DNA of 63,670 nucleotides, filler included, from Jimgerdemannia flammicorona (GCA_003990765.1; 3 parts of 3 records of this genome joined end to end with filler, not necessarily neighbours in it); one strand, 5' to 3'. Shown: positions 1-63,670, numbered from the whole stretch's first letter. Numbers and translations are program-made. The notes: a model not told the origin generated them from the letters alone.

Positions 1-820
1 TGATGGGAAAGGTGGTGGTGCTAGTACTTGATGAACTAGTGGTGCTAGCAGAGGGTGGTGTCTTGGTGAGGGTGAGGGTAATCTGGCTCTCCTAATTAAT
101 GCTGGGGTTGAAGTCCTGGGTAGTGGTGGAGATCTTCTGATTGACTGGTGATAGTGGCGAGGTGTGAGTGACCAGGGTACTGAAGTTCGAGCAACTGATG
201 GTGGGAGTGGACTAATATAACTGATAGTAAGTTCGTCTGCCCCTTGCTGTTGTGAAGTAGTGAGGTCTGGTTTGTCTGGTTGCTGCTGTGGGTCAGTGTC
301 GCTATCTGGATAATAGTATAGGTTGAATTCGTTCCTTTGATGGTCTGATCCCCAATCGTCATCTTGCTCTGGTTGATATGGATGGTAGTCCTCTTCTCCT
401 TCTGATGTTTCAAAGTATACCCGGTCTAGTGGAGTGACTTGAGTGACAACAGTAGTGATGTAGTCGCTTCTGTCTGAGTTCTTCCTATAGATAAGGGTCT
501 GATACTCCTCGGGGATATCCTCTTCTTCTTCTTCTTGGCCTAAGTCTTGGATCTGAAGGGGTGGTTCTGGTTGTCCTCTGAGTCGTCTCCTTTCTCTTGA
601 AGTCAAACCATAATCTGGGTCACTTCTTTCTTCTGATTCGGTTTTCTGGCTACTGGTGTTGAATAGGGTCCTGGCTACTGTTCTGACCAGGGTGTGGGCT
701 TTCTTTTCTGCTGAGGAGGGCTGTTGCTGCCTCTGATTTGGTTGCTGACTTGGTCCTGCTAAATTCTCCACTGTAGATGGCTGGGTTCTTGAGCCAAATG
801 GTCAAGTCTTTTGAAAACTA
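1..820 (-). mobile_element. 5' leader and start of the gag region, Gypsy family C
   Basis: Lies directly after the PBS; leader resembles the family D leader at 55536-55600. No intact ORF. Confidence 0.55.
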
Positions 821-838
821 TTCCCAGTTGAGCCCCCA
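821..838 (-). promoter_or_regulatory. Primer binding site, tRNA-Pro type
   Basis: TGGGGGCTCAACTGGGAA 3 nt after the LTR end; resembles the tRNA-Pro PBS TGGGGGCTCGTCCGGGAT allowing for CpG decay. Confidence 0.75.
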
Positions 839-841
839 AAA

Positions 842-3281
842 TGTGACGTTGGTTACATATGTATAATGAACTTTGACTGCATAGCTCAATGTATGCCACT
901 TGGTAAAGCATGCGATGGATAACTGAATGCATTGGTGACGTTCGCGGTGGTTACGGGTCGATGGTCACATGATCGGCTTCGTTCGATTCGTACGATAACT
1001 GATAATAGCGGGACTTCGATTGTTCATTGGCTCAATTGTTTAGTAGATAAGGTATTGTTGCTAACCGAGGGTGGTTATTATGCTGGCTAAGTTTCCTGGT
1101 GGCGATTAACTTGTCGGCAAACTCGAATTTATGCGGCAACAGGCTTGCTCTTTATGTGGTCAATTAAAGTAGTCCATGGCGCAGTAGGTCGGGAATCGGA
1201 GAAGCAGAGGTTGATGGCTCGCTCATCCATCTTGGTTAACTTGAAAGGTTTCCTGGCAGTCATTCGGGTCTTTGGCAGTTGTTCTTGCTAGCTGGTGGGT
1301 CTTGTACTGGTATCCTTGAGTTTCCGGGTTTTCTGGGTCTTGAATCTCGAATGGCGGTCGAATGGCGGCGGTCCAAATGGCGGTCTGGTCTTGAATCCTT
1401 GGCTGGGTCTCGGGTCTCGAATGGCGGTCTGAATGGTGGTCTGGTCTTGAATCCTTTTCGTGGCGGCAGTCTTGTAATGTTTTCTTTCTTTCCGTGGCAA
1501 GAGAAAATTCTTTAACTCAAACTTCCGAGCGATCCGTTGCTCTAGGTTGTTATCTTGTTCTCAGAATTTATCCGGTCTCTTGGAGGCAGTGATTATTTCT
1601 CAAAACCAGTTGACTGAGGTTTATTCACTCTAAGAATATGGGTTATTTATACAAGTTTGCTAGCTATGAGAGGGCACGACTAAGGCTAAGGTATACTATG
1701 TTGTGGCAAACTTCGCTATGCTATTGGCTTGCACAATGTGAAGGGCTGACTTGCTGACAAGATGTTGAAAATGGTTGCACTGAATAGCAACGCTGGATTC
1801 GGTTATGCTGGGTAGCAATGCTGGATTCGGACTTGCTGACTTGCTGACACGGACAGATATGGATGTGGCGATTGTTGCCAGAAGCGGTTGTGGAGGGTAG
1901 CAATGCTGAAAATGGACTTGCTGACAAAATGCTGAAAACGGTGGTACTGGGTAGCAACACTGAATTCGGATGAGCTGACTTGATTGCTGATTGTTGCCAG
2001 AAACAGTTGTAGGGGGTGGCAATGCTGAAAACGGATGCTGACTAAAAGCTTGGTTCTCACAGCTGATAGGCGGTACTCTAGAGAGAATAGTACCATTCAT
2101 CCGCAGTGGGCAAATCTTGCTGGGTTGCGATTTCTTCTTCATCATATCTCTCCTCAAAAGGGGGAAGTGCCGGCCAAGAGGTGAGGGGGTAAAAAAGTGG
2201 CCAGTCATCTTCAACAACATTCTTCAACCCTTGAACAGCTTGAATGCGGACAGAGGACTGGTAGACTCTCTGTTGCTCCTCTTCTTCTTCTGAAGACTCG
2301 TTAGTTTCAGTGTCAGAGGGGGTTTCTTCAGGGGCAGGGTCTTGGAGTTCTTGGGTTTCCTCTTTAAAGACAGGAACTTCTTGGGCTTCCTCTTGATTCG
2401 GTTCCCAAATGATGAGGTGCGAATTGTGGCTGACAGGGTGGTGGGTGGTTGGAGTAGCTCCAACAGGTATTTCTATAGAGATGGGCGGTCCTTCAAATAT
2501 CTCCATGAGACTCATTAGGTGACCTTGATGGTTGTCTCAGAGTGGGGTGGTGTGAAAACCTGGCTGAGTAGGTTTGGTTTGTTGGCTTCCTACGGCGATG
2601 CAGTTACTGCCAATAGCATTGGCTACTTCAGATTCTATCCAGTCAGCATCTTCAGTTGAAAGGCAGGAGAGGCTGCCAGCTGTTACTCCTTGCAAGTGTG
2701 CTATAGCCCAGGGAATATGGCAGAAGATTTGATGGACACGGAGGGCTCTCTTGATTAGCCAACTGGTGGTTAACATTTCGGCAATGAGGTCTTCCTGGTC
2801 TCCTTCTTGAGTCTCATTGCGAAGGTGGTGTCCAATTTCATAGTCATGCCAGAGGGTCATTTGTTCGGTAGTGTCTTTGAGCTGTTGGGTCATTATATAC
2901 CGGTAGTTGATGAAGTGTCCAAGGTCCTCAGTGTAGAAGTTCAAGTGTTTGGAAGTATCTGGGTACCAGATGGCCTTCTTGATAGCTTCAAAGATCAGGG
3001 TCTTTGGGCCAGGCAAAGGGGTAGAGCGGCAGGAGGTCTGGTTGGTTCAGCGAATGGGAGGCATTATGTGGTGGGTACTTGGTTCTTTGGTGCTGATCTC
3101 TGAGGCAAAGCAGGGTTCCTTAAATAACGTGGTCTTCATTTTGGCTCAGATCTTCTTGTCTCCTTTTGGGATGATCACCTAATGGGTCAGGCTGTCTATT
3201 TGATTGTCACACCATTATGTCGTCTGATCTTGTGGTCACAGGGTACTCCGAATTTGGACAGGGTCAATTGTAGATGTCACA
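842..3281 (-). mobile_element. 5' LTR (2.44 kb) of Gypsy family C; the element continues off the left edge
   Basis: Terminal inverted TGTGAC (842)...GTCACA (3281). A PBS follows on the minus strand, a TATAAATA/AATAAA block lies at ~1614-1655, and the sequence switches to AT-rich flank (ATAT) after 3281. Confidence 0.8.
2078..3064 (-). pseudogene. LTR-encoded accessory ORF, family C (~328 aa, two in-frame TGA)
   Basis: ATG at 3064 (MPPIR*TNQ...) and ORF-track pieces 2537-3016 and 2078-2515 are all one frame; both stops are TGA, compatible with CGA>TGA. Collinear with the family B LTR ORF. Confidence 0.8.
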
Positions 3282-3734
3282 ATATATAAGATAGTAATAA
3301 TTGATCATTATGATGATTTTGATAAATAAAATTATAATTTTTAATCTTAATATTAATTTTAATATTTTTATATTTTAAATAATAATATTACTCAAATTAT
3401 AAAAATCTAATATATATTTAGATTTTAAACAAAAGAGTGTCTTATTACAATAATTTGATAATAAATTCTAATCTTCAAAATAATAATAAATCTATAATCA
3501 AAATGATGTAATATATATTAAATTTATCAAAGTTTGTATATTTTCAATATTACACTCAATTTAATTTGGTTGCTGGGCAAATTCTTCATTTATATCAGAT
3601 CAGATTATTGTTTTCAATGAAGCAAATGATGTGTTTAGCTAGCATATAGTTTATTTCGAGTATAATACATACATTGGAAAAAAGAAGAAAGCAATACATC
3701 GGAATGGTGATCAAAAACATCAACCCCTCCCCCT

Positions 3735-4295
3735 TCACAACCAAGCAAACCGATTTGGAACACTAGACAGGGCGAGGACCAAGGTAGTGAAGAGTGCGAC
3801 CATCAAGAAGTTAATTTTCCCCCACCAAGCCTCGTTCGGGTTGGCGCTGCACATGAAGAACAGGCCAAAAAACCAGAGAAACGGAACAATCCTGTGCATA
3901 TTGAGATGGGTGGTGATAGGGACAAAGGGTATTTCGATAAGGCGTCAACAAGAGGGTGAGAGCGAAAAAATAATTCGTATGGATTGATCACAGCTCGCCC
4001 CTACCGCCACCTCTTCACAACAAGAAGTCGGCGACCATTAACAGGTAGAAAAGGCTTACCATCCCAACGCAAAAAAGAGCACGGCAACGGGGAACGCCGA
4101 CCTGTGCTCTTCGGCACGTAGGAGGGGCCGGCTCTCGTCGCTGATGTATACGATACGAGCATACTGGGTCTGCACAGTGTTCCCGGCGGAAGTGGGGGAG
4201 GTCGAAGGTGACGGACCTGACACCTCAACTGGTTGCTGGGGGTGCTGGTGTTCCTGGTAGGGTGGGGGAAGTTTTGAGTCGTCGGTGGTAGCCAT
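3735..4295 (-). CDS. Host gene, two exons (4295-4060, 3891-3735), 130-aa small membrane protein with an N-terminal PPPY motif
   Basis: Donor GTAAGC at 4059 and acceptor CAG ending at 3892 (168-bp intron) join in frame to ...VLFFALGW-IVPFLWFFGLFFMCSANPNEAWWGKINFLMVALFTTLVLALSSVPNRFAWL*. CpG-rich, undecayed island. Confidence 0.8.
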
Positions 4296-5006
4296 TTGGG
4301 TATTTGTCTGGAGATAAGATAAGACGCAGTAGTAGCTTAATCAAATGACTAAATATCCAGTGACCCAGGAGTGGTGACGTACTCTATTTCTGGTTGTCGA
4401 CGTCATGCCATGAGTGAATTTGGAATGGTCCAGTTTATTTTATTTTATTTTATTTTTTCGTTTTTGTAATTGTTTACTCCCTGTCCCCGCTTCGTCTTCA
4501 CGGCCGTTCATTATGAGCCCTCTCGATTATGCCACGAATATGGTTGTCCCCATCCGGCGTGGTGAACTTCTGGGCAATGATGTTGCGCACGTACTAGTAG
4601 TGACTATACTTGTATATGAAAGTATATATCAAGTTAGTAAGTAGAGGTAGAGGTATGCATTTTGCTTTAAAGTCTTAAATGAGATCTTGAAATTGACTAG
4701 CAGTTTTTAGATAGCATTATATTCAGAGTAGTCTATTGATATATTGAATTTATACCACCTATATATAAGCTACTTTGAATTAATTTAAATTAATTTAAAT
4801 TGACTTATTCAGAGTACTAGTTATCTCTTATACTACTACTACATAAATAGTCTAATATACTAAAATAGAACAAATTCCATATCATGAAGATATATCTATA
4901 TCCTGAGAGTATATAAGAAATATCTGTATTCTGAGAGTATACTTATGTCTTAAAAGAACATCTGTTTCCTGAAAGAATATCTTTCTAAATTAGTCTTATT
5001 ATATAT

Positions 5007-6308
5007 TATTGGGATGGCAACTTGATATATTAATATATGACTTATGTCATTCTATCAGATTTATATCATTCATTAATAATGTGTAAAATATGTGACTTTA
5101 AGAACTTTAATAAATATCTCTCTTTCATTTTATAATAAAGATTTAAGCCCTATTAGTACTAAGTAGTAATAATAATAAATATACCTCTTTAAAATACACT
5201 ATGCTGGAAATATCTAATGAACAGCCTAGCAACATAAGTGTAGAAATAGATATGTCAATTATAAGCATTTCTATAGATATAATTATAATAATAACTATAA
5301 TAAATATGGAAATACAAATACAGTCTCAATTATAAGTATAAATATAGCTAAGAGATCTATTTTGATCTTTAATGAAAAAGATTATATAATTTGGATATTC
5401 TATATAATAAATCTTCTTGACAAATATAGCTTGATAGAGTATATGAAGTTACAAGTACTGATTCAAGATTACAATAGTATAAATAACTATTAAGTATTAT
5501 GCAAAAATATATTTATACTATTCAACTTCCAAATAAAGCTTATAATATATGTAGCAACTACTCATAAGACATAAAAGACTCTATGCAATCATTATATACA
5601 AATATCTACATTAAATTGATTTTATCTAAAATCTCAGCAATTCAATCTACAAATGAAGCCAAATAAGACTATATATAAATATACTAATTATATCAACAAT
5701 CTGATAAATCAGATGAATTCTCTAAATATATCAATATAGCACATAAGTGATGAAGACAAGGTCTTGACTCTTATGAGAAATCTCTCTGAAATATATTACA
5801 TTATAGTAGTAGCTATGTAAAAGAGTGGTAAACTTCTGAATTATGCTTATATTATTATGAGTCTTATGAATGAGGAAATGTATCAAGGAAATAGTACTAT
5901 CAATGATGATGAAAATATATTCTATAGATTATATAGATATAGTTCTAAATAAGGTCAAAAGTATAAATAATAATAAGACTAATAAACCTAAACCTAAGCT
6001 CAACAATGCAATAATAACTAGTTTAGCTAATCTATCAAATATGATAATTACTATGAATATTATAGTAAGTATAGATACAGGAAGTATAATTGCTATTACT
6101 GGAAAAATAATAAAGAAAGCAGTAAAAATAAGCAATAACATAGTAGTTAGCATTAGTAATATAGAGATAGTAAAAAGAGTTATTATGACAAAGAGAAATA
6201 TAATAATGCCAATACTACTGAAACTGATGAAAGTAGCATATTCTCTATATATAAGTCTTTTGAATACTCTGTACTTATTAAATTAAAAGACAATAATATT
6301 ATCTATAC
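5007..6308 (+). mobile_element. Relic Ty1/Copia element, 5' part (short LTR-like segment and gag)
   Basis: Decayed gag motifs (FNEKDYIIWIF..., DEDKVLTLMRNL); PBS-like AGATTTAAGCCC near 5140; interrupted by family A. Left boundary approximate. Confidence 0.55.
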
Positions 6309-6898
6309 TGTGATGATATGGTCAAATTTGGAAGAAGGAAATAGGGAATAGATACTTAATCACACCCAGTCCCAAAGTAGTATAGCCTTATAGTTAGTAG
6401 TCCTTGATTTCAACATTGTCTAAATTCTTAGACATTGTCTAAATTTTTAGACATTATCCAAATTGAACATTCCAATTTAGTATAGCATTTAGATATTGTC
6501 CAAATATTTCGACAAAGTCCAAATAACTCATTTATTACTTAGCCACCCTCTCATAGCTAGCAAACTTGTATATATAACTCAGTATCTTCAAGTGAATAAA
6601 CCTCAGATCGAAATAGTTCAAAGCAAAGAGATAGCAAAGGAACTAGTAAGCCTGTAGGCAGATATACTTCGAACTCACCCACCCTCCCCTGCAACTCAAA
6701 GGACTCTGAGGAGTCAGAGAAGATCAAGTTTTCAAGATACAGAAATCCAACATACTTTCAAGAGTAAGCATCTGCTACATTATAACTTGGTGCCCATTAG
6801 CTGGTGATTCAAGACGAATCCCTCACTTTCAAGCTGAACAATGAATAACCGCCACTACCCAAACAACCATACAAACTGAGCCCCAATATCCAGACAAG

Positions 6899-9800
6899 AT
6901 GGATATGAGACTGCCAGTATTCCATAGATATACCTCAGATGAATCAATCATTACCTTCATTGATGATTTCGAGCAGTATACTGCTGTAAGGACCCTGACA
7001 GCAGCACAGCAAGTAGCCCTCATGCCCTTCAGCCTACGAGGTCCTGCCAGAGCAGCATTCATAGCTGCAACCCATGCAGGAAATGATGCTGATGCTACAC
7101 TGACAGCACAGAAGACCTGGCTCCAAAATACATATTACACAGATGAGATCAAGCAAGCTCTGAAGGATCAGCTCAATACAATATGCCAAGAAATGAGCAA
7201 GGATCCAAACACATTCTATACCAGAATTCGATATCAGATAATCCTTGCAGATTATGCTGCTGCTATCTAAGATCAAATAGCCGAAGCAACCTTCATGAAA
7301 AGAGTCCATCCAGAAATAGCCATGGCCATCCACTCATCACTAGTGATTCTGGATCTACCACAGAAGGTCACCTATGCTCAGCAATACTGGATAGCCAGAC
7401 ACCCATAAGACCATACAATGGAAAGAGTTACAGGAGTCAGAATCAAGACACCCAAGGCAACCAGTGTGATCCCCACCACAATGATCAATCGAAACACACC
7501 TCAGTCAAAAGCTACAGAGCAGCAAAAGAACAGTGACCCTATGGAGGAACTCACCAAAAGGTTTGCTGAAATAACTGCCCATCTGGGAGATGTGGTAAAG
7601 GAAATCCGAGGAAGAGATCGCCACCCTGTTCAGAAGTTTGCTGCCACCTCAGACAAGAAGAAAGGTACCTGCTACAGCTATGGAGAAGAAGGCCACTACT
7701 CCTATGAATGTATGAGCAAAACCAAGTGCAAGGCTCAACCAAGCAATGCCACATGAAACAAGGAGCAGGCCAATACAATCACTTTTGAAGAAATTGGAGA
7801 ATCTGATGAAGAGGAATGGGAGGCCTATCCTGCTCAGACCACTAAGAAGGATGCTCGCAAAGAACCCTACAAGAGACTGCCAGGAAGACCCAAGAAGAAT
7901 CTAGTGGAAAAGCAGATGGAAACTGCCACAGAAAGCCAAGCCAAAGAGATGGACCAAGATACATATCAAGCTGAAGCAAGCAGTTCAAGATATCATCCGA
8001 GAAACCACTCCAGCCAGTGAAGGAGAAAAAGAAAAGAAGCTTCGCAAGACCAAGACCTTCAAGTATGATATCTTCAAGGATCTCAGTCAACAAAAGGTCA
8101 ATGCAATCTTTGGTCAGCTTGCAGAAATCCCAACATTCAGACAGCAAATGAGGTTTGGACTTGCCAAAACAACCAAGGAACAAGGATGGAAGATAACTGA
8201 GGCCAATAATGTTTAAGAGGACTCAGGAGAAGAAAGTGAGGACAATTACAAAACCTCTACATATGCAATATGCCAAATAAAAGATAGAACCTTTGAAGCC
8301 ATCATTGATATAGGAGCAGGAGGATGTTTCCTCAGTAAGAAGGCAGCAGACTACCTAGGTTGAGATGTGGAAGAAGCAACTAAGCTAGTATTCGTCACAG
8401 CCAATAGCACAAGAGCCACACCTCTGGGAAAGATCCAAGATATTCCCATCAAGATTAGAGGAGCAACAATCCCAGTAGATGTAATTGTAACCAATGTCAC
8501 CAACTATGACATCCTCATTGGCAATCAATGGCTTCACAAAGCCAAGGCGGTAATCAATCTCAATGCTCAGAAGATATAGATCACCTACTGGGGACAGAAG
8601 ATATAAATTCCCATCAATGTCAACAAAGGAGTCCTGCCTGATATGGAGGAAGAAGAGAGTGAGCAAGAGGAAGCTTATATGGTGACTACTCCAAAGAAGA
8701 AGAAAGTTGGATGGATGAGTGAAGAAGAATAGTACAAGAGGATCACAGAAGGTTATTCTCCACAAGGAGTCTGTCCTCATGGAATCAAGATGTACTGTAT
8801 GGAGCATGTCAATGATTGCTACCAGTGCACCATCAGAACCAAGAAGATCTACTAGGAAAGAAGGCAGAAAGCTCTCGAAAAACAGATTAGGGAAGAAGAG
8901 AAGGAGGAAGACGATGAACCACCAGCCCTCCTGGAGGATAGTGATGATGAAGAAGAAATCAAGTTCAAGATTTGAAAGATCCACCCTGATACAGTCTTGC
9001 CAGAATACAAGTCAGAAAATGCAGCTGGAATAGACATCGCTACAGTAGAAGAAACTGTACTGAAACCCCAGACAACCACTCTACTCACCACTGGACTGGA
9101 GATGACCATCCCAAAGGATTATGTTGGGATTCTCAAGACAAGAAGCAGCCTGGCTAGAAGCGAAATCACAATCAAAGGAGGAGTCATTGATTTAGACTAT
9201 ACTGGAGAAATCCTACTCATTGCTAGGAATCACAATCCTACAATTTCATTCCCAGTCAAGAAGAAGGACTGATTGGCACAGATGTTGATCTTCCCAATCA
9301 TACAACCAAGGATCATAGAAGTCAAGAATCTGGAGGAAATGAAAAGAGGAAAGAAAGGATTCGGATCCACAGGAAGAGGAGTATTCACCAGTATCAAGAT
9401 CACTGAACTCGAGCATAAGAAGGAGAAAAACACAAGTAAGCACAGTTATACCATTGGAGACAAATTCCCACTTAAGGAGGAACTCAAGAAAATACTCTAC
9501 AAATTCGAGGATGTCCTTGCCACAGATTTCAAGGATATCAAGAGAAAGACCCCACACTACTATCATGAGGTAGATACCGGAGACACCGAACCAATTTACC
9601 AGAAGGCAAGACCTGTCCCACCAGCCTATCGAGAATGGCTCAGAGAAGAAATCAAGCAGATGGAAGAAGCCAGTATCATCAAAGAAGCCAGCAGCCCCTG
9701 GTCTTCACCAGTTGTACTAGCTCCAAAAAAAGGAAGCAAATCTGGAGAATTCGCCCCAAGACTCTGTGTCAACTACAGAAAGCTCAATGCAGTTACCAAG

Positions 9801-12081
9801 AAGGATTATCAACCACTGCCACTCATCAGTGACATCCTTATAATACTGAGAGATGAAGCAGAGTACTACAGCACCTTGGACTTATGCTCAGGATTTCACC
9901 AAATCAGACTCACAGAGATGGCAAGTGAAAAGTCAGCCTTCATCACCCCAGACGGAACCTACATCTATCTACGAATGCCATTCGGAATGTGTAATGCACC
10001 AGCAAGCTTTCAGCAAATGATGAACAAAATCTTCCGCCATGACATGGGAAGATGGATGATGGTCTATGTCGATGATATAATCATCTACAGCAAGACACCT
10101 GAGGAACATCTGCAGTACATACAGCAGATAATGGAGAGACTAAGACAATATGGCCTTTATATCAAACCCAAGAAGTGCAAGTTTGCAGAAATCGAGATCT
10201 TCTATCTTAGCCATATTATCAATCAAGATGGAACACACATGGACCCCCTCAAAATATAAGCAGTAGCAGCATACCCAAGGCCCACTACTGTCACAGAAGC
10301 TCAAGCCTTCATGGGACTTGCCTCCTACTATCACAGATTCATTAGAGGATTCTCCAATATTGCAGGTCCAATCTACAAACTCAACAAGAAGAATACCAAG
10401 TTCCAGTAGACTGGCAGACAACAAAAAGCATTTGATGAACTCAAGATCAGACTAACTCAGACACCCATCCTCAGATGACCCAATTGGACCCAAGAATTTA
10501 TCCTTCAGACAGATGCAAGTACACAGGGACTAGGAGCAGTCCTAGCTCAAAAAGAAGACAAGAAAGAGTATATTATTGCATATCTTAGCCACAGAACCCG
10601 AGGGGCTGAAAAAGAATATGAGTCCTACAAGTTGGAATGCCTTGCAGTCATCTGGGCTGTGGAAAAGTTCCACTACTATTTGGCCAGAAGACACTTCACC
10701 ATCTAGATGGACTACTCAGCTCTTACCTGGCTACTGACAACTGGACAACCCAAGGGAATCTATGCCAGATAGATAATGAAGTTACAAGCCTATGATGTAA
10801 CCATCATATACCACCCTGGAAGAACAAATTCCAATGCAGATGCTCTCTCATGGACACCTTGAACTACCTCCAATCAATAAATCAATCATGAATAAAGAGT
10901 TCTACTACAGAATTATCACATACCTGGGACAGCGAAAGATGCCCCAACATCTGGAAGAATGGACACAAATGATTATCAATAGGACATGGAAACAATTCGA
11001 AACTGATGGAGAAACACTGAAGAAAGGAAAACTACTGGTCATACTAGAACACAAGAAGGAGCAAGTGATGAAATCAGTATACAAACTTGGCCATCTAGGA
11101 GGAATGAATATATATGACAAGGCAAGAAGAACAATATGGTGGCCAGGGATGGAGGAAGATATCAGACAATTTGTCAAGATGTGCGACAAATGCTAGAAAC
11201 AGAAACAAGACCAATGAAATCAAGCCCCAGGATCAGCACACATAGAATCAGTACCATTTGCCCACATAGCAATAGATGTAATTGGTCCTCTACTCTTGAC
11301 CCTGACTGATAACTGATATATCATTATTATTGTAGACCTTTTTATGAAGTGGATAGAAGTAGGACCTCTCAAGGAAGCCAATACACAGTTAATCGCCAAT
11401 TTCTTCTATAAGGAAATCATCTGCCAGTTCAAGACCCCAATACAAGTAACTACAGATAGAGGAATAGAATTCGTGAACCAGCTCTTTGAGGTTCTCTACA
11501 AGAAGTACAAGATCCAGCACATTCGGACCACAGCCTATTACCCCCAAGGAAATAGACAAGTAGAAAGGACCAACAAAACCCTCAAGAATGTTATCGCCAA
11601 GATCTGTGATAACTACAAGAACTGGGATCACTATTGGCCAATAGCATTATCTGCTCTCTGGGACATCTGATCACAAAGTACCCACTTTATCTCTCGAGAA
11701 ATACTATTTAGAGAAGAATATTCTCAAGGAACCCTATTATTCAATGGAGATGCTGTATGGAAATATATGGACATGGAAATACAGAGACTACACCAAATCA
11801 GGAAGAAGGCTGAGGATTACATAACCAAGGTGCAGATACTACAATAGAGGAATGCGGAAAAGACCCACAAACTCTTAGAGATTATCAAGATAGGAGACAA
11901 AGTCCTAGTATATCAGAATATGGTAGAAGCTTCATAGTCATGAAAACTGGAGCCCAAGTGGGAAGGACCTTACCTTGTGTAAGATATAAAAGGGACCACC
12001 TTTTGGCTACGAAAACCCTCAGACACAATAATCCCCACCACTATTTACCAAAACTGACTAAAGAAATATCATGGCCAGTAA
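6899..12081 (+). pseudogene. Family A gag-pol: gag, Zn knuckle, protease, dUTPase, RT, RNase H, integrase with GPY motif, no chromodomain
   Basis: CYSYGEEGHYSYEC; AIIDIGAG; AAGIDI/TRSSLA/GVIDLDYTGEI/RGKKGFGSTG; PRLCVNYRKLN, YVDDII; FILQTDAS; TDRGIEF, VERTNKTLK, KWEGPY. Many stops. Confidence 0.93.
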
Positions 12082-12532
12082 CAAAAGTACTGTGATGATA
12101 CTCAAGATCACTAGTGCTACCCAAAGAGCCATTGAAAGACAATGGCACACCACTGAGCCTCCAACCATAGAGGCATACTATGAGGATATTCAGAGTATTG
12201 TACAGACTCATCTCTCTCAGATCTCGCACTTTAGAGCCTATCAATATTGGGCAGAATTCTGAGAGTACTTCAAGCTTGGACAGGTGCTCAATCAGGATCC
12301 AGCAAAGACCAAAGAAGACTGGATTGCTGAGTGTCAACTCTCCCACTCACAGATCACTATTGCCAAAAGAATCCACAAGTTATTCCAAGAAGATGAACCA
12401 GCAATAGACTATCTGAGAGGAGTAACCCCCACTGACTTTGAGAAAGTAAGAAGACATCATTAGGAAACAGTCATGCAGCAAATTGCACAGTATAAGACCA
12501 TATAGACAGTTGAAGCCTGGGAGTTTGAATAG
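12071..12532 (+). pseudogene. Family A accessory ORF between integrase and the 3' LTR (~153 aa)
   Basis: ATG overlaps the integrase end (stop 12079-12081). Reading through stops gives ...WAEF*EYFKLGQVL...ITIAKRIHKLFQEDEPAIDYLRGVTPTDFEKV, similar to the LTR ORFs of B and C. Confidence 0.75.
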
Positions 12533-13044
12533 ATGCCTCAGGGATGAGACCATCTATTCAGGAGGAAGTTGTGATAGATGGCCAAATTTGGAAGAAGGAA
12601 ATAGGGAATAGATACTTGATCGCACTCAGTCCCAAAGTAGTATAGCCTTATAGTTAGCAGTTCTCGATTTTGACATTGTCTAAATTCTTAGACATTGTCT
12701 AAATTTTTAGACATTATCCAAATTGAACATCCCGATTTAGTATAGCATTTAGACATTGTCCAAATATTTTGACAAAGTCCAAATGACTCATTTATTACTT
12801 AGCCACCCTCTCATAGTTAGCAAACTTATATAAATAACCCAGTATCTTCGAGTGAATAAACCTCAGATCAAAATAGTTCAAAGCAAAGAGATAGCAAAGG
12901 AACTAGTAAGCCTGTGGGCAGATACACTTCGAACTCACTCACTCTCCCCTGTAACTCAAAGGACTCTAAGGAGTCAGAGAAGATCAAGTTTTCAAGATAC
13001 AGAAATCCAACATACTTTCAAGAGTAAGCATCTGCTACATTACA

Positions 13045-13954
13045 ATACTTAAGAAAAGAGAAATGTAAGGATATATCTTTATAACAATATTATAGAATCT
13101 GCTAACACCTTCCTAGATATACTATATACTCCAGAAATCAGTAAAAAACTATTTTTAATAAGAAATATAATATCTTATAGCAATAAAGAAATATATATAC
13201 ATATAAAGAATATAACAATATATGATTTATATAATAATAAGATAATGATGGCTTTGAAATATAGTAATCTTTATATGATCAATAGAATGCTAAATAATTT
13301 AAAAGTCTCTATATATATAAGGATTATATGTATCTAATATATTCAATATATAGTATTAATACTTAAGATATATCTATAAGATAAGCCTTGAACATATAAT
13401 AAAGAGTAAATATATTAGTAGATTGCTGCTGAATATATATCTCAGAGATAATTTCTTCTGTAAGAATTATATAGTGAATAAAGTATTTCAGTAACTATTT
13501 GAGGAATAGTTAAAGTATATATCCAGGATCCTCAATATTATATATATATAGAAATTTGTAGGCTGATACATATGCTATCATACTCTAAAAAGAAGTATTT
13601 CATCATATTTATTAATAATTATATATATAAGGCATATATATACTTCCTATTAGTGAAGAGTGAAGTACTGAAGAAATTCAAAAAATTCAAAGTGATCACT
13701 AAGATTGAAATAGAACATAAAATATATACTATATAATTAAATAATAAATATAAATATATCAATGATATATTTAGATAATTCCTGAAAAAAATAGTATATA
13801 TATAATATCAAATGATGGCTTCTTATATATCTCAGCAAAATAGTATAGCTGAGCAATTTAACTATACAGTTATAGAAATAACTTATAGGCTAATTAATGT
13901 AATAGGATTAAGATACTCTTATTGGGACAAAGCTATCAATATAGTAATGTATAT
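13045..13954 (+). mobile_element. Relic Copia element, continuation (pre-integrase and integrase)
   Basis: Decayed Copia integrase motif SQQNSIAEQFNYTVIEI...YWDKAINIVMYI at ~13830-13954; flanked by Gypsy insertions. Confidence 0.6.
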
Positions 13955-15955
13955 TATCACATAGTGGGCACTGAGTTTTCTAAGAATGTCAGATTCTCTT
14001 CAAGATGTATCTCTTAGACTAACTATAAGTTTCTTATAAGCAAGTTCTATTAGAGTACCTTTCCAAGATCTTATATTTCTCAAACTTCTTATCTTTAAAC
14101 CATTCTGTTGTCTCTTGGATTTACTTATGTGGAATTGGGTAGAGGACTAGAACTTTTATACTCTTAAGTAATTAGGTACTTAAATGCTTGAGTGTTTTAA
14201 TATTGACTTTATTTTAAAGAAAATGAGAGGGGTATTTATATAAAATATAATTCAATAATTACTAAGATATAAAGCTAAATATAAAATCTAATAATCAAAT
14301 AAGATGTTTGAATACAGAAAACTTCAGATTGTAAGTATAAATTCAAGTACTCATATAATTAGTTATACAAGATCAGAATGCTGAAATAATTTCTAACAGT
14401 TATATGAGATCAGGATGTCAGAATATTCAAGTATTCAAACAAATAGTTATATAAACAAATTAGAGTAGAATGTTCAGAATCCTGGAGGCTCTGTCTTTAT
14501 CACTACTAGAGATCAGAGATAGGATATCTTTAAAGAAAATAAGGTCAGCAAATATTTCTGTTTTGTTCATTTTATATGTATCAATTAGCAGAATGATATT
14601 ATTATTGATGATATCATCATATTTAATAGTAGTAGGAAGGAGATTAGGGGCTTTTTAATCTATAATATTTTCCTTTACAAAGTAGGAGACAAAAGTGAGA
14701 TCTTGAGGAAGTCTGATCTGAATACTGGGGCCTTGGAATACTGAGATTAATTCTTACAGAAATTGATCTGAATTGTTCTTAAGGATAGAATTTTAGAACT
14801 TTTCTATCTCATCACTTTTGAGAGTAATGGTAGATTGGGCTTTTGTGGTCACTATGGCCTCCAGTGTATCTATGCAGTGGGCTAACAATTTTTTGAAGTC
14901 TGAGACTCTGATATACTTCAAGTTGGGGATTGATCAAGATATATATCTGAAGACCTGATAGATATTTTTGACTATTCTCAATTTATATATATCTATAGGG
15001 GTGATATTTTATATCTCTTAGAGACTGATCTAAAAGAATTTCTAGCAGAAGAGGTTTCTTATTTTGTATTCCTGCTATATTCAGAGGTATTTAGTAGCAG
15101 TAGTAATTCTTGTCTCTATTTTATAGTAGTAGAGAATAAAGTAGTAAGAGTCATTAATACCTAAGTTGAGGCTAGGAATTCTTCTGGTGTGGGTCCTCAT
15201 AGCTCTCTTGATGTCTTGGAATATTCTTTTTTAGACTGAGAAGCCTTAGTGATTCCTGGACCTTGAGATTTGATGAGTGGCAGACATTTTATTTATAGTG
15301 AGTCTTTTGAACTATTTTGGAATTTTGTGAGTCTTGTTTGAGTTACTATTATTATGGTTTCTTAGTTCTTCTTTTATATTTCTTGAGATATCTATCTTAT
15401 AGTCATTATGACTCATGGTTTGTCATTATTGCTCATCTTGTAGCCTAGGTAAGTTATACTATATGATCTTCTTATACTCTAATCTGATGGCTTGTAAGGA
15501 AAGACTATCTTCTATAATGATGTTATCATTCTGAGATCACTGTTACATCTTTCTCCTAAATAAGAATCTTCACTTGAATATTCTTATTCATTAGTCTAGT
15601 CTAAAAAAATTTTCTGATCCTATAATCTCTGGCAGAGGATTAAAAAGTAGTATTGATGGGTTGGCATCTTTCTTATATATTTTGGCATAATAGTGAAGAG
15701 TAGCTCTCTTTATATAGAGCAAGAGCCTGATTTTGATCTTGATTAATCAGTTGATGGTTTGAACTCCTCTGACTTTAAAAGTCTTATAAATAAGTAGTTG
15801 CTAGTACTATATCTCTTAGAGAATGGTCCAGATAGATTGCTTACTAGTTATGAGATATGTATGCTATTATGGTTCATAGACTAGAACCTCACAGATGATC
15901 ATCATATTTTACTTCTCTTATACAGATTCATGGTACTTCTTAAGTCTATTTCTAT
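13955..15955 (-). mobile_element. Older family B copy: 3' LTR (13955-15547) with decayed accessory ORF, PPT and integrase end
   Basis: Collinear with 15956-17870 but more decayed; PPT AGGAGAAAGA adjacent to 15547; cut at CTAT (15952-15955) by a younger B copy. Confidence 0.85.
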
Positions 15956-18900
15956 TGTCACGTAGTGGTCACTGAGTCCTTCAAATATGCCAGATTCTCT
16001 TCAAGGTGTATCTCTTAGACTAACTCAAGTTGTTATAAGCAAGTTCTTATTAGAGTGCCTTCCCAAGGTCTTATAGTCCTCAAACTTTTTATCTTTAACT
16101 ATCTTGTTATCTCTTAGATTGCTTGTAAGGAAGTATGTGTAAGTGAAACCAGAACTAACTTTATTTTAGAGGAAATAAGAGGGGTATTTATACAAAATAC
16201 AATTCAACAGTTGCTAAGATATAAAGTTAAATATAAATTCCAATAACTAAAACTACTAAGTTCCAGGGCTGGCATTATTTAGTATCATATCAAAATGTCA
16301 GTACTGGAATAATTTCACGTCACCTCAGAATACCAGTGCTGGCATTATCCAGTGTTACATGAGAATATCGGTACTGGCATTATCTAGTATAACAAAGAAC
16401 TTAAAGCAGAAAATTCAGGATTATGGGGGCTTCATCATCATTATCACTGAAGGAGATGAGATCTGCAAATTCATCATATAGGTCATGCATTTCGCATACT
16501 TCGTGTGCTTTGGGTATGTCACATGGGATGATGTCATCGATGATATCATCACATTCAGCTGTGGCAGGGAAATTGGGGACAAGGTCTGGAGCTCTCCAGT
16601 CTATGAGGTTCTCTTCCACAAAATAAGGAACAAATGTAGGGTCTTGGGAAGATCTAACCCAGATGCTTGGGCCTTGGAATACTGAGATCAATCCTTACAG
16701 GAATTGATCTGGGTTATCCTGAAGGATAGGGTGCCAGAAGTCTTCTACTTCTTTACTGTTGAGGGTGATAGTGGACTGGGCTTCTATAGCCACCCTGGCT
16801 TCTAGCGCATTGATTCGGTGGGATGACAGATCTCTGAAGTCTGAGACTCTAATATACTCCAAGTTGGGGATTGACCATGGTGCATGCCTGAAGATCTGAT
16901 GGATCTTCTTGGCTGTCCTTGTTTCGCATATATCCATGGGAGTGGTATCTTGTACCTCTTAGGTGCTGGCCTGTGGGAACTCCCAGCAGAGGAGATTTCC
17001 TATTTTGTACTTCTGCCACATTTAGAGGCATTCAGTAGCAATAGTGATCCTTGTTTCCATTTCATGGCAGTAGAGAATAAAGTGATAAGGGTCTGCAGTA
17101 CTCAGGTTGATACTAGGAGTCCTTCTTGAGTGAGTCCTCATGGCTCTTCTGATGTCTTGGAATATCCTTTCCTCAACTGAGATACCTTGGTGATTCCTTG
17201 ACCTTGAGGTTTGGCGGGCAGCAGGCATTTCATTTGTGGTAAGTCTTTGAGCTATTTTGAGATTAGTGGTTCTTGTTGATTGCTGCTACTATAATTCCTT
17301 GATCCTTCTTTTATATTCTTCAGGATGCTTATGCTGTGGTCACAATAACTCACAGTTGGTCATCATTGCTCATCTCATATGCTGTATGATCTTCTTGTGC
17401 TCCGATCTGATGGCTTGCAAGGAAAGGCTGTCTCTGGTGCTGATGTCATCATTCTGGGGTCACTGTTACATCTTTCTCCTGAATAAGGGTCTTTCTGAGC
17501 ATCCTTATTCATTGGTCCAGTCTTGAAAAATTTGCTGATCCTATAACCTCTGGCAAGGGGTCAAAAACTGGTATTTATAGGCTGACATCTTCTCTTTGTA
17601 TTTTGGCATAATGGTGAAGGATTGCTCCCTTCATATAGAGCAAAGACCTGATTCTGATCTTGACCAATCAGTTGACGGTTCGAACTCCTCTAACTTTGAA
17701 AGTCTCACAGATGAGTAGTTGCCAGTGCCATATCCCTTAGAGAATGGTCCAGACAGATAGCCTGCTGGTTATGGGACATGCTGTTATGATTCACAGACTA
17801 GAACCTTGTGGGCAGTCATCATGTTTTGCTTCTCTTATATAGGTTCATGGTACTTCTTGAGTCTGTTCCTATATACCATGGTAGACAGTATGGTCTCTGA
17901 GATTTTTCTAAGCCAGAAGGTAGTTCCCTTGATATCTTGCACATAGAAGGGTCCTTTCCATATGGGCTCCAGTTTTCATGACCATGAGACTTCTACCATA
18001 TTTCGATACAGTAGAACCTTTTCTCTGATTTGGATGGGTTCTAGGGCCTTGTGATTCTTTTCTGCATTCTTCCTTGTCAGTGCTTGTAACTTGGTGATGT
18101 AATCTTCAGCCTTCTTCCTGATTTGGTATAGTCTCTGGATTTCTGCATCAACCCATCTCTAAGTTAGGTCTAGATTTGTGGCTGAGGTTCCATCAGAATC
18201 TTCTTCTCCGAAGAGCAGCTCTCTTGGGGTAAAATGTGTGCTCTGTAATCATATGTCTTGTAGAATAGAGAAGACAGTTGGGAGATAGTTATCCCAATTC
18301 TCATATGTTTCTGAGATCTTTGCTAGGATGTTCTTGAGGGTCTTGTTGGTTCTCTCTGTCTGTCCATTTCCTTGAGGGTGGTATGTGGTGGTCTTGATGT
18401 GCTGGATCTTGTATTTCTGATACATTATCTCATGGAATCTATTGACAAATTCTGTACTGCAGTCTGTTGTGATTTGCTTTGATATTTTATAGCAGCAGAT
18501 GATTTCTCGGTATAGGAAGTTGGCTATAGAGAGGGCATTGGCTTCTTGTAATACTCCTGCCTCTATCCATTTGGTGAAGAGGTCTACAATAACTATAATA
18601 TAGCAGTTTCCTGATAGTGTTACTGGTAGTAGTCCAATGATATCCATTGTGATGTGGTGGAAGAGGATAGGCTCAATTCTTGATGATCTAGGTGCCTGGT
18701 CTTACTGATCTTGTTTCTGTTTTTGGCACTTGTCACATCCTTTGACAAATTGGCGCAGGTCTTCTTCCATCTTGGGCCACTACATGGTTCTTCTTGCCTT
18801 GTCATATGTGTTGGTTCCTCCTAAGTGTCCTTTCTCATATACTTCCTTCATTACTTAATACTTCTTGTATTCAGGTATTACTAGCTTTCCTCTTTTTCTG

Positions 18901-20740
18901 AGTATAGTGTTGTCTAATTCAAACTATTTCCAAGTCCAGTTGATGATGGTGATTATCCAGGGTTCGAGGTGGTTGGGCATCTTCTACTGCCCAAGGTAGC
19001 TGATTAATCCATAGTATAGCTTCTTGTTCATATTGAGTAGTCTTGATGGGGGTGTTTCGGAGTATTCTTGAGAGTGCATCGGCATTGGTGTTGGTCTTTC
19101 CTGAGCAGTGCTTGACAGTACAGTCATACTCTTACAGCCTGTAGATCCATCTGGCATATATTCCTTTGGGGTTCAGAGTGTGGAATAGCCAGGTAAGAGC
19201 AGAATGGTCTGTTTGAATGGTGAAGTGTTTTCCAGCTAGGTAGTAGTGGAACTTGTCTACTGCTCAAACTACTGCTAAGCATTCAAGCTTGCATGACTCA
19301 TAGTTCTGTTCCACTTCACAGGTACCTCGGCTTGCATAGGAGATAACATATTCATGTCTGTCTTTCTTCTGAGCTAGGACTGCTCCAAGTCCTATAGCAC
19401 TCACATCTGTCTGCAGGATGAATTCTAGGTTCCAGTCTAGTCTTCTGAGGATGGGTGCTTGGGTCAACCTGGTCTTGAGTTCATTGAAAATTTCTTAGTA
19501 CTCCTTGGTCCATTCGAATTTGGTCTCCTTCTTCAGTAGCTCGTAGATAGGTGCTGTAATGTTGGAGTATCCTTTGATGAATCTTCTGTAGTAGCTAGAC
19601 AGTCCAAGGAAGGCGTGGACTTCTGTAGTTGTTCTGGGTCTCAGGTAGGCTGCAACAGCCTCAATCTTCATGGGGTCTGTGTGGATTCCAGTCTGGTTGA
19701 TGAGGTGTCCTAGGTAGGTGATTTCTTGAGCTGCAAACTTGTATTTCTTGAGCTTGATGTAGAGGCCATGCTCCTTGAGCCTCTTGGGGGCTAGCTGTAT
19801 ATGATTGATATGTTCCCGTGCAGTATTGCTGAAGATGATCACATCATCAACATAGACAAAGAGCCATTTTCCAATCTTGTTGCTGAAGACTCTGTTCATT
19901 ATTCACTGGAAACTTGCTGGAGTATTGCACATTCCAAATGGTATTCGCAGATAGATATAGGTGGCATCAGGTGTGATGAAGGCTGATTTCTCACTGACAT
20001 CTTGAGTGAGACTGATCTGATGGAAGCCTGAGAACAGATCCAAGGTGGTGTAGTATTTGGCTTTGCTTCCAAGGGTGGTAAGGATTTCTTGAATATTCGG
20101 CAAGGGCTGCCTATCCTTCTTAGTGATGGCATTGAGTTTCCTATAGTCAATGCAGAGTCTTGGTGCAAACTCTCCAGGCTTGCTTTCTTTCTTCAGGGCA
20201 AGGACAATGAGTGAGGCCCAGAGGCTGATAGCTTGCTTGATGATTCTGGCTTCTTCCATTTCCTTGAGTTCAGCTCGCAGCCACTCTCTGTAGGCAGGTG
20301 GTATGGGTCTGGCTTTCTGATAGATAGACTTGGTATCACCAGTGTCAACTTTGTAGTAGTACTTGGATTCTTGATTATAGATATCCCTAAAGTCTGTAGC
20401 AAGTACTCCTTTATTCTGGTACAGGATCTTGAGAAGTTATTCCTCCAGGGGAAAGTTTTCTCCAATGGTATATGTGTGCTTGTTCTGGTCCTTGTCTTTC
20501 TTGTACTCAAGTTCAGTAATCTTGGTGGTGGCATAGGCTCCTCTTCTAGTAGATCCAAAGCCTTGTTCTCCTCTCTTGGTCTTGATAAGTTCAGTGGCTT
20601 CTATGATCTTGGGCTTCTTGATTTCATGGATCAGTATCTGGCCAATCCTGTCATGCTTCTTGACTTCGAAGGGGGTGGTGTAGTTGTGATTTCTGACTAT
20701 GAGAAAAATCTCACCAGTGTAATCTGGGTCAATTACTTCT
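15956..20740 (-). mobile_element. Gypsy family B, 3' part: 3' LTR 15956-17470, IN, RH, RT and partial dUTPase
   Basis: LTR TGTAAC...GTGACA on the minus strand; PPT; ORF fragments with YVDD, ILQTD, ERTNKTLK, VIDPDYTGEI and RGEQGFGST. Confidence 0.92.
16401..17228 (-). pseudogene. LTR-encoded accessory ORF, family B (~275 aa)
   Basis: ORF pieces 17022-17228, 16695-16937 and 16401-16691 share one frame and match the uninterrupted copy at 42529-43269. Confidence 0.85.
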
Positions 20741-21160
20741 TGTAAGCGCACAACCTCCAAGCCACCGAAATTACACATCACCCTCTGAACAAGCCACTGA
20801 AATCACACGTGACCTCTGAATAAATCTGGAAATCACCTGCTTGATCACAAAGCTGAGTCAAACCGAAGTCACAGCACACAAAGCTGAGTCAATATGAAGT
20901 CACGGAACACAAGATTTATACAAATGGAATCTTACCAATCAGGACCAAATGCATATATACCAAGCACCGAGACGCATCGAATCAGAGAACCAAAACAAAA
21001 CAACAACCACAACTTCCAAACATACAAACATGACCACTGAGATCTACAACTGTATCCGTGCTGACATTTGGAATGCCATTGTCAACCGAGCCACACCCCC
21101 TCTGCCCCTCATGAATATCCATAGCCTGGCACCCCTCTACTTCGTGGAAGCCCGATGGAA
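20741..21160 (+). mobile_element. Start of a probable young LTR (family E) inserted in the family B dUTPase, cut by an assembly gap
   Basis: Abrupt TGTAAGCG start; CpG retained; short direct repeat CACAAAGCTGAGTCAA twice; ORF from ATG 21030 runs into the gap. Confidence 0.55.
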
Positions 21161-21260
21161 NNNNNNNNNNNNNNNNNNNNNNNNNNNNNNNNNNNNNNNN
21201 NNNNTTAATTAATTAANNNNNNNNNNNNNNNNNNNNNNNNNNNNNNNNNNNNNNNNNNNN
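21161..21260. other. Assembly gap with artificial linker
   Basis: N44-TTAATTAATTAA-N44. Confidence 0.97.
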
Positions 21261-21339
21261 TTTTTTATAGTCTCTTAGACTCCTTTATTACAAACTATCT
21301 AATACAATAATGCAGAACCACACTCACTACTAATCCTAT

Positions 21340-24300
21340 AACATATATAGAAGTAGAGTCCTTCAGCCAACTCCTTCCTTCTATCTCACCCTACTATCAT
21401 CTAATACCAGAAACCCTTGACTCCACAGTACAATGTCCTGTACCTTCTTTAAAGGCCCCTGGCTGAAGTTGCCTCCCCTGATACCACCACCCCTGAACCA
21501 CCTCCTGTATCAGCCACCTCCACTGCTCCACCATCTCTCCAATCTCCATCCATGGGTCTTGTTCAAAAATCCACTGCCAAGCACTGCCATTAAGACTCAG
21601 ACCCCCAAAATTCAACCTAAGTCCCCCCAAATATCACCAATTTCTCCTACCAGCTGGCACTTGACCACCAGACTGGCCAGATCCTCCGCCCTTCGTCTCT
21701 CTGGGCCCCAGTAATCTTCCAGACTCCTCCAAAACCCTTCCATGCCTGGACATGCCCCCAGAACATGTTCCAGTGTCTGAACAACCTCTCCATCCACCTC
21801 ATTACACCACTCACAGTCTCGACAGCCATCCACCTCCATCCAGCCTGTCCAATAGCTCAGCATCACATTACATCTCAAAAACTGCCACCAAACCACCCAG
21901 TATTTGGGGGGCACCATCTTGCATACCAAGGTTCCCCACTTCCAAATTCGAACCCACTCTCAGTTCTCACCAAAACCAGCTCTCTGCCAACCAGATGGCC
22001 ATCTCTCCAGAGGGCCAGACCTGATCCACTCTATCACCTCAACCAGGGAGTACTCCTTCAGACCATGGTCACCCATGCACAGATCACCCAGTTGCCACCA
22101 TCTCTGCTCAGGGTCCACCCCCACCTCTATCTCTGGACCTGCCAACTCCATGACCAGCTAGGCCTCTACAATACCCCACCAGAACCCCTTGAAACACAGC
22201 CTACCCACACTCCCAACCTGAAGCAAGCCCCGCATATCCTTCCAGACCTCACCACGAGGGCAGAACTGGACCTCCCAATTGTCCATGGCCAGCCTGCCCC
22301 AACCTTCCTCACTAAGTTCTATCAGTCAGTGCCCCCACCAACCCCGAAGTACCTTCAGTCAGCGCCTGAAATCCACTAGCCCCAGGCTGCCATCAGAAGT
22401 CCTCATCACTAAAGTCTTCCATCTAATCTGCAGATGCCTCTTATACCATATCCACCCTTCTACAATCTTCTTCAACCACTGCACCACCCACCCTGGAAAA
22501 TCCAGATGATAACCCAGATACCACAGTTTGGGCAGCCAATACACATTCAAGACTACTATCCTGCCAACCAAAGAGAAGCTCCTTTCTGACCAACCTATCA
22601 ATGCACCTTCCAGTCTCTGAATCAATCCACACCACCACTCCCTTGGCAGGACTGTCCCATACACTGAGAACCAGATACCCAGATACTGAACAGTACTCCC
22701 TGCAGCTACCAATTGTCTGAATTATCCATATCCCCCCAGGCCAGCACCAAGTTCCATTGTCTCACACTTGCCCCAGTTCAACTTTGCCCCTGCCAGCCTC
22801 TCATACTGACCCACCCCTTCTTGTAGGACTACTACATCCTCCTGACTGCCCAACCCTACCACCATGTCATCTGCAAAGGCACCCAACTTCCAGACTACAT
22901 CTCCCATCCACAGTCCAGAGAGTCACCCCTTGCCATACCAACAAAGGCTCTAGAGAGAGTACATAAAGAAGGGGGGAGAGAGGATCCCCCTGTGGTACCC
23001 CTCACCCCAAGGCAAACTCCGGTCCACACCATCCATTCATCATCACCACAGCTCAGCATCCCCATATCAAGCCCATCAGTTGCCCTGCCTCTACTACACT
23101 GAACTCTGCCCTCCTCAGAACAGCCTCCAGGTAACTCCACTGCACTCTGTCATAGGCCTTCTCTTGATCCAGAAAGACCATCTGTCCATCTATCTGCTGG
23201 CTCCTACAGCCCTCCAAGACATTCTGCACCCAAGCAGTACTATCTCTGATCTGCCTCCCCTTGACAAAGCCATGCTGCTCTTCTCCAACTAGCGTACCAA
23301 CATATTGCTGCATCCTCTCTACCAGAATCTTCAACACCAACTTTCTATCCACATTCAGCAGCATGATAGGTCACCAATTGTGCCACACTCATCGATCTCC
23401 CTTTTTCTTATATAGAAGAGAGACTAGTCCCAAGGAACTATTGCCAATCCAGCTACCCTCCTTCAGAACAGCATTGGCCATCTCCACCAACCAGTTACCA
23501 AACTCGGCCTTGAACTCCTTCTAGAATTCCCAGGGCAACCCATCCTCCCCAGGAGATGAACCAGTCTGCATCTTCCTCAGTACTTTCAATACTTCATCAA
23601 GAGACACCTCCCTCATGACTGCCTCCCCTATCTCAGGTATTGCTGTCACTGGCCAATTAGTCACCATATTATCAATATCCTCCCCAAACCCAGCCTCCTC
23701 TGCATACTCCCCACCATCTTGCCAAAGAGCTTGCCATTGACCAGATACCTCCCCTAGCATGTCAGCAATTCCAGAGACCTTCACTCCATCTTCACGCAAA
23801 ACTGAGGCCCAACTATGTCACACTTGCCTGGCCTTCAAAACACCAGACAGATATCTTGTCGGCCTCTCTTCTTCTTCCAACTGTCTAGCTTGCAGCCTGG
23901 CCAGCAGGCCATCCACCACCCTGGTCTCAGACACTCTTAAATCTGCCTGCAGCTCCACCACCTCTAATGCCAACTGGTGGTATACCTCTCCAGACAAGTT
24001 CCCCTTTTCCAAAAGCTTCAATTGCCATCTCAGCCCCTTTTCAACTCTCCTTTTCTTGTCCTTTCATTCCTTCCCAGCTACTTCACCAACATCCTGCCAG
24101 TAAGCCCCAGCCAAATGTTTGAATTTACCCCACCATTCTGCTATCAACTGCCCTTCATTCTGTCACTACAAAACTTCCTATCTCATAACCATCACAAATG
24201 CATCCCTCTCCTTCTTCCTCTTAAGTAAGGCTACATTGAGGCACCAGTGCCCTCCACCACTGCTTGCCACTTGAAATCTACCACAAACCTCCACTCTCCA

Positions 24301-24993
24301 ATGATTAGACCAAGGGCACCAGTGCACCTCTGCAGTGTCCAGTACATTGCCCCAGCACTCCACTACTAGTACCCAATCTATTCATGTCTCAACCAACATT
24401 GTTCCAACTGGATGCCACCAGATAAAAGGTCCCAACTTATCCCCCTGTTGTTGATGAATGCCATCCACCAAACCCATGTCACACTCCACCTGAAGCCACT
24501 GAGAAAGTCCAGAGGATACTGTGACTCCTGCTCCACCATCAGACCTATCCAGTGCACGATTATGCACCATGTTAAAATCTCCCCCCAGAATGTCCAAAGC
24601 AACCACCTCCCTACCATCCCATGCCAGCTATCTCTCAACCCATTGCTTTCACTCTCTGCCAACTGCAGGGAGGTAAACTGAGCCAACTGTCAAACCATTA
24701 CCAGCCCCACCTTTTAGTCATCCCCAAATCAGTCTGTCACCATAGATCTCTACCTCCACCAGCTCGCCTTTGCCAACACCAACCAGGACGCCCACCTGCT
24801 TATTCCAACCTGCTCCACCATACCATTTTTTACTCCACATCTCAAAGTCTGACTTGCCATAAGCCCAAACATCCTGAAGAAACACAACATTATACCTCCT
24901 GACTTTAAGCCATCTGAAAAGCCGCCATCTTTTAACACCATCCCGCAATCTATTGACATTGATTGATAAAATATGTAGGTTGTTTATCATCAT
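21340..24993 (-). pseudogene. LINE ORF2 (APE endonuclease, RT, Cys-rich C-terminus)
   Basis: Motifs as listed for the element; C-terminal CRDCEWC...LEHVLGAC. End coordinate approximate. Confidence 0.85.
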
Positions 24994-25005
24994 TAAGGAA
25001 ATTGT

Positions 25006-26874
25006 TTAAAGCTCAGCTGAGACTGCCACCACATTCTCAGCCCTTCCTCGAACAATCTCTCACTGGTCCTTACAAATTGCCCTCCAGATTCGATCACCAT
25101 TAGCACTGCTGCAGAAAAGGTCCACTCTCTCTGTTGCCACCTTCCTGATATCAGCCATCCTGCTCTCGTCAACATCATATTCTTCATCATCTAGCAGGGC
25201 AGCTACCATTGCCATCACCAGCTTAGGCCCCTGCATCACTATATTGAGGAATCCTTCCCATACCTCCTGAGATCCATGAAACATATCCACTTCCTTAATG
25301 TCTTCCTCAGCCAGCTCCTCAAGTACTGCCTGATACCAGCTCTCTGCCATCATCACCAGGGGCCCAGGAGTTGATGGTCTTGGGGTCCTGCTCAGCTCCT
25401 GCAGTTGCTCTCTGTCTGCCAACACATCAGAAGCCACATCTACCAGCTCATCCTCCTTGGTAACTTTCTCCAAATGAATAACCTCATCAGCTTCTGGGCA
25501 CTCCCAATGGACATTCACCACCTCTGCCATATGGGTATCCTCCACCTGAGTCTCCAGCACCACTTCATCATCAACTTCAAAGCCTCCTTCACCAACCTCC
25601 TCCTTATCTGCCCACTTTCCTCTCACCAGTGCATGTGCCAAGTTCTCCACACCACCCAGCTGGGAGAAGGACACCTCTGCTGCCTCCACACCTTCCATCT
25701 GATTCTTGGTCACCTCTACTCTTGCCTCCTCTTCTACAGCTGCCCCTTGAAGTGCCGCCTGCAGATGCTCCCAGTTCCCTTTCCTCCACCTCTTCTACTT
25801 GCCATCAGCCTTGATCCAGACCCAATCCTTGGCATACTCCTCCCACTTCCTCTTTCACAGCTCCTTGGCAGCCTCTCTCTCCTCCAGAGCAATCGCCAAC
25901 TCTTTCTCCTTCTGTTCTGCTCCCTTCCTCCTCCAGACCTTGCACTCCTGCCCCCCAATTCTAATCCCCTCAGGCCAATTATGGCCCAGCTCTGTAGCCT
26001 CCTTGCCTTCCAGTTGCAGCATCACCTTGCAGTTGCCATTCCTCAATTTGGTGTCCTCCCAGAACATGAACCTGAAGTCCACTATCTCACCATATCCACC
26101 TAGTGCCTCTACCATCATCTCCTTGATCTCCTGTCTGCCCAGGGTCAGCAAACCTTCCACCACCAGCCGAACAGTATGTGGATCCCACCTCAGACACCTT
26201 GTCATCCCAATCCGGATACCTTTGACCATCATCCCTTTCTCCAGCACCTTCACCATTGCATCCTCCTCCACAAATCCAATCTCCACAGCCTCCGCCGAAG
26301 GGATGAACTTCAGAGATTCTGCCCCAGCCACTTCCTCTCCCACCAACCTCAGAACCTCCCTCGCTGATATTGCCAATCCCAGAAAGTTTGCCGAGACTAC
26401 CCATGTTGACACCAATTTGTGGAAGAAAGGCCTCACTACCAACTTGCCTGTCTCTGCTGCCAGAGTCACCTTTCCTTTGGTCCCTGAAATACCTATAGTC
26501 ATCCTACTAGGCACAGCTGCGCCACCAGCAGTCCTCTCCCCAGCCACCTGCCCAGCCACAGAAGAACCAGTCCCCAGCATCCCACCACCAGACCCCTGTC
26601 CCCTGCTGGCCACCTGACCCATCACCTGACTTGTCACCTGACCCCTCCCCCTGTCAACACTACACCCTCTCTGTCCAACCCCCATGGACCTAGCCATAGC
26701 CCTCCTACTCCCAACCACTGTATGCCAGGCCTTGGTCCCACCAGTCCTCCCCTGTCCACCAGCTCTTCCTGCAGCCACACCAGCCCCTGCAGCAGCTGCA
26801 AAGCTCTTGGGAATGCCCAGACCAGACCTCCTCCTCTCCAGATGCTCAGAGCTAGAGGAATCTTAACTAGCCAT
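25006..26874 (-). pseudogene. LINE ORF1
   Basis: ATG at 26874 is in frame with pieces 25855-26778 and 25060-25713; stop TAA at 25008-25006; low-complexity N-terminus and acidic C-terminus. Confidence 0.75.
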
Positions 26875-27030
26875 AATGCCAAAACTTGACAGTTTTTCTT
26901 GAAATTTGTTGTACCTTGTAGGTAGACTCTTGCCGCACAATGTACACCAGTATGTTCGAAATAAAAACTTGAAAACATGTTGTCTTTTGCTGAAAGATGT
27001 CTGTATGGCTTAGCTCTTTCTGAATGATTC

Positions 27031-30000
27031 CAATCTTGAGAGAGTCTATATATGTTCCATATTAGTTAATAATATAGCCAAGATAGGAAATCTCAATTTC
27101 TGCAAACTTATACTTCTTGAGCTTGATATAAAGACCATGCTATCTTAGCTTCTCTATCATCTGCTGGATATACTGTAGATATTCTTCAGCTATCTTGCTG
27201 TAGATAATAATATCATCTATATAAACTATCATCTATCTTCCCATATTATAGTGGAAGATTTTATTCATCATTTGCTGAAAGCTTGCTGGTGTATTGCATA
27301 TTCCAAATAGTATTCTCAGATAGACATAGATTCTGTCTGGGATAATGAAGGCTGATTTTTCACTTGCTGCTTTAATAAGACTAATCTAGTAGAATTCTGA
27401 GTATAAATTCAAGATACTGTAATACTATACTTCATCTCCCAGAGTTATAAGAATGTCACTGATGAGAGGTAGTGGTTGGAAATCCTTCTTTATAGCTAGG
27501 TTGAGCTTCCTGTAATCAGTGCAGAGTCTTGGGGCAAATTCTTCTAGTTTACTTCCTTTTTTTGAGACCAATACAACTGGTGAAGTCCAAGGACTGCTGG
27601 CTTCTTTGATGATATCAACTTCTTCTATTCACTTAATTTCTTCTCTGAGCTATTTGTGATAGGCTAGTGGAATTGGTCTTACTTTTTGGTAGATTGGTTT
27701 GGTATCTCCTATGTCTATATCATGATAGTAGTATGAAATCTTTCTCTTGATATTCTTGAAGTCTGTGGCTAGGACATTCTCAAATTTGTAAGGTATCTTC
27801 TTGAGTTCCTTCTTGAGTGGAAATTCATTTTCAAAGATATAACTATACTTATTTGTAGTTTTCTCCTTCTTGTGATCTAGTTCTGTGATCTTGATACTAA
27901 TGAATACTCCTCTTCTAGTAGATCTGAATCCTTTTCTTCCTCTTTCTGTTTCCTCCAACTTCTTGACTTCTATGATCTTTGGCTGAAGAACTAGAAAGAT
28001 CAACATCTATGCCAATCAGTCTTTCTTCTTGATTGGAAATAGAATTGTATGGTTGTGATTTCTAGTAATGAGTAGTATTTCTCAAATATAGTCTGAATTG
28101 ATAATTCCTCCTTCAATAGTAATCTCACTCTTGGCCAGACTGCTTCTTGTCTTGAGAATCCTAACATAGTCCTTTAGAATGGTCATTTTCAGACCAGTTA
28201 CAAGCAGAGTAATTGTCTGGAGCTCTAGTATAGTTCTTCTACTATGGTAATATCCATTTCAGCTGTATTCTCTGACATGTATTCTGGTAAAACTACATTA
28301 GAATGAATTTTCCAAATCTTGACCTTGATTTCTTCTTTGTTGTCACTATTCTCTAGGAAAGCTGGTGGCTTATCATTCTCTTCCTCTTTCTTTTCTTATC
28401 TTACCTATTTCTTAAGAGCCTTCTGTCATCTTTTATAGTAGATTTTCTTAATTCTACTAATATACATACTAGTAGTAATCATCAATATGTTTCATATAGT
28501 ACATCTTGATTCCATAAGAGTAGACTTCTTGTGGTATATATTCTTTAATGATCCTTTTGCACCATTCTTCTTTACTAATCCATCTGACTTTCTTCTTCTT
28601 TTTCTAGGTAGTTACTATGTAGACTTCTTCTTGCTCACTTTCTTCTTTCTCTATCTCAGGCAGTACTCCTTTATTGACATTGATGGAAATTTACATCTTC
28701 TGACCTTGGTAAATGATCTACATCTTCTGGGCATTGAGATCAATTATTACTCTGGCTTTATGAAGCCACTGGTTGCTGATGAGGATGTCATAGTTGGTAG
28801 TATTAATTACAATTACATCTACTGGAATAGTTGCTCCTCTAAACTAGATGAGAACATTTCAGATCTTTCTCAGAAGTGTGGTTCTTATACCATCTACTGT
28901 AATGAATACTAATTTGGTTATTTCTTCAACCTCTCAACCTAGGTAGTCTGCTGCATTTTGCTGAGGAGACATTCTTCTACTCTAGTATCAATAATGGCCT
29001 CAAAGATTCTATCTTCAATTTAATAGGTTATATAGGCAGACATCTTGCAATTATCTTCACTCTCTTCTCCAGAGTCTTCTTGAATATTGTTGGCTTCAGT
29101 TATCTTCTATCTTTATTCTTTAGTTATCTCAGCAAGTCTATATCTCATTTGCTGTCTGAATATGGATATTTCTGCCAGCTGGCCAAAGGTTGTATTGACC
29201 TTTTGTTGACTGAGATCCTTGAAGATATCATATTTGAAGGTCTTGGTTTTGTGCAGCTTCTTCTTCTTTTCTCCTTCACTAGCTGGGGTAGTTTCTTAGA
29301 TAATATCTTAGACAGTCTATTCCAGCTCTGTATCTTGATCCATTTCTTTACCTTAGCTTTCTGTAGCAGTTTCTATCTGTTTTTCTACAGAGTTCTTCTT
29401 GGGTCTTCCTGGTGGTCTCTTGTAGAGTTGCTTGTGGACATTCTTCTTGACAGTCTCAGCAGAGTAGGCTTCCCATTCTTCTTTATCTGATTCTCCAATC
29501 TCCTCAAAGGTGATAGTATTGGCCTGTTCCTTGTTTTGAGTAGCATTGCTTGGCTGGGCCTTGTGTTTGGTTTTGCTCATATATTCATATAAGTAGTAGC
29601 CTTCTTCTCTACAGTTGTAGCAGATATCTCTCTTTTTGTCTATAGTAATAGTAAACTTCTGAACTGGGCAGCAGTCTCTTCCTCTAATTTATTTTATTAT
29701 ATCTCCTAGTTGGGCTGTCATTTTGGCAAATTTCTTAGCAAGTTCCTCTATTGGAATATTATTTCTCTGCTACTCAGTAGCTCTTGGCTGAGGTATGTTT
29801 TGATTGATCACTATGGTAGAGATCATGCTGGTTGCCTTAGGTGCTTCAATTCTAACTCTAGTAACTCTTTCCATTATGTGATCTTATGGGTGTCTGGCTA
29901 TCCAATATTGCTAGGCATAGATAATCTTTTGTACTAGATTCAGAACTACTAGTGATGAGCAGATGGCCAGAGCTATCTCTGGATGTACTCTTTTCATAAA

Positions 30001-30970
30001 GGTTATCTTAGCTACTTGATCTTAGATAGCAGTAGCATAATCTGCAAAGATTATCTAATATCAGATTCTGATGTAGAATATGTTTGGATCCTCACTTATT
30101 CCTTGATACATTATATTGAGCTAATTATTCAGAGCTTACTTGATCTTATCTATATAGTAGGTGGTTCAGAGCCAAGCCTTCTGTACTACTAGTACAGTAT
30201 TGTTATCATTTTCTATATAAGTTATAGCTATAAATACTGCTCTTACTGATCCTTGGAGACTAAAGAGTATGAGGGCTACTTGCTGTGTTGCTGTCAGAGT
30301 CCTCACAGTAATATACTGTTCAAAATTATCAATAAAGGTAATGATCAATTCATCTGAGATATCTGTAGAATACTGGTGATCTTATATCTATCTTATTTGA
30401 ATATCTTAATTCAATTTGTGTAGTTGTTTAGATAGTAGTAATTGTTTATTGTTCAGCTTAAAAGTAAGTGATTTATCTTGAATTACCAGCCAATGGGCAC
30501 CAAGTTGTAATATAGCAGATACATAACTATATAAGTATGTCAGATTTCCATATCTTGAAAACTTGATCTTTTTTGACTTTACAGAGTTCTCAAATATAGG
30601 GATGGGTGAATTCAAAGTATATCTACCTATAGGCTTACTAGTTCCTTTGCTTTATCTTTGCTTTGAACTATTTTGATCTGAGGTTTATTTACTCTAGATA
30701 TTGGAATATTTATACAAGTTTGCTAGCTATAAGTTATGACTACATTTTCTATAAGTTATTTTCTATAAGTATAGGTCCTCTATATCTGTGAAATCTCTAC
30801 AATTATGAAGATTCTATATCTGTAGAATTTTTATATTTGTGAAGTTTCTATATTTATGAAAATATGGCTGCTATTTATAAGGCTATACTATATTTAGAAA
30901 TTGGATTTAGATATTATAATCAAATGTCTATTTTTTTAATTTATGTTACTAATTTGGATCAACTGTCATA
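27031..30970 (-). mobile_element. Decayed family A-related Gypsy (A'): 5' LTR 30506-30970, PBS, gag, PR, dUTPase and partial RT
   Basis: PBS TGGTGCCCATTGGCTGG below 30502; internal sequence collinear with 6790-10255; RT cut by the LINE. Confidence 0.85.
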
Positions 30971-31296
30971 ATACTTAGAAACTATATTTCTTATAAATAA
31001 GATAATTAAAATTAGTATTTAATATATATAATTTATATATCATAATATAGTTCAATTCCTATAGTCTGTCTTCTTTTCAGCTACTCTATAGTTAAAACTC
31101 TGAGATCTCTATAAGTTTAGTTCTCTTTTAGAAAACCAGCTGAATATAAGTCTCTACTACTAAGAACCTTATTGATAAGATAGATAAACTACTTATATTA
31201 TTAACTTTTAGAAGATCTAATAGTATTAAGTCAAGTATACTGATATATATAAAATATTATAATATTATTTATATAATTAGTAATTAGTTTTTCTAT

Positions 31297-33527
31297 TATG
31301 ATAGTTGATTCAAATTACTAACATAAATCAGAGAAATAGACATTTGATTATGGTATGTATATACCTGAATCTGATTTCCAAATATAGTATAGTTATAAAT
31401 AATAGTCATTTTACAAATATTAAAGTTTTGACAAATGTTAACATTTTTACAAATATCAAGATTTCATTGATGTTAAAGATTTAACAGATGTTAAGGATTA
31501 ATACTTATAAAAAGTGACTTATAAGAAATATAGTTATAACTTAGCCACCTTATAGCTAGCAAACTTGTATAAATATTCCCAATATCTAGAGTGAATAAAC
31601 CTCAGATCAAAAAAGTTGGAGCCTCACCTTAGTAGTCTGATGAGATCAGATAGATACTACTTGTGACTCTGAGAAATCAAGAAGAGTTATAGAAATCTGC
31701 TACATTTCTCTAGTTATATATCTATTATATTACAACTTAGTACCTATTGGCTGGTAATTTAAGTCAAGATGAATCTCTCACTTTTCAAGCTGAATAATGA
31801 ATAACTGATATGACCCATTTTACAATATATAATTTACTATCCTGTAATATATAATTTGTTATCTTATGATATAATTAAAATTTACTATTCTGCAATATAT
31901 AATTTGCTATTATCCAACTTTTAGAAAAAACTATCATCTAACTTTTAAAGATATAAACTATCATCATCTGACTTTTGACAATATATAAACTATTGTCTAA
32001 CTTTTGAAGATATGATCTATTATCTATATTTGATGAGTCTGGAAGCCATCTCATAATACTGAAGTCTATTAACTATACTTGATAAGCCTGGAAGCTATTC
32101 TATGATATAAGATTTGCTACTACATACTCAACTTTTGAAAGAAGCTGCTATCTTACTTTTAAAAATATGAAACATTATTGTCTGACTTTTGACAACATAT
32201 GAACTGTTGTCTAACTTTTGAAGATATGACCTATTACCTACACTCAATGAGCCTGGAAGCTGTCCTGCAATACCATAGTCTGTTAACTATACTCAATATG
32301 CCTAGAAGCTATCTTATGATATACAATTTACTACTACCCAACTTTTGAAAGAAGCTGCCACCTGACTTTTAAAGATATGAACTATTGTCATCTAACTTTT
32401 AATAATATATAAACTATTATCATCCAACTTTTGACAACATATGAACTATTGTCATCTGACTTTTGATAATACAACCTATTATCTGTACTTAATAAGTCTG
32501 AAAGCTATTCTATAACATATAATTTTTTATCTGACTTTTGAAGATATGAATACTGCCCATTATACAAATACTGTCTATTATACAAAACCACTACTCTACT
32601 AAAGATATAGTATATAAACTATTATCTGACTTTTGATAATATATAAACTATACTTGATTTAATTATTTAAAGAATACTATCTGACTTTTAAAGATACAAA
32701 GTCTGTTAACTATACTCAATGAGCTTGAAAGCTATCCTATAATATACAGTTTATCTGTTTTCTATATCCTGAACTCAAATCTATTATCTGATTTTTTATA
32801 AGCTATTATACATCAAAAGTTTACATAGAAGGAACTAGTTTATATATATATATTACTATCTATATAGAAGGAATCAGTTCACATATATATACATCACTGT
32901 CCAATGAGTTATTTGCCATCAAAACTATACTTAATGAGTCTGGAAGCTATTCTGTAATATATAGTTTATCTATTTTCTATACTCTGAACTCAAACCTATT
33001 ACCCAATTTTCTGTAAGCTATTATATATCAAAAGTCTGTATAGGAGAAACAAATATATGCCAAAGCATCTAAAACTATATATTTTTGAGTTTGAATAAAA
33101 TGTCTTAAAAATGAGATCATCTATTTAGGAAAAAGTTATAATGATTGATCTGAATTAGTAATATGAATCAGGAGAATAGATATTTGATTATGGTACCTAA
33201 ATCCAATTCTCAAATATAGTATAGCTTTATATAAATAGCAGTCATTTTACAAATATTAAAGTTTTGACAAATATTAACATTTTTACAAATATCAAGAATT
33301 TACAGATGTTAAAGATTTAACAGATATTAAGGATTAATACTTATGAAAAGTGACTCATAGGAAATATAGTTATAACTTAGCCACCTTATAGCTAGTAAAC
33401 TTATATAAATATCCCCAGTATCTAAAGTGAATAAACCTCAGATCAAAAGAGTTTGAGCCTCACCCTAGTAGTCTAATGAGATCAGACAGATACTACTTGT
33501 GACTCTGAGAAGTCAAGAAGAGTTATA
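31297..33527 (+). mobile_element. Non-autonomous A'-type LTR element with a repeat-array interior
   Basis: LTR 31297-31734, decayed PBS and leader, family A-like pre-PPT and PPT at ~33087-33136, second LTR 33137-~33527 (truncated). No gag-pol. Confidence 0.8.
31810..33050. repeat. Degenerate tandem array (CT/CAACTTTTGA core) with ~200-bp higher-order units
   Basis: Recurrent ctRtcatctRacttttgaagatatga and atactYaatgagYctggaagctat motifs. Confidence 0.75.
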
Positions 33528-33916
33528 CTATGTTATACTATTTATTAAAAATCTTAAGATTTAATTCTAAGTTAACTATCTATTAACTAAGTTTTAATCT
33601 AAGTTTATTAAATCTTTTAAGATTATATAATATATAAGTCTCTATATTCTTCTATTATCTTAAGTTATTTAAAATTATATATCCTATCTTAAGATCTAGA
33701 ACTAGTTACTACTCTACTCTAGTTGAATTCTTAAATTATTTATATTTATAATTATAGAAGATTATATTGAGTATATAGTTAAGAAAATTCTTAATAAGAA
33801 AATTTACTACTAGTATCTTATTAAGTAGATAGGCTATTTTAAATATAATATTATTTAAAAACTTCTTATTAATTTTAAAATATATATATATATATCTGAT
33901 ATTACTTACTAGCTTG

Positions 33917-34160
33917 TAGTGCTCTGAATGGATAGAGTTGATCTAGATGAGATTCAATTCAGATTCATTATATAATAGATTCAAATCAACTTGAATTGGT
34001 TTTGTGATCTGATTCAGATTGATTCAGATTTATTCAGATTTATCCAGATTGATCTATCTAGATTGATCTATCTAGATTGATTCATCTAGATTGATTTATC
34101 CAGATTGATCCATCTAGGCTAATTCAGATAGATCTATCTGAATTGATCTATTCAGATTGA
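33917..34160. repeat. Short GATTC/GATCT tandem repeats after a possible DNA-transposon terminus
   Basis: TAGTGCTCTGAATGG followed by gattcagatt / gattgatctatcta arrays; no partner end found. Confidence 0.45.
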
Positions 34161-35262
34161 AATCTTTAGTGACATCATCCTTTCTTTTATTCATTTTCAC
34201 TCTATTTTTTTTTCCTACTATACTTTGGGTGATATCACCCTTTCTTTTGTTCCCTCTCTTCTTTTGTTCTTTTTTTGTTCTTTTTCTTTATTCTTTTTCT
34301 TTCCTGTCACATCATGAGCAAACAAAACAGCAGCTCTTAATTGTATATTAGTCCAGTTTACTCATTTTTTTACCCTGAAATAATCATCAAAAGAGGGAGT
34401 ATTCAAGCTAGAAATACACTCTCTGCTGATAATGTTAGATTCTTTCTCATATGGGCAGCATACAAGCTGCTTATTGAGAGCCAAAGGGGCAATAGTGATG
34501 GCAATGGTAGTGGTGATAGTGATGGTGGTGGCAATGGCAGGGATGAGGGAGAATTCTAGCAATAACTCATAGTAGCCCTTCAGATCTTAGAATTCACAGA
34601 CCTTACAGCTATATATATGGCAGCCTTTTTGGAGTAGCTGATAGTAGATATAGGTTGCTCATTCTGCTATCACTTGTTTACTTGTATTTACTTTTTTTAA
34701 TTTCCTCCAATATGACTCAATTTACCTCATACTTTTCTTAGGGTCTACAGCTCTATGGTAAGATCTGCCAACTTTATTTGCAATATCTAGTCAAGATGAA
34801 GAAAGGCTAGTAGATATTGTGGAGCATGCCTTTGGTAGCTGAGCTGTTGAGTCAATGCATTATATAGCAGAGGTCTCAAAAGGAACAAAAGTAAGCCTTT
34901 ATGAGCAATCTTGTATAACTTATGCAACTTATTGGTATATAACTCACTCACACACTCACTCATGCTCATTTTCTGAAATACTTATCTCTGTATTTTATTT
35001 AACTTCATTTTTATGTAGTCTTCTCTAAAAAACACCCACATGATACTCGTATACAATCTGTCTACATACAATCTATCTGCATGCAACCTATCTATATACA
35101 ATCCATCTACATGAAACCCACCTATATGTAACCCACTGCATACTTATCTTGGCCCCTCAGATCAGGGCTCAGTTCTATTAGAAAGAAGAGTTCAAAGTTA
35201 CCCAAGTTCAACTATATCTGATATCTGATCAAATAGAGAAATTTAAGAGCAAGATATTCAGC

Positions 35263-35931
35263 ATGAGTAGTACTAGCATTATTATCAAGACTTGGGGGTC
35301 TATATTCAAATCAGAACCAATCATTCTTGACCAAGGGGTCCATTGGCCAGCAGGAGTAACTAATGATGAAGAGAACCATATCATTATTAACGATTATAGA
35401 GAGGTAGTTACAATGGTGAAAAGGAACCTCTATGGTGATAAGCTTTATCACTATATTAATAAGGTTTATGAGGATTGTATCAAATACCAAGTGGCAGGAA
35501 AGAGGGTGCAAAAAAAGCAAAGAGAGGAGGTTTGGACAGGAATTGAATATACTGTAACACTGGTGAAGAGTGGATTCTGGAGTTCTGAAATCTTCTGCAC
35601 TTGTCTCTCTTTTTTTTCCTTCTCTCCAGATAATCACTCTCTTTATCAACATACTCTTTTTGATACAAATCCAGAGATGTACAAGATTCTATACCTCTAC
35701 TGGAACTTTATAAGTACTGTTGAAGAGCAAACTACATGTGAGTATGATATGGCCTATATAGTGATGGCAGCTATGATCTGGAGTTCTTTGAGCAGACTGG
35801 TAGAGCATATGGCAGACCAGCTTAGTGGTGATCTCAGTATGGCTATATGTACATTCTTAGTGCAATTTAGCATACCATATGAGGTGAGGAGCTCCACTTT
35901 TTTAGTACTGCAGTCTGGGGGGTTTCTGTGA
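35263..35931 (+). CDS. Unknown 222-codon ORF, possibly intron-containing transposon cargo
   Basis: Long open frame in CpG-depleted DNA; pyrimidine tract plus CAG near 35605-35630 suggests an intron; no recognisable domain. Confidence 0.3.
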   Translation: MSSTSIIIKTWGSIFKSEPIILDQGVHWPAGVTNDEENHIIINDYREVVTMVKRNLYGDKLYHYINKVYEDCIKYQVAGKRVQKKQREEVWTGIEYTVTLVKSGFWSSEIFCTCLSFFSFSPDNHSLYQHTLFDTNPEMYKILYLYWNFISTVEEQTTCEYDMAYIVMAAMIWSSLSRLVEHMADQLSGDLSMAICTFLVQFSIPYEVRSSTFLVLQSGGFL

Positions 35932-36774
35932 CCCAGGGGGTTTCTGTGGCCTGGGGGGTTTCTACCCCCCAATATGTAAAAAGGACTGACTAGATATTGT
36001 CCATTTTGGCAGATTTCCAAGCCAGAGCTCCTGGGGCTGGACAAAGGACAGGTATCTACCAACACAGCCTGATAGTATGAGGTCCTAGGCCAAGGGTTCA
36101 CCCAACTGTATGCTTGTATCACATCAGGATATATTGAGTACAACATTTCTCTGCCCACACACACAGACAACAATATTACCCCAGTAATATTTTATATCCT
36201 AAAAAGGAAGGGCCAAACCTGGGAGGATAGCAGCAGAGTCTGGTACAATCTCACCTATAGTTTTAGTTATGGCCAACATGGCTGTCCTATTCTAACCACA
36301 CAATTACCATGACACCATTGCCTTTGAGGAGAGCTCAGACATAACAGTTGTTGTACTCACAATAGATGATAGGCTCATCAAGGTCTAGGACTGGCAGGTG
36401 GAGCAGTTTTTGTAAAGGTTAGACAATCTTTTATAAGGGTTTAGCAGTTATTTTATGTAGATTAGGCAGTCTTTTGTGGGGGATTGGGCTGGCAGCTGGG
36501 TGCCTCTTCTATAGCATTAGTTTAGCCATTATGCCAGGCCCTACCAGCCCCTTGGTTCTGCTCCATAGTGCTGCCAGTGTGGTACTGCAGCACAGGGCCA
36601 GAGTGTCCATGGGACTCAAACCAGTAATGGGGCCCAAATCTGTGGTAGACTTTGATGGCCAGAAGTATCCTCTGATCACCAGAAATGCTCTCTGACTATC
36701 AGAAGCACCCTCTGACTGCTAGAAGCACTCTCCAACCACCAGAAGTACTCTCTAACCCAGACTCAGACTCCTTG

Positions 36775-37505
36775 GCAGCTTGGGGTTGCCTCTATACTAC
36801 TGACAGAAAGCTGCAAATTTTGTACACTCTCTCTACCAACTCTGCTGACCCCTGGCTCAGGCACAGGCTGCTTGTGGGTGCCCCATACAGCTGGCAGAAG
36901 GCTGCAAATTTTGCACACTCCTTCTGCCAACTCTCTTGTCCCAGACACTTGTAGCTTGAGACTGTCTCTTGCTACTGGTAGAGGGCCACAAATTTTGTAT
37001 GCTCTCTCTGCTGACCCTGTGCCCTCCAATCCAGGCACTGACAGCTTGGGGCTACTCCTTGCTGCTGGCAGAGGGCTACAAATTTTGCATGCTCTCTCTA
37101 TCAATATCTCTGTCCTGAACACTTGTAGCTTGGGGTTGCCCCTTGCTGCCAGTGGAGAACTGCAAATTTTGTATGCTCCCTCTACTAACCCCATACCCAC
37201 CAACTCAGACACTGACAGCTTGGAGCTATCTCTTACTGCTAGTGGAGGGCTATAAATTTTACATACTACCTCTGCCTACCCCACTCCCTCTGTCTATCTC
37301 TCTATCTCAGACACTTGTAGCTTGGGGCTTCTCCTTGCTGCTGGTAGAGGGCTGCAAATTTTGCATACTCCCTCTGCTGACCTCATGCCCACTGACCCCA
37401 CTCACTGATCCTGCCCACTGACCTGGGTACTGATAGCTTAGGGCTGCCCCTGTTGCTGATAGAGGGCCACAAATTTTGTACACTCCCTTTACTATTACCA
37501 ACTCT
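36775..37505. repeat. Eight-copy palindromic tandem repeat (84-115 bp period)
   Basis: TGCAAATTTTGCA-type cores at 36812, 36903, 36987, 37077, 37161, 37251, 37353 and 37468. Confidence 0.85.
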
Positions 37506-37619
37506 GCCAACTACTGCCTCACTTGGGCTACAAACTCTGGGCCAAGTTTTAAGTTTTTTTATCCTTTTTATTTTTGAAGTATTAAATAATCCACAAGGCC
37601 AATTAACTTATCTATGAAA

Positions 37620-38858
37620 CCCAGGACTCACCAAATTTTAGCAGCCTGAGCTCCATCAAGATTTCAGACACATACATACTTGGATTGTCTCAGTATTCAG
37701 TACACACCTCTTAGAGGCAATGAGATCCACCCTATCTGAGAATACTCACTCAATGGAAGTACTAGAGGCTAGAATTACCAGATAGTCCTGAGCCATACCA
37801 TATAGGCTGGGGAAGTCTGTTTGATGCAGCTACATATCTCAGTAGGTAAGAGCAGTGGTTAGAATAATAGATTAAATTGGCCCAATGTAACCAACTGCCT
37901 GTCTAACAATCCACCTTCTACCAGTTGAGCACCTCTACACTCTCTAGTAGGATCATGCAGTTGCTGATAAGATAAATGGTAAGTTTATCTATTGACAGTA
38001 GCTCTTCTACTGATGGCTCTCTCTTCCTCTTTCTGCTGAAGTAAATATGAGATAGGAGAGATCTCTCAGTATATTCATCTGAACTTTAGCCAGAACCTTG
38101 CAGTGGTATATAGTTTTTCTGGTATATTTCGATTATGGCCTGCTTGGTTCTCTCAATGAAGTACTGCTCCTAGCCCTGATATTTATGGTATTGTAGCTTT
38201 AAGTATGGGTTCAGCACTGTTCAGAGAAAGAGAGAGAGTTTTTGCAGGGGGTTCTCTATTTTTGGAAGGAGAAATGGCCACATATCAACATATCTGTACT
38301 AATTGAGTATATAGTGGTATCTGTTTTGGAGTAGTATTTTCTGAGCTTGCTTAGTGCAATCTCTATGGCATCTCTCTGATCTGGGCTTAACCATAAATCA
38401 CTACAATTCTCCAGCCTGTTCTTGAGCTTATCCTCTAGCTGGTCAATCAGAAGATTGTATACTGATATTGCAGAGCTTATTATTGGGGTCATTTGTTTGA
38501 CTATATCCTTCATACAATCATCAAAATACTGGCAGTTATATATAGTGAGGTATTATATTATATAGAGGCAGACAAAATGAGTGTAGGGCTAGAGTAATTA
38601 CTACTTACTTTCAAAACTCTGACAATATTCCTAAGTACATCCCACTTGCTTTTACCTAGAGCCTTGCCCCACATTTCCTTGTCAGCAGCTACTATTGAAT
38701 CTATTGGCTTTTTTTGATTTTGATTTTGATTTTTTTTTAAAAAAAAAATCTTCAATCATCCAAAACAAGTTGCTTCAGCTGACTAAAGAAAAAAGAATGC
38801 ATATCACAGCAAACTCCAGTGCATGCTGGATCATTACAAATATTAAGTTTCAATGTAT
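37620..38858 (-). pseudogene. hAT transposase, C-terminal part, apparently with introns
   Basis: hATC motif FPSLYGMAQDYLVILASSTSIE*VFS...IQVCMCLKS*W; ALSKLRKYYSK; VLNPYLK; decayed TRWNS at ~38850. The N-terminal part probably continues at 43716-44020 and 45588-~46600. Confidence 0.85.
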
Positions 38859-39100
38859 TGTAATAGTGACCCCAGAATGATGACATCAGTACAGGAGACA
38901 GCCTTTCCTTGTAAGCCACCAGATTGGAGCACAAGAAGATTATATGGCATATGAGATGAGCAATGATGACCAACTGTGAGTCATTGTGACCACAGCACAA
39001 GCATCCTGAAGAATATAAAAGAAGGATCAAGGAACTGCAGTAGCAGCAACCAACAAGAACCACCAATCCCAAAATAGCTCAAAGACTTATGACAAATGAA

Positions 39101-39919
39101 ATGCCTGCTACCCACCAAATATCAAGGTCAAGGAATCACTAAGGTATCTCAGTCGAGGAAAGGATGTTCCAAGACATCAGAAGAGCCATAGGGATCTGCT
39201 CAAGAAGGACTCCTAGTGTCAACCTGGGAACTGCAGACCCTTATCACTTTATTCTCTATTGCTGCAAAATGGAAACAAGGATCACCATTGCTACCGAATG
39301 CCTCCAAATATGGCAGGAGTATGAAATAGGAAACCTTCTCTGCTGGGAGTTCCCAGAGGCCAGCACCCAAGAGCTACAAGATGCCACTCCCATAGATATA
39401 TATGAAATGAGGATAGCTAAGAAGATCCATCAGATCTTCAGGCATGCACCATGGTCAATCCCCAACTTGGAGTATATTAGAGTCTCAGACTTCAGAGACC
39501 TGTCATCCCACTGAGTCAATGTGCTAGAAGCCAGGGTGCCTACAGAAGCCCAGTCTACTATCACCCTCAACAGTGAAGAAGTAGAAGACTTCTGGCACCC
39601 TATCCTTCAGGACAACCCAGATCAATTCCTGCAAGGATTGATCTCAGTATTTCAAGGCCCAAGCATCTGAGTTAGATCTCCCCAAGACCCCACATTTGTT
39701 TCTTATTTTGTGGAAGAGAACCTCATAGACTGGAGAGCTCCAGACCTTGTCTCTGATTTCCCCACCACAGCCAAACATGATGATGTCATCGATGACGTCA
39801 TCCCATGTGACATACCCGAAGTACGTGAAACGTGTAACCTATATGATGAATTCACGGATCTCATCTCCTTCAGTGATGATGATGATGAAGCCCCCATAAT
39901 CCTGAACTTTCTGCTCTAA
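39101..39919 (+). pseudogene. LTR-encoded accessory ORF in the family B 5' LTR
   Basis: ATG at 39101; pieces 39164-39514 and 39710-39919 in frame. Confidence 0.85.
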
Positions 39920-42418
39920 GTTCTTTGTTACACTGGATAATGCCAGCACCGGTATTCTCATGTAACATTGGATAATGCCAGCACTGGTATTCTGAGGTGA
40001 CTTGAAATTGTTCCAGTACCAGCATTTTGATGTGACACTAAATAATGCCAGCATCCTGAACCTGTACAACTATCAATGCCAGCCCTGGAACTTAGTAGTT
40101 TTAGTTATTGGAATTTATATTTAGCTTTATATCTTAGCAACCATTGAATTATATTTTGTATAAATACCTCTCTTATTTCCTCTGAAATAAAGTCAGTTCC
40201 TCTTAGTGCAATACACACACTTTCTTGCAAGCAATCTAAGAGATAACAAGACAGTTAAAGATAAGAAGTTTGAGGACTATAAGACCTTGGGAAGGCACTC
40301 CAATAAGAACTTGCTTATAACAAACTTGAGTTAGTCTAAGAGATATACCTTGAGGAGAATCTGGCATATTTGAAGGACTCAGCGACCACTATGTGACAAC
40401 TTGGTGCCCATTGACTGGTGATTCAAGATGAATCCCTCACTTTCAAGCTGAAAAACGAACAACCCCCACAACAACTACCCTGACTACAAGAGTCACCTCT
40501 GTAAGAATTCAAGACAAGATAGAAATGTGTCCCCCCACATTCTATAGATATACTACTGAAGAGTCAATCCTGATCTTCATTGAAGACTTTGAACAATTCA
40601 CCACCATATGAGCCCTTGGTGTGAATGCTCAATTGGCCCTTCTACTAGTCAGCCTTAGAGGACCTGCCAGAGACAAGTTCAATGCAGCCACTATTGCTGA
40701 TACTGGTGCAGCCAAACTCACCAACATAAAGGTCTTCCTCAGAACAACATATTATACCAAAGAGATTAAGCAAGCTCTCAAGGATCAACTCAATACTATC
40801 TGCCAGGGACTTAGTGAAGATCCCAACTCATTCTATACCCGAATTTGCCACCAGATTGTCTTGGCTGGCTATGATGACTGCCTCAAGGAACAAATAGCAG
40901 ATTCAACCTTCCTCAAAGGAGTTCACCCTAAAATTGCCCTAGCAATCTAATATACCCCAGCTGCACTGACCCTTGATCAGAAAGTAGTCTTTGCACAGAG
41001 ATATTGGACTACCAGACACCCTGCCAAACACTCAATGGAGAAAATAACTGGCATCAAGATGGAGTCATCAAAGCCAACTAGTATCTTACCTGCCACAGTT
41101 GTAAACAGACAACCAACCCCACCTACCCCCAAGACAGCCAAAGCTGACCCAGTGGAGGAACTTGCCAAGCAGTTTGCCAAGATGACTGCACACCTTAGTG
41201 ATGTTATTAGAGAAGTCTGAAGCACCAACAGGAGACCAGTGCAGAGATTTGCAGCTGCTACAGAAGAACGCAATATCACATACTTCAGATGTGGAGAAGA
41301 AGGCCACTATGTAAAGAGTTGCATGACTGAAACAAGACATAAAGCCCAACCAAGCAATACTAGCAGAACCAGAGAACAAACCAATGCAGTAGTCATCGAG
41401 GAGATTAGTGATACTGATGATGAAGAATACTACGAGGAGCTCGAATTCTACCCTGCTACTGAAGGTACCAGAATCTGGTCTAAGCCCTATGATAAGAAGA
41501 GCAACAGCAAGCCAGTTGGAAGACCAAAGAAGACCCCAGCTGTCACTATTCAAAGTAAGACCCAACCCAAAGAGATTGATCAAGACATGGAGTTAGACAA
41601 AGCTGTCTACCAAATCATTGAAGGCACTACTCCAGTCTCAGGAGAAAGCGAAAGCAAGAAGGAACAGAAGCTGTGCAAGACCAAGATCCACCAGTATGAC
41701 ATCTACAAGGACCTCAAGGAATAGAAGATCAATGCTACCTTTGGACAGCTAGCTAAAGTCCCTGCCTTCAGACAGCAGTTGAGAGTAGGACTTGCAACTA
41801 CTGCCAAGAATCAAGAGTACAAGATTGTAGAAGCTCACAATGTACAGGAAGAATCTGAGAACTCAGGTAAAGAATCCGAAGACTAGTGCAAGACATCAGC
41901 CTATACCCCCTGCCAGATTGAAGACTGTATCTTTGATGCCATCATTGATACTGGTGCTGGAGGATGCCTTATGAGCAAGAAGGCAATTGACTGTCTAGGT
42001 TGGAATATTGAAGAGTCCACCAAGATGGTCTATGTCACAGCAGATGATACACGAGCTACCCCCCTTGGCAAAATCCAAGAAGTCTTCATCAAGATAGGAG
42101 GAGTCACTATTCCAGTAGACATGATTGTTACAAGTGCCACCAACTATGACATCCTCATTGGCAACCAATGGCTTCACAAGGCCAAGGCCATCATTGACCT
42201 CAATGCCCAGAAGATGCAGATCAACTACAGAGGAAGAAAGGTATGAGTTTCTATCAATGTCCACAAAGGAGTCCTACCAGACATGGAGGAGGGAGATGAA
42301 GAAGACACAGAGGTCTTCATGCACTCAGTGAACAAGAACAAGAACAAGACACCCAAGCTCACAGATGAGCAGTGGTACAACAAGATCATCGATGGCTATG
42401 CCCCTCAAGGAAGATGCC

Positions 42419-42518
42419 NNNNNNNNNNNNNNNNNNNNNNNNNNNNNNNNNNNNNNNNNNNNTTAATTAATTAANNNNNNNNNNNNNNNNNNNNNNNNNN
42501 NNNNNNNNNNNNNNNNNN
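42419..42518. other. Assembly gap with artificial linker
   Basis: N44-TTAATTAATTAA-N44. Confidence 0.97.
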
Positions 42519-42528
42519 CGAGGAAAGG

Positions 42529-43269
42529 ATGTTTCAAGACATCAGAAGAGCCATGAGGACCTGCTCAAGAAGGACTCCTAGTGTCAACCTGGGTACTGCA
42601 GACCCTTATCACTTTATTCTCTACCACTGCGAAATGGAAATAAGAATCACCATTGCTACCGAATGCCTCCAAATGTGGCAGGAGTATGAAATAGGAAACC
42701 TCCTCTGCTGGGAGTTCCCACAGACCAGCACCCAAGAGCTACAAGATGCCACTCTCATGGATATACATGAAACAAGGACAGGTAAGAAGATCCATCAGAT
42801 CTTCAGGCATGTACCATGGTTGATCCCCAACTTGGAGTATGTTAGAGTCTCAGATTTCAGAGACCTATCATCCCACCGTATCAATGCACTAGAAGCCAGG
42901 GTGGCTATAGAAGCCCAGTCCACTATCACCCTCAACAGCGAAGAAGTAGAAGACTTCTGGCACCCTATCCTCCAGGACAACCCAGATCAATTCCTGCAAG
43001 GATTGATCTCAGTATTCCAAGGCCCAAGTATCTGGGTTAGATCTCCCCAAGACCCCACATTTGTTCCTTATTTTGTGGAAGAGAACCTCATAGACTGGAG
43101 AGCTCCAGACCTTGTCCCTGATTTCCCCGCCACAGCCGAACGTGATGACGTCATCGATGACATCATCCCATGTAACATCGAAGCACGCAAAAATGACAAA
43201 TTCGTGGATCTTATCTCTTTCAGTGATGATGATAATGAAGCCCCCATAATCCTGAACTTTCTGCTCTAA
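42529..43269 (+). CDS. LTR-encoded accessory protein in the family B 3' LTR; 246 aa uninterrupted, N-terminus lost in the gap
   Basis: Open frame MFQDIRRAM...WQEYEIGNLL...KKIHQIFRHVPW...SVFQGPSI...DLISFSDDDNEAPIILNFLL*. Confidence 0.8.
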   Translation: MFQDIRRAMRTCSRRTPSVNLGTADPYHFILYHCEMEIRITIATECLQMWQEYEIGNLLCWEFPQTSTQELQDATLMDIHETRTGKKIHQIFRHVPWLIPNLEYVRVSDFRDLSSHRINALEARVAIEAQSTITLNSEEVEDFWHPILQDNPDQFLQGLISVFQGPSIWVRSPQDPTFVPYFVEENLIDWRAPDLVPDFPATAERDDVIDDIIPCNIEARKNDKFVDLISFSDDDNEAPIILNFLL

Positions 43270-44020
43270 GTTCTTTGTTACACTGAATAATGCCAGCACT
43301 GGTATTCTCATGTAACACTGGATAATGCCAGTACCAGCATTCTGAGGTGATGCGAAATTATTCCAGTACTGATATTTTGATGTGATACTAAATAATGCCA
43401 ACCCTGGAACTTAGTAGTTTTAGTTATTGGAATTTATATTTAGCTTTATATCTTTGCAACCATTGAATTATATTTTGTATAAATACCTCTCTTATTTCCT
43501 CTGAAATAAAGTCAGTCTTCTTAGTACAATACACACACTTCCTTGCAAGCAATCTAAGAGATAACAAGACAGTTAAAGATAAGAAGTTTGAGGACTATAA
43601 GACCTTGGGAAGGCACTCTAATAAGAACTTGCTTATAACAACTTGAGTTAGTCTAAGAGATATATCTTGAAGAGAATCTGGTATATTTGAAGGACTCAGC
43701 AACCACTACATGACAGTATATATAGCTTTTGTCTAACAAATAATATTTAAAACTCTATTACTTCTTTTCTCAATAGAATAGATGGGGTCTTTTAGTCAAG
43801 AAGTATAATATGCAAGACTCTCTCCACTACTCTCTTCTTCTCTCCACAACTCTTCTCTCCTCACTACTCTCCTCTCTGGACTACTTCTCTCTCTCTTCAC
43901 CCTCTCTCTATAATATCTGGTCACTCTCAAGTTCTATACCCTTGCCATTATCAGCAGTTCTTTCCTCTCTCTGATATTTTTTTGCTTTTGCCAATCTATA
44001 TTTATCTATAATATATATAT

Positions 44021-45587
44021 TGTCATGTAGTAGTCGCTGAGTCCTTCAAATATGCTAGATTCTCTTCAAGGTGTATCTCTTAGACTAACTCAAGTTTGTT
44101 ATAAGCAAGTTCTTATTGGAGTGCCTTCCCAATGTCTTATAGTCCTCAAACTTCTTATCTTTTAACTGTCTTGTTATCTCTTAGATTACTTGCAAGAGAT
44201 TATGTATGTATAAGTGAACTGGAACTTGACTGACTTTATTTCAGAGGAAATAAAAGGGGTATTTATACAAAATATAATTCAATAGTTGCTAAGATATACA
44301 GCTAAATATAAATTCCAATAATTAAAATAAAATGCCAGGATAGAAAAAACTACTAAGTTTCAGGGTCAGTACTGATGGTTGTATAGGTTCAGGATGCTGG
44401 TATAATTCAGTGTTATATCAAAATGCCAGTGCTGGAACAATTTCACATCACCTCAGAATGCCAGTACTGGCATTATCCAGTGTTATCTTAGAATGCCAGT
44501 GCTGGTATTATTCAGTATAACAAGGAACTTAGAGCAGAAAGTTCATGACTATGGGGGCTTCATCCTCATTGTCAGAGGTCAGGATATCTTTGAAGGAGAT
44601 GAGGTCTGCAAATTTATCATATAGGTTGTATGTTTTATATACTTCGATGTTACATGGGATGATGTCATCACTGATGATGTCATCATGTTTGGCAGTAGGG
44701 AAATCAGGGGCTCTCTAATCTATGAGGTTCTTTACCACAAAATAAGGGACAATGAAGGATCTTGGAGAGGTCCAACCTAGATACTTGATCCTTGGAATAC
44801 TGAGATCAATCCTTGCAGAAATTGGTCTAGGTTGTTCTGAAGGATAGGATGCCAGTAGTTTTCTACTTCATCACTATTGAGGGTGATGGTGGACTGGGCT
44901 TCTGTAGCCACCTGGACTTCTAGTACATTGATATGGCAGAATGCCAGATCTCTGAAATCTGAGACTCTAATATACTCCAAGTTAGGGATTGACCATGGTG
45001 CATGCCTAAAGATCTGATAGATCTTCTTAGCTGTCCTCATTTTGCATATATCCATGGGGATGGCATCTTGTAGCTCTTGAGTGCTAGCTTGTGGGAACTC
45101 CTGGCAGAGGAGGTTTTCTATTTCATACTCCTACTATATTTGGAGGCATTTGGTAGTAATAGTGATCCTGGTTTCCATTTCACAGCAGTAGAGGATATAG
45201 TAATAAGGGTTACCAGTACCCAGGTTGACACTAGGAGTCCTTCTTGAGTGGGTCCTCATAGCTCTTCTGATGTCTTGAAACATCCTTTCTTCAACTGAGG
45301 TACCTTGGTAGTTCCTTGACATTGAGGTTTGGCAAGCAGTAGGCATTTTGTTTGTAATAAGTCTTTGGGCTATTTTGGGATTGGTGGGTCTTGTTGGTTG
45401 CTGCTACTGTAGTTCCTTAATTCTTCTTTTATATTCCTCAAGATACCATACTGTGGTCACAGTGACTCACAGTTGGTCATCATTGCTCATCTCATATGCT
45501 GTATGATCTCCTTGTGCTCCGATCTGGTGGCTTGTAAGGACAGGCTGTCTCTTATGCTGATATCATCATCCTGAGGTCACTGTTACA
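44021..45587 (-). mobile_element. Solo LTR, family B (1567 bp), carrying the decayed accessory ORF
   Basis: TG...CA ends; TSD ATAT on both sides; no PBS or PPT; ORF pieces 45134-45346 and 44777-45055. Confidence 0.92.
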
Positions 45588-47979
45588 ATATTTAGACTTA
45601 CTCCTGAGTGAAATAAAACTGCCACAAATTGCAACTATCTAGTTAAGATTACTGCTATTAATTGTAAACAAATTTTATATCAAAGAATTCTCTACAATCA
45701 AAGTATTCTCACCAGAGCACAAAGTCAAAAAGAGCTCTATCTAGAAGTTCTTGAGTGGAATATTCTTTTGGTTCATAGGATTTGTTAGGCCTCATATAAT
45801 AATATATTAATATTTGATTGTAGCCCCTCTCAGAGCTTTCAGAAAGCCAAAGTCATTGTGGAATATCTCCTTTTGATGATGATATTTAACATATGATTTA
45901 TTAAGAGTAGAATTACTAATAAGAACTTCAAGAAGACTATCTCCATAGATAACTTTCTGGTATTCATTTTTATTAGATAGTTACCTTCACTCTCACCAGA
46001 ACTCTCACTCACCCTAAACAGAATGTAACTATCCTGAAAATTCTTCTCTTTATCAATAAGCCTACAATACTAGTACTATATAAAATACTCTCAGTAGATA
46101 TTAATAATTACATACTACTAGGTAAGAAATATAATACAGATCTGATCATTATTAACCAGTTCTATATCAAAGAGTTCTCTCTGATTATTATTAGACCAAT
46201 TGATAGTGAGGACATTGTATATAATAGTAGGCAAATTTGAGAATATTTCTGAAGAAATTTGCAAAGAAGATCAAGATGGAGGAGAAGTAGAAAAAGATTG
46301 TTTATTGTGATCAAGAGTACATAGTTGTGGTATTTTGAGCAATTTCATTTATCTCATTACAATTGATCCAATGAATCCTGAGATTATCTCTTAATCTATA
46401 CTTATGACCCATTATTTCTCTTTCTCTGATCTGTAAATTCTGATGATACTTCTATCCCAATCTTATAACTAGATGATCTACTAATAGCTGCAATATATAT
46501 AACTACTTTTCTCTTACTTATATCTCTTAATCAATATATGTTTAACCTCAGCCTTATATACAGAAATAGTTTGAATATATTATATATGGAGTAATTAGTA
46601 GCTAGTAGTTAGAGAAGATAGTAGGTAGAAATGAGTTGTTTAGTAGAGATAGATAGTTGCATAGATTCTTGATTAGTCTTCACTAGATGTTTGGATAGAG
46701 TAATATAGAATTAATTTATTACTATAAGTGAAAAAGTGAAATAAAGATTAAATTTAAATAAAACTATATTAATAATGAAAAAAAATATTTCAAATCAGAT
46801 TGATAACTATAAATTATTCATTATTATATATATATATATATTTCTCTCTTCCTTCCAAATGATAAAATAACTACATCTTTTATATTCATACAACTACTAT
46901 ATCTTCATACTTGATACTAAATATCAATTATATAAAACTTTGATAAAAGCTAACTATCAAACTCAAATTTTAGAATAACTCTAAATAAGAAAAGTATACT
47001 TATGGATGAATCTCTATTCTTTGAATTGATCAATGAGATTTTATATATAAATATCATTACATAATAGTGTTTTGCTACTATATTATCTAAATTTGAGTCT
47101 AAAGCTATAAAGGTTTAATATTAATATATAGAGGTTCAATATAGAAACTATCTAGATAAAAGAGAATTTAATAGAGTTGTTTATATAGATTATTACAAAT
47201 AGATATCAAAGATATAGATAAGATTTGATCACAATATATAAGAGGGGTTTGTTTTGTATCAGTGAATATTTTATAGATAACTTTTTTATATAATAATTTA
47301 AGTATATTTTTACTGAAATACTAATCTTTAAAATTATATATAAAAGGTTTTCTAATATTAGAGAATGATGTTATATCTACAGAACCTAAGTTACTTCAAA
47401 TTATCTTTAAGATATTAGAAAGAAGTTTCAGAAGCAGAATATTATATATTTATTTTAAATAAATATATTCTTTTTTTGTTGAATCTATAATAAATAAATA
47501 TATAATTTATATACATATTAATATAATTTCTTATCTATTATAAAATAAAAATAATATCCAGTATACTTAAATTATAATTTTTATAGTTTAATATATAGAT
47601 TGTAATTATAATTATTTAGCTTTTAAGTAGCTTTTAATATAAACTTAGTTTAGATCTAAATATTAAATATAATATTATAAAATTAAGATTATTAATATTA
47701 TTATTATTAATATATTATTAGTAGTTGTTAGATTTTTAATAAAATCTTTAAAAGTAATAATAATCTTTATTTTTTTAGATAGTATTTATTTAGAGTGAAA
47801 TTAAACTATAAAAATAAATTTTTAATAATTTATTTTTAATATAAATAATTAGTGATAAAGATAAAAGCTTAAGATTTAAATAAATTAGCTCTTGAGTTCT
47901 TGTTTCAAACTCTTGTTTTAAGTTTTTATTTTAAGTTATTTGACTTATATTTAGATATAATGATATCTAATTTTATTAT

Positions 47980-50900
47980 ACTTAGATCTGTTGAAAAGCT
48001 ATAATTTTGTTTAGTAATTATTTCAACTTGAAGTACTCTTGAAACTTAGTATGATTTTTGTAGGTCCAAAGTATAAAGCATATAATAGGTGGTTCTATAT
48101 AATGCTTTCAATACTGTTGAAAGATTCCTCTATTACTGATAACTTAGTAGAACACTATTGTCTCTCTATAGTTTACTAGACAGTACTTGTGATCTTGAGA
48201 GCTATAGTAGTACTTTATTAGCTAGCTATGGTACTTCTTAAGTTAGTTTCAGTAGATAGTAGTAGAGATAATTATATCTAATTGTTTTTGTAGCCAAAAG
48301 ATAATTTCTTTTATATTTTATACAAGGTAGGGTTCTTTTTACTTGAGCTTTAGATTTATATAACTCTGAAGATTATATTATATTCTAATACATTAAAACT
48401 TTATCTCCTACCTTCATAATCTCCGAGGGCTTATAGATCTTCTCTATATTATTTTATATATTATAATATCTGTATCTTGATTATATAATCTTCTACCATA
48501 TTTCTTATTTAGTGCACTTTCTGTATCTCAGTATCTACTCATTTCTATACTGTATCTTATTGAATAATAGAGTTCTTTCAGAACTTTCTTCTCAAAACAG
48601 CAATTTCTGAGAGATAAAGTAAGTACTTTGTAATTATATATCTTAGAGAGATAATATTATTAGAAGATAGTAGTTCCAATTTCTTTAGTTATTATAGATC
48701 CTAGTAATAACATCCTTGAGAGTCTTATTGGTCCTTTCTATCTGTCTATTTTTCTAAGAATGATAAGCTATGGTTCAAATGTGACAAATCTTATACTTCT
48801 TAGTGAAAATCTTAAAGAGCTAGTTTATAAATTCTATTTCTCTATCCATTATTACTTTCTCTAGAGCCTTAAATTAGCAGATGATTTCTCTATAGAAGAA
48901 ATCAGTAATTGACTATATATTGACCTCTTTGAGAGGTCCTTCTTTTATCTATTTTATAAAGAGGTCTATAATAATAATGATTTATCAGTTATCAGTCAAT
49001 ATTAGGAGTAGAAGACAAATTATATTTGTTGCAATATATATGAGCAAATAATACTAGTTCTATATCTACTGACCCTAGTATTTGATTGCTTCTGTTTTTG
49101 GTATTTTTTACAAATCTTGACAAATTATCTGATATCTTCTACAATTCCTAATAACTATTTTTCTTCTTACTTTATCATAGATATTTGTTTCTTCTAGATA
49201 AGCAAGTTTGTATATTAACTTTATTACTTATTCCTTCTTATGCTCTAGTATAACTAGTAATTTTTCTTTCTTTAGTATATCTTTATCAGTTTCAAATTGT
49301 TTCCAAGTTCTGTTGATAATTGTTTGTATCTATTCTTCTAGATATTGGGAAATATTTCACTGTTCCAGATAGTTGATAATTCTGTAGTAGAGTTTTTTAT
49401 TCATTTTGGTTTTACTGATTGTAGATGCTTTAAAATATATATAAGAGAGTATCTATACTAGTATTAGTTCTTTCTAACTTACAAATATTCCTTTAACAAT
49501 AGCTAGATAAGGGCTGAATGATCAGTCAGAATGGTAAAATATCTTCTTATATATAAGATTGTAGTAAAACCTTTCTATAGTCCCAAATAACTATAAGATA
49601 CTTCAACTTATAGGATTCATATTCTCTTTCTCCTCTGCAAGTTTCTCAGCTAAGATATATAATTACATATTCTACTATATCCTTCTTTTGAACAAGAACA
49701 ACTCCTAGTCTAATTGAGCTTATATATATCTATCTGCAGAATCAACTCTTAAGATCAGTCAAGACTTCTCAAGATAAGTACTTGGGTCATTTAGACTTTG
49801 AGGTATTCAAAAGCTTATTACTGTCTGCTAGACTATTGAAACTTAGTATCGTTTATATAAATATGATCTATAATATTGATGAATACTTTAATAAACCTCT
49901 CATAATAAGTAGTGAGTCCTTTATAGGCTTGAGCTTTAGTAACTGTGGTGGGTCTTAGATAGACTGCTATGACTTAAATCTTAATAGAGTCTGTATGGGT
50001 TTCAGTCTGATAAATAATATATCTAAGGTAGGAGATTTTAATTTCTGCAAACTTATACTTCTTGAATTTGATGAATATATCATACTCTCTCAATATCTGT
50101 AAGATTCAGCAGATATAGTTCAGATGTTCTTTAACTATCTTGCTGAAGATAATTATATGATCTATTTAGACCACTATCTATTTTTCTATATTATCTCAAT
50201 AGATCTTATTTATCATTCTCTGGAAACTTACTGGGGTATTAGCTATTTTAAATAATATTTACAGCTAGATATAGATTCTATCTGAGATAATGAAGGCTGA
50301 ATTTTACTAGCTTATTTGGTGAGACTGATTTGATAGAATTCTTGGTATAAATCCAAGATGGTGTAGTATTGTACTTTATCTCCTAGGTTAACAGAATATT
50401 ACTAATGAGAGATAGTAGTTAGTAATCCTTCTTAGTAATTTTATTGAGCTTTCTATAGTCTGTATATAGTCTTGAGACAAATTCTCCCAGCTTGCTTTCT
50501 TTTTTTAGAGTTAGTATAATTAGTGAGAACTATAGATTTATAGTCTTCTTGATGATGCTAGCTTCTTATATCTGCTTGATCTCTTCTCTGAAATATTCAT
50601 GATATACTGGTAGAATTGATCTTATCCTTTGATAGATTGGCTCTATTTCTCTTTTGTCTATATCATAATAGCAGTATAATATCTTTTTTTTAGTATTCTT
50701 GAAATCAGTAGCAAGGATATCTTCAAATTCATACAATAGCTACTTAGGTTCCTTCTTAAATGGAAATTTATTTCCAATAGTATGATTATACTTATCTGTA
50801 ATTTCCTCCTTTTGTAGTCTAGTTTGGTAATTTTGGTACTAATAAAAACTCCTCTTTCTATATATCTGAATCTTTTTCTTTCTTTTTCTGATTTCTCTCT

Positions 50901-51810
50901 TTACTTTTATGATCTTGGGTTATAGTACTAGAAAGATTAGTATTTATATGAGTTAGTTCTTCTTCTTAACTATAAATAGAATTATAGAGTTGTTGTTTCC
51001 AGTAATGAGTAGAATTCTCTAATATAATTAGAAATAATAACTCCTCCTTTAATCAAAGTTTCATTTCAGCTAGGCTGCTCCTTGTCTTGAGTATTCTGAT
51101 ATATGTATATGATTCTTGGGAATAGTCATCTCTAGGTTAGTTATAAATAAAGTAGTTGTCTGTAGTTCAAGAACTATCTCTTCAACTATAGTAATATCTA
51201 TTCTAGTTATATTTTCTGACTTATATTCTGACAGAACTGCATCAGGATAAATCCTCTAAATCATCATCTTGATTTCTTCTTCATCATCACTATCTTCTAG
51301 AAGAGCTGGTAGTTTATCCTTCTAATATTTCTTTTCTTGCTACTTTTGTCTTGTTTACTTCTCCTCATAATGAATCTTGTAGATCTTGGAAATATATTGG
51401 AGTATTTGTCTATATACTTTATATATATATATATATAGTACATCTGAATTCTATAAGAACAAACTCCTTATAGAGTATATTCTTCAGCAATCTTCTATAG
51501 TAATTTTCTTTACTGATCTACCTGACCTTCTTCTTCTTTTTCTGAGTGGTTATTATATAGATTTTTTATTGATCACTATCTTCTTTCTCTATCTTAGGAA
51601 ATACTTCTTTATTGATATTAATTAGAATTTACATCTTTGTCCTCAGTAGACAATTTGTATCTTCTGAATATTTATATCAATTATAGCCTTAGTCTTATGA
51701 AGCCACTGATTGTTGATGAAAATATCATAGTTGGTGGTATTTGTAACAATCATATTTACTAAAATGGTTACTTTTCCAAACTTGCTCAGATTTTTTCCAG
51801 AGGAGTGACT
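47980..51810 (-). mobile_element. Heavily decayed A-type pol (PR, dUTPase, RT, RH, IN) plus the start of the accessory ORF
   Basis: Collinear with 8410-12290; NYDIFINNQWLHKTKAII; boundaries approximate. Confidence 0.75.
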
Positions 51811-52144
51811 CTTTATCTTAGAGTAGATATCTTCTTTTTTCTTATAGCTAGTAGCTTCTATTATCTCTAGATAAGTAGTCTTGATTCTTTTATAGTATGT
51901 AACCTCTGTTGTCTTATAAGTAGCTCTAATTTTTATATGTGGTGAGTTTTTCAATTTATCTAACCAAATAGTCTAACTTAGAGTTAGGGTTCTGAATTAT
52001 ATTTCTCTCTTTCTTTCTCTCCTTGACTGACTTTTCTTCTTCTAGTTTTTCATGTTCTAGAAGAAGTTTTTATAGGTTTTAGCTAAGAGATCTTTCTTGT
52101 CATCTTTCTTATTATGATCACTCCAGGTAGTTTCTTATTCAATA

Positions 52145-53336
52145 TTTTTTTTTTTTTTTTTTTTTTTTATATATTTTTTTTTTTTTTTTTTTTTTTTTAA
52201 CAGACTCTATGTCTTGTGGATTTTTATTGAAAGAAAACCTAGACTATATTGGCCAAAACTCTCCCCCACCTTCTCCTAAGTATTATACTCCTATTAGACC
52301 TGGGTTAGCTATTGTCCAGCAGCTCAATCATATTAGACAGAGTATGGCTTGGATAGCCTACACCTCATTCTGTATATCATACTCTCTCTACTATTAGGGA
52401 AAAAGTGATTATATGTCAATGACCAAAGGCATATATCTGAAATTCTATCATATATATAAGACCATATCTGAGCTAAATAGAATAGCCTCTGCTACTCCAA
52501 ATAGAGTAATAGGTAAAGAAAAAACCCTCCAAAAAATATAGAGTAGTGAGTAAGACCTGGTTCTCTCTAATGAGATGAGTAGAGAACTTATACATAAGAT
52601 AGAAGAAAATTCCCAATACTCTACTACTCAAGCATATAAGCCTTGATCATATTACTATATTAGCTCTTAGTTTTAGTTGAGTATAGCTAAGATACTTAAC
52701 TCAGATATTCTTGGGCCCTCTAATAATCTTCAAGTAATATCACAGTATGCTGAGAGTGATACTTGCCACCTAGCTACTCTATACTAATCAGAAGGCCCCA
52801 CTAATATAGTATATATCTGTACTAGCCCTGATAACTATCACTAGCCTGGCACTCTACTGGTCTACTATAATTACTCTTCTTCCTATCTATAACAGTCATC
52901 TTCTCTTCCATTCTGATACCATCTAAAAAAAAGTTATCTAGCTAGAACTATACTCATCAGAAAGCTCACCAAAGCTTAGAGGTACTAAGGATTTGCTGGA
53001 ACCTTCACTGGTACTTGATGCCCAAGGTTGGCCAACTCTCTATATAGTCCATAATATACTATGATAATATCTTATTAATAATGACAAAAGGAAGAAGATA
53101 CTATATGGAAATAAGTATACTCCAAATATTGCCAGAGGTATCAGAAACTGTAAAAAAGTAGAGAAGATACTAATCTAATATTAATAAAGAGGCAACTTGT
53201 CACCATTGCCTTACTTCTACTATCTTGCAATAGGTACAGCAAACCAACTTAAGATAAAGAGAGTATAAGTTGTAGAAAAGAAACTTGGAAATTTGCTTAC
53301 CAAACCTTGTAACTGGTAAAATAGTAGAGAAATGAG
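52145..53336 (-). mobile_element. 5'-truncated poly(A)-tailed insertion, probably a non-LTR retroelement
   Basis: Double poly(T) at 52145-52198 with nearby TTTATT; D-type gag resumes on both sides. Confidence 0.55.
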
Positions 53337-53990
53337 CTATTGAGCTATATCTACTTGTTTTTCAGCTCTTTTAATGTCTAGAGTATAGATATGCTGAGTA
53401 ATGTTTTGGGGGAATTCTGATTGGTAGTATTGAACCTAGCTATATGCATTCTTTTCTAGATTCTAATAAAGAATGCTCTGGATGATTTTCTGAAATTTAT
53501 CTTTATCTTTATAATAGATTCTTAAGCCTTATAGTGGGTTTTATTTTCTATATATTTTTTGATAAGTAAGTGACTCATAGCTTTATATCTTCTTTCTAAG
53601 ATACTACTGTCTGAATGACTGTTCTAAGTTCTGCATATATATCATTTACTATATAGTTGAAAATTCCCTTGACTGGTTCTCTGAGTTGGGCTTTAAAGAT
53701 GATAATTTTTCTCTAAGTAGTGAGATTATATTTCTTCAATTCTATTAAGAAATTCCTTTAGGTCTTCTTCTGGATATTCTGCAAAAGTTGGCATTAGGGT
53801 GATCATTTTATTATTATTGTCTTCTAGTTCTAATTCTGGTTCTAATTTACTTTCTGAGTTATTACTAGAGCTTGGGATGCTTGAGTATTCTGAAGATAGA
53901 GTTGTTGGTCTTGAGTAAGATATAGTAGGTCTGAGTATCCTCAAAGGGACTATTTCTGGTCCTTTTGATAATATAGTTACTGGTCTTGAA

Positions 53991-54206
53991 TTTTTTTTTT
54001 TTTTATAACAATACTATTTATTACTCATTCAGTCTATTATAATATATATACAGTTTCCTAACCCACTACCCAATTCCCCTAAGGGGGTCCCCCCCACACT
54101 CTCACAATTGAAGGCTACTCTACCATTAACTATAGCAATCCTTTCTTCACTCTACCCACAGATCTTCTTTACTAATTAGTAATGATGACCAGCAGACCTC
54201 ACTCTA
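53991..54206 (-). mobile_element. LINE 3' fragment with a 13-bp TSD
   Basis: Poly(T); similar to the LINE 3' end at 62740-62830; TSD TTACTGGTCTTGA (53977-53989) and TTACTAGTCTTGA (54207-54219). Confidence 0.8.
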
Positions 54207-54222
54207 TTACTAGTCTTGATAG

Positions 54223-57200
54223 TGTGACAAACCACGAAACATAGCAATCTCAAAACCTAGCTAGGTGACATGAACAATAGCATAGTAATCAGCAACCATT
54301 GCTGCAGAAAAATGTATAAATAACCAGATAGCCAAAGAAGGGAATAATGTGAAAAGTGGCTGTCCCCTGGACAGTGGCTGTCCACCAAACAGTGACTGTC
54401 CACCCAAACATACCATAGATAGCAAATCTATAGTTAGCCAGATAGCAACCAGATAGCAACCACAATGTATAAATTACCCCAGAGACAAGAGTGAATAAAC
54501 CTCAGTCTGAAAAGTCCGAAATTCAAAGCAAAAGACAAGTCTGCCTACCACACTTCGAGAGGAACTCTACAGCCACTGCTAGGAGATTGTGAGCTTATTT
54601 CCCCTTTCCACTCTGGTCCACTTTCTGATACAAAGCTGATTTGCCGCCAAGTTCAAGGAAGAACTTCGCCGCCCTTTGAAGAGAAACCTGCCGCTTAAGG
54701 AACAAGCCGCCGTTTTCAAGTTATTCGCCACCATTCTTGCCACAAGCCAGTCTTTCTGACGCAACTTCGCAGTGGAGCCAGTCTACAACGTAACCCCATG
54801 CAAACGAAGCCAGTCTTTGACGTAACTTGCCAAGAATCCTAGTTAATTCCCAGTTAAGCCGCCATTTTCAAGAAGTCCACTGATTCAGGAAGAATCTGCA
54901 TCATCTGCCATCTCCAAGTTAACCACCGTACTCCCAGTTGAAACCGCCGATTCAGGAGAATCCGCATCATCTGCTGTTTCCAAGTTATCTATCATATTCC
55001 CAGAAGAACCCGATTCAGAAGAACTCGCGCCATTTGAGTAGTATTCCCAATTATCCGAATTATCCGTTCCATCCGAAGTTATCTGTTGTTCCCAGTGAGC
55101 CCGAGTTATCAAGTTACCCACCGCCAGTGCAATTCCCGGTGAACCCACACCCAAATCGAGTTATCCACCAAATTATCAGAACATTCGCATAAGGAACCCG
55201 TCGCACTACACAGAGATCGTCACACCAAAGCCATCATCCAGAAATCGCATACTTTTGGAAATTGCCTCGCTACACAAATTGTGGCATTCCCAGTTGACCC
55301 AAGAAGGAAACCCATTCGCACAAATCGCTGCTACACCCAGAGTACTGTCCCAATTAGGAAATTGACATACAAATCACTTGTAGATATCCAGCTTTGACTA
55401 TTATACCACTAAATACCAAGGACCTCAGGAATCTTAGATCATTTTGTTGCTTTTTGACAAAGTAACTGGGGGCTCAAGCCAAACTACATCAACCCCCAAC
55501 CTTGTAACTTGCCTCCATTGAGCCAGCACATTACATTTGGGGCTCAACTGGGAAGATTTCAAAATTGACGTGACTTTTCAGCTCACAAGAACCCACAGTC
55601 AAACTGGATACATTTGATACAACACCAACCTCTGCTACTACAGGAGAACCAGTTATCACCAGTATCTGGATAGGAAGAGAAGTAATTACTTCAAGACTTG
55701 CCAATTACCCAGCATCAGAAGGATCCCAACCAGAACCAGAAGATGGTACAGCCCAAAATCCCCAACCAGATCAACCAGGCAACACAGGCAGCCCTGCTAG
55801 AGATTTTGGAGAACTTGCACAAGAACTAGAAGACCTTATCACACAAACCTGAGATCTTACAGCCAGATGCCCCAGATCAGCCCCACCAATCTCATCAATA
55901 GAACCTTTACCACAACCCCTTGCAGAGCCAGAAGTAGCTTCTACAAGAATACCTAGACCTATTCCACTTTGTCCAAGGCCCAGAACACCATCCTCAAGAT
56001 ACCCAAGCACCCCCATCTCCAGTGATAGCTCAGAAAGTGAATCAGAATCAGAATCCAAACTTGAACCAGAATCAGAAGAAAGTGACAATAAAATGACCAC
56101 CTCATTGCCAACCTTTGCAGGATACCCGGAGGAAGATCCCAGAGAATTCCTTGACAGAATTGAAGGAATTGCAGTCTTGAGGAATCTCTCAGATGAAAGA
56201 AAAATCGCCATCTACAAGGCTCAGCTCAGAGAACCAGCCAGAGGAATTTTTCATCAAACAGCAAACAACTGAGATTCAGAACTAGCAAGACAGATACATA
56301 CAAGCAGCAATGTCTGATGAGCTAGAATATGAGGCCATGGTCCACTGGCTCATCAAAAAGTATGCAGGAAATGAAACCCACCACAAGGCTCAAGAATCTA
56401 TCATAGGAATGAAGATGAACCTTGGAGAATCACCCAGAGCCTTCTTCATAAGAATCCAGAAGAGAATGCATGCTGCTGGGTTCAATGCCACCAATCAGGA
56501 CATCATTGGTCCAATGACCTTCATGAATGGAATTCCCCCAAACATTGCCCAACATGTCTGCACCCTAGACATCAGAAGGTCTGAAGAGCAAGTAGATGCA
56601 GCCCAAGGATTCTTTGATGTCAGACAAGGAACTACTTGGAGTGACCATGATAGAAAAGAAGATAAGGAAGACATTCTGGTCAAAGCCCTACAAGGACTCC
56701 TTCAAGGACAAGAAAGATCTGAAGAAAGAAGGCCAGCCAAGGAGGGAAAGAAGGATAGAAGTGAAATCCAAGACCTTAGCTCCAAGTTGGACTGATTGGA
56801 TGGACAGATTGAAATACTCACTACATGTAAAAATCGGGACTACCAAAATAACAGAGGGTACCCACCACAGAGGAGCCAACATTATCCACCAAGAGATAAT
56901 AGTAATTACCAGTAAGAAGAAAGAAGGTACCCTGTCCGAGATAGAGCTCAAGTCCAATGCTTCCACTGTGGACAATTCAGACACTATGCCACTGAATGTG
57001 ATAACAAAAGAAGTGACCAAAGGAACTCAGAACCACCAAACCGAAGGAATGACACTCAGTACAAGAAGACTGAAGCCCATCCTGTAGAAGATTTTGAGGA
57101 AGCAAGCAACAGTGAAGACTATAGTAATCTGGACTTGTACCCTACCAAGGTCACCTCCTAAAAAACAGTTTACCCAGCAGAGAAAAGAAAGACCTGTAGG

Positions 57201-60200
57201 AAGGCCATCCAGGAACATCAGCAGAAGAATTATCCAAGAGGAGGATGAAGAACATGAAGAGGAGCAGGTAGAAACACCTCCTTGAACCCCCTCACCTTTT
57301 GTTCCTGAGACAAATAAGTTGCTACCAGAGGATGAAGAAATGGAACAAGAAGAACAGAGACCTGCGACTCCAAAGCCCAAGAAGAAGTATACCCCAAAGA
57401 CTATGCCTAGAGATATATACAATGAAACCTGGCAGAAGATTCAAGAAGCCAAGATGGAAGTCCCCCTCCTGCAGTTCCTGCAACTGATACCAGCTGGAGT
57501 CCAAAACAAATTACTGAGAACCACCAGGTCCAGCACTGGCCAATTTCCAATCCCACAGCAAGAACCAGTTCCCATCCCTGTTCAGGCAGCCAAAAGACAT
57601 GTCAGCACCTACCTGCATGGAGATATTGGAGGACAAAAGGCGAAGATCCTCATAGACACAGGAGCAGCTGTCTGTGTCATTGCCAAACAGTTCCTGGACA
57701 CCCTCTAATGGCCAATTGATGGACCATCCAACCTCAGCATCATAGTAGCAGATGGAGCCCAAACTCAACTCCTCAGAGAAGTACGAAATATCACCATCTC
57801 CCTTGGACACATTCAGTTCTCCATCCTCAAAGCTGTTGTCACAGAAGCTGTCATATATGACATGATTCTTGGTACCAACTGAATGAAGGAAATGAATGCA
57901 GTTGTTGATATCAGCCAACAAGTACTCAAGTTTGACTACCGAGGCAAGAAGTACAGAGTTAAGGTGACCAGCTATGAGCAATCGAAGAATCGCCTGGCAC
58001 AGCCTGCCCAGAATGCAGAAGGAAGAAGAAGAAATGCAGATATGTTCCAGAAACACCTGCAACTGAAGCTGCAGAAGTACAAGCAATTTGGGGACAAGAA
58101 TCATCTGGGGAAGAGGAAACTTCTGACCAAGAAGTTCCTGAACAAGAAGTACCTGAAGAAGAACAGGTCCCTGAACTCATTCCCTGGGATGACCCTCGCT
58201 GGACACCACCTGAAGACAATGACCCTTGGAATACAGAAGAAGGACCCAGCACAATCACTATTATCCCCAAGAAAGAAACTCACCAAGAAAAGGCCTTTTG
58301 GCTAGGAAGATGTCCACACCAAATGGTCTTCCACTCTTCCTGAGACTACTGTTATCAGTGTCATCTGTTGGACCAACAAGAAAGACAAAGACCCCAGAGG
58401 CCAGAACCCCCAACTACTCTTGCACAGTCCACCACCTTTCAAGAAGTTACCACAAGATTACAGAGTCGATTTAGAGGATAAGGCTTCTTCACCCAGACAG
58501 AAATATATCCCTTGTCTACCCTTCCACCCACCTATGACCAAGATGGGTACCGATTCCCAAGACAACAGGAGATATACAGCCCTGCAAGTGCTGGGGCTGA
58601 TACCATGATGCTGGATGGAGGGAGGCTGGTGACTTCTGGAGGAAAGGAGGTGGGGAACCTACTGTGGATGTACCGGATGATGAATAACCTAGCAGTGGAA
58701 GAGTTGGGGGAGGTGGACTTGAGAGTGATGAGTGATGAGCATTGGGCATGGATACTGCAGGGGGATGGAGCATTGAAGGCATTGAAGGAAGAAATCCTTG
58801 CAGTATATCTGGAGGAGGAAGGGTATGAGGTGGATAAGGAGTGAGAGGCAGAGATGGCAGTTGTTACTGGGGAGAGGGCTGAATACTGCTGGAACAGGTA
58901 CCATGGACTGCAGCTCTGGCAGTAGGCCTGCCTAGAGTACCAGAAGGAGTTTGAGGAAAAGGCAGATGGGTAGATGAACAACCTGCTGGTTGGATTGGAG
59001 GCTCAGAGGGCTGAAGAGGAGAAGGTGACTATGGAACATAATCTGGACATGGCACAGGAGGAGATGAACATGGAGCAGTAAGGATCAATTAATAACAAAA
59101 TGTATTTTATTATGAATAGTACAACCAACATTTTTTCTTTGAATGTGAATAGGTTATGGGGAGCTGCTAGACATAGGAACATTTTTACTTGGCTGAAGGG
59201 ATTGGAGGCTGATCTCTTCCTCTTGCAGGATGTTAGGTGTGAGGATGATTCCGATAGGATGGAATAGACAAAGGAATGGGGAGGTGTGGCGATTTGAAAG
59301 AGCAAGGTGGGGATTCTGGTTCAGAAAGGCAGAGGGGAGATTAGGGACATGAGGAGCTGGGGGGAGAGACTGGTCTGGGGTGAGTGGATTCATGCAGGAT
59401 GGGAGCCAGTTATGGTGGGCTCCTATTACTGCCCTGCTGTATGGGGTGAGCATGTAGATTGGGTAAAGGGTCTCCAGGAGAGTGGGATCCTTGCAGAGGC
59501 TGGGGTGGATATGCTTGGAGGGGATTTCAATATGGTTCAGGATATACTGATGGATAGAACAGATGGAGGACAGGGTGCTGAGAGCAGGAGTGGAGGACTG
59601 GCAGCATGGGAGGAAGTAGAAAGACTAAGTGCACTAGTAGATGTAGGCAGAGAGTGCTGGGGAGATAGGAGGGTTTATATGCATTGGGCAGGGGGCCTGG
59701 GGACAAGGATCGACTGGATTCTGATGGCCAGTTGCTGGGGCTTAGATGTTTGGATATCTCTGGAGGTGGAATGGTGTCTATGGTCGGATCACTGGGGGCT
59801 TTTGGATCAGGGGTGCTTTGGGGGGAGTGGGGATGGGCCCGGACATTGGTGCCTAAATTCCTCTTTATTAAATGACAAGACCCAGTGGGATGAGTGGGCT
59901 AAGGACATTCAGCTGAGAGTGGAGAACTGGTGGCAGGAAGGGGCCTTGTTGGAGTACAGTGGATGAGGATGAAGGAGATAGCCAAGATTTACTGGAGTGA
60001 GGCTGGCAAGGAGGCAGGGAAGCAGAGAAGGCAAAGGGTGTATTGGGCTTCTACTAGATTGGCTAGGTTACTGGAGGAGTGGGCAAGACTGGCAATATTG
60101 GAGGGGGAGGAAGATTGGAGACTAATGAGGGCAAAGATGGAGGTTAGAGAACTACAACAGATATTGCAGGAAGAGGAAGAGGCAAGGGTAAAAGCCTGGT

Positions 60201-62952
60201 GGCAAGGCTTCATTGGTAAGATCTGGAGGAAGGAGAGAGGCCTTCCAAGTTTCTTACAAGGGCTCTTCAGATAAGAAGGGTACAGCAACAGTGGGAAGGG
60301 GTACTTGACTCTGATGGTGTACTGATGCATAGTATACAGGACATTCTTGGATCATTGAAGGTGCGATGGAGTGGATTGTAGAGTGAGGAGGAGGGTGGGG
60401 TAGATGCTGCTGCCATTGATCAAATATTGGAGAATTGGCACCCATCATGAGTAGAGGGGCTAGGTGATTTGGTGATGCCAGTACAGGAGGAGGAGATTCA
60501 CCAGGTTCTTACTACGACAATGCCAGGGATGGTACCTGGGGAGGATGGTCTGCCCTGGGACTTCTGGAAAGGATGGTGGGAGTCCCAGGTATAATGGGAG
60601 AGATGACAGCACTATGTGACTCTATTCTACAAACAGGGAGATGGGTGGGAGAGCAAGATCTTGGGCTGGTGACACTGCTTTATATGTAAGAACAAAGGAA
60701 GGTGAGAGGATTGGAAGAACTGGCAACCAATAATGTTGTTAGATATGGACAGAATGTTGGTAACTAAGGTGGTGGTTGCAAGGCTACAGAAGGTGGCCTA
60801 GCAAGTTGTTGATGTTGAGCAGAGGGGATTTGTGGGTGGTCAGCTCATTAGGGATGGCATGGCCTGGGTACATGGAGTTATTGAAGGGGCAAGGGCTTGT
60901 GGACTGGATGGGTATCTAGTCTTCTTAGACCAGGAGAAGGCTTATGACCAGGTGCAACAAGTCTGGCTGGTGAAAGTACTGAATAGAATTGGAGTTCCAT
61001 GCCAATTCCAGTCAGCAATGGTCAGCCTACTGGAGGGAGTAGGGCTGCACTCATGTATAATGGACATAGAGGGATAGCATTTCCCCTGGGTAGGGGGGTG
61101 CCCCAGGGAGACCCACTGTCCCCCATTTTGTATGCTCTTTCCCTAGAACTCCTGATGGATAGAATTAGGTGGAGGATAGTAGGACTCTCTGTTTTTGATA
61201 TTGGGTGGAAAGTTGGGGCCTTTGCAGATGATATGATGGTTGGCTTGGGATCAATTACTGATGTCGAGGAACTCAGGAAGACAGTAGAGTGGTATGAGGA
61301 GAACTCTGAGGCTAAGCTTAATTGGCACAAGTGTGAAACAATGGTGCAAGACAATGGCCTGATAGGAGGAGAGGTTATAGGAACAATTGTCCCCCCAGGT
61401 GAGGCAGTGCAGTACTTGAGCATCTATTTATCAGTCTATGGGTCAGTTCTGCCCAGGCTTTGGTGGGAGCAGAGGATTGGAATCTGGGAGGAGGCCCTGT
61501 GGAGTTGGGGGGTACAGCACTTTTCTCTGGTGGGGTGGGTCTCAGTTTTGAATGTCTATTGGCTGCCAAAGTTATGGTATCTGGCTTATCATCTGGACTT
61601 CCCAGCCTGGGTGGTGAAGAGATTGATAAAGTTGGTAAAGGAATGGATCTGGGCAGCAGATGGAGTCAGATTAGTTGGGAGACCTTATCCTTACCAGTGG
61701 CAAGAGGTGGTCTTGGGCTGGTTGACTTTCCAAAATGTCTACACTGCTTGAGAGCATGGTGGCTAAAGAGAGCAGTGGAGCTGAGAGGAGGTGGTTGGGT
61801 TCCACTGCTGCAGAAGATCTGAGAGAGGCAGTCATTGCCAAGAGGCTCAACTGGTGATCTCCTTTCATTGGTTGGACTTCAGAATACTGAACAATTGCAA
61901 TATAAAGGATTCTGGTGGGGGATAGTGGAGGGGGTGTACCACATTGGAATTCATTAGCAGGAGAATGAAGGGGAGGTGGCTTGGGATCTGGCAATGTGGA
62001 GATGGGATCATATACTGTTGGGTGGCATTCCTTTAATTGAGTTTGACATTGGTGATGGGATGGAATACCAAAGGAGACCAGGCCTAGATCTGTGGCCTAG
62101 TGGTTGGCAAGGAGTCAGAATTGATGAAGAGTGGAACTGGTATAATGTTTGGACCTGGAGTGCTGCAGTAAGGAAGTGGATGCTACTGAAGTACTGGGTG
62201 GCCTGGTGGTGCATGCTGAGGAGAAATGTAATGCTCAACTTCTGCTCAGGTCACCTCATCATAGGGGGTTGCTTCAACTGTGAGGAGTGCCTTAATGTAG
62301 GGCAGGAAGGGGGCTATATATAGATATCAGAACATTGGCTAGGAGAGTGTGAGGTGCTGGGAGACTTTGGGCAGGCGATTGGGGCTTGCTTGGGGGTACA
62401 GCATAGGGGTGATGAAGTATGGGGGCAGTGGGAGGATTTGAAGGATCATTTGATAGGGGGGGTGGGAAAGGAGTAGCTTACCTTAGGCTGGGCATTGGCC
62501 ATTTGGGTGGGGCTGGACAGTCACTGGCTATTTGTTTTTGAGAATGGGAGGAGACCAGGCTTAGGAGACTGGTTGTTGCAGTGGCATAGGCTTATGGAAG
62601 ATGCCTTGACAGGCTGGTGGCTTGGTTGGGGGCTATAGAGTGGTTGGAGGTGCCACTTGGTAGAGAACATCTGTGAGCAGAGTGGGGGGAGAGTTGGAGT
62701 GGTGGGTGAGAGGGTGATCTTTATTTATGAGAAGGTGGGGAGGGGCACCCCTATGGGGATTGGGTAGTAGGTGGTGAAACTGTGTACTTATTCATAGACT
62801 GGTAATAAAGACAGAGTCCAAGTGACTATAAAAAAAAAAAAAAAAAAAAAAGAGAAGGAGAGGAGGGGCACACCTAAGGGGAAAGGGTAGTAGGTGGAGA
62901 AACTGTGTACATAATAATAGAAAGGTAATAAAGACAGAGTCAAAGAGAATAT

Positions 62953-62983
<31 letters not shown>

Positions 62984-63653
62984 AGACCATTTATTTGATG
63001 TACTACCTGAATGGCTTACTAGAAAACCCTGAGAACAAGGCTGCCCAGTTGGTTGCAATCACCAACAATGGTACTTGGCAAGAATCAAGACCATGGTTAA
63101 GCAAATCCTAACAGCTGGACCAATTTTGCCCCAAAGATAATTCAACAACAAGGAAAAGACTTGGACCAAGAAAGAAGAATCCAAGCATGAAATATCCTGA
63201 GCTCCCTCCACATCCACCTCTTGGATACCCAGAAAACATAAACCCACCCAGCTGAGTACCTTCAAGAAACTCACTGAAGGAGAAAGGAGTGAACTTCAAA
63301 GAAGTAGAGCATGCTTCTATTGCTGAAAGACAGAATATATGACCAGTGTCTGTCCTAACTAAAAACCCCAAACAGCAACACAAGTAACCATTACTACTCT
63401 GCACCACCTCAATAACCTGACTACCAGAATACTGGACTTTATCAAGTTAAGGCAAACTGCCAAGGCCCCAATCAAAGGAAGTCAAAAGGCAGTAGGATAT
63501 GATCTATATACAGCTGAAGAAGCTACAGTTTCCAACTAAGAAGTCAAGCAAGTCTATACAGGAATCAGTATCCAAATCTCTGAAGGACATATTGGAAGAA
63601 TATGCTATTACAGCAGTCTAGCATTGAAAGGACTCTCAGTAGAAGGAGGAGTC
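54223..63653 (+). mobile_element. Gypsy family D: 5' LTR 54223-55535, tRNA-Pro-type PBS, gag, PR, linker, dUTPase; interrupted by a LINE and probably continuing beyond the window
   Basis: TGTGAC...TTACA, then TGGGGCTCAACTGGGAA; CFHCGQFRHYATEC; ILIDTGAAVCVI; PIKGSQKAVGYDLY...SSLALKGLSVEGGV. Confidence 0.88.
58580..62978 (+). mobile_element. 5'-truncated L1/Tx1-like LINE (ORF1 end, ORF2 from 59100) with a duplicated 3' end
   Basis: SLNVN, FLLQD, GGDFN, SDH, LDQEKAYD, GVPQGDPLSP, FADD; poly(A) at 62831-62851 and 62953-62978. 5' junction approximate. Confidence 0.9.
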
Positions 63654-63670
63654 TTTTTTTTTTTTTTTTT
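63654..63670 (-). mobile_element. Poly(A) tail of a probable further non-LTR insertion
   Basis: Poly(T) abruptly interrupts the dUTPase at the window edge. Confidence 0.45.

Follow-up and report, generated by a model that had tools for sequence, protein, structure and literature searches.

LTR retrotransposons are usually treated as gag-pol elements only, and accessory genes are what separates complex from simple retroviruses. An open reading frame (ORF) lying in the sense orientation inside the long terminal repeats (LTRs) of a Ty3/Gypsy family, referred to here as ORF3, raises the question of whether it is a gene and, if it is, what its product does for the element. The question was addressed in a window of 63,670 nucleotides, the whole stretch of DNA that was analysed, which is eukaryotic and rich in transposons. 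Looked up by its RT (reverse transcriptase), it matched a mixture of eukaryote taxa, with every score under 0.9, and its host was not placed thereby. The window consists of three joined stretches of about 21.16 kb each. The two spacers, at 21161-21260 and 42419-42518, are identical (N44-TTAATTAATTAA-N44) and divide the window, which is thus to be read as three separate pieces and not as one locus. An apparent element at 38859-43715 crosses a join, so its halves are not necessarily neighbours.

A sense reading frame in the U3 region of family-B LTRs

Self-BLAST and inspection of the ends gave five copies of one LTR, family B (B1-B5). B1 (13955-15547, minus strand), delimited by self-BLAST, is old and AT-rich. 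B2 (15956-17470, minus strand) is a 3′ LTR with the purine tract AGGAGAAAGA and pol ahead of it, and B3 (38859-40398, plus strand, with TGTAAT...GTGACA ends) is a 5′ LTR followed by a primer-binding site and then by gag and protease. B4 (42519-43715, plus strand) is a fragment whose 5′ end is lost to the join. B5 (44021-45587, minus strand) is a solo LTR with ATAT on either flank, which is weak evidence in surroundings that are AT-rich. Family-B starts all read TGTAA(C/T)AGTGA, and the ends read TGACA except in the decayed B1 (TGATA). Similarity among B2, B3 and B4 is 88-89%; to these three, B5 shows 80-83% and B1 about 69%.

The primer-binding site (TGGTGCCCATT, 40402-40412, plus strand) lies three bases past the B3 LTR, and the same word follows the 5′ LTR of a second family, A, at 6788-6798. 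Downstream of it are gag, with a CCHC knuckle, and an aspartic protease; upstream of B2, Pfam detected pol with integrase and reverse transcriptase (RT). The TG...CA LTR ends, primer-binding site, purine tract and PR-RT-IN order identify the carrier as Ty3/Gypsy. A dUTPase domain is placed by Pfam between protease and RT in the pol of both families (A: 8976-9269, plus strand, E 2e-17; B: 20440-20802, minus strand, E 2e-11).

An interval of some 400 bp separates the 3′ LTR B2 from the much older LTR B1; it is 3′ internal sequence (15548-15955) with 75% similarity to 17471-17872. The region 13955-17872 fits a nested arrangement, a B element inserted into an older B element. In the contigs of one run (X1, its kind a guess), LTR parts are present at high depth and the internal region is barely covered, a pattern with no bearing on expression.

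ORF3, in sense and about 271 codons long, was found ahead of the TATA box in each of the five family-B LTRs, in agreement with the sequence-only reading of this DNA, which had put its length at about 275 codons. The 271-residue length, the start MP(A/P)xR and the end ...LNFLL were set by intact database homologues. The copy in B4 (42520-43269, plus strand) has 249 codons and a stop with no internal stop codon. It is the only open copy in the window, and its earlier description as open holds for what the join has left: B4 begins at the spacer, and the first 22 or so codons are therefore absent. The remaining copies lie at 39101-39919 in B3 (plus strand, three internal stops, ORF stop at 39917-39919), 17228 to 16401 in B2 (minus strand, three stops), about 15287 to 14460 in B1 (minus strand, many stops) and 45346 to 44529 in B5 (minus strand, stops and one frameshift near 44750). 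Every copy whose start is present is broken, and the sole open copy is the one without a start.

Since 5′, 3′ and solo LTRs all carry it, ORF3 is part of the LTR and not a misdrawn piece of the internal region. In B3 its stop lies 240 nt before the TATA box TATAAATACC at 40159, and AATAAA follows within about 25 nt of that TATA. The ORF thus ends upstream of both signals, which places the gene in U3.

The B copies of the window were compared with P0002, one of the intact homologues, and with the X1 contigs. Relative to intact homologues, most changes are C>T or G>A, by which Arg codons become Cys, His, Trp or stop. In a count of 95 changed places the leading classes were T>C with 26, C>T with 24, G>A with 23 and A>G with 10. 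The oldest copies are down to 20-30% G+C. The base changes fit decay by deamination of methylated or repeat-targeted DNA.

Homologues in families C and A

A third family, C, is represented by the stretch 842-3281 (minus strand), with TGTGAC...GTCACA ends 2440 bp apart. AT-rich non-element DNA lies upstream of it and a TGG-starting stretch immediately after its end. Judged by these ends and by the TGG-starting stretch it is a likely LTR, likely rather than proven because no second copy was found within the window. Its ORF3 (3064-2078, minus strand, two internal stops) is 29% identical to that of family B over 178 aa (E 5e-18), and the homology proposed earlier for this ORF is thereby borne out. 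Past the LTR and the TGG stretch, positions 1-801 (minus strand) hold an open frame of 267 codons rich in P, Q and E. This frame matches nothing in Pfam and nothing else in the window, and it may be the beginning of a family-C gag that leaves the window.

Family A is an element at 6309-13045 (plus strand) with 477-bp LTRs, 94% alike, and with gag, protease, dUTPase, RT, integrase and ORF3. Here ORF3 (12071-12532, plus strand; 153 codons, three internal stops) lies within the body of the element. Its ATG and the pol stop share 11 nt (+1 frame), and 37 nt separate its end from the 3′ LTR; the purine tract is downstream of it. When single sequences were compared, A matched B and C marginally (E 0.005 to 0.06). 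A B/C profile holding no A-type sequence was then aligned by hhalign with a profile of eight intact A-type database proteins, and the two matched over 79 columns with a probability of 84.6% and an E value of 6.8e-6. The sequence-only reading had reported a shorter family-A homologue after integrase and named a profile alignment between families as the check; by that alignment the family-A ORF belongs with the others.

A profile HMM run over the six frames of the window recovered seven ORF3 copies and one faint A-type remnant at 47934-48229 (minus strand; tblastn E 2e-4; HMM 47934-48065, E 0.2), which sits behind a decayed pol at 51813 to 48182. Among families A, B and C the proteins are 15-29% identical, and the position of ORF3 is the same.

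Selection on ORF3 and its database relatives

Among the B copies, dN/dS was 0.21-0.47 in ten of ten pairs (Nei-Gojobori, CpG sites included), with bootstrap upper bounds of 0.34-0.94, all below 1; the same columns read in the other two frames gave 0.67-1.22. Of 304 pattern matches in a metagenome scan, one proved to be a relative: the 1345-bp contig L001, with an intact ORF3 of 323 codons. Its DNA aligns with the B LTRs in the ORF part only. Against B2-B4 its dN/dS was 0.11-0.19 in frame and 0.93-1.91 off frame (CpG sites included), with synonymous sites near saturation (pS about 0.7). The purifying selection claimed at the outset is thus supported, dN/dS being 0.11-0.47 in the ORF3 frame against 0.67-1.91 in the others.

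Intact natural ORFs are known from P0003 (271 aa), P0002 (247), P0010 (342), P0008 (214), P0020 (153) and L001 (323). These natural homologues were used in place of a stop-repaired consensus, and X was written at stops. A word-seeded search of 5.8 billion proteins gave six relatives of 138-271 aa, and the same query found none among 499 candidates of the longer class (437-2000 aa). A full HMMER pass over 1.84 billion representatives gave 13 matches at E up to 0.001, six of them at 1e-10. ORF3 is thus a small family, with 13 representatives among 1.84 billion; a wider profile brought in 17 relatives. The HMMER-matched proteins are 40-342 aa long, with the sole exception of P0014 (4156 aa), in which nine short stretches match profile positions 171-207 (E 5e-5). 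All relatives are on contigs of at most 3 kb and, where the source names them, are called 'hypothetical protein'. No Pol-ORF3 fusion occurs among the database matches of the B/C-type profile. Because the matched proteins are short and none is fused to Pol, ORF3 looks, from sequence, like a stand-alone product.

The same data bear on the possibility that the ORF does nothing, being a chance open frame or a decayed fragment of a host gene caught in the LTR. Six of the seven window copies are broken, the open one is cut by the join and the family is tiny, all of which would suit such an origin. Against it, dN/dS is well under 1 in the ORF3 frame only, a result that largely refutes it; the ORF also keeps its position in three element families whose proteins have diverged to 15-29% identity, intact copies exist elsewhere, and the protein database searches found no cellular homologue. 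A non-functional ORF is scarcely credible on this evidence. ORF3 is very probably the third gene of one dUTPase-bearing Ty3/Gypsy clade, kept by purifying selection for as long as the elements were active. It stands as an orphan gene under clear selection, common to diverged Gypsy families and moved into U3.

Position of ORF3 relative to the purine tract

The order on the RNA is constant, gag-pol-ORF3-R, with ORF3 always 3′ of pol. What differs is the purine tract. In families B and C it lies upstream of ORF3, so that the whole gene falls in U3 and is copied to both LTRs and into solo LTRs; in family A it lies downstream, which leaves the gene internal. ORF3 may have become part of the LTR when plus-strand priming shifted upstream. 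The 35-bp repeat units that begin 7 nt past the B ORF3 stop start with TGTNACA, like an LTR start, and they fit an origin by such a shift without proving it.

The idea that the B LTR took its 5′ part from the 3′ terminus of pol was rejected, as local alignment did no better than shuffled sequence: 140 of 300 shuffles in one case and 51 of 300 in another scored as high.

Putative promoter, polyadenylation and repeat signals around ORF3

The LTRs of families A, B and C and the L001 contig cannot be aligned apart from one shared module, TATAAATA(A/C)C with AATAAA about 22-27 nt from the start of the TATA box (TATA-2). In B3 this main promoter module, TATAAATACC and then AATAAA, occupies 40159-40191 (plus strand). 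In B4 it lies at 43478-43510 (plus strand) with TATA-2 at 43478-43487, and on the minus strand it lies at 14208-14240 in B1, 16160-16192 in B2 and 44235-44267 in B5. Family C has it at 1620-1651 (minus strand, TATA-2 at 1651-1642), family A at 12829-12860 (plus strand) and L001 near position 1250. With AATAAA so close to TATA, the polyadenylation signal would lie no further downstream than the transcription start and hence in U3.

A second TATA word precedes ORF3 itself. This TATA-1, the proposed ORF3 promoter, is TATAAAAG in B3 (39014-39021, plus strand), 87 nt before the ATG, and TATTTAAG in family C (3126-3119, minus strand), 62 nt before it. TATA-1 is kept in B1, B2, B3, B5 and L001, and the distance from TATWWAAG to the ATG is 87 nt in B, 64 nt in L001, 62 nt in C and 86 nt in A. 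Over the 63.7-kb window TATWWAAG was counted 40 times, both strands included, which amounts to roughly one per 3 kb of strand. Chance is an unlikely source of the word in a 60-nt interval in three independent lineages, although the word was chosen after the sequences had been viewed. The family-A word falls within conserved integrase coding sequence (DIKG) and may exist for that reason. The B copies are related to one another, and their TATA boxes and repeats accordingly count as one observation.

Tandem repeats fill the interval between ORF3 and the main promoter. The B LTRs carry three to five 35-bp repeats with CCAGYAYYGG near-palindromes there, at 39926-40088 in B3 and 43286-43400 in B4 (both plus strand). 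CCAGYAYYGG has nine matches against 0.62 expected, eight of the nine in B LTRs. The family-C LTR has at least four copies of 28/55-bp repeats at 1748-2050 (minus strand), likewise between ORF3 and its TATA box. Two of the C-repeat units read CCAGCRTTG on the sense strand, which resembles the CCAGCACTG core of the B repeats.

On this layout ORF3 would have a transcript of its own, directed by the TATA box that precedes its ATG by 62-87 nt and ending at the LTR polyadenylation signal; we judge the chances of this to be about even. Each B or C LTR could then be a complete ORF3 expression unit.

Sequence and predicted structure of the ORF3 protein

Searches for a characterised domain, by which the novelty of ORF3 could have been overturned, gave no significant match in Pfam, NCBIfam, PHROGs or PDB sequences. 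In Pfam no family matched the window copy at E up to 10, and none matched 20 members significantly at E up to 1, the best helix-turn-helix (HTH) row being HTH_Tnp_Mu_2 (E 0.031, 2 of 20 members). The best PHROGs hit was at E 0.0083 in 1 of 19 members; one PDB sequence search had no matches and another had one at E 0.55. In the ESM Atlas the best score was 0.83, under its own bar. No transmembrane segment is present: the maximum 19-residue Kyte-Doolittle value was 0.19-0.74 in seven members. ORF3 is therefore not env-like, as had been argued earlier on the same ground.

AlphaFold2 gave a poor model with six sequences (pLDDT 55). With twenty sequences P0008 was modelled with a mean pLDDT of 79 and a pTM of 0.69, residues 20-160 being mostly at 74-97. 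The model has a helix at 22-35, a 37-residue helix at 51-87 with the conserved W-x-E-Y-E-I-G-H at its end, five short helices packed compactly at 93-154 that carry A-K-K-I-H-Q-I-F-R-H-x-P and D-x(3)-L-S, and a lower-confidence helix at 172-188 over D-N-P-D-Q-x-L-Q-G-L. As modelled, the ORF3 domain is helical and confidently predicted, and it is this domain, not the tail, that is best conserved across families A, B and C.

Foldseek with the two models found nothing significant in the PDB (best E 1.1 and 0.62) or in BFVD (best E 0.15), nor did a wide VIA-align search (best Z 3.9 and 3.8). HTH domains of ParB (P1), SopB, VirB and Spo0J recur in the top rows of both models over residues 70-158 or so, with Z 2.9-3.9 and rmsd 3.5-4.5 over 75-82 residues. 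These values are far under the tool's bar for helical proteins and unrelated folds tie with them, so the ParB-type match is only a lead; no sequence-profile match to HTH families was found. A known fold is thus not established for ORF3, which does not imply a new one.

The ParB-type rows, weak as they are, would suit an integration-targeting factor that replaces a chromodomain by tethering integrase to certain DNA or chromatin sites. The pieces of integrase that were scanned yielded no chromodomain, and the 11-nt overlap of the family-A ATG with the pol stop, in the +1 frame, would permit coupling or fusion to integrase. In family B, however, ORF3 is separated from pol by about 600 nt and many stops, and the B/C-type profile matched no fusion of Pol with ORF3. 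We give a targeting role only a slender chance.

The N-terminus of B-type proteins is Arg-rich (RRAMRTRTRR), with a charge of +4 to +8 over the first 45 residues in P0002 and P0003. This stretch, together with a gene position at the 3′ end as in retroviral regulators, would be expected of a protein that binds the element RNA as an export, packaging or chaperone factor like Rev or Rem. The Arg-rich stretch is, however, not kept in the C or A types, P0019, P0012 and P0020 carry a neutral or negative charge over their first 45 residues, and the fold searches found no RNA-binding fold, which makes an RNA factor very unlikely.

Past about residue 190 the longer members are predicted to be disordered, and both models show a disordered tail. 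Counted from residue 160 onward, the four long B-type members analysed have a net charge of -16 to -24, against -6 in P0008, -2 in P0012 and 0 in P0020. The tail has a conserved block, F-x-D-L-I-S-F-[SE], followed by an acidic run, and the conserved ...LNFLL end. FxDLISF occurs in P0002 and P0003, the related TMDLISF and FTNLISF in P0004-P0006, and P0010 has repeats of the kind, DLINF and DLITF. Conserved short motifs, which we take to be putative SUMO-, Atg8- or clathrin-box-like sites, in a strongly acidic disordered tail could make ORF3 an adaptor, its linear motifs serving to recruit a host factor or to neutralise one, in a Nef/Vif-like counter-defence whose targets could include silencing, SUMO, autophagy or trafficking machinery. 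This reading is at odds with the distribution of conservation, which across the three families favours the helical domain over the tail, and with the A-type proteins, in which the acidic tail is missing altogether. An adaptor is, on balance, an unlikely account of the family.

Comparison with retroviral 3′ genes

In MMTV, sag is a sense ORF of about 300 codons wholly in U3, upstream of the LTR promoter and present in both LTRs; Sag is a type II membrane glycoprotein. ORF3 of families B and C is likewise a sense ORF that lies wholly within U3 upstream of the LTR promoter, but it has neither a hydrophobic segment nor a Pfam match and is carried by an LTR retrotransposon that has no env. HIV/SIV nef is a 3′ accessory ORF that crosses the polypurine tract into U3, with partial overlap, and encodes a myristoylated membrane adaptor. 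The difference between families A and B is in the same way one of tract position relative to the gene, whereas Nef is only partly encoded in U3, acts at membranes and has no detected similarity to ORF3. The positional analogy to MMTV sag and HIV nef drawn in the sequence-only reading is thus apt, given the place of ORF3 in U3 in both B and C.

The foamy-virus gene tas/bel1 is a 3′-proximal accessory gene with an internal promoter, a product with an acidic C-terminal region, and response elements in U3. ORF3 resembles it in being 3′-proximal, in its proposed internal TATA box, in its acidic C-terminal region and in the U3 repeats, which are candidate response elements. It differs in that no similarity of sequence or fold to ORF3 was found, and in the A type, which has no acidic tail.

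A putative regulatory role for ORF3

By analogy with Tas, ORF3 may bind the tandem repeats between its own stop and the main TATA box and so activate transcription from the LTR. In the acting protein the partly basic N-terminal part would be followed by the compact helical domain and then by a disordered tail, strongly acidic and studded with hydrophobic residues. A regulatory gene like those of complex retroviruses had been proposed in the sequence-only reading; for that proposal the fold searches supplied weak rows only. A transactivator is favoured here by the combination of a possibly DNA-binding helical core, an acidic hydrophobic tail and promoter-adjacent repeats. The missing tail of the A type implies that a role as activation domain is not general. 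That ORF3 is an LTR transactivator of the foamy-virus Tas kind is on this analogy possible, if doubtful; the broader reading, of a retroelement accessory gene with its own promoter whose product is possibly a Tas-like transactivator, we hold tentatively.

A further step would follow if each B or C LTR holds the whole gene. LTRs, solo ones included, might then go on making an activator that binds U3 repeats throughout the family, a 'public good' outliving the element that produced it. Such a state would date from a move of the polypurine tract to the upstream side of ORF3, which until then had been internal, as it is in family A. Were this the case, it would be a Tas-like regulatory circuit outside retroviruses; we regard it as quite unlikely.

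More generally, should ORF3 regulate the family that carries it, or disarm a host defence, this would go some way towards explaining the very high copy number of these elements, and ORF3 would represent an independent layout of the sag/nef/tas type outside retroviruses.

Additional ORFs in LTR retrotransposons

Sense additional ORFs between pol and the 3′ LTR (aORF-3S) are a recognised class in plants and insects, and those described are mostly env-like with membrane features (PMC7264820). Family-A ORF3 has exactly that position and orientation, and B and C have the same order on the RNA with the gene inside the LTR; ORF3 differs in having no membrane features. In the main text of PMC7264820, none of four phrases that would place an ORF inside the LTR occurs.

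Among fungal elements, a survey of Gypsy retrotransposons draws, for chromoviruses, an 'add. ORF' of unknown function (PMC2864245, Figure 3) and describes dUTPase-bearing Gypsy elements. The likeness to ORF3, an extra gene in fungal Gypsy elements, is here taken from the figure legend alone. Botrytis Boty elements carry the gene brtn (cited in PMC8365987, from which this account is taken), again an extra gene in a fungal Gypsy element, but antisense where ORF3 is sense. In the literature within reach, which excludes subscription journals, no report of a sense ORF inside a fungal Gypsy LTR was found, and matches for ORFs in LTRs mostly concerned MMTV. The earlier statement that no named equivalent is known in fungal Gypsy elements stands for genes inside the LTR, as far as these sources go; extra ORFs as such are already on record (PMC7264820, PMC2864245).

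Annotation pipelines that assume LTRs to be non-coding will miss ORF3, and gene callers will return it as scattered 'hypothetical proteins'.

Other regions of the window

In the region 21300-27100, with 44-51% G+C, GC skew is strongly negative and either strand holds long ORFs, of up to 335 aa; nine ORFs from the region were scanned against Pfam and none matched. ORFs of 170-179 aa, also with no Pfam match, overlap a stretch at 36770-37490 that contains internal tandem repeats, 67-72% alike, at offsets of about 90-350 bp.
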